Positions 1-64,000 of a stretch of 64,000 nt of DNA are shown here, piece by piece. The stretch covers positions 864,001 through 928,000 of the forward strand of contig CAVZJV010000014.1 of the NCBI GenBank assembly GCA_963775685.1. Direction: 5' to 3'. Position numbers and translations under genes: made by a program. The notes under the pieces are model-generated. The model searched no databases and was not told the DNA's origin. It saw nothing but the letters and a program-made list of their open reading frames with translations. This DNA is from Candidatus Bathyarchaeota archaeon (GTDB taxonomy: Archaea > Thermoproteota > Bathyarchaeia > Bathyarchaeales > Bathycorpusculaceae). The stretch's first letter is position 1. The number at the start of each line of letters is the position of its first letter.

Positions 1-328
1 TGGAGTATTTTTGGGGAAGGCTAAGGAAGGCAAGTTTTTTCCAAGTTTTAACTTGCTTGGGATGCTATCGAAGAAAGGCGCGAACCGAGTTGTTGTCGAT
101 TCTAAGGCTGCTTGGCTTTTTATCTGCGGCAGAGACATTTTGGGGAAAAGTATTGTTCGGATTCAAGGTCCTGGTAGAAAAAATACGAATACTTTGGTGT
201 TAAATGAATTTGGCGAATGTTTAGGTTTTGGCAGAATTATTGAAAACCTGAACGGTGAAGCGGGGGATAATCAAATTGCGGTCAGAAACGTTTCTGACGT
301 GGGCGATTTTCTGCGTAGAGAACGTTAA
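1..328 (+). CDS. Nip7-like PUA-domain ribosome biogenesis protein, C-terminal part (5' truncated by window)
   Basis: Motifs LFICGRDI, LVLNEFGECLGFG and DVGDFLRRE resemble the archaeal Nip7/PUA C-terminus. Confidence 0.6.
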   Translation, partial: GVFLGKAKEGKFFPSFNLLGMLSKKGANRVVVDSKAAWLFICGRDILGKSIVRIQGPGRKNTNTLVLNEFGECLGFGRIIENLNGEAGDNQIAVRNVSDVGDFLRRER

Positions 329-546
329 GTGTGAATTTTTTGGATGCTTGACTAGTTAAAAATTGTTTTTAAGCGTTTTTGTCCGCGCGAAAAGCAACCA
401 GACCCCAGTACATTATTTCAATAATTTGTTTAGATCCTGGACATTTATCCATAAGTTTGGAGCGATAAACTTAAATATGTTTACGTTTAATCTGATTTCC
501 ATAACATATGGAGATTAAGCCAAGCCTGAAACAAGGAGTGTAAAAC

Positions 547-1911
547 TTGAAAGATTTTAAAAACCCAGCGTGGAAAGAACAAGTAACAAAAGTAGTCCAA
601 CAAATCCAAGAAAACGACATCAAATTTGTTAGACTACAATTCACCGACATAAACGGAATGCTCAAAAATCTAGCTGTCAGCTCCAAAAACATCGAGAACA
701 TCTTCGAAAACGGCCAATCCTTCGATGGATCCTCAATCACCGGTTACAGACCAATTGAAGAATCAGACATGGTTCTCTACCCTGACCCAACCACCTTCGC
801 CATTTTGCCCTGGAGACCAAAAGAGAAATCTTCCTGCAGACTAATCTGCGACGTTTTCACCCCACAAAACAAACGTTTCGAAGGCGACCCAAGGTACATC
901 TTAGAGCGAGCGGTCGAAAAAGCCGCCAAAGCAGGTTACACCTTCATCTGTGCCCCTGAACTAGAATTCTTCATAGTTAAAGAAAGCGAAAACGGCGGAT
1001 TACCAAAACCAATCGATTTAGCCGGATACTTTGACTTCCATCCAAGCGACCTAACCGACGACCTACGCCGAGAAATCGCAGACACAGCAGAAGCTTTCGG
1101 TATCGAAATCGAGATCAGCCACCACGAAGTTGCCCTCGGACAAAACGAAATCGACTTCAAATATGGTGAGGCTCTCGTTACAGCTGACCGCGCAATAACC
1201 ATGAGGATGTGTGGTAAAGTCGTTGCGGCACGCGCAGGCTACGTTACAACTTACATGCCTAAACCCTTCCAAGGCATCAACGGCAGCGGCATGCACTGCC
1301 ACATGAGCCTTTGGAACAAAGACAGCACACAAAACCTCTTCTACGCAGACGACGCCAAAAATGGCTACCTCTCCGACGTAGCACGAAACTTCATCGGTGG
1401 ACAACTCGCCCACGGACGAAAGATGGCGGCAGTCCTCAACTCATGGCCAAACAGCTACAAACGTCTCGTTCCAGGATACGAAGCCCCTGTCTACCTTGCA
1501 TGGGCACACAAAAACCGCAGCCCACTAATTCGCGTACCCAACTTCGGCGGCAGAAAGAACGCTGCAAGATGCGAAATCCGATGCCCTGACGGCGCAGGCA
1601 ACCCATACCTACAATTCGCAGTTCTATTGGCAACCGGCTTAGACGGTTTAAAGAACAAGATTGACCCAGGCGACCCAGTTGAACTCAACGTTTACCACAT
1701 GAGCTACGAAGAACGCAAAGAACGCGGCATAGTCTCCCTGCCAGAGAACCTCAAAGAAGCACTTGACGAACTTGAAAGCAGCGACTTGATGCGTGAAACC
1801 CTCGGCCCAGTCACATTCGAGAACTTCCTTAAAGAGAAACGACACGAATGGGACCTCTACCGAACGCAAGTTACCGAGTGGGAAGTTAACCGCTACATCA
1901 AACGACTCTAA
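547..1911 (+). CDS. glnA: Glutamine synthetase type I
   Basis: FDGSSI, HHEVA..QNEI, MPKP..GINGSGMHCH, NSYKRLVPGYEAP and EIRCPD motifs; GGAG upstream. Confidence 0.97.
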   Translation: MKDFKNPAWKEQVTKVVQQIQENDIKFVRLQFTDINGMLKNLAVSSKNIENIFENGQSFDGSSITGYRPIEESDMVLYPDPTTFAILPWRPKEKSSCRLICDVFTPQNKRFEGDPRYILERAVEKAAKAGYTFICAPELEFFIVKESENGGLPKPIDLAGYFDFHPSDLTDDLRREIADTAEAFGIEIEISHHEVALGQNEIDFKYGEALVTADRAITMRMCGKVVAARAGYVTTYMPKPFQGINGSGMHCHMSLWNKDSTQNLFYADDAKNGYLSDVARNFIGGQLAHGRKMAAVLNSWPNSYKRLVPGYEAPVYLAWAHKNRSPLIRVPNFGGRKNAARCEIRCPDGAGNPYLQFAVLLATGLDGLKNKIDPGDPVELNVYHMSYEERKERGIVSLPENLKEALDELESSDLMRETLGPVTFENFLKEKRHEWDLYRTQVTEWEVNRYIKRL

Positions 1912-1923
1912 ACAAAATCCTTC

Positions 1924-1953
1924 AGCCTCTTTTGAGGCTCAAAACTTTATTTT
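1924..1953. terminator. Hairpin plus T-tract between convergent glnA and hisS
   Basis: AGCCTC-TTTT-GAGGCT stem at 1924-1939 followed by a T-rich run. Confidence 0.5.
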
Positions 1954-3228
1954 TTAGCTTTTAATTTTCTCAGCCAATTTCTCGATCGCTACAGTATTTT
2001 GTTGCCGGTTCAAAAGATCCTTCAACACAACCGCACCTTCCTTGAGTTCTCTTTCTCCAACGATAACGGCAAAATCTACTTTGCGTTTGTCGGCATCTTC
2101 GAGGGCTTTGGCCATTTTTCGGCCCATAACCTCAAACTCCGCCGTCACTCCAGCAGCGCGCAACTGCTGTGCTATCTTTAGTGCTTCAGACTTGAGCATT
2201 TCAGCAATGGGAATAACTACGGCTTTCTTTTCTATTTTTGCAGCAAGGGCGGTTTTCTGGGTTTTTAATGCAATGGCAATGCGGTCGATCCCGTGGGCGC
2301 AACCAACCGCCGGTGTTGGTTCGCCGCCGAAGGTTTCGATGAGCTTGTCGTATCGTCCGCCGCCGCCAAGAGCGATGTCAAGCCCAGGAATGTAGATTTC
2401 GAAAATTGCACCTGTGTAGTATTCTAAGCCTCGGGCGAACGCTGGCTCAACCGTGATAGATGGATTAGCGCTTTCAGTTACGAGCTTGAGCACTTCTGCA
2501 AGGTTTTCTGCGGCAGATTTGGCTTTCTCGCAGCCTGCAACGTAGGTTTGGATTTGCTCAACGGTGTCTAGCCAATCGTTCCCTCTAATTTCAATCAGCC
2601 CCTGCAGCATGCTTCGGCACTTCTCAGACTCCACAAGTTTGAGGGCAGAAGGGTACTCTTTTTTGTCCATACGCTGCAAAATCGCATTCTGAGTTTTCTC
2701 GTCGACGCCCTCTTGGCCAAGAATGCCCTTAATCACGCCTATGTGCCCAATTTTGAAGGCGTAACCCTTCAACCCCAAAGAGTTCATAAGGCTGTTGGTT
2801 AACAAGATTATTTCGGCGTCGGCTTCAGGCCTAGCGGAGCCCATGAGTTCAAAGTTGGACTGCCAAAACTCACGGTAACGTCCACGCTGAGGTTCATCGT
2901 AACGGTAAACAGTTCCAACAGAAAATAATCGCAGAGGTTTAGGGTCATTTTTTAGCAAGGTCGTAGCTAGTCGCGCGATTGAGGCGGTAAATTCGGGCCG
3001 CAGGGCAACTTGGCGGTCGCCGAGGTCCTTGAAGATGAACATGCGTTGGCGGATTTCCTCGCCTGATTTGGCGCCCAACAGCTCCAGCGGCTCAACATGT
3101 GGAGTTATAACTTCTTTAAAGCCGTAGAGCGATGCGGTTTCCCTCGCCTTTGCTGTAATGTAGGTGAATGTTTGGGCTTCTTCCCCTATGAGGTCTCTCA
3201 TTCCGCGAACAGGTTGGAAAGCAGGCAT
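1954..3228 (-). CDS. hisS: Histidine--tRNA ligase
   Basis: VRGMRD, LRPEFTASIAR, YRYDEPQRGRYREF, ARGLEYYTG, GGGRYD. Confidence 0.97.
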   Translation of the reverse strand: MPAFQPVRGMRDLIGEEAQTFTYITAKARETASLYGFKEVITPHVEPLELLGAKSGEEIRQRMFIFKDLGDRQVALRPEFTASIARLATTLLKNDPKPLRLFSVGTVYRYDEPQRGRYREFWQSNFELMGSARPEADAEIILLTNSLMNSLGLKGYAFKIGHIGVIKGILGQEGVDEKTQNAILQRMDKKEYPSALKLVESEKCRSMLQGLIEIRGNDWLDTVEQIQTYVAGCEKAKSAAENLAEVLKLVTESANPSITVEPAFARGLEYYTGAIFEIYIPGLDIALGGGGRYDKLIETFGGEPTPAVGCAHGIDRIAIALKTQKTALAAKIEKKAVVIPIAEMLKSEALKIAQQLRAAGVTAEFEVMGRKMAKALEDADKRKVDFAVIVGERELKEGAVVLKDLLNRQQNTVAIEKLAEKIKS

Positions 3229-3282
3229 TCATTTGTGCTCCTAAACAAGCTAAATGGTACAATTATTCTATTAAACTCTCGC

Positions 3283-4086
3283 TCAGGGATTGTAGGCTTC
3301 TATTTCAAGCCGCATCATACCCAAATGGATGGTGCCGTCAGCATCAGCTGGGTGGTTTTTGAGGTAGCGGCGGGCGATTTCTTTAACAAATAAGTCCCGT
3401 TTTTCAATGGGTAACCGTTCTGTGTAAGGCAGCCACGTTGTCCGTATCCACCCAGCCAACCCTTCCTCACCAGCATGCTTCATATCCCTTGGAAAAAGCT
3501 CAACACACTTTGGCTTGAGACCTAACTTCGTTAAGAAATGCTCGATAATCTTCGGCACTGAAAAATCCGTAAGGAAACGTAAAGCCTTCGAAATACTGTT
3601 TCCATGGAGTTTCGGTTAACAGGTCGGTTAGAATCGCGATTATGTCTTGGGCATTGCCTTTTCCAGCCATTTGAGCGACGAGTCTTCCTTTGGGTTTTAG
3701 GCTTCTCTGCACGCCCTCTAAAAACTTTTTTCTGTTCAACTATCCAGTGCAGCGCTGCATTAGAGAAAACCAGGTCGAATTCTTCATAAAAGGGAAGTTT
3801 TCGGGCATCCATTATTTGAAACGTGAGGTTTGGGTAATCTTTATTTGAGAAGGTGTTTTTTGCCAAATTTATCATTTGAGCAGAACTGTCAATGCCGACT
3901 GCTTGGCCATTTGGCAGGCACTTTGTGAGTTCCGCAGTGATTTTGCCGTCGCCACAGCCCAGATCCAGCAGTGCCTCGTTTCCTTGTAGCCTAAGTTTGG
4001 AAATGAGTTCTCTTGCCCATTGAAACTGATTCGAAGAATTCTTAGCATAGTCTTTTGCATCCCACGAGTAGTCTAGGTTTATTCAT
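3283..4086 (-). CDS. Class I SAM-dependent methyltransferase (Tam-like), split by frameshifts
   Basis: Joined frames give WDAKDYAKNSSNQ, LLDLGCGDG, FSNAALHW, SLKPKGRL and GWIRTTWLPY; breaks probably sequencing errors. Confidence 0.8.
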
Positions 4087-4661
4087 CTTGGTCTTGGTCT
4101 TGCACAATTTTGCTAAAGCTTAGTGGGGAAACAGAGTAATGTACAACCTCGCCACGTCGGTTGGTAACGGCTAAAATTAGCTCCTTCTTTTGGCTGTTGC
4201 ATTTGGTCAAAGCATCTGCGAGGTCGTTTACAGGGAGCGGTTTGCCTTCCTGCGTGACCATAATTAGATAGGGGGCAGTGTCTTTGCCGTAGGTTCCTCG
4301 CTCGTAGATACGGAAGTCGATGCCTCTGCCGAATCCTTCCCTGACGACATATCCTCGGCTGCGAAGGTCGCGGTAAACCAAGTAGTTAACCCATGCGTTG
4401 TCGTTTTGGGTTTCATAGTAGTGCAGAAGACTCTGAAAATCGATAGCTTTGCACTTTTACGTCTTTGACTTCAAGCATACCTTTATCCAAAAGGTACAGC
4501 GCCTCGTAAAAAGTCAATATGAAAACTTTGTTCTCCAACGTGCCATATCCCCGGGAAGAAAGGGCGTCGATGTTGCTTTGCTCGGAGATTTTGACGCCTT
4601 TCTCTGCGAGGACTCCATTGGTCCTAAATTCTACGGGTGTTGTCTTTTGGTTTTCGTTCAT
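4079..4661 (-). CDS. endA: tRNA-intron endonuclease (frameshift near 4440)
   Basis: LTFYEALYLL in ORF 4413-4661; VYRDLRSRGYVVREGFG..DFRIY in ORF 4079-4381. Confidence 0.88.
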
Positions 4662-4678
4662 TTTTGCTCATCTTTGTG

Positions 4679-5701
4679 CTATGTTTTTCCTTTTTTGAAA
4701 TCGCCAAAGTTCTTGCTGTAAATTATTCGGTTCTCCGTTATGATGGCTGTGACATATTTGAGGGGTGTTGGGTCAAATGAGGGGTTCATGACTGCTACGC
4801 CATCGGGAGCGGTTTGTTGACAGCCCACGTGGGTTACTTCTTCAGGTTTGCGTTCTTCAATTTCGACTTCTGCTGCTTTGCGTGTCAAATCAAAAGTTGA
4901 TGTGGGCGCGGCAACATAGAAGGGAATTTGATGTTCATGTGCCAACACCGATACGCTGTAAGTCCCAATTTTATTAAAAACGGCGTCCTGCACGATGCGG
5001 TCTGCACCTACAATAACTAGGTTGACAAGACCTTTGCTCATGATGTAGCCTGCCATGTTGTCGGTGATAAGCGTTACTGGAATGCCGTCGCGTTTAAGCT
5101 CGTAGGCTGTGAGCCTTGCGCCCTGCAGAAGCGGACGGGTTTCGTCGGCGATGACTTTGATTTTTTTGCCTTCTTCCCAAGCTGCTCGGATGACGCCTAA
5201 TGCAGTTCCGTATTCGACGGTTGCCAGTTCGCCAGCGTTACAGTGAGTCAGGACAGTGTCGCCATCTTTGATCAGCACCGAGCCGTTCTTTCCGATGGCG
5301 CGGTTTTGAGCGGCGTCTTCATCTGCGATTTTTTGCGCTTCCACAACCACAGCTGCCTTAAGTTCATCAGCACTTCCCAAAAAGCGCCGTGCCATATTCA
5401 GGACTCGATCAACACCCCAAAACAGATTCACAGCTGTAGGTCTTTGTCGTTTGATGACTGTGCCTGCGGTTTCCAGTTCCACCATTAGCTTTGCCTTTTC
5501 TTTTGCTTTAGAATTGAAGGCGGCTATTGCCATGCCGAACCCTGCGGCTGCACCCAAAAGCGGCGCGCCCCGGACGCGGAGGTTTTTTATGGCTTCTGCC
5601 ATTTGGTCGACTGTTTTGATTTCTAAGATGACTTCTTGGAGGGGTAGTTTGGTTTGGTCGGGTGTTATAACGGTTCCGTTTTGCCACTTTATCATCCGCA
5701 T
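4679..5701 (-). CDS. mtnA: S-methyl-5-thioribose-1-phosphate isomerase
   Basis: VRGAP, RPTAVNL, THCNAGELAT, ETRPLLQGARLT, NKIGTY. Confidence 0.95.
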   Translation of the reverse strand: MRMIKWQNGTVITPDQTKLPLQEVILEIKTVDQMAEAIKNLRVRGAPLLGAAAGFGMAIAAFNSKAKEKAKLMVELETAGTVIKRQRPTAVNLFWGVDRVLNMARRFLGSADELKAAVVVEAQKIADEDAAQNRAIGKNGSVLIKDGDTVLTHCNAGELATVEYGTALGVIRAAWEEGKKIKVIADETRPLLQGARLTAYELKRDGIPVTLITDNMAGYIMSKGLVNLVIVGADRIVQDAVFNKIGTYSVSVLAHEHQIPFYVAAPTSTFDLTRKAAEVEIEERKPEEVTHVGCQQTAPDGVAVMNPSFDPTPLKYVTAIITENRIIYSKNFGDFKKGKT

Positions 5702-5773
5702 CTTCCAGATACCTCAATGGTGATTGTAATGACAACGATTAGTTGTGGGGTTGTGTTAAAGATTTTCTATCCC

Positions 5774-6163
5774 CTATCGCTTGAAGCGTTGGACTAAATC
5801 AAGCAGGTTGCCGTAGAGATCTTCTAAAACCACATCGATGCCCCAAGCCTGCATTTCAGGCCTGCCATAGAATTTTACGCCTTTCGCCTTCAACGTTTTG
5901 TATTCTTTTCTGCAATCGTCCGTTTCCAAGGTAAAGAACACATGGTCACCAGCCTGCTTACCCGCCACCCTACGTTTCTCCTCGCTGTCAGCTAAAATCA
6001 AGGTCAACTCAAGGTCACTTTGGCCTTTAGTAGAAACAGTAACCCACCGCATTTTGCCTATGGGCATATCTTGGCTTTTTTGGAACCCAAGTTTTTCAGT
6101 ATAGAATTTTAGGGCTTCGTCTTGGTCTTTGACAAGCAGGGTTACGTATCCGATTTTGTTCAT
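5774..6163 (-). CDS. VOC (glyoxalase/bleomycin resistance) family protein
   Basis: VKDQDEALKFYTEKLGF ... DLYGNLLDL. Confidence 0.9.
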   Translation of the reverse strand: MNKIGYVTLLVKDQDEALKFYTEKLGFQKSQDMPIGKMRWVTVSTKGQSDLELTLILADSEEKRRVAGKQAGDHVFFTLETDDCRKEYKTLKAKGVKFYGRPEMQAWGIDVVLEDLYGNLLDLVQRFKR

Positions 6164-6214
6164 TGGTTCCTCTCATCCATGTTAACAAAATGAAAAGAGG
6201 GGCTTAAGTTTTGT

Positions 6215-6967
6215 TTAAGCAGAACTATCAAATGGCGATTTGAGGTGTGTGACGACTTCTATGGGTGAGTCTTGGCCTGATTTTAGCCTCTTCTTCCATT
6301 CCTCGCCAACCGCGATAAGCGAAAAAATACCTGAGACCTCAGCTTTGGATTTCTTGACAAGGTTCACTAATGCCTCCTGGGTTTCGCCGCTCTTAATCAT
6401 GTCATCCACCACCAGCACACTATCGCGTTTCTTGATAGATTCTTTGGGAATGTAAAGGGTGACGGTTACGCCTGAGTCTCTGCCTAAAATGTAAGTTTCC
6501 TCTAAGAAGGCTTTTACGCCGACTTCTTTGTTGCGTTTGGCAACAATGAGGTTTACGCCCAATGAGTTGGCAACCATGGTAGCTAATGGGATGCCGTCTA
6601 CCGCCGCAGTCAAAATTTTGGTTACGCGTTTGCCAGCGAAGTTGGCCAGGGCGTGGTTTGCTGCTTGCTGGAGGATGTTGTAGTCGCCAACGATTTCGGT
6701 GTTGTCAAAGTAGCCAATGTCGTCGAATTTTATTCTGCTGCGAAGTTCCGCTTCTAAGCCTACAAGTTTGGTTAAGACCCGCCATAGTTGTTTAGCTCTT
6801 GTGGTGTTGGGCAGCACGTGTCCTTTTGCGTAGCGGCTAAGCACGGTAACGGGCAAGCCGGTTTTGGAGGCGAGTTCTCTGTAAGTAATGTTTCGCTTGT
6901 ACTTTGCGGTTCGTAGCAGTTCGATTGTCATTAAGCGAAGCTTCAAATCTTCTGCGTGAGTACTCAT
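6215..6967 (-). CDS. HTH plus phosphoribosyltransferase protein (PurR-like regulator)
   Basis: N-terminal HTH TYRELASKTGLPVTVLSRY; PRPP motif VLVVDDMIKSGET. Confidence 0.85.
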   Translation of the reverse strand: MSTHAEDLKLRLMTIELLRTAKYKRNITYRELASKTGLPVTVLSRYAKGHVLPNTTRAKQLWRVLTKLVGLEAELRSRIKFDDIGYFDNTEIVGDYNILQQAANHALANFAGKRVTKILTAAVDGIPLATMVANSLGVNLIVAKRNKEVGVKAFLEETYILGRDSGVTVTLYIPKESIKKRDSVLVVDDMIKSGETQEALVNLVKKSKAEVSGIFSLIAVGEEWKKRLKSGQDSPIEVVTHLKSPFDSSA

Positions 6968-7096
6968 TTTTCCTTAACCCCTTTTTTTACATTTATAAGT
7001 TAATTATTATATGCTATCCACTATTGCATCTTGCCAATTTATAATTTTCCGTTAAAATTTATGCAGCACTCCCGCAAAGCCACAATACAATATAGG

Positions 7097-7468
7097 TCAA
7101 GATGAGAACTTTGAAAAGTAGACGATGTTTCCTTCTTTGAATGCTCGCAAAAGTTCGCCGTGACGCAGGACAGCAAACTCGCGCTCGATCTCTGCAGGCG
7201 TCATGTTCAAACGGCTTGTTAATTCTTCTTTGCTGATTTGTCCTCTCTCTGCAACGATATTGTAAATCTTTTTTTGCAGTTCGGTCAAGCCCTCAGTGCC
7301 TGTTTGCCCCAACTGCTTTCGGACCGACAAAGTGGATGACACAGCTAATGGGTCGCATACTTTGGGTGGATTCATAAGGTCAAAGCAGCAATCTTCACAC
7401 AAAACTTTCCCTAGGAAATGATTAACCTGGTTTTCTTCAAGAGTTAATCCACATTGTTCACATTTCAC
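7097..7468 (-). CDS. Hypothetical zinc-finger plus winged-helix protein
   Basis: CEQC/LCEDCC, CDPLAV and EREFAVLRHGELLRA. Confidence 0.7.
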   Translation of the reverse strand: MKCEQCGLTLEENQVNHFLGKVLCEDCCFDLMNPPKVCDPLAVSSTLSVRKQLGQTGTEGLTELQKKIYNIVAERGQISKEELTSRLNMTPAEIEREFAVLRHGELLRAFKEGNIVYFSKFSS

Positions 7469-7599
7469 CAGAATCGCTCCACTAAAATAACGGCCTCTAA
7501 TGCTTATCTTCGTTTCGCAGTTTTGCGCCAGCGGAGTCTTGTGTTAACATTAAGCTTTTTAGATGGAAACGTAAACTCCTATACCTACAGGGGGACATG

Positions 7600-8128
7600 G
7601 ATGCAGAAGCTACAGCGGCTATTCATAATTGCACTCTTCGGCTCAATCATCTTCGTAACCAACATATTCCTCCCTTCCCCGCTCAACTATCTCATCATAG
7701 TTGTCCAAGCCGTTCTGCTCGCTTTAAGTGGGCTGTTTATCCCAAAAATAGGCGCTATGTCCGCGGGTGCAGTTGGAGGACTTCTAACAGCGCTCATCGG
7801 CGGTGGAGCTTTAGGGCCGTTTACCTTTTTCTTTGCGTTCCTCTTCGGAGTATATGTAGATGTCTTTTTGTCCTTCTTTAAAGTAAAAGGTTCTCCTCAA
7901 GGCACAAGCCGCAACAGGCTTATAGCGGCAATGGCGGTAAGCACCCTTTTGATTGCAGTTTCGAGCTATTTGTCGTTTACAACTGGGTTTTTCTATTTTA
8001 GTTTGCTTGTTGAACGCAGCGCCTTGCTGGATGCTCTTGTAATGTTCATGGGTCCAGTCACGGGTGCCGTGGCAGGGTATGCTGCTTCTTATCTGTGGAA
8101 TAAGTACCTGCGGCATATTAGCGTCTAA
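7600..8128 (+). CDS. Integral membrane protein (ECF S-component-like)
   Basis: About five hydrophobic helices; likely start MQKLQR after GGGGA. Confidence 0.6.
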
Positions 8129-8394
8129 AGTTGCAGTTCCCTGATTTTTTGGTCAACAAGCTTGGCAATCATCAAATTAGAAATAAACACACACCGAACA
8201 CCCAAAAGTTCAGCGAGTTCGGCGGGTTTCTGGTCCTGAGTCACCAAAACCAGCTTATGCTTGCCCGCGTACTCCACAACATCGCGGTCTTTAGCACTCT
8301 TCAAACCTGCTTCTTGCGCAGTCAAAACCTCATAGCCTAAAGTCTCCAAATACTCCTTTAGCCCAGCGTACATTTCGTCAAGCAGAATCTTCAT
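8125..8394 (-). CDS. DUF5615 / Mut7-C PIN-like protein
   Basis: MKILLDEM...L...GYEV...D..V..YA....LVLVTQD. Confidence 0.8.
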   Translation of the reverse strand: MKILLDEMYAGLKEYLETLGYEVLTAQEAGLKSAKDRDVVEYAGKHKLVLVTQDQKPAELAELLGVRCVFISNLMIAKLVDQKIRELQL

Positions 8395-8435
8395 ACTTCT
8401 CAGTTTTGCAGTTAAATTATTTAGCTTTTACCGTC

Positions 8436-9068
8436 CTAGTCGATGAGTAGTAATGCAAAGGATTCTGGGTTTTTGGCGAATGGGAAAGTAACTGTTATCC
8501 CAGCGTTGGCTGCAGTTTTTTTCACGTTGACCCCAACGGCATCTTCGGACCAGCGGGCCAAATTTGGATGAGCACAAATTTTTGTTTCGATGTTGCATTT
8601 CTCGCAAAGTTGACAGTGTCCAGAAACGAACGATAAGGCTAAACTGTAGCCTTTGTTCATAGCGGCTTTTTCCAAGCCAACTACTTTCTGCAACATTTTG
8701 CGTTTGTCGTCTTTCCAGTCCTGCCAGAACTTCGCGGCTTTCTCCTTGATTTCCTTACTAACGGTTGGGTCTGTTTCAGCAACCATCAGTTTTGCAAGCA
8801 CCTCTGGTTCAGCTTGGGCGTTGGAGGTGAATTTCATGAACATTGCGTAGCTGTATTCTGAGACAATTTTGCGAAATGCCTCTGCGGTCGGAGTGTAGGG
8901 TGGGCAGGCGAGGGTTTTGCCATGGTGGTTGCAGCCGACCTTGCATTTGAGTACAACACGGTCTTCAACGACAACTTTGCTAGTTGGAATGATTTTAGCG
9001 TCGACGGCTCCCTTTTCGAGAGCTAACTTTATAAGAAACTGGAAATTTTCAGTGCTTTCTAAGGACAT
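8436..9068 (-). CDS. DUF2284 metal-binding protein
   Basis: KCKVGC..HGKTLACPPY, GHCQLCEKC, CAHP..AR.S.DAVGVNV. Confidence 0.85.
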   Translation of the reverse strand: MSLESTENFQFLIKLALEKGAVDAKIIPTSKVVVEDRVVLKCKVGCNHHGKTLACPPYTPTAEAFRKIVSEYSYAMFMKFTSNAQAEPEVLAKLMVAETDPTVSKEIKEKAAKFWQDWKDDKRKMLQKVVGLEKAAMNKGYSLALSFVSGHCQLCEKCNIETKICAHPNLARWSEDAVGVNVKKTAANAGITVTFPFAKNPESFALLLID

Positions 9069-9259
9069 TTACTTTACTACCTTTTGGGCTTGACGGTGAC
9101 TTTTAATATAAACATTTAGCAGTGATGACGATTTTTGCCATGTTTACCTTTTGTTCATAAGCATTCGCTTGGTTCTAGTTTACACTTTTGCGTTTCAAAG
9201 GAAAATTTCCTTATGCTAAAATCCAGAAAAGCACAATTATCAATAAGCTAGGAATAGAT

Positions 9260-10003
9260 TAAAAGAAAATAGGTACTAAAATCACAATTGCTGCCGTAAC
9301 CATTGTAGCTGCAGTTGTAATAATCAGCGGTTATGTTTTCTTAAACGTGCAGTTGCCCATGGAACAAAAAGAACAGACAAAACAATCCCGACTACAACGG
9401 GCAAGCGTGAAAATATCGGCTTCAAAATTGAATGGAACGTCGACTGCAAACAACCACAAAAAACAGTATAGGGGTTACCTGCAAGTTAGAAGCCCCAAAG
9501 GGGCGCATAGAGGATTTGACTGGAGTAACAACCGAAGCTTTTGACGATTCCTCACAACTGACGATTAATGCTCAAGGAAACTATCTAACTCAAATAAAGG
9601 ACTGATTGTAAGCCACAAAGTAGACATAATAATAAAACCCCCATCAATAGCCAAATGCCTGGACATAACCACCTTAAACGGCAATATAGTTAAGCCCCAA
9701 CTTAACGAAACCGTAATCACAGCATCAACAACAATGGTAATGCAGACATTAGTGACGATAACGCAACCACCATAAATGCGTCAAGCTTAAATGGCAACGT
9801 CAACGTCAAGCTGAGAGGAGGCACCTTATGCCAAGTTGATGCCAACACGGCCAACGGACATTTAACTTCCAAGGAATAGCATTGAACACAAGCAACAAAC
9901 CTCAACTGATCTAACTGGCAGCACTTCAGGCGGCCAAGGAAACCTTGAGCTAATATTCTCAACCGCAAACAGAAACATAACAATAGAGTACTTCTCTCAG
10001 TAA
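9260..10003 (+). pseudogene. Degraded DUF4097-type beta-strand-repeat membrane-anchored protein
   Basis: N-terminal TM segment, then fragments with repeated (T/S)xNGN motifs across frames; many stops. Confidence 0.5.
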
Positions 10004-10121
10004 AACCAGTTTTTTTCTTTTTTGTTTCTCCGCTATGAGCTCTTTAATGAGCGTTGTTTATCTGCTTGTTAAAAAAACCTTATAGTATATCACAAACGCC
10101 TAATCTATTGCATGTGAGACT

Positions 10122-10831
10122 TTGGTAATGCTCAGTAAGTCGATTTGGGCGGGAATACTGCTGGTACTGATTTGGCTATTGGCTTGTCCTCAGTTCTGCG
10201 CAACCGGACAAACTCAAACCAAAACAACCTTTGCCCCCCAAGACAAATTCAGCATTCCCCAATACAACAGCACTATAAATTTTGCCCTAAACGGCCCCTA
10301 CTCAAAGGCAGCTTTGGAAAATGGTGCTTGGACATTTAAGAATTTGAAGTTGGATTCTCAAAATCTTAGTTTTTTGGGACTCAACGCAACCCAGGGTTTG
10401 GGAGACCTGAGTTTCTGCCCAAAACTCCAATATTACAATTTTAGCTTTCATTTCAGTCAATTACTCTATCCCAGTTGATTTGCTATCCTATTATGCAGAG
10501 GGCACGGGCAATCAAACCCGTGAATCTGGGGCTGAATTCTTCGCGGTCTTCAAGTGAGGAGTGGAGCGTTATTGTCTCGGACAGCGTCTTTTTGCCTCTG
10601 GGTCAAGGTTGGAGTCTTTTGCCTGACGACTCAGTGCTTGTATGGGGGAAGACGGGAAATGTGACTGTTCTACACTTTGTCTTCAATGCGGAATACAATA
10701 GCTTGTCTTTCTTTCTGCAACACTACGTCGGCATATCCACAGCCATATTGTTGATTGCAACGGCTGCTATTGCAGCAACCGTAAGGTATAAGTCAAAAAG
10801 AAAGCGAACCCCAACACCTGCCGATAAATAA
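10122..10831 (+). CDS. Secreted/membrane hypothetical protein, frameshifted
   Basis: Signal peptide in 10122-10478; C-terminal TM plus basic tail in 10475-10831. Confidence 0.55.
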
Positions 10832-11184
10832 TAAAAGGAAATTGACTTTTAGGACTATCCGAAAATGCTTTTGCATCTCTTGGAAGAAGAAATGTTGTTT
10901 TGCAGAGTTTTTTTGGGATGCTTTCTTGTTTAGGGTTTGTGGTTTTTGCAGGCTGCGTCTGGGAAGGTCCCAAACAGTTAGTTTTGCAGTTGCCAAGTCT
11001 GAGCCTTTTCCAACATTGACTGGGCTAACTTCTGCATTTACCGTAGTGATGGTTGCTAGTTTAAGCGTTTGGTTGCATCTTTACTTCGAGGAGCATCGAT
11101 AATGAGAACCTTTCCAAATACTAAAAACCATCATTATCGATATGAAAGTTGGCTTAAACTCTGTCTTGCAAGCGCAAGGATAAT

Positions 11185-12384
11185 ATGAGAGTCTTGGATT
11201 TGTGTGTGTGCACTGAAGGTGCCGTTGCTATAAAAAGCAAGATAAGTTCTATTGGCTATGTTAATAAGATCCAAGAAAACATCATGTGCATCAGAAAAAG
11301 AGAACTTGCACCACTCTACGAAGACCTGAAAGCTGCGGATTGCGTTATCTGTGGAGGATCAGGCAGATCACTTTATTCGCTTAACGCAGCTATGAGCCAG
11401 ATTGCGCTAAGCCAAGCGGGCTGGCGAAACAAGGTTGTTTTGACACCTGATGATCCTGGTTTTCCGGGAAAAAGCATGTATGACGCCGCACCGGATTTAG
11501 AACGTCGCTATAAAAAGACATTGTTGCTCATGAACTCTGGAAGCGGTTACAGTGATGACCCTTTGGTTATGGCGCAAGATTTAGCAAGGTATATTGAAGA
11601 GAAAAAATCCACACATTTCTCCATGGGGCTCTTAACATCAGCGTTATCATCGCCTTTAGCTGAAATCACAGAAAAGTATGGTCAAGTTGTCCAGCTTAAG
11701 GGACGGGGAAAATTCAAACCGGGGCAAGAATACGCTGAAACTGGAATGATGGGTGACATCTTTGAGCTCGGTACACTTGAGCTTCTAAATAGCATGATTG
11801 AATCGATATTCCGCAACCTCGAAGTCGGCGACGTCTTCCGATTGTGTGAAGAAGAATTCGAAAAAGTAGGCGATATGATAGATTCCAACGTCAATTCAGA
11901 AACCTATAGCCAACTCGTCGATATCATGGAAAAACGAACTAATGTGTTCTTGGGCGGAAAAGGCACAGGAAATGAAATTGCCAAAATGACAGGTGTAAGA
12001 CTCTTCCACATAAAAAGCTTCCTTGGTGATAACGTCTACATAACCAGAGGCGTCAACACGCCACACCCAAGAGCGGGCGATTTGGAAATTTTGCTATCAT
12101 TCTCAGGCGAAACCAGACCCGTCATCATCTGGGCAGATGTGCTCAAGAAATTTGGCGGAACAGTGTTTGCGATAACAGGCAACAAAGACTCAACACTAGC
12201 AAAGAAAGCTGACCTAAAAATCATATTGCCCGAAGAAGTCAAGCCATCGACTCCAAGACGATTCTACACCAGAGCAGCCTACGTGCTAAGCCCGTTGCCG
12301 GTGAAGCTTGCGGAACGACTGGGCGAGCGAGGACTTAACCTGCCCGAATACATCATCAGTTGGTACCATTCTGTAACCCAATAG
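11185..12384 (+). CDS. Double SIS-domain sugar-phosphate isomerase (6-phospho-3-hexuloisomerase-like)
   Basis: GSGRS, NSGSG, SFSGET and ITGNKDSTLAK motifs in two repeats. Confidence 0.8.
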   Translation: MRVLDLCVCTEGAVAIKSKISSIGYVNKIQENIMCIRKRELAPLYEDLKAADCVICGGSGRSLYSLNAAMSQIALSQAGWRNKVVLTPDDPGFPGKSMYDAAPDLERRYKKTLLLMNSGSGYSDDPLVMAQDLARYIEEKKSTHFSMGLLTSALSSPLAEITEKYGQVVQLKGRGKFKPGQEYAETGMMGDIFELGTLELLNSMIESIFRNLEVGDVFRLCEEEFEKVGDMIDSNVNSETYSQLVDIMEKRTNVFLGGKGTGNEIAKMTGVRLFHIKSFLGDNVYITRGVNTPHPRAGDLEILLSFSGETRPVIIWADVLKKFGGTVFAITGNKDSTLAKKADLKIILPEEVKPSTPRRFYTRAAYVLSPLPVKLAERLGERGLNLPEYIISWYHSVTQ

Positions 12385-12484
12385 ACTGCTCAAAAAAGAG
12401 CCTTAAATCCAGCTTACTTGGTTTTTTAGCCAGAAGGGTTTGCCCAAGAGGAACTCTGTTAGAAACTCGGCAAAATCCTCATTT

Positions 12485-13849
12485 TCACTGTAAACTTTTG
12501 AGCACTTCTCTGTTAACGAAGACTTCGAGGTTTTTCTTGAATGTTTTTGCAATCAAATCGGCAATGCCAATGTTTTTGCCTCCATCCGCCAACTTTTCCT
12601 TGAGAAGCACAACGGCATCGGTTGTTTTGCGGGGCAACTCAACTATCCATCGTCCATCTTCTATGTAGGGTCCAGAAATTACTCTTTCATTGCCCGAGTA
12701 TTTTGATAAGTATTTTTCGCATTCGGCTTCCCGCTCTAGCGGCGGACCAAGATGCTTCTTGATGTCGGGCAGAATTTGCTGTTCAAGCTCAAAGATGAAG
12801 ACGCTTAGGGTTTTTTCGTTGCTCCAGACTGCGTCTTTAAGCACCTTGTAGTCGCTAAGTTCAAGTAGCGTTCGCAGTGAACGTTTTGACTTGTAGAGTT
12901 GCCCCCAGAGAACGTCGGGAACAGCCTTCAGCTCGCCCATAACTAAGAATATGATGGATGAGCCGCGGTTTGCCAATTGTTCCTTCAATGCTTCAGCTGT
13001 TAAAACTTCGGGTTTGGGTGGATAAAAGAAGGCTTCGCGGGGTGTTTTCAGAAATGCTCTTGATGCGCCGATGAAAGTATAGAGTTTTTGGGGCTGAACT
13101 GCTGAGGCGACGTTTCTGCCCTTATCCACGGGGTCGACAATCACAAGTGGCTCGGGGAAAAGTAGGGCGAGCTCGTTTTGTCTTTCGGCATAGAAGCCTT
13201 CCAGGTCAATTACCAACCGCCGATTGTATTTTGCGAAGACGCCCATTGTTTCTGTGAAGGAGCCAAACTTCATTATCAGGAGTTCGCAGAGGTAGCCGCT
13301 GAAACCGCCAACCTTAATCTCCGCACCATAAACATTTGTTGCCTGCATGAACTTTTTTAGGAGCCGAACCTCACCCAGCAACTGCTTGCCCAAGTGGGTT
13401 TTGATGTAGTCGGTATGGTAGGGTGTTCTGTCAGTTGCGCTTTGCCATTCTCCTGGCTTAGCATCGTAGCATGGCACAATGTCTACTCGGTGACCTTCAA
13501 GGAAGATTTCAAGGTAGGGGTGCTCAGCAAAACGTTCAACCTGCTTCGCGTCGCCGGCTGCTTTTTTAGCAATTTTCAACCCCACATCGCCAAGGCTTTT
13601 GCGCGGAATAGACGTTGGTAGACGCATGAAAATGTCGATGTCCAAACTGTCGCTTAGCCACGTGTCCTTTGCCACTGAACCTTCCACGCGAACGATGGCG
13701 TTTACGCCTTCTTGTTGGCAGGCTAAGCTGATTTTCTGCTCTAAATTCCTGGTTAATGCTTCAACTTTTGCATAGTCCCCTTTTGTGGGGGTTATTTTTT
13801 CCAAAATCTGCTTAGTTAAAGATTCTATTTCCTTCTCCATTTGCATCAT
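12485..13849 (-). CDS. cca: Archaeal CCA-adding enzyme (true C-terminus probably extends to ~12415 via a frameshift)
   Basis: GSVAKDTWL..DIDIF, AEHPY, SATDRTPYH, GGFSGYLCELL, DPVDKGRNVA. Confidence 0.95.
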   Translation of the reverse strand: MMQMEKEIESLTKQILEKITPTKGDYAKVEALTRNLEQKISLACQQEGVNAIVRVEGSVAKDTWLSDSLDIDIFMRLPTSIPRKSLGDVGLKIAKKAAGDAKQVERFAEHPYLEIFLEGHRVDIVPCYDAKPGEWQSATDRTPYHTDYIKTHLGKQLLGEVRLLKKFMQATNVYGAEIKVGGFSGYLCELLIMKFGSFTETMGVFAKYNRRLVIDLEGFYAERQNELALLFPEPLVIVDPVDKGRNVASAVQPQKLYTFIGASRAFLKTPREAFFYPPKPEVLTAEALKEQLANRGSSIIFLVMGELKAVPDVLWGQLYKSKRSLRTLLELSDYKVLKDAVWSNEKTLSVFIFELEQQILPDIKKHLGPPLEREAECEKYLSKYSGNERVISGPYIEDGRWIVELPRKTTDAVVLLKEKLADGGKNIGIADLIAKTFKKNLEVFVNREVLKSLQ

Positions 13850-13850
13850 T

Positions 13851-14414
13851 TTACGGGCAGTATTCTTTTAGTGTTGAGTAAGTGGGACCTTTAGGCGAGA
13901 GCTGACTTTTCTTGAGCTTCAAACAATCCGCTCTTATGATGCCGAAATCATAGTTCTCCTGCTTCTGAACCAAATCAACCAGCCGCTGCTTATTAGCGCC
14001 TGATCGCACCCGCGCAATAGTCAAATGTGGCGTAAACCCGTTGGGGTCAGGTGTGAAACCAAGCTCTTGGATTTGGGGTTCAAGCTGCTCAAAGATGCTT
14101 GTGAGTTGTTGGGCGCCATCGGTGATTCCTGCCCAAACCACCCGTGGATAATTAAGAGTTGGAAATACGCCTAGCCCTGAGAGACGAATGTTAAAAGGGC
14201 TGAATTTTACGTTCTTCATGACAACATATACTTTCTCTACCATTTCGGGGCTGATTGCGCCAAGAAAGCGAAGAGTAATATGAATGTTAGTTGGCTCGAC
14301 AAGTTTGAGGTCAGCGTTTGTTTGGATTAACAGTTTTTGCGCTGCGGCAAGCCTGCTTAATACATTGTCGTTTTTCATATCGAAAGCGATGAAGCTTCTT
14401 ATTTGCTCAGACAT
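13851..14414 (-). CDS. thpR: RNA 2',3'-cyclic phosphodiesterase
   Basis: Two 2H motifs, HITLRFLG and PHLTIAR. Confidence 0.93.
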   Translation of the reverse strand: MSEQIRSFIAFDMKNDNVLSRLAAAQKLLIQTNADLKLVEPTNIHITLRFLGAISPEMVEKVYVVMKNVKFSPFNIRLSGLGVFPTLNYPRVVWAGITDGAQQLTSIFEQLEPQIQELGFTPDPNGFTPHLTIARVRSGANKQRLVDLVQKQENYDFGIIRADCLKLKKSQLSPKGPTYSTLKEYCP

Positions 14415-14507
14415 TAATTGTTCCTTCCAGTATTTTTAACACATAACCCTCATAAATGCTTTTTAATCAAGGATGCTGCTATACAACCAAAAAAAGGGTA
14501 ACTTAAC

Positions 14508-15074
14508 GTGAACGCTGACAAACTAGTTATCGGTTTAGCGGGGATGCCTGGTTCAGGAAAATCTTTGGTCGTTGACTCAGCACTTGAGATGGGTTATGCG
14601 GTTGTAGTTATGGGCGATGTGGTTAGGCAAGAAACCCTTAAGAGGGGGTTGGAGCTGACGCCGCAGAACGTGGGGAAAGTCATGCTGCAACTGCGGGAAG
14701 AGGACGGAAACTATGTAATTGCAAAGAAGTGCATCCCAAAAATTGAAGAACGCTCTAGCCCCAAAGTGCTCGTGGACGGCTTGCGAAGCCTCTACGAAGC
14801 CGACATCTTCAAAGAATATTTCACCAAGTTCAGCCTTGTCGCCGTTCACGCTTCTCCAGAAACGCGTTTTAACCGCCTCTTCAACCGCCGCCGAAGCGAC
14901 GACCCAGCTGAATGGAAAGTTTTTCATGAACGGGACATGCGTGAGCTTGGGGTTGGTTTGGGAAATGTTATAGCGATGGCTCAGCAGGTAATAGTCAACG
15001 ATAATAGCTTCGAGCAGGTTAAGGCTAAAGTTAAAGAGTCTTTGATGAGGATTGAGGAGAAATGGTTGAAGTAA
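14508..15074 (+). CDS. P-loop nucleotide kinase (UPF0200 / dephospho-CoA kinase-like)
   Basis: GMPGSGKS, MGDVVR, DGLRS, RRRSDD, RDMREL. Confidence 0.85.
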   Translation: MNADKLVIGLAGMPGSGKSLVVDSALEMGYAVVVMGDVVRQETLKRGLELTPQNVGKVMLQLREEDGNYVIAKKCIPKIEERSSPKVLVDGLRSLYEADIFKEYFTKFSLVAVHASPETRFNRLFNRRRSDDPAEWKVFHERDMRELGVGLGNVIAMAQQVIVNDNSFEQVKAKVKESLMRIEEKWLK

Positions 15075-15460
15075 CTGTTTTTGTGGAAACAGAAATTTAT
15101 CCTACTGAAAGCGAAGAAAGCGTTAAAGCTGCTGTCAATAACGTTTTGGGCAACGCAATCATAACTGTAAAGTCCTCCGTTAAAGGCAGCCAATTAACTG
15201 CAGTAGCGAAAGGGCAAGATTCCCTTATCAAACTCCGCAACATGATGCGCAATGACCGCGTCCGAGACGCTTCTCGAAGATTTCTCTTCAAATCAATCAG
15301 GGGCAATATGATATCTTTCTGTTTAAACAAGCAGGTGGCTTTTGCAGGGCACGTTTCCTTCTCTGAAGAAACGGCAGAATCTCCATTGGGTCCCATAAAA
15401 TTCAACATTGAAACTGAAAATCCTCAGCAAGTTATCGATTGGCTTGCAGAGAAAACATAG
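15062..15460 (+). CDS. UPF0201/DUF54 RNA-binding protein
   Basis: IYPTES..V..A, LNKQVAFAG, ESPLGPI. Confidence 0.85.
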   Translation: MVEVTVFVETEIYPTESEESVKAAVNNVLGNAIITVKSSVKGSQLTAVAKGQDSLIKLRNMMRNDRVRDASRRFLFKSIRGNMISFCLNKQVAFAGHVSFSEETAESPLGPIKFNIETENPQQVIDWLAEKT

Positions 15461-15475
15461 GTAGAAGGACAGTTT

Positions 15476-16495
15476 TTGGCTGAAAGGGCTAAGGTAACTA
15501 AGAGTGGCGCGGTTTTGTTAGGTGACAATGTTGCCTGTGATGCCCACGATGAATCAAGACCTCTGCGGGTTGTAACTCATGCTCATGCCGATCACCTTTA
15601 TGGTTTACGAAGCAGCCTCAAATGCTGCGAGAAGGTTTTGATGACTAAAGCCACCCGTGACCTAACCCAAACGCTAAACAATTCGCTCAAACTCAAAGAT
15701 TCTGTAGCCGTAAAAACCTTGGAATATGGCAAAGTCCTAAAGTATGGCGGCGAAAAAATCAGCCTAATCAAAGCTGAACACATCTTGGGAGCAGCGCAGG
15801 TTTTAGTCGAGGACGCTGGTGGCATACGCATTGTTTGGACGGGCGATTTCAGGATAGATGGTACACCTGTTGTTGATTGTGATGTTTTGGTTGTTGAGGC
15901 AACGTATGGGAGGCCTTCTTGCCGACGCAATTTTGATGTTGACGTACGTGAACTTTTGGTTTCCATGATAGAGAAACGCCTTCGCGGCGGCGCTGTTTAC
16001 GTTTTTGGTTACCATGGTAAAATCCAGGAAATCATGCAAATTCTACGCAACGCAGATGTTGAAGTTCCCTTTGTTATGCCTGAACGAGTTTATGAGGTCA
16101 CTAAAGTCTGTGAGAAACATGGGATGCGGCTGGGGTGTCTTTCACTCTCAACCGACAAGGAAGGGCATGAACTTTTAGACGGCAACTTGCCTTGTGTAGC
16201 TTTCTACCACATGAATCAACGCCAACATGTTGGGTTGCGGAATGCTCGGATCTGCGTCAGTGGTTGGGAGTTTCATGCTCCCTGTCGACAAATCGGCGAC
16301 CGAGAACATCTCATTGCGCTTAGCGACCACTCAGATTTTGACGGGTTAATCGAATATGTTAAGCGCTCAAAAGCAAAGCAGGTTATAACTGACAACTACC
16401 GAAGCAACGGTGACGCCTTAGCCAAAGAAATCAATAAACGCTTAGGCGTTTCCGCAGTTGCCATGCCTAGAACTAATGGTCAAACAACCCTTTGA
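15476..16495 (+). CDS. MBL-fold (beta-CASP-like) nuclease
   Basis: THAHADH, HILGAAQ, TGDF, EATYG, SDHSDF. Confidence 0.88.
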   Translation: MAERAKVTKSGAVLLGDNVACDAHDESRPLRVVTHAHADHLYGLRSSLKCCEKVLMTKATRDLTQTLNNSLKLKDSVAVKTLEYGKVLKYGGEKISLIKAEHILGAAQVLVEDAGGIRIVWTGDFRIDGTPVVDCDVLVVEATYGRPSCRRNFDVDVRELLVSMIEKRLRGGAVYVFGYHGKIQEIMQILRNADVEVPFVMPERVYEVTKVCEKHGMRLGCLSLSTDKEGHELLDGNLPCVAFYHMNQRQHVGLRNARICVSGWEFHAPCRQIGDREHLIALSDHSDFDGLIEYVKRSKAKQVITDNYRSNGDALAKEINKRLGVSAVAMPRTNGQTTL

Positions 16496-16572
16496 GTTCA
16501 AGGTTTCTGGGTAAGGTTTGGTTAAAGTTTAAATGCAGAAAATCAAACAGTCACTTGCAAAGTGACACAAAA

Positions 16573-17844
16573 ATGGCTAAGTCATCTGTAATCTCAGGTT
16601 TCTACAAACTTTCGCCCAAGGAACGTTTAGCAATTATCAAAGATTTGGCAGGTTTAACTGATGATGAGGTGCGTTTGCTTGAAAACACTGGTGCGTTGCC
16701 CTTGGATGTTGCAGACCATATGGTTGAAAACGTCATCGGTGTCTTTCCCGAGCCAATGGGTGTTGCTGTTAACTTTCAAATCAATGGCAAAGACTACCTT
16801 ATTCCGATGGCGACCGAAGAGCCTAGTGTGATAGCGGCGGCAAGTTACGCAGCAAAGATGGTTCGTGATGGCGGCGGGTTCCATACTAGTAGTACCTCGC
16901 CAGTTATGATTGGTCAGATCCAAGTTGTTAAAATCAAAGATGCAGAGGCGGCGAAAAAGCAAGTTTTGGGTGCAAAAGCTGAAATCCTGAAGAAAGCAAA
17001 TGATCAGGACCCTGTGCTTAATTCATTTGGTGGCGGAGCCAAAGACCTCGAAGCTCGAGTCATCGAAACTTCTATGGGTCAAATGCTGGTCGTTCACTTG
17101 TTTGTTGACTGCCGAGACGCCATGGGCGCCAATGCCGTTAACACTATGGCTGAAGCCGTTTCCCCAATGATTGAGGTACTAACAGGTGGACACGTTTACC
17201 TACGCATCATTTCCAACTTGGCTGTTAAACGCCTTGCCAAAGCATTGTGTACTGTTCCCAAAGAAGCCGTGGGAGGCGAAGCAGTCGTTGATGGCATTGC
17301 TTATGCTTCAGCTTTTGCAGCGGCCGATCCTTATCGAGCCGCTACACACAACAAAGGAGCCCTCAACGGTATAATCGCAGTTGTTTTAGCTACTGGCAAC
17401 GACCATCGTGCCATCGAAGCAGGAGCACACGCCTATGCAGCATTGAACGGCCCCTACACTAGCATATCGAAATGGATCAAAAACATAAAAGGGGACTTAG
17501 AAGGCTCTATCGAGTTACCCATGGCGGTTGGCTTAATCGGCGGTGCAGTAAAAACTCACCCGATCGCCCGAATCGCAATGAAAATCCTCAACGTCAAGTC
17601 CGCCAACGAATTCGCCGAAGTCTTAGCAGCTGTCGGCTTAGCACAAAACCTCGGTGCCCTTCGAGCGTTGTCAAGCGAAGGTATCCAGCGCGGCCACATG
17701 TCACTGCATGCAAGAAACATTGCTGTCATCGCAGGCGCTAAAGATACGCAAATTGACTTGGTTGCTGAGCGGATGGTTAAGGAACGCAAAGTCCGAGTAG
17801 ACCGCGCTAAAGAAATCCTTGATGAAATGTCCAAAAAAACATAA
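16573..17844 (+). CDS. mvaA: Hydroxymethylglutaryl-CoA reductase, class II
   Basis: ENVIG, ATEEPSVIAA, DAMGANAVNTMAE, ATHNKG, GIQRGHMSLH. Confidence 0.93.
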   Translation: MAKSSVISGFYKLSPKERLAIIKDLAGLTDDEVRLLENTGALPLDVADHMVENVIGVFPEPMGVAVNFQINGKDYLIPMATEEPSVIAAASYAAKMVRDGGGFHTSSTSPVMIGQIQVVKIKDAEAAKKQVLGAKAEILKKANDQDPVLNSFGGGAKDLEARVIETSMGQMLVVHLFVDCRDAMGANAVNTMAEAVSPMIEVLTGGHVYLRIISNLAVKRLAKALCTVPKEAVGGEAVVDGIAYASAFAAADPYRAATHNKGALNGIIAVVLATGNDHRAIEAGAHAYAALNGPYTSISKWIKNIKGDLEGSIELPMAVGLIGGAVKTHPIARIAMKILNVKSANEFAEVLAAVGLAQNLGALRALSSEGIQRGHMSLHARNIAVIAGAKDTQIDLVAERMVKERKVRVDRAKEILDEMSKKT

Positions 17845-18047
17845 GTCTTTTGTTTTTCCCCAAATCTTTTCAACCCACCCCTTTTTCTCAAAGTGGAAAT
17901 CCTGAGAGGAGAGGGCTACTTATGGTATTAGGTTTCTTTTCAACAAAGCGGCCCCCTTTAAGTAATCTGTAAGATACAAAGCTATGTCATGGCAGGGGTC
18001 ATATTCTGAGGTCTAACTTGGTTGTCACTTTTACGATAGTGTTTTAA

Positions 18048-18581
18048 TTGGACGTTGAACTCTTCCATAAACTAATTCGAAGGAGATCGATAAATTTGAG
18101 CACATTAACCTACAAATCTATTGGCGTAGTGCATTCGCCCTTTAAGGAGCCAAAAAACGTTCCAATACAAGCTATAGCCTCAAAAGGCGTCGCAGGAACG
18201 CTAGAAATTTATCCCGAATATGTTGAAGGTTTACGAGACTTAGAAGGTTTTTCTCATCTTATTTTGCTCTATCATTTTCATTTGGTAAAAGACTGCTCGC
18301 TAACAGTAATGCCATTCTTAGATGACAAAAGCCACGGAGTATTTGCTACACGCTCACCAGCTAGACCGAATAAAATCGGCTTTTCAATAGTGGGGCTCAC
18401 AGGAATCGAAAACAACATCTTACAGATTCAAGATGTAGACATTATTGACCTAACCCCCCTGCTAGACATCAAGCCCTTTGTTCCGGAGTTTGACTGCAGG
18501 GCGACATCCAAAATAGGCTGGTTAAGCGGTAAAATAGTTAAACTTCAAACCACTAAAGACGATGGCAGATTTCGCAAATAA
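18048..18581 (+). CDS. tsaA: tRNA m6t6A37 methyltransferase TrmO/TsaA family
   Basis: IGVVHSPF, GFSHLILLYHFH, GVFATRSPARPN, TPLLDIKP. Confidence 0.92.
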   Translation: MDVELFHKLIRRRSINLSTLTYKSIGVVHSPFKEPKNVPIQAIASKGVAGTLEIYPEYVEGLRDLEGFSHLILLYHFHLVKDCSLTVMPFLDDKSHGVFATRSPARPNKIGFSIVGLTGIENNILQIQDVDIIDLTPLLDIKPFVPEFDCRATSKIGWLSGKIVKLQTTKDDGRFRK

Positions 18582-18993
18582 CAACCATCCATTCAATTGA
18601 ATAAGCGTGTTTTTTCCTCCTTGGTCATTGTTTCGAGCTTTTAGCTTGTTTAAGTTAAACCAAATTATTGGTGTGCTATCGTGTTTGTTTTAGCAGCTTT
18701 TTTGGCTAATATGGTTGCGAAAGACAGAAATCAGTTGAATTGCTTTTTGTGCTTCTCATTGCCGTGACTATAAAATGAGTCAAGCGTCTGACTTCCAAAC
18801 GTTTGATATTAAATCATCCTCAAAGGAAGGATAATTTAACCAACCTTGGAAAAGAAAGGCAAGTCCGTTTTCTTAACCTGTAGGTGTCGAAAGGCCTTTT
18901 TACTGGCTTGTGTGGGCAGTTTTTTTAACTTGTTGGTAAACATGAAACTAAATTCTCAAACCCCAATCTTATCCTAACTTAGGAGGATTAAAA

Positions 18994-19739
18994 ATGTGTG
19001 AATCAGCCATTAAAATTGAGCATTTAACCAAAAAGTTTGAAGACAAAACGGCCGTAGAAAACTTAACGTTGCAGGTTGCTAAGGGGGAGTTATTTGGTCT
19101 TTTGGGACCCAATGGAGCGGGAAAAACAACCACAATTAGCATTCTTTGTGGACTCATAAAGCCCACAAGCGGCACAGCCCAAATCTACGGCTTTGACATT
19201 GGAAACGACACTCAGAAAGTTAAGGAGCTGCTGGGCGTTTGCATCCAAGAAACAGCCATCTATCCCTACTTGACTGGGACTGAAAACCTGGTGCTTTTTG
19301 GGAACCTGTATGGCATGGACAAGAAGGAAATCCGGGAGAGAAGCAAGATGCTGCTTGAGCGAATGGGACTAAAAGATGATGCAAAAAGGATAACAGCAAA
19401 GTACAGCGGGGGAATGAAACGGCGATTAAGCCTTGCGCTCTCAATGATCCATGACCCGCAAATGGCTTTTCTCGATGAGCCAACTGTTGCCATGGATCCG
19501 CAATCTCGGCATGCCGTCTGGGACTTTATAAAAGAACAAAAATCAAAGGCAAAACCATTATCTTAACTACCCACTATATGGAGGAGGCCGAAGAACTCTG
19601 CGACCGAATTGGTATAATCGACCACGGCAAACTCATTGCGTTAGGCACACCCAAAGAGCTCATAGCAAAAAACAATGTCAAAAACTTAGAGGAAGTCTTC
19701 ATCGAACTCACAGGTCGAAACATGCGGGAGGAAGTTTAA
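18994..19739 (+). CDS. ABC transporter ATP-binding protein (frameshift near 19550)
   Basis: [22 protein letters not shown]; [14 protein letters not shown] continues in a shifted frame. Confidence 0.9.
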
Positions 19740-20897
19740 ATGAAGATGCAAAGAGTCCTCGCCTTAACCAAGAAAGAAATGAAGAAAACCATCCGTGAAC
19801 CCGCAGTACTGTTCATGATTTTCCTTTTTCCAATCGTGTTCGTGTTTGCTTTCGGGGCGTCGTTTGGAGGATTTGGCGGTAGTCAAACAGCAACCTATCA
19901 AGTTGGAGTAGTCAACTTGGATGCAACTAACCAACAATGGTCACATATATTCACTGATAGCTTATCCAATGTAACAATTCTAAAAGTAAACACCTATACA
20001 GATAATCGATCTGCCCAGTCAGATTTAAGTCAGGGAAAAATCCAAGCAGTCGTAGTGATTCCTAGCAGCTTCAGTGATAGCTTAACTTCATATTATGCAG
20101 CACCAAATCAGCCAAATCAATGGGTCAACGCAACAGTTCCATTGTACTTAGATAAGGGATCCATGGTTGCAACCCAAGCGGTTCCGCCAATCATCGGGCA
20201 AGTGCTATCTGCCCTAACAAGCCAAAACCCGAATGTATTTCAAAGCCCAATTCATCTGCAAACTGCCTCGCTAGTAGAAGTAAAACAATCCTCGGCGCTG
20301 GATTTCATTGCTCCGGGCATGTTCACGTTTGCTTCGATATTCCTTATAATGATGGTTGCGCAGTCGTTCACTCAGGATCGAGAAAATGGCATGATGAAAC
20401 GCATCCGTATCTCGCCGACAACCCCGTCTGAGTTTATGGCAAGTCAGGTTGTCTCGTACATGGGCATAGCGTTAATCCAGGCAGCTTTAGTGTTCGTAAT
20501 GACGTACGCTATGGGATTCAAACCAGCTGTTGGTGTGCCAGCTTACGCGTTTACGTTTATCTTGGTGCTAGTGTTCTCCGTGTCCAACGTAGGCTTTGGC
20601 TTAATCACCGCAACCGTTGCAAAGTCGTCAAGTGCAGCCACAGGCATAGCGTTCCTTTTCGTGCTACCGCAATTGTTCCTTGGTACTTTCGTTGGTGCAT
20701 CGCGCTCTGGTGGCGCACAAATGGTCGGCAAATTCATCCCAAGCTACTACGTCACAGATGCGCTGACCTCAGTATTTGTCCGCGACGCAGCAATCTCAAG
20801 CCCAACCATACTCATAGACTTAGCAGTCGTTTCAGTCTCTTGCGTTGTCATCTTGACAGTCGGTATAGTGCTGTATGCAAAATACTATAAAATCTGA
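19740..20897 (+). CDS. ABC-2 type permease
   Basis: N-terminal TM, extracellular loop, five C-terminal TMs; adjacent to the ATPase. Confidence 0.9.
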   Translation: MKMQRVLALTKKEMKKTIREPAVLFMIFLFPIVFVFAFGASFGGFGGSQTATYQVGVVNLDATNQQWSHIFTDSLSNVTILKVNTYTDNRSAQSDLSQGKIQAVVVIPSSFSDSLTSYYAAPNQPNQWVNATVPLYLDKGSMVATQAVPPIIGQVLSALTSQNPNVFQSPIHLQTASLVEVKQSSALDFIAPGMFTFASIFLIMMVAQSFTQDRENGMMKRIRISPTTPSEFMASQVVSYMGIALIQAALVFVMTYAMGFKPAVGVPAYAFTFILVLVFSVSNVGFGLITATVAKSSSAATGIAFLFVLPQLFLGTFVGASRSGGAQMVGKFIPSYYVTDALTSVFVRDAAISSPTILIDLAVVSVSCVVILTVGIVLYAKYYKI

Positions 20898-20977
20898 ATC
20901 CCCTCTTTCTTTTTGTTTTAGTCAATTATCTTTAACAGCAGGTATTACTTTTTTAAGCTACAGGCAGGCTGATTGTT

Positions 20978-21604
20978 GTGGTTGATACTTGGCGTGAACC
21001 TTATCAAGTTGTAATGGAAGTTGAAAACAAGAAGTGCAAGATGGTTGGGAAACTGGCGTCGTTGGGTTTTAGGCATCTAAAAGTCGTTGATGTGCGCAGT
21101 TCAAACAGTGGCTCTGTTCGGCACCTAATGGATGTAGGAGAAGACCAGGCCAAGAAGGTCCCCAAAGAACTCGCCGCCAAAGGACACGTGGAAGGCAAAT
21201 CTGCAGTGTGGCTTGAAAGCGAAGGCTGTGAAGTCTGCAACACAATTTTGGACCATGGGGCGTTTTTGGTGTCGGGAAAAAGCATGCAAAACCACATCAT
21301 AACCTACAGCTTCATGGTACCCACTTTTGAAGCCTACCAGGGGATCATAGCTGACCTTGAAAAAACAGGTCATTCGGTTAATGTGCGTAAAATTGGCAAG
21401 TTTGAACAGCACATTGGGGTTTTGACTGAGAATCAGGAGAGGATTTTTTGGTTGGCACTTAAAAGCGGCTTTTTTGATTATCCGCGGCAGGTTGGCATGG
21501 CCGAGTTGGCAGCGAAGTTGGGCATCAGCGCTGGGACGCTCTCTGAAATTATGCGTCGAGGAACACGCAGACTTCTTGAACACTATTTTAAGAGGGAACT
21601 CTAA
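20978..21604 (+). CDS. Bacterio-opsin-activator-type HTH transcription regulator
   Basis: LTENQ...ALKSGFFDYPR...ELAAKLGIS..TLSEIMRRG. Confidence 0.88.
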   Translation: MVDTWREPYQVVMEVENKKCKMVGKLASLGFRHLKVVDVRSSNSGSVRHLMDVGEDQAKKVPKELAAKGHVEGKSAVWLESEGCEVCNTILDHGAFLVSGKSMQNHIITYSFMVPTFEAYQGIIADLEKTGHSVNVRKIGKFEQHIGVLTENQERIFWLALKSGFFDYPRQVGMAELAAKLGISAGTLSEIMRRGTRRLLEHYFKREL

Positions 21605-21803
21605 TCTCTAAGACACAAAGGGACTTCTGCTTTCAAGGGACCTTTCTTCTGTATCTGTATAAACAGGTTCAATCTTTGAGCAAACCTATGGTTCATTTTC
21701 TAACTTATTGACCCTCTAAATGAAAAGGTTAGTTTCAGCGTCGCGAACGGTTTATATCAAACAACTCCAAAAATAGTATGTGTTATTATGGAGTATGTTG
21801 TAA

Positions 21804-22130
21804 ATGAGTGCTGAACCTTTTCATGTAACGGATTCGAATTTTGATGAAACTCTAAAGAAAAATAAGCTGGTTTTTGTGGATTTCTGGGCTAACTGGTGCG
21901 GTCCATGCAGGGCTTTAGCGCCAATTATCGTGGAACTATCCAAAGAATACAGTGGCAAAATCTTAATAGGCAAACTCGACGTCGATGAGAACCCAGCAAC
22001 TGCAGAAAAATTCCAAGTCTTCAGCATACCAACCATGATAGTCTTTAAGGATGGCAAGGAAGCGGAACGACTTGTGGGTTTGTGTCCTAAAAACAGAATA
22101 ACTGAAGCACTGCAGAAGCATTCAATGTAG
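21804..22130 (+). CDS. trxA: Thioredoxin
   Basis: DFWANWCGPC. Confidence 0.96.
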   Translation: MSAEPFHVTDSNFDETLKKNKLVFVDFWANWCGPCRALAPIIVELSKEYSGKILIGKLDVDENPATAEKFQVFSIPTMIVFKDGKEAERLVGLCPKNRITEALQKHSM

Positions 22131-22132
22131 TT

Positions 22133-22765
22133 TTAAATGCCACTTTTCATTTTTTCATACATTTTTTCAAAAGTCCAACGGATGCTTGACTTAAGCTCTT
22201 TGAGTCGTTCGTCATCGACGTTTTTAATTATTATTTCTCGTATTAGGTCGTCTTCGTGTGCTATGTTGTAGGAGAACATTTTATCGGTTCCTAACTGCCC
22301 TAGTCGAACTAGTTCTTTGTCTTTTTCCTGCATTTTCGCAAAAACTTTCTCAACTAGGAAATTAGTGAAAGGCGGTGTGTTTACGCTAAAGTTTTTGCTC
22401 TCATCAGGCAACACATGTATTGTTTGTTTTTCAAAGTACATGAGTGCTAAGGGTTCATCTGCCATGGTTTTTAGGGGTATGACGCTTTCGGGTTCGGTGT
22501 GTTGTTGAGTAGGGGCTGGTTTGGGCGGTTCGGGTTCGTGTTTTGGCAAGACCACTTCTTGAGGAATCGGCGTGGACATAATGGGGACTTCTTTGATGTC
22601 ACCGCGTTTAAATCCCTTTTCAAGAAGGATTTGGTTGACGGCGTCAAGGGTTGCTTGGACTTCTTTGGTTTCCTCGGTTAACTTTTCAAGTTGCTCTTCC
22701 AGCCGTTTTTTTAGAGCAATCATGGATTTCATTTTTTCTGGGTCTAAAGACAAGCCAATCAGCAC
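22133..22765 (-). CDS. Conserved archaeal hypothetical protein
   Basis: Coiled-coil N-terminus, TPPF.NFLV and IRWTFEKM C-terminus. Confidence 0.7.
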   Translation of the reverse strand: MLIGLSLDPEKMKSMIALKKRLEEQLEKLTEETKEVQATLDAVNQILLEKGFKRGDIKEVPIMSTPIPQEVVLPKHEPEPPKPAPTQQHTEPESVIPLKTMADEPLALMYFEKQTIHVLPDESKNFSVNTPPFTNFLVEKVFAKMQEKDKELVRLGQLGTDKMFSYNIAHEDDLIREIIIKNVDDERLKELKSSIRWTFEKMYEKMKSGI

Positions 22766-22799
22766 TCGTAACTACTAGCGCGTTTGGTGCTTATCAGTT

Positions 22800-24572
22800 T
22801 TAGCTTTTTGGTTCTCCGCCGATTTTCTTTAGTTGGCCACGGTACATCTCGATGATTTCCTTAGGTGATGTAGCGTCTTCGGGGGTTTTGTCGGTGCGGT
22901 ATTTACCTGTGAACCTCGGAAAACGGATAGCCAAGCCAGCGTCTTTACGGATTGAGTTCATGGCGGCCATGTGGATGGGGCTTAGGGTGACTTCTGCGCC
23001 TAAAATCTCTAAAACTACTGCTGGCTCAAACCAAACGTCTGCCTCCAGTGTTGATTGAACTCGGCTGTTTTTGCGGGGGATTATATGTTTTTGGAGCATT
23101 TCATGAAGCTCTGCTAGATCTTTGTCAGTGAAGCCCGTACCGCATTTGGTTACTGTTTCAAATGTATCCGTTTGTTTGTTGTAAGTAGCCAGCAGAAGAG
23201 CACCATAGGTTCCCACGCGTTTGCCTCTGCCGTGAAAGGCGCCTACCACAACCAAGTCAACGGTATCAGTCATCTCGCTTTTGTAGTCGCGTTTGTATTT
23301 TATCCAGAGCCAACCACGGTCTCCCGCTTGGTAAACGGAGTCTTTTGCGATGGATTTGCACATTAAGCCTTCGCAACCTTCAGCTATGGCTTGTTCAAAG
23401 AAATCCTCCAGTTCCTTGGAATTGTTGACGAGTTTTTGGGTTGCAGGTTTCATGCGGTCGCCTTGCCTGATGATTTTTTCTAGCGCTTTTCGTCTTTGTG
23501 GAAACGGTTCTTGGGTTAGATCTTTGCCATTGACAAAGAGTGCGTCGAATGCGAACAGCGAAATCGGGTATTCCTCGATGGCTGCTTCTATGCCGTATTT
23601 GCGCCTTCGGTGCATTAGCTCTTGAAAAGGACGCATTTCGCCCGTTTCCAGATCCATGGCTACGCATTCGGCTTCCAAAATGGCTTCTTGAGCCTCAATT
23701 TTTTCTTTGATCAAATCAACTGCGTCGGGGTACTGATCAGAAATGTTCTCCAGCCGCCTAGAATACAAAACTACCTTGCCCTCTTTTTTGTGGGCTTGAA
23801 TCCGTTCGCCATCGTATTTGTACTCGGCTACGCATTTGCCGCTGAACTTTTCCAAAATCTCCTCTGGACCCCCAAGCCGCTCAGCCAGCATGGGTCGTAT
23901 GGGCTCAAAGACCATAACTTGGAACTTTTGGATACCCTCCAAGCCCTTCTCGGCAACGATGTTCGCTACTCTGCCCAAATCTGAAGATATGTTGTAGGCG
24001 CGTTCGATGAGTTCGCGGGCTTCTTTTCCGCCGCCATAAGCAATTGCCAATGCGTCAAGCACTGTCATGTCGGCGATACCCAAGCGCAGGTTACCGGTGA
24101 CTGTTCGAATTATCCATTTTGCCTCTTTTGGTGAAGCGTCAGTTAATAATCCGCAGAGAAGCGCCATTTTCGTGTCCACGGCACCGCTGCCTGAGGTTTT
24201 TGCGAGTTTGTCAAGCGTCTCGTAAACGTGTTTGGTGGTGAGTGTTTTGGTGAAGAAGGTGGATTGTTTGCGTTTTGTTAGTTGTTTTTCGGAGGTTTCG
24301 CCGATGTCGCCGCTTTTTTGTAGCTCAGTGTTGATTATGCTCTCGCTTTGCCCGGCTGCGCGGGAGAGAGCTTTTATGGCGAGTTTTTCAGCCACACCCA
24401 TCTCGATACCCTCAAAGTCAGGGTACAATTTGCCCTGTGTCAAATAAACAACCCTTGAAAGGATGTCCTTTGGGGTTTTCTTCAATAATTCAACTAGTAA
24501 ATCGGTCATTTCTAAGCGTTTGGTGGTTGCCTCGATCTTTTCGTATGCGTCAGCGATTATTGCGTAATCCAT
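22800..24572 (-). CDS. lig: ATP-dependent DNA ligase
   Basis: EYKYDGERIQAH, EGLMCK, WIKYKRDY, IRFPRF. Confidence 0.97.
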   Translation of the reverse strand: MDYAIIADAYEKIEATTKRLEMTDLLVELLKKTPKDILSRVVYLTQGKLYPDFEGIEMGVAEKLAIKALSRAAGQSESIINTELQKSGDIGETSEKQLTKRKQSTFFTKTLTTKHVYETLDKLAKTSGSGAVDTKMALLCGLLTDASPKEAKWIIRTVTGNLRLGIADMTVLDALAIAYGGGKEARELIERAYNISSDLGRVANIVAEKGLEGIQKFQVMVFEPIRPMLAERLGGPEEILEKFSGKCVAEYKYDGERIQAHKKEGKVVLYSRRLENISDQYPDAVDLIKEKIEAQEAILEAECVAMDLETGEMRPFQELMHRRRKYGIEAAIEEYPISLFAFDALFVNGKDLTQEPFPQRRKALEKIIRQGDRMKPATQKLVNNSKELEDFFEQAIAEGCEGLMCKSIAKDSVYQAGDRGWLWIKYKRDYKSEMTDTVDLVVVGAFHGRGKRVGTYGALLLATYNKQTDTFETVTKCGTGFTDKDLAELHEMLQKHIIPRKNSRVQSTLEADVWFEPAVVLEILGAEVTLSPIHMAAMNSIRKDAGLAIRFPRFTGKYRTDKTPEDATSPKEIIEMYRGQLKKIGGEPKS

Positions 24573-24671
24573 GTTTTTGCTCACACAAAAATACTGCTTG
24601 GCTGAACTTTTAAACATACCACATAGACTGAATGGGAAGATTTTATTAACCAAATAAACAGTAATTTAACT

Positions 24672-25081
24672 ATGGACCCATGTGTAGTTTGTTTTTCTAG
24701 AACATGAAACACTAAACGGTTAGCCCAAGCAATAGCCGACACAGCAAACGCACCTCTCATGGATATATCGGGAACATTGCCCACAACCATCGAAACTTTT
24801 GATCCGCTCATTTTAGGAACGCCAGTTGAGGGGTCAAGCCCCGCCAAAGAAACGCGTTCTTTCATAGATGGCATGTCCAAGGTGGAGGACAAAAAAGCCA
24901 TCCTGTTCTGCACTTACCGCATCTTTGGCAACGAACGAACAATGAAAGCCATGGAAAAAGAGTTGAAAAATAAGGGGTATGAAACAATTTTGAAGGTCTC
25001 AAAGAAAGGCATGAAGCCTGAAAAAGAAGTGACTTCTCGGAAATTATCGCTGAAGTAAAACAAGCCCTGCAAAAACTTTAG
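24672..25081 (+). pseudogene. Flavodoxin-like protein with in-frame TGA and a 3' frameshift
   Basis: FSRT*NTKRLAQAIA (expected SRTGNT), LILGTPV, ILFCTY; pseudogene or read error. Confidence 0.6.
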
Positions 25082-25159
25082 CGTCAGCAAAATAGAAATT
25101 AAAGAAAAATAAAAGAAAACGGGAAAAAAATTTTTCCATGTTTAAAAATTGACAGATTA

Positions 25160-25297
25160 CTAAATTGTTGATTTAGAAGAGTCAACTAAATGGGCTGTTC
25201 CGTCTGGGCAGTAGACTTTTTCGCCTTTCTCAGTGACGCAAAATCGTTTACTGCACTGCTTCATTTGGGAGCATCCGTCGCAATCTCGTGATAACAT
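25160..25297 (-). CDS. Small Cys-rich protein, 45 aa (below the ORF-track cutoff)
   Basis: MLSRDCDGCSQMKQCSKRFCVTEKGEKVYCPDGTAHLVDSSKSTI; AGGAGG upstream. Confidence 0.65.
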   Translation of the reverse strand: MLSRDCDGCSQMKQCSKRFCVTEKGEKVYCPDGTAHLVDSSKSTI

Positions 25298-25687
25298 TCT
25301 TGTTCTTTTCCTCCTTGTGATTATGATTTTTTTCATCGACAGTCTAACACATGTTTTTCTGAATTGGTGTTATCACCTATTCACACTTGTGTCTCATGTC
25401 ATTGAAGTTCACACATTAACATTGAAGGCGCTTTTAAACATTATGAATTTTGCATGGATAGTTTCCAGTTATCCTATTCAGCAGCTTAAACATCAGAACA
25501 AATCAGAAGACGCTATGCACACTATCTCACTAAGTGACCCTATTGGATGGTCCTTTGACTCTCCTAACTATGGCGTCCAAAAAGCCATTTGCCTAAAACT
25601 CATTTTGAAAGGATTTGTTTGAACCATAAAGACTGTTTCTTCTCGTTTGTAGCGTAACAGTCTTAAGTTCTAATGTTGAATTACTGT

Positions 25688-25751
25688 GTGGATGATGAGC
25701 ACTAGAGTCTGAGCTTTGGCAGTGAGATGGACTCGACGGGCGAACTGACAA
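25688..25751 (+). ncRNA. Box C/D guide sRNA; predicted target 16S rRNA Cm1402 (E. coli numbering)
   Basis: C box ATGATGA 25692-25698, D' CTGA 25709-25712, C'-like GTGAGA, D box CTGA 25745-25748; D guide CGACGGGCG is complementary to 16S CGCCCGUCG. Confidence 0.8.
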
Positions 25752-25843
25752 CGTTAAGCGAAAAACTTAATCAATAGAGCAACATTGACAAGTAGCTAAA
25801 TCACAGGTTAATTGGCGCACATGAATCGAGGTGAACAATAAAA

Positions 25844-26122
25844 ATGGTTGAAATGAAAGTTAAAGCTTCAGAACTCAAAGGTGAAGAGAGTAAACTGATT
25901 GAGAAACTAGCCGATTTCCTCAAGGAAAAAACAGGCGGAGACGTATCAACAGACTCAAAAGTCATCACGGTAAAAGGTGAAGGTGAAGCTCTCTCAAAGA
26001 AATACGTGCGAATCACTGTTAAAAAGTTCTTGCATAAACATGAGTTGACAGAAACCTTCAAAGTTATCGGTGATGAAGAAGCACTTAAAGTTAAAGAGCG
26101 AAAACTCGAAGAGGAAGATTAA
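25844..26122 (+). CDS. rpl22e: Ribosomal protein eL22
   Basis: LADFLKEK...ITV....LSKKYVRITVKKFLHKHEL.E.FKVI matches the eL22 SKRYLKYLTKKYL pattern; acidic tail; GAGGTGA RBS. Confidence 0.8.
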   Translation: MVEMKVKASELKGEESKLIEKLADFLKEKTGGDVSTDSKVITVKGEGEALSKKYVRITVKKFLHKHELTETFKVIGDEEALKVKERKLEEED

Positions 26123-26587
26123 ACCTTTCTCTTTCATATTTTAGTTAATTTTTGTTTGCATTGAATTATCTTTTCTTTTTTTCTGCCGTCCTATTCCCTG
26201 AACACCTTGTTCCAAAGCTTAGCATTAAATCAAAACAGCCCTAACTTGTAGATATCCTGAGATTGTGAGGCTGAAGAAATGAGGAAAATAATAGTGGTTG
26301 GCACTATGGTTAGTTTATTTTCGTTAATATCATTGATTGTTATCTTTACTTTTCTTTGTGCAGCGGTGCAAGCCATCAACCCTTTGGCTGCCTTTACAGC
26401 TGTGTTTGTAGCCTTAATCGGCATTATTTGGTTCAAGAAAACTAACAGTTAATTCCTTTAGGTTACAGCAACCATACCTTGTTAGAACTGTTTCGTGGTG
26501 AGCAGCTTTAGTGGGAGGCGGCGCCTGTCGGTTTTTGAGGGGTTGGTTGCAATAATCAATATATTCAGAGGTAGCCATCCTGCAGTT

Positions 26588-27028
26588 ATGAGTATGTATC
26601 GGACCGGTGTTGCGAACCTGCCCTTGCATGGTGGCAAGGCCCCTTCTTGGCTTACGGTGCGCATGCGTAAATTAGCCAAAGAAATAGCTAAGATCATGAT
26701 TGAAGAGCAGGGCACAGCCAAATTTATCGCGCGTCTTAGTGATCCCTTTTGGTTTCAGGCTTTTGGTTGCGTGTTGGCTTATGACTGGCACAGCAGCGGA
26801 GTAACCACCGTGGTCACAGGCATCCTCAAAGGTGCACTGTCGCCCGAGGAACATGGCGTTGCTGTTTGCGGGGGTAAAGGCAAAACCAGCCGAAAAACGC
26901 CCAGCGACATCGCGGCAGTCGGCGAAAAATTTGGTTTCTCCCAAGAAACTGTCGATGACCTAACCTACACGAGCCGTATAACCGCCAAAGTCGACAACAC
27001 CGCCATCCAAGCCGGTTATCAACTCTGA
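26588..27028 (+). CDS. DUF763 family protein, N-terminal part (interrupted by integrated element)
   Basis: ANLPLHGGKAPSWL, LSDPFWFQAFG, DWHSSGVTT, AKVDNTAIQAGYQL then TGA. Confidence 0.9.
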   Translation: MSMYRTGVANLPLHGGKAPSWLTVRMRKLAKEIAKIMIEEQGTAKFIARLSDPFWFQAFGCVLAYDWHSSGVTTVVTGILKGALSPEEHGVAVCGGKGKTSRKTPSDIAAVGEKFGFSQETVDDLTYTSRITAKVDNTAIQAGYQL

Positions 27029-27040
27029 ACCTCATGCTTT
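27021..27040 (+). repeat. attL: core AACTCT plus TCATGCTTT
   Basis: AACTCT (27021-26) GAACC TCATGCTTT (27032-40); mirrored at 41559-41577. Confidence 0.75.
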
Positions 27041-27057
27041 TTTCGCTATTACCACGT

Positions 27058-28234
27058 CTATGTCAGCCTCGAATAGAGTTTAACTGTTCTGCCGTCTTTG
27101 TCTATTCCAGTGTCGTATAGTTCATAGCCTAATGTCCTAAGTTCCTCTTGTTCATCAATCGTGTAAGCCCTAGGAGTTTCATAGGTACAAGCCTGGTCAT
27201 CGAAAGTGCCAAAATATTTCTCTGTGCTGCTTAAGCGTTTGTGACCTAATCGGGCTTGAACCTTGCGAACGTTGAATCTGGTTTTCTTGTATGTTTGATC
27301 GGCGTAATAGCGTCTAAAGCTGTGGTGATGAATGTTTAACAGATTTGGCATACTGAGTTTTTTGGCTATGCGGTTTCTGGATCGTGCAAATGTTGATTGA
27401 AGAGTGCGTTTGTTTGGGTTAAAGACGTTAGGGCTGTATTTCTTTGGTAGCGCTAACAGCATTGCAATACATTGTTCGGTAACAGTGATATGTCGCGCCT
27501 TGCTGCCCTTCTCTGGATGGTTAATGTAGATTATCTTGGCTTGTGCGTCAATCTCTTTTTCCAGTAACCGCGCCATTTCCCCAACTCTAATGCCGGTGTC
27601 TGCCAATGCTTGACATAACGCTGCTTGTTCTCTGCCCAAGTTTTGTATTAAAGTTGTGACTTCATAGGGTTTAGGCGTGTATTGTTCCTTAGAATCATAT
27701 GTTATCTTTGGCTTATCAAATGGTATTTTGAACGCTTTAGTATAACTTAGGTAGGCTTGGACATAATGGAATTTTGAAGCATCAGTGAAACCTTCAGTTG
27801 CAAGAATCGTTAGGAAGCTATCGGGGTTGTCTAAGTTTGTGCCTCTTTTCATCGAATACTTCTAAACGGAAAACTCGGTGTGCTATAGTTGTGTCTGCTA
27901 TATTACGTAACTTCTCTTTCCATATGTATTGTATTAGTCGCGTGTCTAAGTTGGTTTTTTCACCAGCGATAGCTCGTTTAACTATCGCTTGAATGGTCAA
28001 GTTTTTCGCATCCTTGTTTGGTAGCGCATACTTGGCTATTGGTGTATTCTGTGCTTGAGTTTTTAAGGCTTGGGGGTCTGTGAATCTGTAACCACACTTT
28101 TTGCATGAAAAACGCTGTGCGTCTGATCCATCGCTTAAAGTGCGGTGCCCAGAGCATTGTGTCTTTTCAGAGCCACATTCAGGACAACAAGGCAAAATGA
28201 TACTTTTAAGGTCAGCTAAGGCTTGAAGTTTCAA
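27058..28234 (-). CDS. Tyrosine integrase with N-terminal zinc ribbon (frameshift ~27850)
   Basis: CPECGS...RFSCKKCGYRF; catalytic TGIRVGE, EKG, HSFRR, LGHK, TEKY all present. Confidence 0.9.
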
Positions 28235-28376
28235 TTAAACTTCACTCCTTTAACATCAACACTTTTGGAAATACTGCGTAAATGTTCACTCAACGAGTTA
28301 GCATGGATATGAAATTCTTTTACTTCCGCTTCTATCGCAACGTATCTAACTTGGAAATAATAAAAGCAAGTCAACG

Positions 28377-28586
28377 TTAAACTTCCCTCTTTGAAACTTG
28401 AATGTATTGGAAAAAAACATCTTTCTCGTCGTTGTACATCTTGGGTGATGTGGGTTCACAATCGAAAGCTAACTTCAAATAATCAAGAAGTTGGTCAGGA
28501 AATTCCTTATTTTTTGAAATTATTTTTATTGTTGTTTCAAACGTAGGGGGTTTAATGGAAATTAAACTACTATCTGCTATCACCAT
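28377..28586 (-). CDS. Hypothetical protein
   Basis: 69-aa ORF co-oriented with its neighbours. Confidence 0.45.
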   Translation of the reverse strand: MVIADSSLISIKPPTFETTIKIISKNKEFPDQLLDYLKLAFDCEPTSPKMYNDEKDVFFQYIQVSKREV

Positions 28587-28620
28587 CTGCTATATACACC
28601 ATAAGAAAAAAGCAAAATTG

Positions 28621-29178
28621 TTAGCTAGGGTTGTCCTTAACAATTTTCCACGTATGCGCTTTCCGTTGAGAAACATTACAAACTCTTTTTCCAGCATCGA
28701 CAACTAAGCCTTTTTTAACAAAACTATTACGTACAGGGCGAATCACGTTTGGGTCTCTGTACCCCAGGGAAAATGCGAGCTCATAATCCGTAGAACATGG
28801 ATGCTGAACCAATGCGTCAAAAACTTCTTTGTTTGTGACAGTTGGGATTAATTTCTTAAATTTTCCAGTTGGAACCGTTATTTCATTATTATTTCCGACG
28901 CCACGCCAAAAATGTGCCGATTTACCTGAAATCGTACACTTGCGCTTTCCCATGTCGCTCAATAAGTCCATATCGTAAAGTTCTTTTCTTCTAGGTCTTA
29001 CAACGTCAGGATTTTGGAAACCCATGGCAAAAGTAATTTCTAAATCGGTAGAATCTGGCCAAGTGAGAAAAGCATCTAAAACCGCCTTTTGCCTTTCTCC
29101 AAGTTCGGGTGTAATTTCTAGATAAGCAATAATAGATGTTTCTCGCATTAATCGGGTAAGTCGCAGTTGTTTTTTCAA
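28621..29178 (-). CDS. Tandem winged-helix DNA-binding protein
   Basis: Two ~60-aa internal repeats: STD.E..F..G...P.V.RP.R.......L..D.GKR.C..S...AH.W. Confidence 0.7.
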   Translation of the reverse strand: MKKQLRLTRLMRETSIIAYLEITPELGERQKAVLDAFLTWPDSTDLEITFAMGFQNPDVVRPRRKELYDMDLLSDMGKRKCTISGKSAHFWRGVGNNNEITVPTGKFKKLIPTVTNKEVFDALVQHPCSTDYELAFSLGYRDPNVIRPVRNSFVKKGLVVDAGKRVCNVSQRKAHTWKIVKDNPS

Positions 29179-29314
29179 CGATAATCAAAAGAAAAATAAC
29201 GTTGTTATTGCTCACTGGAGTTTTCAAAAAAAGAAAAAGAACACGCTTCGGGGAAAATTTTAAAATACTACTTTTTTAAGCTAACTTAAAAAGAAAAGGA
29301 AAAATTATTTTTTC

Positions 29315-31950
29315 CTAACTTTTAGTTAAAGCTTTCATCAATGTACTCGATATTTCTGTTTTTGTCTCTTCGTTTACGAAGATGTATTGAATTTTATTTT
29401 CAACTTCATCTTTAATGATGCCATCCCAACCTTCAACGGGGAACTCTGCAAGGCGTTTATCCATGCTATTAGTAACATCTAAGTTTTCGATGTCGCTTTC
29501 AGTTCCGCTCAAGTTGCTTCTCAGCTTAGATTTAAGTGTTTCAACAATTTTCTCTTTGCCACCTAGAACACCCATATTTCCTTTTCGATGTTATTCTCTA
29601 AAGATTCTTCTATCGCTTGTTTAGTTTCAGCCGTTACCACTTCGTCTGGTGGTCTAACCTTAGCTTTGCATCCATGCTCCTCTAGCTTCTCGTCAACCAA
29701 GCAAGAAACTTCTCAGGAGTGAATGCGTTCAGCTCAATCCTATTCATAAGTTTGTTGCCATCTTTATCATAACCGGCATCCGTTATCTCTTTTAGTTCCT
29801 CAGGCATGTACTTGCCGATTTTTTTAGATATTTTTGTGTAATGACCATCTTTATTTTTTTGCCAAGGAACTTTCTCAGGTTTCAGTTTCCATTCTTCAGC
29901 GTCCTTTATTGTCAAGCCTAAATCAACAATTTCAAGTTTATGTTCTGGGTCGTTTTGGCTTCCATGCTTAAACGTTAAGGAAATGCCCAAACCGTAGACA
30001 TCAGCATTGTGAACGGTGAATAATTGCATCTTTTGACCGCTTTCTTCAGCCATCTTCTTTAACTTCTTTAACATTTTACGGGCACCCATAGACCTTCGCC
30101 TCTTCCAGCAATCACAGCTACATCAAATTTATCGTGAAAGTGATTTTCAGTCAGAATCCCTTTAAAACCACGTTTTTCTATGAATAGAATTTTATTGTAT
30201 TTCCAAGCAGGCAATTCATAATCATCTACGTTCTCAGTATCAATCAACATAACGGATTTTTCACGGGGTTCTTGGAGCTCGCCACTGGCTTCTTTAAGCA
30301 TTTTTTTCAGAATTTCGTCACCATTAGAGTACTCTCTCCTGAATTGCTCAAGAAGAGTTGGCGTAAAATAGGGATCGAATTTAGACACCAGATCGCGCCA
30401 CCCTTTTTTAATAAAAATTTCTCTCAAGGTGTACCATAAGTTACGAGCATAATAGCTGAGTTTTCCTCCACTTGAAACAACGCCAACAGCTTCAGGCAAC
30501 ATATCAAAAACTTTTTCTTTCTGAGTAGCCGTACCAGCAGCTATACTTTTATCAACAGTTTCGTCCTCTCGGATTCGTTTGATCTACTTTTTTAGGCTCT
30601 TAGACAATCCTGATGCATCATAGACAACTATAGCATAGAAGAAGCAAACGGCCTAACATTAATCCTTGTTTTACCTAGGTCACAAAAGGGCACGTTTGGG
30701 CTTATCAAGTGAATCCATACCTCAACTGGATCGGAATCTGTTATGCCATTGTAATCTAATATGCCTGAGATATTTTGCAATATTTTTCCATTCACAATAC
30801 CTCGTAATCGTAGTTTAAACTTCTATCATCTGGTCTAAGGTCCTCGATTGATCGCAACATGGATTTTCTGTTTACTCGTATCGTTAAAAGCTTTCACGGC
30901 GACTTCTACTAAAAACGGGATTTTTTGGCTAGTCTCATTATCAATTGTAATGGCTTTCTTAAACTTGTATTTACTATTCCATTTAGTAGAAGGATTTCTC
31001 CCAAAAACCTGATCAATACGTCTGAGCTAACGGCCTTTGCTCAAGGCTAAGGGCAACAGAACAGTTGCAGTCGCTGCTTTGCCTATGCCTGAAAGGTATT
31101 CTAGAACTCTCAAGTAATACTGCCTTCTTTGTTCAGGACTGAAGTCCTTTAGATTTTTTGGAAAGTCTTTCAATTTTAGTTCGCTGCAATCTCTGAACTC
31201 TTGAGTAAAAACATCTGTCTCTTTGTCTCCTACAGCGATTATCTGTTTGATGAGTGTTTCCTCGTCAAAATCCAGAAATGACTCTCGGAAGTGTATTTTC
31301 AGGTCTGCTATCTTTTTGTATAGCAGCTAGTCGCGCTTTAGCTCTTTGTATGTAAAATTGACATGTGGATTAACGCGACGTATTCCAAAAATTTCTCAAG
31401 ATATGGTTCATCTGTCGCTCACTTTTCAAAGTAAGGTGGAAGAATAACGGATACTTTTGACGCTCATTCGTCACGTTCAACATCAGAAATTTTCGGGATG
31501 ATTTTTGCTTCTTTGCTATCATATAGAACGTCTAAGTTATATTTTTTACCGTTGCTAATAATCGTAATAGGGCATTCGTCGTATGTTTCATGAAGTTCTC
31601 TAGCGAGTGCGGTGCATCTACCAGGGATTATTTTATAGGCGTGTCCAACTAAACTGATGGTTATGTATTTGTAGAGTGCTCTGCTTGAGTAGAAATGTTT
31701 CAGGTCACATATTTTACGTACATTCTTTTCTACTCAGCCTAAACTATTATCTTTAACAGTGATTTTTATGAAGCTTCTGAATGTTTTTTCAATACATAGC
31801 TCAATGTTTACGTCTTTAATTTTTTCTTTAATTTCTAGCTGGCAGTATCTCTCGTCACACATGTCGATTGAATTTCCTAAGAGCTCACTAGATATGACAG
31901 CGTTGAAGTTTTCTATCGGTTCACCTATCAACGTTGTAATCCAAGCAATG
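29315..31950 (-). CDS. Fused type IIB topoisomerase (TopoVI-B plus TopoVI-A; Topo VIII-like), many frameshifts; 5' end lost in poly(A)
   Basis: GHKL ELLGNSID...ITVKDNSLG; NPHVNF; PFLVEVA; transducer IHLISPNVPFCDLGKTRI; ARNLWYTLR; Toprim ILFIEKRGF, HNADVYG; RIELNAF. Confidence 0.75.
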
Positions 31951-32516
<566 letters not shown>

Positions 32517-35040
32517 TCTACAACAAGGAGCAAAAAACACTACTAATAGAAAAATCTAAAATCTCTTACTGTGATTGGTGAGGATGTTGGAATTAGCTTG
32601 ATAATTGAAGAAAGTGATTTTTGATATAAAAAAAGAAGTTTGGACTGCATATTTATAAAATATATGAGCTAACAAGAAGTCAATAAAGTTCTCAATAGGG
32701 AAATTATGGGGAAAAATGCTAAAGTACTTTCTAAATAATAAAATATAAAAAGTTAACTGCAAAGTAAAAGTGTTGAGGTATATAAAAAAGAATAGGTGTA
32801 TAAAGTTTATTGTTCTATGGAGAAGAATAGTTAAAGGAATAGTATTTTAAAGAAACTAAGTATAAGATTGAAATTGTAGAAAATATAGAGAGTAATATAT
32901 GATAAAAGAGAAAAAAAGATTGAAAAGTATAAAAAGACTGAAATATAGATAGATAGATTTAAATGAAAAGCTAAATATATTTATAGAAAATAGAAACAGT
33001 GTTGGGTTAAAGTTGCTATAAAAAATCTCTCAAAGATTTAGGTAAATTGTCAACGGTAGTTAAGAGCTTCATAATTACATCAGTTGAAGTTGAGTTATAG
33101 TGATATGTTTACCTTATAATGCGTATTCTACAAGTTTACTACTGATATTTACCACTATACTTTTAGTTAACTCTATAGTTTTGGAAAAAACGAGAAGTCG
33201 CTAACAGTTAGTACTGTTGACAAATGTTTTGGCTGAAGTTCAGGCGCTTTTTGAGGTCCTTTATTTCCGAAAAGAAAGTTCATACTAATTTATTACAATA
33301 GAAAAAGAAGTAGTTTGTTTTAATTTTCTATCCAATGTATGCTAATTACACTATTAACCTAATAATGCATCAAATAGAACAAAACTACAAATGTTAAAAA
33401 ACCATAAACATAAGCATGGCATCAATCAAGCAAAAAGAAACTAATAGCGTAAACTTTGATTTTGTTGACTCATCTTATTCATAGATGGCGACAATAACAT
33501 AATTACAAATAGAAGCTAAAAACCTATTAATAGCCGGGAAAAAAAGTACCGTGAGATTAAACTATAAAAGAGGCTTAGTTTTTAAGGTTTGCAATAACTA
33601 AAGCAATTAATTATTTTTATTACTCGGATACTGCCATTTTGGCAGTGCTCTTAGTTTGCGATTTTAAACGGTAGTAGCTTCTTCTGAAATACCAAAAGTA
33701 GTTATTAACTTAATCTCTGATAACACATGCTCAAGGCAGAAAGCAGAATGCGTCACTAATAGGAAAATTTTAGTAAAGGCTAAAGTGATAAATTAACTTT
33801 TCAATAAACAGATAGATTACTTTAATTTAAATGTAGAGTATTTGACGTAACAGCTTGAGGATGAAGGCAGCTATCTCTTCTCTAGAGTATGTTTTATCAC
33901 CGAACGTTGATTGTTTTTGGAAAAGGGCAACGTTACAGGTCATAAGGCAAGTTAATGGTTTTCTCATAAAGAGACACGTAAGGTTTCAGAGACTAAGAAA
34001 CTTTGCAATAATAGCACGATAAAAGCTAAGAAAAACCTAAAATTACCAGCGCTTTGTAAAATAGCCATGTTCATCTCGACGTAGATCTGCCATGCTTATA
34101 GAATAACCCTTTAGAGTTTGGTTTCAATAGTTCCATGAAATCCATACTTTTTTCGGTAAATGCAAGTTTGATGTAATTGGAGTTAACTTAGATATTCTAT
34201 CATCAAAAAAAGGGTTAATAATTGCTGTTTCTCCTCCCCTATTTGATACACTACCAAAGAACCCACTTTTCTAATTTCAGTGATTTTATGTCACGATAGA
34301 AAAAAGATAAATTACTGCACTGCTAAATTGGCATAAGGTAATTTTAACTCAGAAAGACACTTGAAACCACTTTCTAAAGCTCTTTTTATGAGGATAAAAT
34401 TCTATAAGCAGATATATTATACTCTTTTTTACATGGAAAACAGAGGCTAATTTAGGCTTGTTTTCTGTACTTTTTAATGGAGCTTTAAAGGTAATTGTAC
34501 CATTTATTAGCATTAATGTATAAATTAGAACATACCAGCACTGACAGGATTACTTTTTATCACCGTCTTTTTATGGAAAAGCTGGATTTTATATAACGTA
34601 AAACCCCTGTTCGCTTTTTCTTATCATGTTTAGCATAACTCAATGGACATTTCAACATAACAAGCGTATTTACACGTTAAAATATCTATAAGAACATCAC
34701 ATTAGACCTAAAAAAAGACTATGCTTTACACTTTTCCTTATATACTAAACACTTTCTGTTTTTTATGAACCCCTGTATAAACAATATTACAAGTCTACTA
34801 AAAAGAGTAAAAATCGTGTGTAATCGCAAAACCTAATATTTTTATCGACTCTGGTATGGTCTAACATACTTGTTTAGTACTAACTAAACAAACAATATGG
34901 TAAGCCAAAAAATTTTTTAATTGAAAAAAGTTTCCCCTTAAGGCGCACAGCAAAGTTTTATTTCACCGTTTCCCATGCCAAAGACCATGCTTGAAAGGTC
35001 ACGGTAAAAAACTTAGAGAGATTAGAAGAAATATATTTCA

Positions 35041-36105
35041 TTATACAATAGAAGATTCCTTGAAGGTTAAGAACTTCTCACAATCCTTTTTCCAAACAGC
35101 TCTCCAGCTATCATCGCTTCTATTGAGATAGGTCTTTCCAAGATCGCCTAAGTTGTGGCCCATCATGTACTCGATAACTGAGTCAGTTACTTTGGCATCA
35201 GTTAAGAAAGTTCTAAAGGCTGTGCGTAAGCTGGAGGGAACGCAAGGATTACGGAGTTGCTTTTCCGGCTCTTGTTTCTTTTCTGAATCTGCTTTGGGTT
35301 GTACCTTTGCTAAGAAGTAGTGTGAGCGTCTATCGAAATACTTTTGAACACTCACAGAACTTCTATTGAATAGAAGATCATCTTCACTAAGAGCTTTAGG
35401 TAGGCTCTCATAGTATTGCTGAAAGAACCGTATGCCTTGAGTGCCAATGAAGGTTCTAAATTTTATTTGGAACTTCCTTGTTTTCCAGCGAACCATGTTT
35501 AAGCAGAAAGGGTTAACGTCGTTCTCGTATTGCTGTTTCACTTGACCGTAAGTTAACTTCAGTAAGTCAATGTTACTGAGGCCACTTTGTAGAAACCAAA
35601 CTCCTAAGCAACGATAGAGAGGTTTATCGAAAGATTGAATGAACTCTCCGACTTGCTGAAGGCTCCAAGCAAACTTAGGGTTCTCGGTTACTGCAGGAGG
35701 TAGATCACTGTAGCTTGTTGTTATTGGAATCTCAAAGAACTTGAAGAGAGCTTGCACAGAACCGACGTAAGCTCTAACGTTTTTATCAGCGAAGTCCTTG
35801 TCAACAAGATACGCTCCATATTGCTTTAGCAGTTCTCGGTCAGGAAACTTCTTTCTCTCAGCCACATCTATCTTCTTATCAATCCTAACAGCTACAAAGA
35901 AAGCTGAAATATCCTTGACAGTTCTAAACTCTGAATCCTTTTTGAGTGATTGCTCAGAAAGAAACGTTTGAAACAAAGCGAGCCCAGGTTTGTAGGATTT
36001 AGCTGAAGAGCCTAACTTACCTTGAGCGATTGCTTCAGTTGGAGAAATAGTATTAAGAAACTTGCTAACTTCAAAACCTAAACCTGAATCAATCATATCT
36101 ATCAA
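35041..36105 (-). CDS. Second tyrosine recombinase/integrase with atypical catalytic boxes
   Basis: QSGLSNIDLL, RWKT, PSSLRTAFRT, EYMMGH, KTY. Confidence 0.85.
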   Translation of the reverse strand: MIDMIDSGLGFEVSKFLNTISPTEAIAQGKLGSSAKSYKPGLALFQTFLSEQSLKKDSEFRTVKDISAFFVAVRIDKKIDVAERKKFPDRELLKQYGAYLVDKDFADKNVRAYVGSVQALFKFFEIPITTSYSDLPPAVTENPKFAWSLQQVGEFIQSFDKPLYRCLGVWFLQSGLSNIDLLKLTYGQVKQQYENDVNPFCLNMVRWKTRKFQIKFRTFIGTQGIRFFQQYYESLPKALSEDDLLFNRSSVSVQKYFDRRSHYFLAKVQPKADSEKKQEPEKQLRNPCVPSSLRTAFRTFLTDAKVTDSVIEYMMGHNLGDLGKTYLNRSDDSWRAVWKKDCEKFLTFKESSIV

Positions 36106-36252
36106 AAGAAAAAGGTGTTTGTTTAGTAACTCTTCATTATGATGCGGCTATTTGTAATCAATTAAGCTAGGGTTATAGTATCAAACAGGCTTAATCGCTA
36201 TATGAGATTTCCGTTCTATCAAGAGAACGAAAAAAGAAAACATCATTCTGGA

Positions 36253-36738
36253 TTAAGCTGAAATCAGGGTGAAACCGTTTGGTAGAAGCGCATTGTGAAT
36301 GTTACCAACGTAAACCATATCAGAAAAAGTAATAGCGGTATCAGTCGGTAGTTGGTCCTTTGCGTTTATGATTTTGTATTTTCTCATTGAAGAATCAGGT
36401 AGCACAACTTCAAGACTAAGTTTACTATTTTCTGAAGCTAACTGGCAAATTTGAAAGCCTATTTCCGATTGCTTATCCAAATCATTGGATAGCAAGAATT
36501 TCGCATTATTAGAGGTTAAAGTTGTCGGTCGATTCAGTATAATCTTTATGCCTTCCGGGAGAGGTCTTTCAACCCAATGGATCAGTTCGGGAATAACAGG
36601 AACTTCAGGTTTATCCTCTTCAGGTCTAATGTTAATTTCTTCTTTAGGCTTTTGGGGTGTTCTCCATGAGAAGCGAGATTTACCAGAGCCATGCCTTTGA
36701 TTTCCATAACCGTGACCAGAACGAGCACCATAACTCAT
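36253..36738 (-). CDS. Hypothetical protein with GHGYG basic N-terminal leader
   Basis: MSYGARSGHGYGNQR; GAGGA RBS. Confidence 0.7.
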   Translation of the reverse strand: MSYGARSGHGYGNQRHGSGKSRFSWRTPQKPKEEINIRPEEDKPEVPVIPELIHWVERPLPEGIKIILNRPTTLTSNNAKFLLSNDLDKQSEIGFQICQLASENSKLSLEVVLPDSSMRKYKIINAKDQLPTDTAITFSDMVYVGNIHNALLPNGFTLISA

Positions 36739-36769
36739 GTCATCAAATCCTCAATAGAAAAAAAGAGAA

Positions 36770-36904
36770 TCAGACTTCTTTCAATTTGAAAGTGTGATCT
36801 TTGAAGCAAGTATATGTTTTCAGCTTAACACCTTTGCGTACAATATCCTCGACAAAATCCATTGGCGCCTTACATTTAGGACATAATGGAGCATCTTCAC
36901 TCAA
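36770..36904 (-). CDS. Small zinc-finger protein, 44 aa (TTG start)
   Basis: SEDAPLCPKCKAPMDFVEDIVRKGVKLKTYTCFKDHTFKLKEV; start overlaps the upstream stop. Confidence 0.55.
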   Translation of the reverse strand: MSEDAPLCPKCKAPMDFVEDIVRKGVKLKTYTCFKDHTFKLKEV

Positions 36905-37488
36905 AAGTAATCCTTCCATCTGTCACTATCTTCACTGACATTCTCCATGAAATCTTTGTATTCTCCAGCCCACTGTTTAGCTTCTAAATCAGCACTATTC
37001 AACTGATCTTTCGAATAACTATTCTCTTTAGCCATTTGGTCTAGGTAATCCTTGTTTTCTTCATAGCTCAATTTGTGGTCTATTTCTGCTCGGTCAATCC
37101 CATACTTCTTAGTTAACGCCAATAGGTGAGCTCGCTCAAGATAGGTTAGTTTAGTTTCATCTCTGGTTTTATGCTCAAGTTTTACTTTCTCTTTCTTAGG
37201 CACATAACCAATCGGTTGACTAGATAACAACCCAGCAGAATCCTTTGGTTCAACAGCAAACTTATCCAAAGAAGGCTTAACTTGCGCCTTCGGAGTGTCA
37301 ATGTTAGGCCAATCAAAGTGCGAAGGATAATTCAACCATTGTTGCTCAGTCTCAGCGATAGGCGCATGAAGCCTATCATCCATCAAAATAGACCGGCGAC
37401 TACGAGAGTTTTGAACACGCATTAACCCCTTGAAACCACGCCTACGATTATCGCCGTACCCATGACCGCCTCTAGAATTGTAAGCCAT
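36901..37488 (-). CDS. Hypothetical protein with GHGYG basic N-terminal leader
   Basis: Likely start MAYNSRGGHGYGDNRRR after GGTGA; in-frame upstream extension to 37614 encodes a TM segment. Confidence 0.7.
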   Translation of the reverse strand: MAYNSRGGHGYGDNRRRGFKGLMRVQNSRSRRSILMDDRLHAPIAETEQQWLNYPSHFDWPNIDTPKAQVKPSLDKFAVEPKDSAGLLSSQPIGYVPKKEKVKLEHKTRDETKLTYLERAHLLALTKKYGIDRAEIDHKLSYEENKDYLDQMAKENSYSKDQLNSADLEAKQWAGEYKDFMENVSEDSDRWKDYF

Positions 37489-37628
37489 ATCTTCACCAAT
37501 AGAAAAATGAGCTATTAGCAATACAAGGGTAAAGAGTGCAATAAAGCACAAGCCAAATAGTCCTATGCGGTGTTTTTTCCTTGACTTTCTCTTACCCAGA
37601 GCTGTGACCATCACAAGAAAAAAAGAGG

Positions 37629-38180
37629 TTAGAGTTTTCTTGATAGCAAAATGGATATGACGCCAAAAATACTGAGAATTGAACCTGTCTCAAGAGAGTA
37701 TATTGGGTTCAATGCTGTTGTTGCTATAGGTGTTGGAGTTGGGTTTGAAACCGATGGTAAGGACCCGTCGAGATTTGTCACCGTTAAAGATGAAACGCAG
37801 TTAATTTGGATTCCATCAATCCCTATTTCAACTTCGACTTTATGAATGCCAGGGCTCTCAAAAAATAGGAAACAGGAAGAACTTGTCACTGGTATTTGAT
37901 TTTGGTCAACAAACCAAGAATAAGTTATAACGTGAGCGTTTGCGTCAATTCCTGATCCCAAAGAGGTTGTAAACGATATCGATTGGTTGATTGCGAGAGT
38001 CGCTTGTGTCGGGGTAAAAACAACAACATAGCGGCCATCTTGACTACTAAATACACCGAGTGGTACGCCAAAAGGTTGAATATTAGCATAAACAGTCATG
38101 CTAATAAGACCTAAACCGCTAAGTAACGAAATTATTCCTATAGTAATAAGAATCTTGGCACTCAGCTTTTTCGTTTTCAA
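37629..38180 (-). CDS. Membrane-anchored PKD/Ig-like domain protein
   Basis: N-terminal TM, TYSWFVD...FESPGIHKVEVEI, PT linker, C-terminal TM. Confidence 0.65.
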   Translation of the reverse strand: MKTKKLSAKILITIGIISLLSGLGLISMTVYANIQPFGVPLGVFSSQDGRYVVVFTPTQATLAINQSISFTTSLGSGIDANAHVITYSWFVDQNQIPVTSSSCFLFFESPGIHKVEVEIGIDGIQINCVSSLTVTNLDGSLPSVSNPTPTPIATTALNPIYSLETGSILSIFGVISILLSRKL

Positions 38181-38357
38181 GTCTTAAGCCTCTATAAGAA
38201 AAATAGAGGATGTACTGTTGGAAGAGTGGTTAAAATTGAAGACAACTGAGCTATTGATGTTTCAACCATACACAATAGAAAAAAAGGGCAAACAAAAACG
38301 AAAGCAAAATGGTGGACTTGTTTTGCTCTCGGCCCTACAAAAGAAAAAAGCCAAAGT

Positions 38358-38675
38358 TTAGGCTAATTTACGTTTCAGCTTTTCACTCTTCAGCTTCTTT
38401 TCAATATTGCTGAAAGTCAAATCATCCTCTTGCTCATACATGAGGTAATTAGTTTTTTCTCTGTAATCTCCACCGCGAAAAGCAAAGTTTATCAAAAGCT
38501 GCCCAAATCTGGTGTCAGGTTCAAGTTCCCAGAGTTCCTTCAGAGCATTAAGCAGTTTGGGTATTCGGGATGGGTCTCGGGGTTTGTAGTTGGCTGCCAT
38601 TTCCTTAATCTCTTTCAGTATTTCTTTTGACAATTTTGTGCTTTTCTGCTTTTTAGGTTGTTTCTTATCGGTCAA
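38358..38675 (-). CDS. Phage-type conserved hypothetical protein
   Basis: RDPSRIPKLLNALKELWELEPDTRFGQLL pattern recalled from phage proteins. Confidence 0.6.
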   Translation of the reverse strand: MTDKKQPKKQKSTKLSKEILKEIKEMAANYKPRDPSRIPKLLNALKELWELEPDTRFGQLLINFAFRGGDYREKTNYLMYEQEDDLTFSNIEKKLKSEKLKRKLA

Positions 38676-38862
38676 AACTTGCGCACCTTATTCCTTTCTC
38701 TCTTTTTTCTAACCGGATAAGCTCTGCTACTGCAAACTCAAAGGCGTGACTTGTATTTCTGAAACGGTATTTTTTGACCTGTTCATTTATCCAGTCGATT
38801 AAGGTTTTTTCTACTGTTATGGTAACTTTTTGTTTTGGCATACTTTCCATATTGTTCGCCAT
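38665..38862 (-). CDS. Ribbon-helix-helix regulator
   Basis: KVTITVEKTLIDWINEQV....FRNTSHAFEFAV. Confidence 0.75.
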   Translation of the reverse strand: MANNMESMPKQKVTITVEKTLIDWINEQVKKYRFRNTSHAFEFAVAELIRLEKREKGIRCASFDR

Positions 38863-38899
38863 CTCTTTTAGGCTTTAACCATCATCATCTTATTATAGT

Positions 38900-38915
38900 A
38901 AAGCTTATAAGCTTT
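38900..38915. promoter_or_regulatory. Palindromic bidirectional BRE/TATA element
   Basis: Perfect 16-bp palindrome AAAGCTTATAAGCTTT between divergent ORFs. Confidence 0.6.
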
Positions 38916-38950
38916 TGCCTTATAATAGCTTACACAATGTTTAGGAGAAA

Positions 38951-39304
38951 ATGAAAAATATGAGCCACCTAGAAAAAGAAACAGAAAATAAAACCCAAAA
39001 AATTGAGTTAGACATCCCAACAGGTGAAATAGCCCTACTTCAACAATTCGCAAAAACACAAGGAAAAAGCGTAAACCAACTATTGAGCAAAATAATCAGT
39101 GAAAAAATCGCAGAGGAAAAAGGTGAACACCTAACTTTTGAAGAAAACGGCGTAGTCTATGAGCGCCTATCAATCGACCTTCCACAAAACATCGTTAATT
39201 TCTATCGCTATAAGGCACATGCAAAAGGCTTATCAGACCTAACAGAAAGTCTAATTGCCTTTGACATCACCGATCACCTATACGCAGAAATAGAAGGCAA
39301 CTGA
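38951..39304 (+). CDS. Putative RHH-containing regulator
   Basis: IELDIP...LLQQFAKTQGKSVNQLLSKII; AGGAG RBS. Confidence 0.6.
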   Translation: MKNMSHLEKETENKTQKIELDIPTGEIALLQQFAKTQGKSVNQLLSKIISEKIAEEKGEHLTFEENGVVYERLSIDLPQNIVNFYRYKAHAKGLSDLTESLIAFDITDHLYAEIEGN

Positions 39305-39429
39305 AGCGACGACTGGAAAGAACTCTTTAACCTATCCTCAGATTTCGACGGAATATTCAACCGGGAAGAACTATTATTACGGAACTCGCCGCGAAGCAAA
39401 GAAAAAACAAAAGCAAAGGAAAACTGAAA

Positions 39430-39600
39430 ATGTCACCAAATACTGAAGATCAAAAGAACGAGTCTATAACGATTAATGTTACTGTTCCTAAAGCCTTCCT
39501 GCAGAACGTAGTTGGATACTTGAAGAAAACAGGACATTATAATGACTTAGACGAGTTTGTCATGGAAGCACTACGAGAAAGAATGCTAAAAGTATCATAA
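39430..39600 (+). CDS. Small ribbon-helix-helix protein, 56 aa (below the ORF-track cutoff)
   Basis: MSPNTEDQKNESITINVTVPKAFLQNVVGYLKKTGHYNDLDEFVMEALRERMLKVS. Confidence 0.65.
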   Translation: MSPNTEDQKNESITINVTVPKAFLQNVVGYLKKTGHYNDLDEFVMEALRERMLKVS

Positions 39601-39746
39601 CCTTCCAATTTCCGCTTTTCTTTTTTTATTCTTTTCACCATAAATAGGGACCGACGCCTATTGGGAAAGCGTCGATCCCATTTTGGCTTTGTCTGCTGCT
39701 TTTGTCTTTGATGCCTTTTTCTGGCACAAGAAAAATACCAGAATTG

Positions 39747-40121
39747 TTAATTGGCATATCCAAGGTATTGCCAAACAATTTTTCCATTAACTCTCGAAAC
39801 CCTATAGAGATAAGGGCCATGAGGGCAACCATTACAGTTCTTTCCACAAGGCACAAGTTTAGAGACTAAAGACCCCTTAGTTTTGATCTGAGTTTTCTCA
39901 GCATTACTGTTTTTCTGTTCATTGAGGCTTTCTTGCAGGATTTCAACAAAATCATTCAATTCGACTAGGATTTTTTTGGTTTCTTCGATAAACTTATGGT
40001 TCTGCTCATAGATAGCCAGGGCATTTTCAGCACCTTGCCTTTTATCCTTGCACGTTTGATAAGCGGTTAGCATGGCCTCGTAAACGTCTTTAACTGTCTT
40101 ACCTAACACATCCATGAACAA
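39747..40121 (-). CDS. Coiled-coil plus Cys/His HGPY domain protein (DUF6788-like)
   Basis: CGKNCNGCPHGPYLYRVSRVNGKIVWQYLG. Confidence 0.65.
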   Translation of the reverse strand: MFMDVLGKTVKDVYEAMLTAYQTCKDKRQGAENALAIYEQNHKFIEETKKILVELNDFVEILQESLNEQKNSNAEKTQIKTKGSLVSKLVPCGKNCNGCPHGPYLYRVSRVNGKIVWQYLGYAN

Positions 40122-40122
40122 C

Positions 40123-40147
40123 CTCTCCTAAACGTTAGGTAAGAAAA
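40123..40147. repeat. 25-bp direct repeat, copy 1 (hairpin plus RBS on the minus strand)
   Basis: CTCTCCTAAACGTTAGGTAAGAAAA; 23/25 identical to 41475-41499. Confidence 0.8.
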
Positions 40148-40199
40148 CACGCATTCTTTTGAAGATAAGACAAATAAGTAAACCCTCAAAAGAAAAATA

Positions 40200-41464
40200 T
40201 CAAAATACTGAGAAACTACTCACCAGCATCGACAATCTTGTTTTAGCTGTCCTTTTGCGTCAGCTTCTTCTGAACTTAGCCAATAGACCGTCAAGTTTCA
40301 GTTTCAAGTCACTGTTTGAATAGTTACTAAGAATAGCATTGACAGAACCGTTTTTATCGTCAACCATAACTAAGCAGCCCTCATTTTTGATAACTCAGAG
40401 ACTTTTTGAGTAAGTGCCAAAATCAGTTTTAGATTAGCATCAGATTCAGCCTTATGCCTCCGCTCTTGCTCTGCCAACCTATCCTCGTGTGCTCGTTGTC
40501 TAGCCTTCTTGAGCCTCTAACCTTTCAGCTACCTTAACCATAATGCGATTAGTATCTCTCTGTGTCAATGTACTACTCTGTAGATTGTTGGCAACCAAAC
40601 CTAAAGCGCCTTGAGTTTGAGCGAAAGCCATTCCGCCGCTGACAAGTCCAAGCATGGCCTCAAGACTCTTCTCTTCCCTTGAATGAGCCTCCAGTCTAAC
40701 CACGTTTTCGCCTAAAGCTGGCTTGTTATAAACCCTTGCGATAAAACTGTCAAAAGCCTTAAGCGTCACAGAAATAGGCAATTTACTTTCGTCAACATTT
40801 ATAAAATCATCATTTAAGCCAAACTGCACAACCTTCCATTTCAGAAAGTTATCTCTAATCTGAGATAACCCATGAAGTTCAAGCCATGTATCAACCCTAG
40901 CTAACGATAAACAAAAACCGTCATAATCCATCGGCTCCTCAGTACAACCACACCAAACCGTCAAAGTCTCCGCACTTAACTGAAAACTTGTAAGACCCTT
41001 ATCCTTAACCCCAAAATGATCTCGCAACATAGAGCCTAAAGGAGTTAACGATTCAGTACCAGTAAGTGGTGTCGTGTTCGCTATGACTGAGTTGAAAGTC
41101 TCTAAACCACATCTTTAGTAGTAATCTTAAGAGTTAGACCATGAATGTGCCATTTTTTGCCTGTGCTGTAACTTTTGAGCAGTCGGTTAAAGTCGTCATT
41201 CATGCGTTTGGTCGAAGCGTAGAAATGATATTTCCCTCTATCGTCACATACAACCTTGTTTTTCTCAAGTAAAACCTTTAGAACCCTTCTAACTGTGCCT
41301 CCAGGGAGATGCAAACAGTTTTTAGCCAAGTATGAAGGATTGAACCACTCGTCACCTGTTGCTCTGCTCTCAAGGAACTCTAAGACCCTATCCAATGCGT
41401 TCGTATATCCGTTCAATGTGTTCGCTTTTACGCATGCAGGAGAGGTATTATTTGCTGAATCCAA
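40200..41464 (-). CDS. wHTH plus Rep_trans-like putative rolling-circle initiator, frameshifted (3' end approximate)
   Basis: N-terminal wHTH (PSYLAK...TVRRVLKVL); WKVVQFGLNDD, IARVYNK and VVRLEAH motifs; coiled-coil tail. Confidence 0.5.
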
Positions 41465-41474
41465 AATTAATTTA

Positions 41475-41499
41475 CTCTCCTAAATATTAGGTAAGAAAA
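41475..41499. repeat. 25-bp direct repeat, copy 2
   Basis: CTCTCCTAAATATTAGGTAAGAAAA. Confidence 0.8.
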
Positions 41500-41558
41500 A
41501 GTGAGAACCAAAAGAAAAAGGAAGGTGTCGCTGGCGATGTATCCACTAACACGCTTTA

Positions 41559-41577
41559 AACTCTACCATCATGCTTT
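41559..41577 (+). repeat. attR: core AACTCT plus TCATGCTTT
   Basis: AACTCT (41559-64) ACCA TCATGCTTT (41569-77). Confidence 0.75.
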
Positions 41578-42262
41578 CCTGGTTACCAAAGATGAGAAGT
41601 GGGCGGTTATCCAGCAGGGAATGAATGACAAAGATCGCAGTGCCAGGCGCTACCACTGGTTGAGCGAAAATACCAAAGATTTTGTTGTCGAACCGCATAA
41701 CGCCATCGTTGGAACTAAACATACCGGAGTGCTAAACATGGTGGCTAAAACCAGCGAAGCCGCCCGCAAAGCTTCTGTTGACCTATCAAAGGAACCCACG
41801 CGCAAACTTGTGAACCTTATCGAATCTTTCTCAAAACCCCACAACCAATCTTCGCTTCAACAGTGGCTTCCTAAAACTTCAGAGCGCTGGCAGCAAACCC
41901 TCACCACGCTCAATATGCCCCGCAACATAAACTGGGATACGCTAAGCCGCGTCTATGAGTTTCAACCCAGCAATTATGAAGAACTGCTCAGCTTAAAAGG
42001 GGTAGGACCAGCAACCGTTCGCGGATTAGCACTTGTAGCGGAACTGGTTTATGGGGAAGAGCCTAGTTGGGAAGATCCTGTCAAATTCAGTTTCGCTTAC
42101 GGGGGCAAAGACGGTGTACCGTATCCTGTAGACCGCAAAGCTATGGATGAATCCATCCAAATTCTTAAGCAATCTGTTCTAGAAGCAAAAATCGGCGAGA
42201 AAGAAAAACTGCAGTCCCTGCAGAGTCTACGTCGATACGTTCCGCTTAATGCAAATTCTTAA
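41561..42262 (+). CDS. DUF763 family protein, C-terminal part
   Basis: LYHHAF, WAVIQQGMN, ARRYHW, GVGPATVRGLAL, DPVKFSFAYGGKDG. Confidence 0.9.
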   Translation, partial: LYHHAFLVTKDEKWAVIQQGMNDKDRSARRYHWLSENTKDFVVEPHNAIVGTKHTGVLNMVAKTSEAARKASVDLSKEPTRKLVNLIESFSKPHNQSSLQQWLPKTSERWQQTLTTLNMPRNINWDTLSRVYEFQPSNYEELLSLKGVGPATVRGLALVAELVYGEEPSWEDPVKFSFAYGGKDGVPYPVDRKAMDESIQILKQSVLEAKIGEKEKLQSLQSLRRYVPLNANS

Positions 42263-42294
42263 AACAACCAGCCACAAGAGGATTAACGGTAAAG

Positions 42295-42890
42295 ATGTCT
42301 AAACAAAAAAATTCTTACCAAAGGATTGGTGCATCCATGGGCATAGTTGCGCCCATGATAGCGTTTGTCTGTATCGGTGGCGCCATCACCTCTTATCCAC
42401 AGTTTAGCTGGACAAATAACGCTCTTAGCGACTTAGGCGTCATTTCAGGTATAACAGAGAATCTTTTTTCAACTTTGGGCTTCTCGCCAGTGGACTATTA
42501 GCCTTCAACTTCGCGATAATTGGCTTGTATAATTATCTGGGCAAAAGCTGGGTAGGCAAAATTGGCTCAGTAGCTTTTGTTGGGGCTTCTTTGGCGCTTA
42601 TTGCCATAAGTGTATTTACCGAGGATTTTTCACCTACCCACTATGTTGTTTCTGTAGCATTTTCCGTGTTGGCGCCGATTTCGTTGTTCTTACTTACTGG
42701 CGCGTTCTGGCTGAGTCACCAGCGTCGATTCACGGTTTTCACGATTTTTGTTGCCTTTGCAGCAGCTTTGCCGTGGCTTTTACAGTTCGCATTTAATTAC
42801 GTGCCCAATGTGGCGATTCCTGAAACCGCTTCGGGTCTCGCCTTTTCATTATGGGTTGTTGTGGTTGGCAAAGAGATGCTAACAGCCTAA
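42295..42890 (+). CDS. DUF998 family membrane protein (frameshift ~42470)
   Basis: PQFSWTNNALSDLG, FTEDFSPTHYVVS, VAIPE. Confidence 0.8.
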
Positions 42891-43888
42891 AGTGAAACTG
42901 CGTCAAAGTACATTTGAGCGCAGCAAAACGAGGAAAAAGATGTGTGGTAACCCTTGCTTTTGGCGTATTCGACTGCGGCTTCACTTGGAAATGCAACGGC
43001 GTCTACGCCTGCTTTGAGCGCTAAAACGTCGATTTCGCTGCGACTTTTACCTTTGGGGCGCATACAACCTAGAACAAGCGGGGTTTTTGAGAACATGGAT
43101 CGTGCCATAGCTGAAACTTTAGCTATGTCCATGGGTTTTGGCGGCGGTGTTTCTGCCATGACTGTTCCGCGGATGGGCATGAACGCTATGATCACTATGG
43201 CTGATGGGCTAACTTGACCAATCATCTTGAGTGCCTCATGTTCACCGTCAAGTTTGCCTCGGTTTAGACCTACGATAACGTGCGGTACAAAGGGCAATCC
43301 TGCATCTTGCAATGCCCTGAGTGATTTAAGGTAGTCTTGGACTGTTACCTTTAGGTTATAGATTTCCCCGACTGTTTTAGCTGATCCAATCACGTCGATA
43401 AGTGCTGCAGCAATCCCTGCCTTCTTTAGGGCAACTGCAGTTTCCTGCTTGACTATACCCGTGTGAACAAAAACTGTTAAGCCAAGTTCCCGTTTGAACC
43501 TCTCTAAGTCAGGCAAGAACTCGTCCAGAGGAACAGAACCGTCGGGCAGGCATCCGCCACTGACTAGGACACCTTTAGCTCCGTTTTGTTTGATTTTTGT
43601 TCCCAAATCAAACAATGCCTTGGGTGAGTGCACTGGATGCATGGTTTCGAGTACTTTGCCGCCGCAGTGTTTGCAATTCAATGAGCAAGTATTGCCTGTG
43701 ATTGATATGGTGGGGAAATCTGTTGTCGAAGAGTAGAAGTGTTTAGTTTTATAGTATGTGAAGCTGGGAGCATAAAAACGAATTTCGTTTCCTCTTGGCT
43801 TGAATACTCCAATTTCGAGTAAGTTTAAGAGATCTTTTTCGTTTAAGTTCCAGATTGCTTCTGCTGAGAGCTGAACCATGTTTTTCAA
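42887..43888 (-). CDS. Radical SAM protein (BioB-like archaeal family)
   Basis: SITGNTCSLNCKHC, SGGC, LGCMRP, CCA. Confidence 0.9.
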   Translation of the reverse strand: MKNMVQLSAEAIWNLNEKDLLNLLEIGVFKPRGNEIRFYAPSFTYYKTKHFYSSTTDFPTISITGNTCSLNCKHCGGKVLETMHPVHSPKALFDLGTKIKQNGAKGVLVSGGCLPDGSVPLDEFLPDLERFKRELGLTVFVHTGIVKQETAVALKKAGIAAALIDVIGSAKTVGEIYNLKVTVQDYLKSLRALQDAGLPFVPHVIVGLNRGKLDGEHEALKMIGQVSPSAIVIIAFMPIRGTVMAETPPPKPMDIAKVSAMARSMFSKTPLVLGCMRPKGKSRSEIDVLALKAGVDAVAFPSEAAVEYAKSKGYHTSFSSFCCAQMYFDAVSL

Positions 43889-43997
43889 GCTAAGAATTAT
43901 TTGCCTTGCTTAATTATGTAGCGCAAAAATCATTCATCTTATATCTTAAAGTGTAAAAAGATTTTTAAATAATTGGCAATAGGTTGCTTTTAGGCGT

Positions 43998-46793
43998 CTA
44001 TGTGTGGTCGTGTCTGTTTGGTTCTTCTGTTGATTTGCTGAATCGTCGGACAAAGAGCTTGCGGATTTCTTCAGCGAAGATTACTACAAGGGCTAGTGAA
44101 ATTAGGTATATCCAGTCTGTGAATCCAAGTGGTGTGGTTCCGAAGTATTTCTGCATCAATGGGACATAAATTAGGAAGGCTAAGATTGAGATTTGTGCTA
44201 TTATGCCCCAAATTATCCATTTGTTTTTGGTTATGCTTGTTTTGAAGATGGATTGTTTGCTGGTTCTGCAGGCTAAGACGTTTCCTGCTTGAGCTACAAC
44301 TATACCTGCGAACGCCATGGTGACGCCTTTTAGGTATAACGGATTATTGTTGGGCAGGTTATCGCCAAAATGCCAGTCAATGGGGATCGGCATGCCAAAA
44401 TGCCATCCACCAGCAGCCCAAGTTCCCAAGCATCCTATCATTGCACCCACAGCTATTATTGCGCCAATGTAGACTGATCGGCCAAAGACCTTGCCTGTGA
44501 ATAGTTTTTCTTTGAGGCTTCTTGGTGGTTCCTCCATAATGCCTGCTTCTGGAGGTTCTCGGCTAAGCGCTAAGCTGGGAATGACGTCTATTGCTAAGTC
44601 GATGGCTAAGATTTGAACAACTAGCAGCGGCAAAGGAATCCCCAGTAACGCATAAAGTACGTAGGGAATCAATTCTGCCCAGTTGTGCGAGAAAACGTAA
44701 ACAATGAACTTGCGAATGTTCTCATAGATTGCCCGTCCAGACTCAACTGCCTTAACAATCGATGCGAAACTGTCATTTAGCAAGACTATGTCGGCGGCTT
44801 CACGGGCAACATCTGTTCCCGACGCACCCATGGCTACCCCAATGTCAGCTTCTTTGAGTGAAGGTGCATCGTTTGCTCCGTCACCTGTAACTGCAACTAC
44901 TTCGCCGCTGTCTTTTAGAACTTTTACAATACGGAGTTTTTGTTCAGGAGAAACCCGCGCGAAAATGACATTTCCTTTTTTAACTTCGTCTACTATGGCT
45001 TTGTCATTTAAGTCTTCAAGGTCCACACCGCGTATTACTTGGCAGCATTCCCGATCTACTATGCCAACTTCCTGAGCTATGGATTGAGCAGTTGGACCAT
45101 AGTCGCCTGTGATTATGACGGTTTTGATTCCTGCTTGTTTTGCTTTTTCAACAGCATCTTTAACTTCTGTTCTTGGGGGATCGCGCATTCCTGCTAAGCC
45201 AACAAATATGAGGTCTTTTTCAACTTCCTCACCTTTTTTGTACTCTGTGCGAGGCATCTTTTTGTAGGCAACAGCTATGACGCGCAATCCTGCCTTGGCA
45301 AATTCATGGATTCTTGTTTCAATCCAAGCCATGTTTTCTTGGTTTAATTCAACAATTTTTTCCTCAATGAGCACTTTGTTGCAAACGTCTAGGATGTTTC
45401 TTGGTGCACCTTTGGTGTAGATTAAGACATCGCCGTTTAGTTTGTGAACGGTTGTCATTCGTTTTCGTTCAAAACTGAATGGCAAAACATCCAAAAGGGG
45501 TTTTTCAGCCAAAGCGTCTTGGATGTTTAAGCTTGATTTAAGTGCGGCAACAAGCAGAGCACCGTCTGTGGGATCCCCTATGACGTTCCAATTTCTGTTT
45601 TTATCTGAGGGGGGATCAAGTTTTGCCCCATTGCAAAGAGCTGCAATTTCAAGAAGCTTCTCTAAGGAAGCCATTTGTTCTCCCTGGAGCGGTTGACCGT
45701 TCATATAGAAGTAGCCTTCAGGTTTGTAGCCTGTGCCCGAAATATCCGCAACATAATCGTAGACCCATAGTTTGTTTACGGTCATTTCGCCTTTTGTTAT
45801 GGTTCCTGTTTTGTCGGTGCAGATGACAGTGACGCTGCCTAAAGTTTGAACAGCTGATAGTCGTTTGACTACAACATTTTGCTTAACCATCTTGAGCACG
45901 TTGATGGCTAAGGCGCTTGAAACTGTAACCTGTAAGCCCTCGGGGACACAACAGACCATAACCCCAATCATGAAAAAGATGCTTGTGGCAAGAGAGACAC
46001 CTAACAAAACATAGCTAACTATAAAGAAAATCGTGCCGACAGTAACAGCGATAATAAAATCAAACTTTGCCATCGAAGCAATTTCCTTCTGAAGCGGGCT
46101 TTCCTCTTCTTGAATTGTTTGAGTTAAAGAGGCAATTTTTCCAAACTGAGTGTTCATGCCTGTAGCATATACCACTGCTTTGCCCTGGCCTTTTGCGACG
46201 CTTGTGCTCATGAAGACAAGGTTAGGTGAATACAAGTACGCGTTTTCAACCACTTCAGCTGGCTCAGAAACACGAGGTTGTGGTTCAGATTCTCCCGTTA
46301 AGGGAACGTTATTTGTCCATAAATCAAAAACTTCTATTAAACGTGCATCGGCTGGAACACGGTCCCCTTCGTCTAAAAAGACGACGTCTCCAGGAACAAT
46401 CTCTCTAACTGTAATCTTTTTGAGCTCCCCATCTCGGAAAACTTTGGCGTATTCAGGCATCCAGCTTTTGAGGGTTTCCATAGCTTTTTCTGCACGGGAT
46501 TCTTGAAAAATGCTGACGAATACGTTTACTAAAACTACGGCTAGGATGATTAGGGCAAGTTCTGGATTACCGCTAATGTACGATAGAACAGCGGCTATAA
46601 GAAGCAAGATACCAAATAAATCTCTAAGATGCTTGATGAATTTGTGTATTAAGGGGAGTTGTCTTTTCTCTGAAAGCTTGTTGTACCCGTATTTTTTGAG
46701 GCGTAATTTAGCTTCTTCGCTGGTTAATCCGTTTTCCGATGTGTCGAGGTCACCGAAAACCTTGTCAATGGGCATAGAAGCGGCTTTTTCCAA
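43998..46793 (-). CDS. Cation-transporting P-type ATPase (P2)
   Basis: LTGES, VPEGL, DKTGT, KGAP, TGDGANDAP. Confidence 0.96.
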   Translation of the reverse strand: MEKAASMPIDKVFGDLDTSENGLTSEEAKLRLKKYGYNKLSEKRQLPLIHKFIKHLRDLFGILLLIAAVLSYISGNPELALIILAVVLVNVFVSIFQESRAEKAMETLKSWMPEYAKVFRDGELKKITVREIVPGDVVFLDEGDRVPADARLIEVFDLWTNNVPLTGESEPQPRVSEPAEVVENAYLYSPNLVFMSTSVAKGQGKAVVYATGMNTQFGKIASLTQTIQEEESPLQKEIASMAKFDFIIAVTVGTIFFIVSYVLLGVSLATSIFFMIGVMVCCVPEGLQVTVSSALAINVLKMVKQNVVVKRLSAVQTLGSVTVICTDKTGTITKGEMTVNKLWVYDYVADISGTGYKPEGYFYMNGQPLQGEQMASLEKLLEIAALCNGAKLDPPSDKNRNWNVIGDPTDGALLVAALKSSLNIQDALAEKPLLDVLPFSFERKRMTTVHKLNGDVLIYTKGAPRNILDVCNKVLIEEKIVELNQENMAWIETRIHEFAKAGLRVIAVAYKKMPRTEYKKGEEVEKDLIFVGLAGMRDPPRTEVKDAVEKAKQAGIKTVIITGDYGPTAQSIAQEVGIVDRECCQVIRGVDLEDLNDKAIVDEVKKGNVIFARVSPEQKLRIVKVLKDSGEVVAVTGDGANDAPSLKEADIGVAMGASGTDVAREAADIVLLNDSFASIVKAVESGRAIYENIRKFIVYVFSHNWAELIPYVLYALLGIPLPLLVVQILAIDLAIDVIPSLALSREPPEAGIMEEPPRSLKEKLFTGKVFGRSVYIGAIIAVGAMIGCLGTWAAGGWHFGMPIPIDWHFGDNLPNNNPLYLKGVTMAFAGIVVAQAGNVLACRTSKQSIFKTSITKNKWIIWGIIAQISILAFLIYVPLMQKYFGTTPLGFTDWIYLISLALVVIFAEEIRKLFVRRFSKSTEEPNRHDHT

Positions 46794-47436
46794 TGTTACT
46801 CAGCCAAAATTTCTCTAAATGTTAGTTATTTTCAACCTCTACAATAAGTAAAGTTGAACACTGTAATAGGCGCTTTAAAAAATGCGTCGTTTCCATGAAC
46901 TGGAAGTGTTTGATGGTACATTCGCATCCTCGTTAGCTGATTTTGCATCGCAAATTATAGCGATTTAATTTTTGGTTATTGTCGATTGTTGCTTTTAAAG
47001 TAATCGCAGACAAAGCCTCATTTAAGTCGCAAGAAATGAAGCAGATGATGAATTGCATGCAAATGCATATTTATCATTTAATATTTTTGCTTCCTTTAGA
47101 CTCCGAATTCTTTTATAAATATAAAACAAAAAGGATTATTCTTTTTGCAATAAAGCTTAAGTCAACTTGCAGGGTTCAACAAACCATTTTGGCTTAGCCA
47201 GCTATTAAATCAAATTAGCAGAATTGGACAATTGGTCGAGAAAAACCACTTTAACCATGACTTGACAATAATATTTTGGCTCAATTGTTTTTTTAAATAA
47301 AATCCATAAAGTTAATAGGCTACAAACTCACTTTCCATGTAGTTTACCATTTCATGAGAGATTAAATAATGCTTCAAATAATTAAAAAACAAGTCTTTCA
47401 GGTAATAAATTCAATTAAATTGGAGATTGCATAATT

Positions 47437-49655
47437 ATGGCGCGTTATAGGCAGACAGACGAAATTGTTAAACTGATGGAAACCCCGCTTTTCATTCGCA
47501 ATACCAGCATCATTGCTCACGTTGACCACGGAAAAACAACTCTGGCCGACAGTCTTCTGGCAGCGGCAGGAATCATCAGTACCCAAACGGCAGGACAGAA
47601 ACTGTTCCTTGACTCATGGGACCTTGAGCAGAAACGTCAAATGACCGTTTTCGCCTCAAACGTCAGCCTCGTCCACACTTACCAAGAAAAAGATTACTTA
47701 ATTAACCTAATCGACACACCAGGCCACATTGACTTTTCAGGCGCCGTAACAAGAAGCCTGCGAGCAGTTGACGGCGCACTCGTGGTTGTCGATTCAGTTG
47801 AGGGACCAATGACGCAGACCGAAACCGTTCTAATGCAGGCCCTAAGAGAACGCGTAAAGCCAATTCTATTTATCAACAAAGTTGACCGCTTAATCAAAGA
47901 AATCAAACTAACACCAGCAGAAATACAAAAGAAATTCGCAAAGATTCTCCTAAGAGTTAACACGTTAATAGAGAAATATGCACCTGCTGAACACAAAAAA
48001 GACTGGCAAGTAACAATCGAAGATAGTCGTGTAGCTTTCGGTTCAGCCCTTCACAAATGGGGCTTAAACCTTGACCACATGAAAATGAAGAAGGTCACCT
48101 TCCAAGACATCATCGACGCCTACACAGGTGACCCAATAGATGTCGGCCGAAAAGTCGATGAACTCAGCAAGAGAGCACCTTTGCCTGAACCAATATTGGA
48201 CATGTTCGTTAAGCATCTTCCAAACCCCTATGATGCTCAGCCCTACAGGCAGCCTCAAATTTGGCCAGGAGACGTAAACAGCCCAACAGGTCAGGGAATG
48301 GCAAAAGTCGATCCTAAAGCGCCGTTGCTCATGTGCATCTCCACCATCGAAGTTGACCCACACAGCGGAACAGTCGCAATCGGCAGAATTTTCAGCGGTT
48401 CAATCGAGAGAGGCAAAACCGTTCAGCTTTTAAGCAGCAACCAAAAAGGCACTATTCAACAAGTTTTCATGAGTATGGCAACTGACCGTGTTCTTATTGA
48501 CCGCGTTCCAGCAGGCAACATCGGAGCCATTTCTGGTCTTCCATCCATCCACGTCGGAGAAACCATCGCTGAAGAAGGACAAGAAGTACACTCTTTCGAA
48601 GGCTTAAACTACGTTTCAGACCCAGTCGTAACCGTCGCTGTAGAACCAGAAGACGTCAAAGACCTACCCTTATTCGACAAAGTCATGCACAAACTCACAA
48701 CTGAAGACCCCAACTTGCACTTCATCATGAACAAAGAAAGCGGCGAATTCCTCCTATCAGGTATGGGTGAACTTCACCTTGAAATCACCGCTTACCGAAT
48801 GCAGGAAGCAGGCTTAAAAGTTAAACTTAGCAAGCCAATTGTCATCTTCAGAGAAACTATCAGTCACGATTACAAGGGACCAGCAATCATGGGTAAAAGC
48901 CCCAACAAACACAACAAACTCTGGATAACCATCGACAAGTTATCTGACGAAGTCATCGAGGCAATTAAATCTGAAAAAATCTACTGATATGCAAAGCAGA
49001 GACGAACGAACCAAAACCTTACGCGCACTCGGCTGGTCACCAGACGAAGCCAAAGGCGCCGTTGCTGTAGAAGAAAACTGCATACTCTGCAACCGCATTC
49101 GCGGACGCCAATACGTAGAAGAAATCATCGACCACATCAAAACTGGATTCCGCGAAGCAGTCCACACATCCCCACTTGCCAAAGAACCAGCTTACGGACT
49201 TAAAAATTAACCTTGAAGACATAACCCTCCACGAGGACCCAGTCCACCGCGGACCCGCACAAGCTATCCCAATGACTTGGAGACCAATCTACTGCGCTAT
49301 TCTCTTGAGCGATCCAAAACTGCTTGAGCCACTGATGAGCTTCGAATGCAAAGTTCCAAGCGAATATGTCAGCGCTGTCATCACAATGCTAAACAAACGC
49401 CGCGGCAAAATCCTCGACATGCCCTCAGAAGATGACATAATTACCGTTAAAGCAGAAATGCCCGTTTCCGAAAGCTTCGGCATAGCTGATGAATTGCGCG
49501 GTTCAACTTCAGGAAGAGCATTTTGGGCCACACAGTTCAGTCGTTGGGCATATGTTCCAGAACAGATGCAGGCAGAAACCATAAAGAAGATCCGCGAACG
49601 CAGAGGCTTACCACCAGTTCCGCCAAAGCCAGAAGAATACTTCGAGAAAGAATAA
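47437..49655 (+). CDS. fusA: Translation elongation factor EF-2 (stand-alone, probable paralog); frameshifts ~48985 and ~49205
   Basis: AHVDHGKTT, DTPGHIDF, NKVD, GMGELHLE, KSPNKHN, HEDPVHRGPAQ, LRGSTSGRA. Confidence 0.93.
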
Positions 49656-49805
49656 GCCCTAAGCTTTTCTTCTCTATTTCTAATATTTTTCTTTTATTTT
49701 GTTTTTTAAAATAAATAATCTTTGCTTTTCTGCTTTGAACCTTTATTTCAGGCGGGAAGGGGAAGGCTTTAAAGCAAATTCCAAGTTAACGTTTAGTGAC
49801 GGCTT

Positions 49806-50393
49806 ATGATAATTGGAATCTGCGGTAGCCCCCGAAAACAAGCCACCGAACACGTTTTAGAAGAAGCGCTAAAGACGCTGCAGGAGAAAGGTTTGGAAAC
49901 CAAGCTGTGGACTGTTCGGGGAAAATGGGTGGATTATTGTGCACACTGTGATTACTGCCTAAAAAACAAGGAATGCGTGGTTCAAGACGATTTGCAAGAA
50001 CTTTACGCGTTGCTTGCCCAAGCCAACGGAATCATCTTTGCAAGCCCAGTCTACAACGGCGGAGTCAGCGCCCAAACCAAAGCCGTGATGGATCGGATGC
50101 GTGCCCCAGTTGCAGCAAACAAGAATTTCTTCAAGGGCAAAGTCGGCATGGGCATCGTAACAGGCGGCGACCGCAATGGTGGCCAGGAGTTTGCTCTCAT
50201 GCAGATACATTCCTTCTTTATAATAAACGGGATGATTCCTGTGAGCGGTGGGTTTTTTGGTGCGAATTTAGGGGCGACATTTTGGTCAAAAGATACCTTG
50301 GAGGGCGTGAAATTGGATGAGGAGGGCTTCCGCAGCTTAAAGAAAACCACGAAACGATTTGCTGAGTACGTGGAGCTTTACAGTAAAAAGTAA
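49806..50393 (+). CDS. Iron-sulfur flavoprotein (flavodoxin family)
   Basis: GSPRK, CAHCDYC.....C, SPVYNG, GGDRNGGQE. Confidence 0.9.
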   Translation: MIIGICGSPRKQATEHVLEEALKTLQEKGLETKLWTVRGKWVDYCAHCDYCLKNKECVVQDDLQELYALLAQANGIIFASPVYNGGVSAQTKAVMDRMRAPVAANKNFFKGKVGMGIVTGGDRNGGQEFALMQIHSFFIINGMIPVSGGFFGANLGATFWSKDTLEGVKLDEEGFRSLKKTTKRFAEYVELYSKK

Positions 50394-50403
50394 GGTGAAT
50401 GTT

Positions 50404-50994
50404 ATGACTGAAGTTGAAGTTAAAGTTAAGAAAATCAAGGTTGCTTGGGGCATAACGGGTGCCGGCGACAAAATAGCTGAAATAATCGAAACGATGAAAG
50501 ACCTGAAAAAGCAGTCGGAGGGTATCGTAGAGATCGATGTTTACCTCTCCAAAGCAGCTGACATCATGCTAAAATTCTATCGTCTAGACGAGGAATTAAA
50601 GAAAAGCTTTGTCAAGGTTACAGTGGAATCCAATTCCAACTCGCCATTCCTGGCGGGAATGATGCAGAGCCACAAATATGAGTTTTTGCTGATTTTTCCA
50701 GCCTCCTCAAACACCGTGGCTAAACTGGTTAATGGCATCGGAGATACCCTAATCACGAACTCCGCGATAATGAGCCTCAAAGCCTTTGTGCCCGTCTGGA
50801 TCATGCCAGTGGACTATAAAGAAAGCGTCATCTCAACCAAGCTGCCCAACGGCAAAGATATGAAAATCCGGGTCCGAAAAGAAGAAGCTGATCAAGTGCG
50901 AAAATTAGAAACAACGGATGACGTGCGTGTTTTTGAGAATCCGGCGATGGTTCATGAGGGCTTTTTGAGGTGGCTAAAAACCATCCGACAATAG
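50404..50994 (+). CDS. afpA: Archaeoflavoprotein AfpA
   Basis: VAWGITGAGD, NSPFLAG, PASSNTVAKLVNGIGDTL. Confidence 0.88.
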   Translation: MTEVEVKVKKIKVAWGITGAGDKIAEIIETMKDLKKQSEGIVEIDVYLSKAADIMLKFYRLDEELKKSFVKVTVESNSNSPFLAGMMQSHKYEFLLIFPASSNTVAKLVNGIGDTLITNSAIMSLKAFVPVWIMPVDYKESVISTKLPNGKDMKIRVRKEEADQVRKLETTDDVRVFENPAMVHEGFLRWLKTIRQ

Positions 50995-51016
50995 CGCGCT
51001 TTAAAAAATTTGGGAT

Positions 51017-51361
51017 TTATTGTTTTGCTTGCCATGCCCCTGCGAGCACGTAGATGGCGGCTGCAAGGTTTATGATGGCGCTTGCTCCGTTGAGGACAGC
51101 TAAGGATAAACCAGAGTAGGTTAGGTTGAAGGTGGTATAGGAGAAAGCGTAAACCAGCAAAACGGTTGAGGGGGCACCATATTTTTTATAAACAGTAAAT
51201 TAGCGGTTGAGACCAACCAAAGTTTGGGCAAAATTGAGTTGTTAGGTCTTTTCGGGATCGTCAAAAACCGCTAATTCAAATTCAATAAAAACGACGTTGA
51301 TAACTATCCAGACAACGATCGCGTAGGTTGCTAGTGACTTTTGGTTTAATATTTGGTACAC
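51017..51361 (-). pseudogene. Small membrane protein, frameshifted
   Basis: Hydrophobic fragments AIVVWIVINVVF and LNGASAIINLAAAIYVLAG. Confidence 0.4.
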
Positions 51362-51556
51362 TCACTCTTTCAATCGAGTTATCTTTTTTAACTGTAATGT
51401 TGAGAAACTTCACATCTGAGAATAATATTCCTATGAAAAGTGAGGAAATATCAGGGTTTAATTCTTCCTAAAGGCAAAGGAAAATAATTTCGCATTTTAG
51501 AAAGCAAACCAATAAATAATATTTTGCAGGGAATTTAAGTTGAGAACGCGTTTTTT

Positions 51557-52300
51557 TTGAAGGTACAAATTATGGGAAAAAATGTTGGAGACGATTTTCA
51601 AACAGAGACAAAGTACAGTCGGATCAAAAGCCTTGGTAGCAATCTGAACTGGGCAAATAAGCCTGACCTCTATAAGAGCTATCCTGCCAGTAAAACGGTT
51701 CAGTTGCCAAGTCAGTTTCAAAATTCAACCTTTAACTTTACTGAAGTTCTTCGAAGACGCAAGAGCATTCGCACCTTCTCACCTAAGCCTTTGAGTATGG
51801 TTGATTTGGCGTTTCTTCTTTGGGCATCCACAGGTATCCAAAGAACGGAGCACAATTACGAGTTCCGCACTGCGCCATCAGCTGGAGCATTGTATCCCAT
51901 TGAGACGTACGTAGCTACAAACAACGTGGAAGAACTAAATCAAGGGATTTATCATTACAATATAGAAAATCATCTGCTGGAAGAAATAGAACTTGGAAGT
52001 TTTGGCAATAAATTAGCTCATGCAGCTTTAGACCAACAGATGTGTGCAGATTCATCTATCGTGTTAATTTGGACAGCTGTTTTTGGAAGATCAAAGTGGA
52101 AATATTCTCAGAGAGCCTACAGGTACATCTATTTGGATGCAGGACACGTATCGGAAAATTTGGCATTGGCTGCCACAAGCATCAACTGTGGATCCTGTCA
52201 AGTCGGAGCTTTCTTTGATGACGAAATAAATTCAATAGTAGGTGTAGATGGAACGGAAGAAAGCGCAATCTGTCTTAGCGTAATTGGGCACCCAAAATAA
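51557..52300 (+). CDS. SagB/ThcOx-type nitroreductase family protein
   Basis: RRKSIR, RTAPSAGALYPIE, YRYIYLDAGH, GAFFDD. Confidence 0.92.
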   Translation: MKVQIMGKNVGDDFQTETKYSRIKSLGSNLNWANKPDLYKSYPASKTVQLPSQFQNSTFNFTEVLRRRKSIRTFSPKPLSMVDLAFLLWASTGIQRTEHNYEFRTAPSAGALYPIETYVATNNVEELNQGIYHYNIENHLLEEIELGSFGNKLAHAALDQQMCADSSIVLIWTAVFGRSKWKYSQRAYRYIYLDAGHVSENLALAATSINCGSCQVGAFFDDEINSIVGVDGTEESAICLSVIGHPK

Positions 52301-52430
52301 CATAGATACGTTACCATTCCTTAATATCAAAAAAATTAGCAGGACAAAAGGAGAAGCTTTTTTGGATTCAGGCTATATGTGTAGCTGATGTCTGAGATAT
52401 AGAAGTGGAAAGCTAACAAAAAAAAGAAAG

Positions 52431-53000
52431 TTATTTTACGTTAACTTTACGTCTTCGCTTAGGTTGTTTTTTCGGAAGCATTATCTCAAGAACGCCTTCG
52501 TTTAACTTAGCATCTACGTCGTCAACTTTGATTTCTTCGGGCAAATCGACATATCGATAGAAAGATTTGCAAGCCCTTTCTTTGCAAAGGTAGTCTTGTT
52601 CTTTTTCACTGTACTTCCATCCCGCCATACCAGAAATTTCTACACCATCTTCGTGTACAGCTATCTCAATATCTTCTTTTTTGAACCCTGGCATCTCTGC
52701 TTTCAAGATGAATTCTTTTTCTTTATCTTCTAAATCTACAGCTGGAACTCGAACATCGGGCATTTGAGCAAACATATAGTCAATGTTTGCGGGAAAAAGC
52801 AAGTCTTCAAAGTCGCTTCTGAATCGGTCAAAAGTTTCATCAAAGGCCTGCCACAAATCTTGCTCACCGACTCGCTTTATTGCGGTTTGTCTCTTCGGTT
52901 TTGCTGTTTTGGGTACCTTATCTTTGGAAATTTCGATTTCAGAAGGTTCAGATACGCCTTTACTAGCCACATTCTTTTTTTGACTCATAAAACATAGCAC
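52431..53000 (-). CDS. Small heat-shock protein Hsp20
   Basis: AEMPGFKKEDI, FYRYVDLPEE, GVLEIMLPK. Confidence 0.92.
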   Translation of the reverse strand: MLCFMSQKKNVASKGVSEPSEIEISKDKVPKTAKPKRQTAIKRVGEQDLWQAFDETFDRFRSDFEDLLFPANIDYMFAQMPDVRVPAVDLEDKEKEFILKAEMPGFKKEDIEIAVHEDGVEISGMAGWKYSEKEQDYLCKERACKSFYRYVDLPEEIKVDDVDAKLNEGVLEIMLPKKQPKRRRKVNVK

Positions 53001-53290
53001 CTACCATAAAGTATCAACTAACAAATTTATTTGTTTCTATGAACTAAAAACCGTTCTGAATATAGTTTATTCTAAATAAAAGAACTGTCCTTATTGACAA
53101 TTCTTCTTTTCCTGTTTCTCAAGCTATTTGAGATAATTGAGAACATGACGACACATTTTTTATTGTTTAGTGGAGAGGTGAGAATAGAAAACTATAGAAT
53201 TTGAATTGAATTATGGTTTGAAATCATGATCTTGAAGTATATACCTATATAAGCAATACATTAGCAGGTAAGTTAAAGTTGTAAAATTTT

Positions 53291-53416
53291 ATGGTTAACT
53301 GCCCTAATTGCAACGAAACCATCGAATCGCCGTACAAGAAATTAGAAAACAGATATTTCTATTTAGGTTCGTATATTTACCCAAAATGTGGCGAACATTT
53401 CAATTCAGAGGTATAG
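53291..53416 (+). CDS. Small zinc-ribbon-like protein, 41 aa
   Basis: MVNCPNCNE...YIYPKCGEHF. Confidence 0.4.
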   Translation: MVNCPNCNETIESPYKKLENRYFYLGSYIYPKCGEHFNSEV

Positions 53417-53418
53417 CT

Positions 53419-53640
53419 TCAGTGTTTGAAGATGCGCAAATATCCTTTTTCTAAGTCTTCGTCAAACGACAAATTCTTCTTTCTAAGGAATTGTCCTATT
53501 GCTTTTTGGTCATAAGAACATTTGACTTTCAATTGGAACTTCTCAGGTTTCCTTTGTTCAATTACGACAAAATTGGGTTGAACGTAACCTTGTGCGACTA
53601 ATTCAGTTAACAGGATTATGGCTTCTTTTCTGTTCATTAC
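53419..53640 (-). CDS. Hypothetical protein
   Basis: MNRKEAIILLTEL... after GGGGA; likely start internal to ORF 53419-53700. Confidence 0.55.
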   Translation of the reverse strand, partial: VMNRKEAIILLTELVAQGYVQPNFVVIEQRKPEKFQLKVKCSYDQKAIGQFLRKKNLSFDEDLEKGYLRIFKH

Positions 53641-54320
53641 GTTCCCCTTGTTGGATTTGAGAACGTACAAGACTAATAACCCTTTGGCATATTCAAGCAC
53701 CTCAGGTTTGAAACTACGTATTGCAAGAATCCAAATTTTAAGAACTTCAATTGCTTATCTTCACTAGTTATCAGAAACCTCCAAGAATCCCAAGTTGAGC
53801 AATAGTGGACTTAATTAAAGATTAGAAGCTGAATTAACTGGTCTTAAAGAAGATGATCAAAGGCTTTAAGTCTCATTTTTTGAGATTGAAGAGTGGAATT
53901 AGGGAGAATTGCAAAATCCTCTGCTCAATGTAATGCTATGCTGTAAAGCAATCTTGGCGACGGTTCATTTGGTTGCGTCTTAGCAAGTTGATTTAAACCA
54001 CATTCAACCTACAACAGAACAAGTATCCAAGGGCTTGACTTCAAATTTATCATGCAAAAGGACCTTGCAAAAACTTTTGAAAAACGCCAAAGACGTTAAC
54101 TTCTTAAAGCAAAGCAGGTACCTCGAACGGATCCCGCTCACCCTTGTGGTTAATGAGAAAGAAGTCTTAGTTGTTTTCCGCAGAAATAATGGAGTAATGG
54201 ATTATATGGGTTTGTTTGGAACGGATGAAAAATTCCGACCGATGGAGTGAAGATGTGTTTATGTATTATTGGAAAGAGCTGGGCATTTGTATCCTGGAAT
54301 CAAAATAGAATAATTGTATT

Positions 54321-54350
54321 GAGGCCAGCCGGATTTGAACCGCCCGACCA
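54321..54350 (-). other. tRNA 3'-half-like fragment (T arm and acceptor strand only)
   Basis: Reverse complement TGGTCGGGCGGTTCAAATCCGGCTGGCCTC; no 5' half visible. Confidence 0.4.
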
Positions 54351-54364
54351 TTTGGTTTCTTCGC

Positions 54365-55210
54365 TTAGTTGAATTCTTTTCTTTCGAATAGCACTAAGCC
54401 GATTGCTGTGGTTATGATGAAGTAAAGTCCTATGATGGCGAGTCCTTCGGGGATAGCTGCGTTATAAATGCTAAAGGCGGTCCCAGGGATAGATGTAGCG
54501 TGCGATGGGAAGGGTACGGTTAGTACGTTTCCGATTATTCCTGCGCCGTAGCTTAGCAAGAACCAGGGTTCAATATGAATAAGCAATGAAACCACTAGTT
54601 GGATTATATTGAATGCGAAGAGGAACAGGATGGCGGTGACAAGGATTGAGAAGGAGCTGCTTTTGAAGAGTGAACTGAACAGGAATGTGAAGCCCAGTAC
54701 TGCAACGAGATAGAACCATGAGAAAAGTACTGATTCAACAAATTCTATTGGTACTGCGCCAAAGTAGTAGACGCCGTTGCTAACTGTGATAAGGGTGAAT
54801 ATGCCCAGAATAACAGTGGATGCGATGAATGCGGAAAGCCATTTTCCAATGTAAATTGAAGATCTTCGAATAGGGTTAGGAACCCCAAAATAACCTGTTT
54901 TATTCTGGAATTCTCCTGAGATCGCGTCGCCTCCAAAGAAAACTGCTGAAAGCACAACTACAAAGGTTGCTGTGTTTCCCCACCAACCTGAATAAAACGT
55001 TAGGTTGGAGGCAAGAAATTCTGTTGGTCGGTAGTATCCAACGGCGAATGTGAGAAGTGCACTTATGCTAAGAGTTATTGCTAAAAGAATGAAGAATCTG
55101 CGTGATCTAATGTAGTCAAGTAGGGTGTACTTCATGGTTATGCCCACTTGGGCGATGCTGGTGGGCACGATGTTTTTAGATTCAAAGTTTTTTTGTGTCA
55201 TTTGTATCAC
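54365..55210 (-). CDS. ABC-2 type permease
   Basis: DAISGEFQNKTG, PIRRSSIYIGK; multiple TMs. Confidence 0.88.
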   Translation of the reverse strand: MIQMTQKNFESKNIVPTSIAQVGITMKYTLLDYIRSRRFFILLAITLSISALLTFAVGYYRPTEFLASNLTFYSGWWGNTATFVVVLSAVFFGGDAISGEFQNKTGYFGVPNPIRRSSIYIGKWLSAFIASTVILGIFTLITVSNGVYYFGAVPIEFVESVLFSWFYLVAVLGFTFLFSSLFKSSSFSILVTAILFLFAFNIIQLVVSLLIHIEPWFLLSYGAGIIGNVLTVPFPSHATSIPGTAFSIYNAAIPEGLAIIGLYFIITTAIGLVLFERKEFN

Positions 55211-56148
55211 AGCGTGGCTGTTATGAGTTTAAGATAAACTTCTTCGAGTTCCGACGAAGCAGCTTTGTAGCTAACAACGCCAATATTCAACTTAACCATG
55301 TCGCATAGAAGGCGTTCTTGCACTTCTAATCCTCCAGTGAAACTTACTTTGATGTCTTTGTCACTTGTTTTTTCAGCGTTAACCACACAGGGCAAAGCTG
55401 CAATGGTTTGGGTTACGGTTGTGGTGTTGATTGAACGTAGCAAGCCGACTTCTACAACGTTGTTTCCGCCTGAGAACTTGGCGGTTACGTTTGAGAGGGT
55501 GTCGTAAACGATTAGTTTTCCCTGATTTATCATGGCGACTTCGTCGCAGACATCAGAAACCTCACTTAGGATGTGGGAACTCATGAAAATTAAGCGGTTT
55601 TTTCCCTTAAGGGATTTGATGATTTCGCGAACTTCGCTCATTCCTCGGGGGTCAAGGCCAGTGGTTGGTTCATCTAAAAGGATGATGGATGGGTTGCTAA
55701 GCAATGTTGAGGCTATACATATTCTCTGTTTCATGCCTTTAGAAAATTTGCCGACACGCTTGTCTATCCAACCCTCCATGTGTACTTCAGCAACGACTTC
55801 TTCGATGCGGTTTTTCTGCTCGCCATTGGGTACGCCTCGAATCTCTGCAATCATCGTTAAAGCCTCGCGCGGTGTGAGGGAAGCGTAGATTTCGGGGGTT
55901 TCGATGAGTGTGCTTACGTTTTCTAGGGCTTTCTTTTTTTGGGTGTGAACGTTAACGCCGTTTATTAGGGCTTGTCCAGTGGAGGGACGAATTAAATCGG
56001 TGAACATTTTTAGGGTAGTTGTTTTTCCTGAACCGTTGGGTCCCAAGAAACCGACGCATTTTGTGCCTTCAATTTTAAGGTTTAAATCTGAGAGGGCTGT
56101 GAATGTGCCATATTTTTTTGTTAAATTTACTGCTTCAATCGATGGCAT
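55207..56148 (-). CDS. ABC transporter ATP-binding protein
   Basis: GPNGSGKTT, FSKGMKQR, LDEPT, SSH. Confidence 0.95.
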   Translation of the reverse strand: MPSIEAVNLTKKYGTFTALSDLNLKIEGTKCVGFLGPNGSGKTTTLKMFTDLIRPSTGQALINGVNVHTQKKKALENVSTLIETPEIYASLTPREALTMIAEIRGVPNGEQKNRIEEVVAEVHMEGWIDKRVGKFSKGMKQRICIASTLLSNPSIILLDEPTTGLDPRGMSEVREIIKSLKGKNRLIFMSSHILSEVSDVCDEVAMINQGKLIVYDTLSNVTAKFSGGNNVVEVGLLRSINTTTVTQTIAALPCVVNAEKTSDKDIKVSFTGGLEVQERLLCDMVKLNIGVVSYKAASSELEEVYLKLITATL

Positions 56149-56221
56149 TCTGTTCTACCATAAGATGCGTTAAGGGACGGCGGCTTAAAAGGAACGCTCA
56201 TTGCGGGGGAGTACCAAAACC

Positions 56222-56518
56222 CTATGTTCTCAGGCGCAGCCTTGGAAATTTAAGTTGCCCAACATATTTCATTATCCACGTCACCAAATCGTCGTAGGCT
56301 TCGGAGCCTTCCTTGGTCAAAATTACTAAGCCGCTTTCGTCAACCATAACAAAGCCCTTCTGCAACATCCAAGCCAAATACTTAACAAACTTATCATACG
56401 CCAACCCAGTTGAGGTTGCAAGGGCAGTTTTGTTCATCCTGTTTTTCTCTTTCAACGCCTTGATTATTCGAGCGATGACGTAGAGGTCAGGCTTGGAACT
56501 CTGCTCTCCCAAGCTCAA
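56222..56518 (-). CDS. Winged-helix transcription regulator
   Basis: KTALATSTGLAYDKFVKYL..M..KG...LTKEG. Confidence 0.8.
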   Translation of the reverse strand: MSLGEQSSKPDLYVIARIIKALKEKNRMNKTALATSTGLAYDKFVKYLAWMLQKGFVMVDESGLVILTKEGSEAYDDLVTWIMKYVGQLKFPRLRLRT

Positions 56519-57167
56519 AGCTAAACCACCTTAGCTCCCAAAGGAGCATATCTAAAGACTGCACTTCTTTGTAGCGTTTCAAAAGGTCTTTGCCTAGAAA
56601 CAACAGGACTACAAAGAGCGCAATTAATCCTAAACCTAAACTGCTTTCTATGTGTAAATGCGGAAGTATCTGGGTTATAACGCTGACGACAATGCTTAAG
56701 GTGAAGTACGTGATAAACCAGTACGCGCCAGTTTTCAGGAGTCCATAAATGACATAGCTAAGCTTGCCAATGTTGATTTCGTTAAATGTTTCATCCCAAT
56801 CCAACTCCAATAGAATTTCCAAAGCCGCCGGAAACCCTTGCGACAGCGGCTCTTTCCAATCTCCAGTTTTAGCGGAATTTACTCTTTTTCTAACATATAA
56901 AATCCCGCTAACCAAGCCAAGTACAGGAACTAGAAGCAAAAAGAAGCCGATAACAAAATAAAGCGGCCTGTTGAGGTTTTCGTTTACTCCGACGACGGCA
57001 AGCAAGACGCCTAAGCCGATAAAAACTATAATTGAACCTATGATTATTAACGCGAATTTTTTCAGGGAACGCGCTAGAGCATTGTAGCGTTTTATATGGT
57101 CAAGGGTTTCCATGAGATCCGCGACTTTCGAAACCACATTTTCCTCAGTCATCATTGAATCATTCAA
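56487..57167 (-). CDS. Membrane protein
   Basis: Four hydrophobic segments; overlaps the wHTH gene. Confidence 0.7.
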   Translation of the reverse strand: MNDSMMTEENVVSKVADLMETLDHIKRYNALARSLKKFALIIIGSIIVFIGLGVLLAVVGVNENLNRPLYFVIGFFLLLVPVLGLVSGILYVRKRVNSAKTGDWKEPLSQGFPAALEILLELDWDETFNEINIGKLSYVIYGLLKTGAYWFITYFTLSIVVSVITQILPHLHIESSLGLGLIALFVVLLFLGKDLLKRYKEVQSLDMLLWELRWFSFELGRAEFQA

Positions 57168-57381
57168 GCAATACTTACCCTATAAATACGCGATTAAATA
57201 ATCAGAGAGCACCTCTTAAGAAATATAAACTGAACTCCCTCCCAATGAGGACTTTTTGGCCGATGTGCGCGGTGTCTGGTTTAGAGAAAAAGATTTTAAC
57301 TTAACGCTTTGTACTTTGAAGCATTGACTAGTAAAGGTTGACTATGCGTGAAGACTGAGTGCCGTTCGAAAGTTAGGTAGG

Positions 57382-57924
57382 TTGTTTGTTATGCCTTTTC
57401 AGAGTGCAGTTGAGTTTGTGGTAATGCGTGTTTTCCGCTTGTTTACAAAATTGCCTTTGAGTGGAATTATGGGTTTGGTTGTGCAGAGAGGAAACTTCAC
57501 GGATTATTTTAAGGGGTTTGAGAAAAATCGTGCGGCCCTTGGAATATTTGGAAAGGAAACCGAGCGGGTCCTGAGGAATCTAAAGGTGGATTTCATCTGG
57601 TTCGGTTATATGGGCGTCAGCGACGAAAATGGACATTTGATGGTGAACAAGCAATATTTAAGCACTGGAAGAAGACTAGACATTTACCTTGATGTTATCC
57701 ATGAGCTCTGCCACGTGAAACAGCACATGGACGGCATGGATCTCTTTGATCCACGCTACGACTATGTGGATAGACCAACAGAAATCGAGGCTTATCGTTA
57801 CGCAGTATTGGAAGCAAAACGCATCGGGCTGAGCGGTGCACAGATTCGCGTCTACCTCAAAACTGAAATGATGAGAGATAAAGCTTTGAACCGACTGATT
57901 AAGAACATGGGGATAGACCTTTAG
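57382..57924 (+). CDS. Zincin-like HExxH protein
   Basis: IHELCHVKQ and PTEIEAY. Confidence 0.7.
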   Translation: MFVMPFQSAVEFVVMRVFRLFTKLPLSGIMGLVVQRGNFTDYFKGFEKNRAALGIFGKETERVLRNLKVDFIWFGYMGVSDENGHLMVNKQYLSTGRRLDIYLDVIHELCHVKQHMDGMDLFDPRYDYVDRPTEIEAYRYAVLEAKRIGLSGAQIRVYLKTEMMRDKALNRLIKNMGIDL

Positions 57925-58926
57925 GAATACCTAATTTTTCTTTTCTATTGCAACTTGGTTAAAAACTTAAGTTTTTAGGGCTGGTGGATTTGAGGACAAT
58001 AGGTGCTCTTAAACTTCATCTCATAAATCTGCACTGGGCTGTATTCAATATCGGGGATGCTTGAGTATTTGATTAGCTAATGAAGCTCAGCACGAAGGTG
58101 AATATCCAGATTAATTAAGTGCCTAATCCATGATAAAGGTCTGGAAAGTAGAAGACTGATTCCGAATATGGCTGGAAGTATGATTCCCAATTTGGATACT
58201 TTTCCTTGGTTAAATTGGCCACCCCACATAACTAAAAATAAGGAATAGAACGAAAAATAAGGAAGTGCGCAATTTGAATCCATCCGGGCGGTTCTAACGA
58301 TAATGCAGGTACATAGATATTGAGTGGAGTATACCCTGTGTGAGGACCCTTGGAACATGAATATAGCTAAGGAGTGTGATTCAATCATGCCGGCGCATGT
58401 TGTAAGTTGTTGTTGATTGATTTTTTTTTTGTTGACTTTTTTTTCATGGTTTTAACTTTCCGTCTCTGTCGATGTATTGGAGGTTTTAGAATAAGATTGC
58501 ACGCCGAATACCCTCGTCGTTTATAATATTTTATGATGTGAAGATTCTTCACCTATTATGTGCCGGTTTGTTTTGGAATGGTTGCTTTAAGAGATAACAA
58601 AAAGCTAAATGACACAGAAAACCAAAAAACCAATTGTTACAAACCACACGCTTTTGAGGAATCCCAAAATGAAGTAAAATAGAAGTGACCCTGACCCGAT
58701 TATGTACCAAAATCATAAAAATAATCCCTATCTTTCTCGTCGAAAGAACACTTACAAAATCCACAAAGCATTTGAGAATATTAGGCGGTTAAAATGTATA
58801 TTGGCAGATTCTGTTTTTTCCCGACGCGTTTTATTAAGGTTTAGGATACAGAAAAAGACCCGCAGTTTTCTAGAATAACTGTTAAATACTTAAATTGAGA
58901 GGGATTAGTGTTTTGGAGAGGTTAAG

Positions 58927-59373
58927 GTGGGTGTTCCCGAGAGTTCGGACAATGATCTTTTGAGCGAAGATCGCAAAGCAAGGGTTGAAGCTCAAAAAAA
59001 GTTAATTGAGGAACTCAAATCACAGTGGAAACTTTTGTGGAGCGAGCGATACGACGATAGAGTTAGAGCTGAGGGGGTCTCAGTAAATGATTACGCCATC
59101 CTGGACGTGGAGAAAGGAACCATCATCCATGCAACCAAAGACTTCAAGATCCTGAACCTAAAACAGATCCTTGAAAAACACAAAATCGATAACCCTGAGC
59201 GACATATCCAACCAGACGTTTCTATTGGTGGTTGGAATAAATTCATAAAAACAGAGATACAAGTACAAAAAGGCAGTCGCGCCGCAGCCTATGTTGCGGA
59301 AAAGAAAAAGACGAAAAAAAAACCAGGTCAGCAAACCAAAAAGGGCGGTCGCGGTTGGCTGCACACAGTATAG
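58927..59373 (+). CDS. Conserved hypothetical protein
   Basis: 148-aa ORF with GGAGAGG upstream and a basic C-terminus. Confidence 0.7.
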   Translation: MGVPESSDNDLLSEDRKARVEAQKKLIEELKSQWKLLWSERYDDRVRAEGVSVNDYAILDVEKGTIIHATKDFKILNLKQILEKHKIDNPERHIQPDVSIGGWNKFIKTEIQVQKGSRAAAYVAEKKKTKKKPGQQTKKGGRGWLHTV

Positions 59374-59500
59374 AGGTTAGTTAAGCAAATTTAAGCAATC
59401 ACTGCCGACTTTCTTTGCACCAAAACTAATTCTGAAGAAAGGTTAGCTTACTCAAAAGAGGGGACGAGTGAACAGTTGACTCAATGTCAAAGCAATAAAA

Positions 59501-60286
59501 TTATAGAATCGCTTCGGCCATTATTCTTTTTAATATCGTTGCGCCATGCTTCATTTTGAGTTTTTTTTCACCTAATCTCTGGCGGTATTGAATTGGAATT
59601 TCAACTGTTTTGTATCCTTTCTTCTGGACTAGGCTATTTAGTTCTACCTCTATGTCAAAGCCATTGGATTTCAACTTTAAGTCCTTGAGTATTTCTGCTC
59701 GAATGACGCGTAATCCCGTTAGAGGATCGTGAAGGGCTACGCCGTTTAAAATACTATGGCTAAATGCAAGGAGTTTATTTCCCAAATAGAAGCGATTATG
59801 CAAAGCTTTGTTATCTAGTTGTGAATTAAATCGGTTACCACAAACCATACCTATCTCTGGATTATTCTCTAGAATTTCAATCATCTCGGGAACATGTTTA
59901 GCTGGATAGGTAAAATCAGCATCCGTGAGCACTATATAATCTATGTTGGCATTTGTTAGGCTTAGCGCTTTCTCAATGGCGTCTCCTTTACCTTCTCCGT
60001 CTTGAAAGGCAATATCCGCGCCAAGATTTTTTGCCACCTCCACAGTTCTATCGTTGCTGTGCCCATCAACAACCAGTATATGAGGTGAAAAAAGATTATC
60101 CATTAGCTCCGCAATTGTTAGTCCAATTCCCGCCTCTTCGTTTAGAGCCGCAACAATTACCTGAGTTGAGCTAAACTGAGGAGTTTGCCTTTCTAATAGT
60201 GGATATTGAAACTTTGAATCCGAACTTTGGTTCAGGGGCTCTTCTGATGGTTTGAACCTTTTTAGCACTGCCATACCTTGATTCAC
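59501..60286 (-). CDS. Glycosyltransferase family 2 (DPM synthase-like)
   Basis: ALNEE, VDGHSNDRT, GKGDA, TDADFTY, DPLTGLR. Confidence 0.92.
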   Translation of the reverse strand: MNQGMAVLKRFKPSEEPLNQSSDSKFQYPLLERQTPQFSSTQVIVAALNEEAGIGLTIAELMDNLFSPHILVVDGHSNDRTVEVAKNLGADIAFQDGEGKGDAIEKALSLTNANIDYIVLTDADFTYPAKHVPEMIEILENNPEIGMVCGNRFNSQLDNKALHNRFYLGNKLLAFSHSILNGVALHDPLTGLRVIRAEILKDLKLKSNGFDIEVELNSLVQKKGYKTVEIPIQYRQRLGEKKLKMKHGATILKRIMAEAIL

Positions 60287-60941
60287 ACTGCGTACTATTA
60301 ATTACGGTAAATCTTAATTCATTATTAGTAACTTAGCGCTCTTATGCGTATGTGATTGTGAGGTTACAGCAACAAGCTTTGAGATGCTAATTCTCCATGC
60401 AATGTTGGCTTATGGTATTTTTGTCTTCTATCTTTTTAGAGGGTTGTAAAGTTCCCTGTGAGGTTAGGGTTTTGACAGGTATTTCAATGATTGTAGAACT
60501 CGTTTTGAAGGCAAGTTTCACATTCGTTACAAGTGTAAGTTGCAACGCGGAGAAAGGAGTTGTTTAGTTCCTTACTGGGTTTTGTTATCTCGTTTCTGCA
60601 ACCGGATTGTTGCCTTAATTCTCACTTGCTTAGTTTACATAAATCAAATATCAAGGTTCGTTGTCACACCCAAATAGCAGTAACCAAAGCCTGATCAAGA
60701 ATCCTATAGTTTGATATTTTATGAATAAGAGGAAACTTGTATAGATTGCTTGATGTACAACAACAAAACAACAAACTTTAATTTTTAATTACAAAATCTC
60801 AATAGGCTAATGCTGTATTTTTAATTAAATATGTTTAATCTAAAGTACAGCTGCATATCTGCTATTACAGGTTACCATTGTAAAAAGATAACTCATCCTT
60901 TGCCATAGTTGTATTAGAGAACTCTAAGGGGAAAAAAGAAT

Positions 60942-61280
60942 ATGGTTAAAAAAGAAGTGTGGTTCTGCGTAACCCTCATCATCATAGGCACTTTGGACTT
61001 GCTAACAACCATAGTTGGAGTAGTGGTTTTTGGAGCTAACGAAACCAACCCTCTAATTGCAGGATTAGCACAATCAAACATACTATTGTTTAGCGCTGTA
61101 AAGCTCGCGGCAATTACAGTAACTGGATTAGTGTTCTACAAAGCAGAAGCTAAAGCAAAAATCACTAGCCAACTTTCGCCCTTCACAAAAAAGTTTCTAA
61201 ACTCAGGCTACGCCATATGCCTTTTTGCCCTATCGTTTGCAGTCTTGAACAATTTTTCAGCAATAATCAATGTAGCTTAA
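60942..61280 (+). CDS. DUF5658-type membrane protein
   Basis: LDLLTT..G...GANETNPL...VKL. Confidence 0.75.
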   Translation: MVKKEVWFCVTLIIIGTLDLLTTIVGVVVFGANETNPLIAGLAQSNILLFSAVKLAAITVTGLVFYKAEAKAKITSQLSPFTKKFLNSGYAICLFALSFAVLNNFSAIINVA

Positions 61281-61320
61281 GCTAAAATAAAAAGGGAAGA
61301 TGATAATTTTTTTAGATCAA

Positions 61321-61800
61321 TTATGGGTTTGTTCCTGTGATGTTTATTTGGACGCTGAAGCTTGAGACGTCAACTATGCTTGAAGATACGTGTAGCGTTA
61401 AGGTTGCAGCGACTGATTCGCCTGGATTAATTTTTGTGTCTTCTTTGTTCCAGGTTAAGGTTAAGGGGCCGTTTGCGCCTGAGGACCAATTGCTGGTGGT
61501 CATGCTCAGAGCAAGTGAGAGGCCCTCACCTGTGTTTTTTATATAGATAGTGTGTGTGGTGTTTTCTCCTGGAGTTATCGTGCCCCAGTCTATTGTACTC
61601 AGTGGATGGGTACAACCACTGTCTGAGTACACGTTCAGGTTTGCAGATGTTGTTACTGAACCACTGGTGTTTAGGTTTTGTGTTGTGCTTATGGCTGCAT
61701 AAGTTGTTAAGGTTAATGCGACTGCGATTGTGACTAAAGCCACAACTGCGGCGGTTATTGAGATTTTTATTTTTGGCATGTGTGTTCCCCGAAAAACCAA
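61321..61800 (-). CDS. Secreted/surface beta-rich protein
   Basis: Signal peptide; VYSD..C..PLSTIDWG.I.PG, YIKNTG. Confidence 0.7.
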   Translation of the reverse strand: MVFRGTHMPKIKISITAAVVALVTIAVALTLTTYAAISTTQNLNTSGSVTTSANLNVYSDSGCTHPLSTIDWGTITPGENTTHTIYIKNTGEGLSLALSMTTSNWSSGANGPLTLTWNKEDTKINPGESVAATLTLHVSSSIVDVSSFSVQINITGTNP

Positions 61801-62319
61801 GTTTGTCGTAAGTCTTAATAAACGTTATTAATCAACAATAAACACCTAAAAAAAGAACAACACAAATACACAACATCAATAACACCAGCTACGTGTTCGC
61901 TATCTCCGGTTTGGAGAACGATAACGACACGTTATAAACGGAACAAATGTTGCCTTTAGATTACGCCTTTTTCAACCGGCAGCCTCCTTTAGAGACATAG
62001 TAAGGGCAATTGCATTCAACAATTGAGAAATTTTACCAGTCTCTAGCTCCATGCTTTTGAGGAAATCACCGAACCAATCTTTGTTAGTTTCCGGTGTAGC
62101 TTACATCGACCTGTGGTAGTTCCTTGTACGATTAACTTCCTAAGAATTATAAAAATTCTATTGTGGAAACCGTTAAAGTCATCTATCAAACTTAATTGAT
62201 TACTGTTGAGAAATTGGAGAAATAGAAGTTTTTACCTATTCTCATTGTTCTTTTGTCCATGAATGCGTCTTAAAATCTGCCTAAGCAAATGTGAATGTTG
62301 TGCAAGCAATTTTGTAGCT

Positions 62320-64000
62320 TTAAGACTGCGATTTTTTCATTTTTAGTGCAACGACAGTGACAGCAACTGCAACTATAGATACGACTCCAATTGTCAAACC
62401 AATGAAGAGAAAAACGCTAGAGTTGGTTGGTGCCGTGGTCAGAGTTGGTTCACTGGAAGGAGAAGCTGAAGCCGTTGGAAAAGGGGTTTCTGAAGGCCCC
62501 GAAGTTGCCGTCGGAGACGGCGTAGGGGTTGCGACATGAGAAGGAGTTGGGGTCGGTGGAGGAGTTGGGGTTGGAGTGGAAGTTTGTGCTGGCGACCAAT
62601 TTGCCGTAGCGGTTTTTGGGCCATCCATGACAATAACGTTTGAAGGAGAAGTGTTGCCTGAGGCGCTACCGCTCCATCCGGTGAAAACGTATTGGGTTCC
62701 ACCTGGTCCGGTGGAAGTTGTTGGATTAACTGATGCATAGGCGGATGTGCTGGCGTCATACCAGCCTCCACCCGCAGGGTTGCCGTAAGCTGAAGTGACT
62801 GTTAGATAATACTGGGTTTTCCAAGTCCAAGAAATGCTCGAAGGAGAATTAATAGTAAATACGACATTTGAACTATTGCCGGTTGCTGGAACGCTGCCTG
62901 TACCTGCCCAACCTGAACAGACGTATTGAACTCCGGTTTGAGCCGTTGGAGGAGATGTTTCCACATTAACTGAGGTCCCAGCCGCAAACCAGTTTTCACC
63001 AGCTGCGGGTTGGGTGGTTCCAAGATTTGTGACGACAGTTAATTTGTATTCGGTATTCCATAGAGCAGTCTCTGTAATGGGGCCATTCATCGTAAGGACA
63101 ACAGGGTTAATAGTTCCGGTGTAGCTGTTTGCTCCCAAACCAGTCCAACCAGTCCATGACCCACGTGTGTCTGCTGAAGTAGGAGATACCGCAGTTATTG
63201 TAACCGGGGTTCCAGCTTTATACCAATATTCCCCTGCTGGCGGAGTGGAGGTCCCGGAAGTAGAATAGAGCGTTAACTTATATTCATGTGTCCAAAATGC
63301 AGTTTCAGTAACGTTACTGTTTATAGTGATGGTTACGTTATTGCTGGTTCCATTGTAACTTGAGGCGCCTGAGCCTGTCCAGTTAAGCAAGGTGAATCGT
63401 TCATCAGCTCCCGCGGTTGGAGGAGTAGCAACTATTGTTACGTTGGTTCCTGCCGTGTACCAATGCTCCTCCCCCGCTGAGGGCGCTGTGATCCCATAGT
63501 TCGTTGATAAAGTCAGCTTATACATTGGATTGAAATTAGCCGTAACAGTCTTGTTGCTATTCATAGTAATATTTTGAGAGCTGATATTGCCACTTAAGGC
63601 TCCGCTCCAAGAGCTAAACGTCCAGCCGTCATCAGCTTTAGCGGTTAAATTAACCACAGCACCAGAAGGATACGCAACTTTGTCAGGAAGTTTAGCCACC
63701 AGTCCATGCCCATCATAGTTTATCGTTAACGAATAACCCAGAAGCTTAACCAAAGCAGTATACCAGACATCCGCCATCTTTTCATATCCTGCAAAGTTTG
63801 GATGAATCCCATCCGAAGACATATCCGTAGAATAGTTCAATGCATTCTCCATGTCCACAACGACTATTTTATCACCATTGGCAATGCGGGCTTGAGCCAT
63901 TGCTTGGAGTGCAACATCAAAAGATTTGGTGGTATCATTCCAATCAACTCTATCACTTCGCAAAACAATACTTGCAAGAATAACTGTAACTGATTGACTG
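62320..64000 (-). CDS. Surface protein with SGNH/GDSL hydrolase domain, repeated beta modules, PT linker and C-terminal TM (5' truncated)
   Basis: DGIHPNFAGYEKMADVW; repeats of Y.LT...G..W...GT.V..W.G.G; PTPTP; TM plus KMKK. Confidence 0.8.
   Translation of the reverse strand, partial: SQSVTVILASIVLRSDRVDWNDTTKSFDVALQAMAQARIANGDKIVVVDMENALNYSTDMSSDGIHPNFAGYEKMADVWYTALVKLLGYSLTINYDGHGLVAKLPDKVAYPSGAVVNLTAKADDGWTFSSWSGALSGNISSQNITMNSNKTVTANFNPMYKLTLSTNYGITAPSAGEEHWYTAGTNVTIVATPPTAGADERFTLLNWTGSGASSYNGTSNNVTITINSNVTETAFWTHEYKLTLYSTSGTSTPPAGEYWYKAGTPVTITAVSPTSADTRGSWTGWTGLGANSYTGTINPVVLTMNGPITETALWNTEYKLTVVTNLGTTQPAAGENWFAAGTSVNVETSPPTAQTGVQYVCSGWAGTGSVPATGNSSNVVFTINSPSSISWTWKTQYYLTVTSAYGNPAGGGWYDASTSAYASVNPTTSTGPGGTQYVFTGWSGSASGNTSPSNVIVMDGPKTATANWSPAQTSTPTPTPPPTPTPSHVATPTPSPTATSGPSETPFPTASASPSSEPTLTTAPTNSSVFLFIGLTIGVVSIVAVAVTVVALKMKKSQS

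Follow-up and report, generated by a model that had tools for sequence, protein, structure and literature searches.

In the Bathyarchaeia genome studied here (coded G000), the single DUF763 gene is interrupted by a 14,538-bp insert, measured core to core. It is most probably an integrated cryptic plasmid-like element, of a family set by a clade of Zn-ribbon tyrosine integrases that targets one conserved mid-gene site in DUF763 and leaves the gene unrepaired. Judged from its sequence relatives, the insert is a genuine mobile element rather than an assembly chimera, because integrases 69-91% identical to its own are found at the same DUF763 codon in the genomes of three other species. The element is single-copy in the genome and lies on a 2.47-Mb contig among ordinary chromosomal genes. 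Table 1 gives its features and neighbors, with positions in the window, the 64-kb stretch of DNA that was analyzed.

Table 1. Features of the G000 element, its junctions and its chromosomal surroundings.
Feature	Position	Strand	Basis or remark
Left chromosomal neighbors			DNA ligase, ABC transporter
DUF763 N-terminal half, 146 aa	26588..27028	+	PF05559 positions 1-139, E 7.1e-61
attL core hexamer AACTCT	27021..27026		extended imperfect repeat reaches 27040
Element left arm (P' arm), core to integrase stop	27027..27057		begins GAA, then T-run and CGCTAT-like block
Tyrosine integrase, catalytic part, 264 aa	27058..27852	-	PF00589, 59.8 bits (cut-off 27.1), E 3.7e-16
Integrase N-terminal part, 138 aa, Zn ribbon and core-binding region	27818..28234	-	different frame from catalytic part
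Small cargo ORFs of 69 aa and of 185 aa, the latter with two phrog_1123 repeats	28377..29178	-	ORF list, PHROGs
Broken fused type IIB (Topo VIII-like) topoisomerase gene	29324..31940	-	tblastn of P0001
Poly(A) run, 564 nt	31951..32514		sole homopolymer of at least 20 nt in the 3.06-Mb assembly
AT-rich stretch, GC about 0.31	32515..35040		no ORF of at least 60 aa beginning at a start codon; no Rfam match
Cargo block, about 12 ORFs, function not assigned	35041..41464	mostly -	no family above curated cut-off
Element right arm (P arm), about 55 nt	41505..41558		conserved between elements
attR core hexamer AACTCT	41559..41564		extended repeat reaches 41577
DUF763 C-terminal half, 232 aa and stop	41565..42262	+	PF05559 positions 139-319, E 3.6e-66
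Right chromosomal neighbors			DUF998, radical SAM, P-type ATPase

The two halves of the gene match one DUF763 profile cut at HMM position 139, which bears out the split described in the earlier note, and the junctions read as given there: GGTTATCAACTCT followed by GA on the left, and TTTAAACTCT followed by ACCATCATGC on the right. Homology of the N half to intact orthologs ceases at 27026, and that of the C half picks up again at the core. The TGA that stops the N half (27026-28) consists of the final core base and the two element bases that follow it. Joined in silico, the halves form a 378-aa ORF free of internal stops, in which the joint reads AIQAGYQLYHHAF; the claim that precise excision rebuilds DUF763 thus holds in silico. 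All 29 intact same-genus orthologs examined are continuous over the insertion point, which falls at residue 146 of 378, within a run of residues (L145 Y146 H147 H148 A149) that is invariant in alignment A1.

The core belongs to an extended repeat, AACTCT-N4/5-TCATGCTTT, which was also reported earlier at both junctions; within the 64-kb window it is confined to those two places, and it is absent from all of 100 shuffles. The features of a site-specific integrative element were found together: a direct repeat flanks the element, relatives have precise empty sites, and the integrase lies beside one end. Within each occupied genome the attL and attR cores are the same, and between genomes the core differs. 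G000 and G047 have AACTCT at both ends, as does metagenome contig L074 at the single junction seen, and G123 and G127 have AGCTTT at both ends. Empty DUF763 sites include both core variants. The left arm is partly conserved in four elements and in L074.

Of 120 genomes of the genus, 33 gave no DUF763, and in about 8 others the gene contains frameshifts or stops. Its loss seems to be tolerated, because the 33 genomes include 14 of the 73 of high quality, and on this distribution the gene looks dispensable to the host. Purifying selection on DUF763 is strong (dN/dS about 0.06, from pairs that between species have dS>1). Searches with the DUF763 protein gave just a marginal ComEA-like HhH match in the PDB (E 0.32) and DUF763 clusters only in the ESM Atlas. 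AlphaFold2, given 23 sequences, produced a poor model (mean pLDDT 48.5), and Foldseek comparison of it with the PDB returned no match at E<=0.001. A full-text literature search for DUF763 yielded an unrelated match only; the supplementary target-gene tables of PMC6563490, which lie outside the part of that report used here, might include a DUF763-type target.

The earlier note described an integrase with all catalytic residues beside the left junction, and this description needs one correction. Residues R210, K236, H298, R301, H325 and Y334 (G047 numbering) are invariant in five sequences including that of G000, and we take these columns to be the R-K-H-x-x-R-H-Y catalytic positions of tyrosine recombinases. 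The stop codon of the integrase lies 31 nt from the attL core. The ORF at this place is, however, the C-terminal 264 aa only: compared with three intact orthologs (385-432 aa), a +1 insertion near 27854 puts the N and C parts out of frame, and the window contains no full-length in-frame integrase, the 138-aa and 264-aa parts being separated. The G000 copy may therefore be unable to move. The frameshift may be an assembly error, since two of 12 neighboring host genes are also frameshifted when compared with G131. The intact G047 integrase scores 59.5 bits against PF00589 and carries an IS1/IS1595-type Zn-binding domain (NF050000). The archaeal XerA model NF040815 gave the integrase 73.2 bits, below its equivalog cut-off of 220, and the closest solved structure is XerA (5hxy, E 8.6e-9).

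The partitioned arrangement of SSV-type integrases was not found: in G047, G123 and G127 the integrase ORF is contiguous, at 385-432 aa, and its stop is followed by the core after about 31 nt. In layout the protein resembles the non-partitioning archaeal integrases (pNOB8-type, or type II) and not the SSV type. Like the non-partitioning integrases covered in the consulted parts of PMC8371274 and PMC7253208, its gene is whole after integration and att lies outside it, 31 nt past the stop. In contrast to those in the portion of PMC8371274 consulted, its N terminus carries an IS1/IS1595-like Zn ribbon and its target is a protein-coding gene instead of a tRNA gene. There are no tRNA genes in the 64-kb window, and Rfam gave no matches at E<=0.1 over positions 26000-42600.

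The interior of the element gave almost no matches to Pfam or PHROGs, and no capsid, replication initiator or conjugation genes were recognized in its cargo with these two collections, so it may be of either plasmid or virus type. Its most distinctive gene is a topoisomerase. Residues 48-934 of a homolog, P0001 (938 aa), align by tblastn to 31940..29324 in six pieces, in frames -3, -2, -1, -3, -2 and -1; the gene in the window lacks the N-terminal 47 or so residues and contains in-frame stops. Full-length P0001 has Topo VI-B-like (GHKL ATPase/transducer) and Topo VI-A/Toprim segments in one polypeptide. The G000 element thus resembles the topoisomerase VIII elements of Gadelle et al. (2014, PMC4117785), as excerpted here, in being integrated and in bearing a gene whose full-length homolog fuses Topo VI-B-like and VI-A-like parts. 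Unlike topoisomerase VIII in the same excerpt, the gene of the window lies in six frame pieces with no start, and it is likened to that enzyme by the domain make-up of its homolog.

The element also contains a 564-nt poly(A) run, which the earlier note did not mention. The cargo block includes a 354-aa ORF (35041-36105), a 183-aa predicted membrane or secreted protein, and small DNA-binding-like proteins. The 354-aa ORF was considered as a second tyrosine recombinase and rejected: Pfam, PHROGs and NCBIfam do not support it, and hhalign against the integrase alignment gave a probability of 0.2%. With a frameshifted integrase and a shattered topoisomerase gene, the G000 copy may be decaying or immobilized, and assembly errors could explain part of this damage.

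The earlier note had advised screening related genomes for split DUF763 genes next to homologous integrases, and such loci exist. Among 120 genomes of the genus, the integrases nearest to that of G000 are those of G047 (91% identity), G123 (71%) and G127 (69%), the next best being 40% identical. Each adjoins a DUF763 N half that ends at the same residue as in G000, and the C half lies on the same contig, 13.5, 4.6 and 4.3 kb away, respectively. Contig L074 bears an 83%-identical integrase and the same attL beside a DUF763 N half. The proposal of an archaeal element family is accordingly upheld as a recurrent one, with the same DUF763 codon occupied at five of the six loci that have an integrase at least 69% identical. 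The sixth, in G447 from another genus, has a 73%-identical integrase away from DUF763 and no recognizable att arms, and the G447 DUF763 is intact; the integrase clade is thus not uniformly DUF763-specific. Eight further integrases, 35-40% identical, have no obvious broken gene beside them. No free form was found: a viral contig collection gave only a 22%-identical match, and the G447 contig showed no end overlap that would mark it as circular, and no recognizable att arms.

The elements have in common the integrase and att arms of about 31 and 55 nt only. No other DNA or protein is shared at E<=1e-5, with the exception of one 28%-identical pair of proteins between G123 and G127. The backbones consist of the broken Topo VIII-like gene in G000, an MCM helicase in G047, and mini-elements of 4.3-4.6 kb in G123 and G127. 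Proteins of 412 and 324 aa in the latter two, suspected as rolling-circle Rep for an H-F-H-like motif, are supported as such by no profile library.

These observations suggest how the family would work. The integrase would recombine an element site (P arm of about 55 nt, 6-bp core, P' arm of about 31 nt), whose P' arm would sit just beyond the integrase stop codon, with a single chromosomal site, namely the mid-gene DUF763 codons that specify the invariant Q-L-Y-H-H motif. Integration would duplicate the core, and would leave the N half terminated by an element-made TGA and the C half without a conserved start, so that DUF763 would be inactivated and not repaired. The same integrase presumably catalyzes both integration and excision, and the integrase-att module would move on unrelated backbones. 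A conserved motif may have been chosen as a stable target within a gene that the host can lose.

Three other readings were weighed against this one. An assembly artefact, with DUF763 halves mis-joined to foreign DNA during metagenome assembly, is very improbable. The 564-nt poly(A) run, which has no equal in the assembly and adjoins a gene with at least five frameshifts, and the frameshifted host genes do mark this assembly as error-prone. Four further assemblies, made independently, nevertheless have the same junction architecture, and in three of these a single contig carries both junctions; the att arms are conserved as well. The N and C halves also share their nearest relatives, G047 and G131. 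It is also quite unlikely that there was one ancient insertion into DUF763, after which the integrase-att module was inherited vertically and the cargo replaced or deleted. Integrase divergence roughly parallels that of the host gene, with identities of 91, 71 and 69% against 92, 86 and 83% for the DUF763 N half (G047, G123 and G127), a pattern that would also fit long vertical association. G000 and G047 are moreover near neighbors on the DUF763 gene tree, and neither the viral contigs nor the G447 contig supplied a free form. Occupied sites are, however, mixed with empty ones. On a tree of 33 DUF763 sequences the four split genes do not form one clade, and 4 changes are needed; at least two are forced by well-supported branches, and a single origin appears in 0 of 200 bootstrap trees, with the caveat that this is one gene tree, on which precise losses would look like gains. 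Cargo homology is lacking altogether even between G000 and G047, the site of G131 is empty though it is as near to G000 as is G047 (79% vs 80% nucleotide identity, C half), and the halves show no decay although dS is above 1.

The remaining alternative is a reversible switch, in which DUF763 would be rebuilt on demand by regulated excision and turned off by reintegration or by loss in part of the population; we consider this unlikely. In silico excision does restore a perfect ORF, and the halves are without stops or frameshifts in all four split genomes. dN/dS is 0.058-0.061 in pairs with split genes vs 0.062 in intact-intact pairs, but dS>1 between species makes this comparison blind to recent relaxation. 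The identical cores at both ends in each genome are as expected for recent or recurrent recombination. Against these points, the G000 integrase is frameshifted and its element decayed or poorly assembled, DUF763 is missing or broken in many genomes of the genus (see above), only 4 of the 87 DUF763-bearing genus genomes are occupied, and the elements carry unrelated cargo, unlike a domesticated switch element. We are similarly doubtful of a bolder version, that carriers of an integrase clade specialized in Bathyarchaeia for mid-DUF763 toggle the gene in vivo by excision and reintegration, as an archaeal counterpart of bacterial 'active lysogeny'. Such toggling would explain the undamaged DUF763 halves in four species; among the papers listed by a full-text literature search, none was an archaeal example of 'active lysogeny'.

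Regulated excision has been shown experimentally for switch elements such as Bacillus skin in sigK, the Anabaena nifD element and the Listeria comK prophage. The DUF763 elements share with these a mid-gene insertion and an ORF rebuilt by precise excision, here in silico, and differ in their variable cargo and in a target often absent from the genus and occupied in few of the genomes that have it. Elements at dusA restore the 5' end of that gene. Unlike the dusA-associated integrases, those at DUF763 have archaeal hosts, and no restoration of DUF763 was seen. The two are alike in that a clade is tied to one conserved-gene site and carries variable cargo, in the bacterial case on prophages and islands (PMC4482086, in the part consulted). 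Archaeal elements that integrate into protein-coding genes have already been described in the consulted parts of PMC6563490 and PMC8371274. Among integrated thaumarchaeal elements, 14 of 68 target protein-coding genes (Krupovic et al. 2019, PMC6563490); as excerpted here, these insertions are 3'-distal, and at least one of the elements supplies a stop with which the reading frame is rebuilt. The present family is like them in its tyrosine integrase, short att, empty-site validation in relatives and protein-coding target. It is unlike those in the excerpt in that the insertion falls in mid-gene without repair, the hosts are Bathyarchaeia, and one site is shared by unrelated backbones.

The most probable reading, an integrase clade that brings diverse plasmid-like elements to one mid-gene site, provides a clear archaeal case of a conserved gene cut in its middle without repair, set beside thaumarchaeal cases that are 3'-distal in the part of PMC6563490 consulted. 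It also illustrates modularity, with one integration module on unrelated backbones. Carriers would be natural knock-outs of DUF763, which is widespread and of unknown function, and the element would become a candidate archaeal gene switch should excision be demonstrated. For Bathyarchaeia, a widespread class of archaea that is uncultured and lacks genetic tools, an integrase is now defined together with its cognate element and chromosomal sites, and natural variants of the 6-bp core co-vary between element and host.

The insertion at a defined site in the DUF763 gene is real. The left ORF matches Pfam PF05559 (DUF763) over profile positions 1-139 (E 7.1e-61) and the right ORF over positions 139-319 (E 3.6e-66), and the element spans 14,538 bp from core to core. 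On rereading, both junctions were identical to those in the earlier note, and computing the join of the two halves from the window sequence gave, as proposed there, one 378-aa DUF763 ORF without internal stops. The further claim that both junctions carry TCATGCTTT 4-5 nt past the core was likewise borne out: this imperfect longer repeat, beginning with AACTCT, occurs in the window at the two junctions only and in none of 100 shuffles. In most relatives DUF763 is one uninterrupted gene. All 29 intact same-genus orthologues that we extracted run unbroken across the insertion point, and their homology to the host genome, G000, stops and restarts exactly at the hexamer. The insertion point falls in the most conserved stretch of DUF763, A-I-Q-A-G-Y-Q-L/Y-H-H-A-F, where L145, Y146, H147, H148 and A149 are invariant among 23 sequences from several families. 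The G000 assembly (3.06 Mb in 14 contigs, 96.9% complete and 2.4% contaminated, with the window on a 2.47-Mb contig) contains neither a further DUF763 match nor another copy of the element, whose flanks are ordinary chromosomal genes. Synteny with the same-genus genomes G047 and G131 extends over the region downstream of DUF763 (42.3-57.9 kb) and breaks down directly upstream of the gene (window positions 1-26530); homology to G047 begins about 55 nt ahead of the start codon.

Features of the element, its gene target and related loci (plain coordinates are window positions; a slash marks the joint)
Feature	Position	Strand	Basis or remark
DUF763 left ORF end, ...GGTTATCAACTCT/GA	hexamer AACTCT, 27021-27026		sequence reading
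DUF763 right ORF, preceding sequence, ...TTTAAACTCT/ACCATCATGC	hexamer, 41559-41564		sequence reading
Remains of fused type IIB (Topo VIII-like) topoisomerase	29324-31940	-	alignment of P0001
Run of A, 564 nt	31951-32514		cuts off topoisomerase gene
25-nt motif upstream of three element genes	40123-40147, 41475-41499, 38929-38948		third copy inverted
Genes of DUF998 membrane protein and 221-aa protein	42295-42890 and 48989-49652		one frameshift each vs G131
Cys-rich mini-element protein, 412 aa	L036 4470-5708	-	
Cys-rich mini-element protein, 324 aa	L037 2217-3191	+	
DUF763 of G115 (L046)	G115:C8 about 170372		one extra base 22 nt downstream of att core
DUF763 3'-end copies of G120	G120:C1:123552-123647 and G120:C25:2112-2207		profile positions 288-319

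We searched 120 genomes of the genus for the integrase. Some match was found in 108, and three of these were close: G047 (91% identity), G123 (71%) and G127 (69%), the next best being 40%. In all three the integrase adjoins a DUF763 N-terminal half that ends at the same residue, with the C-terminal half further along the same contig, at 13.5, 4.6 and 4.3 kb respectively. On a metagenome contig whose integrase is 83% identical, the left junction is again the same, and the contig then ends. The DUF763 site is thus occupied at five of the six loci with a close integrase. The screen of related genomes suggested in the earlier note, for split DUF763 genes beside homologous integrases, therefore found them in G047, G123 and G127, and this recurrence contradicts the chimeric assembly raised there as an alternative and argues for a family of elements. 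G447, a member of another genus of the same family, carries a 73%-identical integrase away from its own, intact DUF763. This integrase lies at the end of a 13.8-kb contig (G447:C31, loci L040/L094) beside a gene for a beta-helix/LamG-like surface protein, with no recognisable att arms around it, and may reflect a different target or a rearrangement. Tyrosine integrases of the broad type are abundant: G000 alone gives 12 matches, and one relative as many as 21.

The distribution of the split genes could reflect one insertion followed by precise losses, or several integrations. In a maximum-likelihood tree of 33 DUF763 genes, a single gene tree, the four split genes are scattered and imply four changes, at least two of them forced by well-supported branches; no bootstrap tree gave them a single origin. 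G131 has an empty site, though it is as close to G000 as is G047. Beyond the integrase and the arms, the four elements have no DNA in common, and at E<=1e-5 the only other proteins that match between them are a 28%-identical pair in G123 and G127. Taken together, these sequence comparisons favour several integrations by different elements with a common integration module over a single insertion with precise losses, which, if true, would equally prove mobility. Both DUF763 halves are free of stops and frameshifts in all four carriers, and pairwise dN/dS of the split genes is about 0.06, as in intact genes, at dS values above 1 that are blind to recent relaxation.

At the recombination sites, the element starts GAA at all five left junctions, and the last T of the core together with the element GA forms a TGA stop straight after codon L. 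Between the core and the integrase stop lie about 31 nt that show partial conservation (a T-run and a CGCTAT-like block); about 55 nt at the opposite end are also conserved. The hexamer is the same at both ends in every genome and differs between genomes: AACTCT in G000, G047 and the metagenome contig, where a single junction is seen, and AGCTTT in G123 and G127. The two are synonymous variants, and both are present among empty sites. Tyrosine recombinases require identity in the overlap region, and by this usual logic the element site would match the local host site. Recombination that is recent or recurs would explain this better than two ends drifting apart. The elements supply no conserved start for the C-terminal half; its first start codon is 63 nt (G000), 21 nt (G123) or 93 nt (G127) upstream of the joint, and 54 nt downstream of it in G047. 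We thus read the split DUF763 as a probably inactivated gene, not a designed two-piece protein.

The 264-aa ORF of G000 carries PF00589. Candidate columns R, K, H-x-x-R, H and Y, which we take to be catalytic, are invariant, in agreement with the earlier note's integrase with all catalytic residues, but a whole enzyme is not in frame in G000, where the N-terminal 138 aa are out of frame owing to a +1 insertion near 27854. Intact orthologues are 385-432 aa long and carry at the N-terminus a Zn ribbon of the IS1/IS1595 type. The catalytic part resembles XerA, with XerA 5hxy as its closest solved structure, yet scores 73 bits against the XerA cut-off of 220. The frameshift could be genuine decay or an assembly error, the latter because two of 12 neighbouring host genes are frameshifted relative to G131. 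One of the two encodes a DUF998 membrane protein, the other a 221-aa protein that has 96-99% identity with its G131 orthologue; these frameshifts suggest indel errors in the G000 assembly.

The G047 cargo includes an MCM-type helicase, a DnaA-like ATPase and a short second integrase-like ORF, and that of G000 about 20 ORFs without assigned function. The mini-elements of G123 and G127 (4.6 and 4.3 kb) have in common a Cys-rich protein (28% identity) to which nothing in Pfam, PHROGs or NCBIfam corresponds, making it a candidate for a novel type of replication protein. The G000 element also holds topoisomerase remains. The full-length homologue P0001 (938 aa) combines a Topo VI-B-like with a Topo VI-A/Toprim part; its alignment to the window falls into six pieces with alternating frames and in-frame stops, and the first 47 or so residues of P0001 are missing there. 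Full-length homologues (938 and 705 aa) both come from metagenomes; the other 119 genomes of the genus yielded none. Topoisomerase VIII is described from plasmids and integrated elements (PMC4117785), and the likeness to P0001 is one of architecture, the fused B and A parts. The run of A, placed exactly at the expected 5' end of the gene, is the sole homopolymer of at least 20 nt in the assembly and is either an assembly artefact or an unexplained insertion; beyond it lie 2.5 kb of AT-rich DNA without ORFs. Frameshifts are about ten times as dense in the topoisomerase part as in the host flank, reflecting either true decay or bad assembly. The 25-nt motif, with copies 92% identical and a third one inverted, ends in a GGAGAG-like stretch; it probably serves the element as a common promoter or ribosome-binding region.

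DUF763 is present in 87 of the 120 genomes; among the 73 of high quality it went undetected in 14, and in about 8 more genomes it is frameshifted or stop-bearing. Its loss thus appears to be tolerated by the host. Together with the occupancy of the site in only 4 of the 87 DUF763-bearing genomes, this makes it quite improbable that the element works as a switch of DUF763, as the earlier note had envisaged. The extra base in G115 shifts the frame 7 codons past the insertion point and may be coincidence, an error in sequencing or a scar left by excision; DUF763 also bears frameshifts or stops in seven further genomes of the genus, and G120 has two short 3'-end copies and no full gene.

Bacteria also have excisable gene-interrupting elements. 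A full-text literature search on archaeal active lysogeny gave no archaeal case among the papers listed, one on DUF763 gave a single, unrelated paper, though supplementary tables might list such targets, and the literature on Bathyarchaeia integrases and attachment sites gave a provirus survey with tRNA and integrase markers. A thaumarchaeal study places 14 of 68 elements in protein-coding genes, all in 3'-distal regions and one rebuilding the stop codon (PMC6563490), whereas the G000 element is mid-gene and non-repairing. Further archaeal coding-region cases appear in a review, which notes that none was tested for recombination (PMC8371274). Bacterial integrase clades bound to one gene, such as dusA, are also known (PMC4482086). 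The undescribed archaeal family of the earlier note appears to be unreported, but archaeal insertion in coding genes had already been described. A site-specific integrative element family that targets a protein-coding gene, previously unreported and of known type, is well supported. It is less usual in three respects: an archaeal gene is cut in its middle without being repaired, the core varies in step with the host, and unrelated backbones have one module in common.
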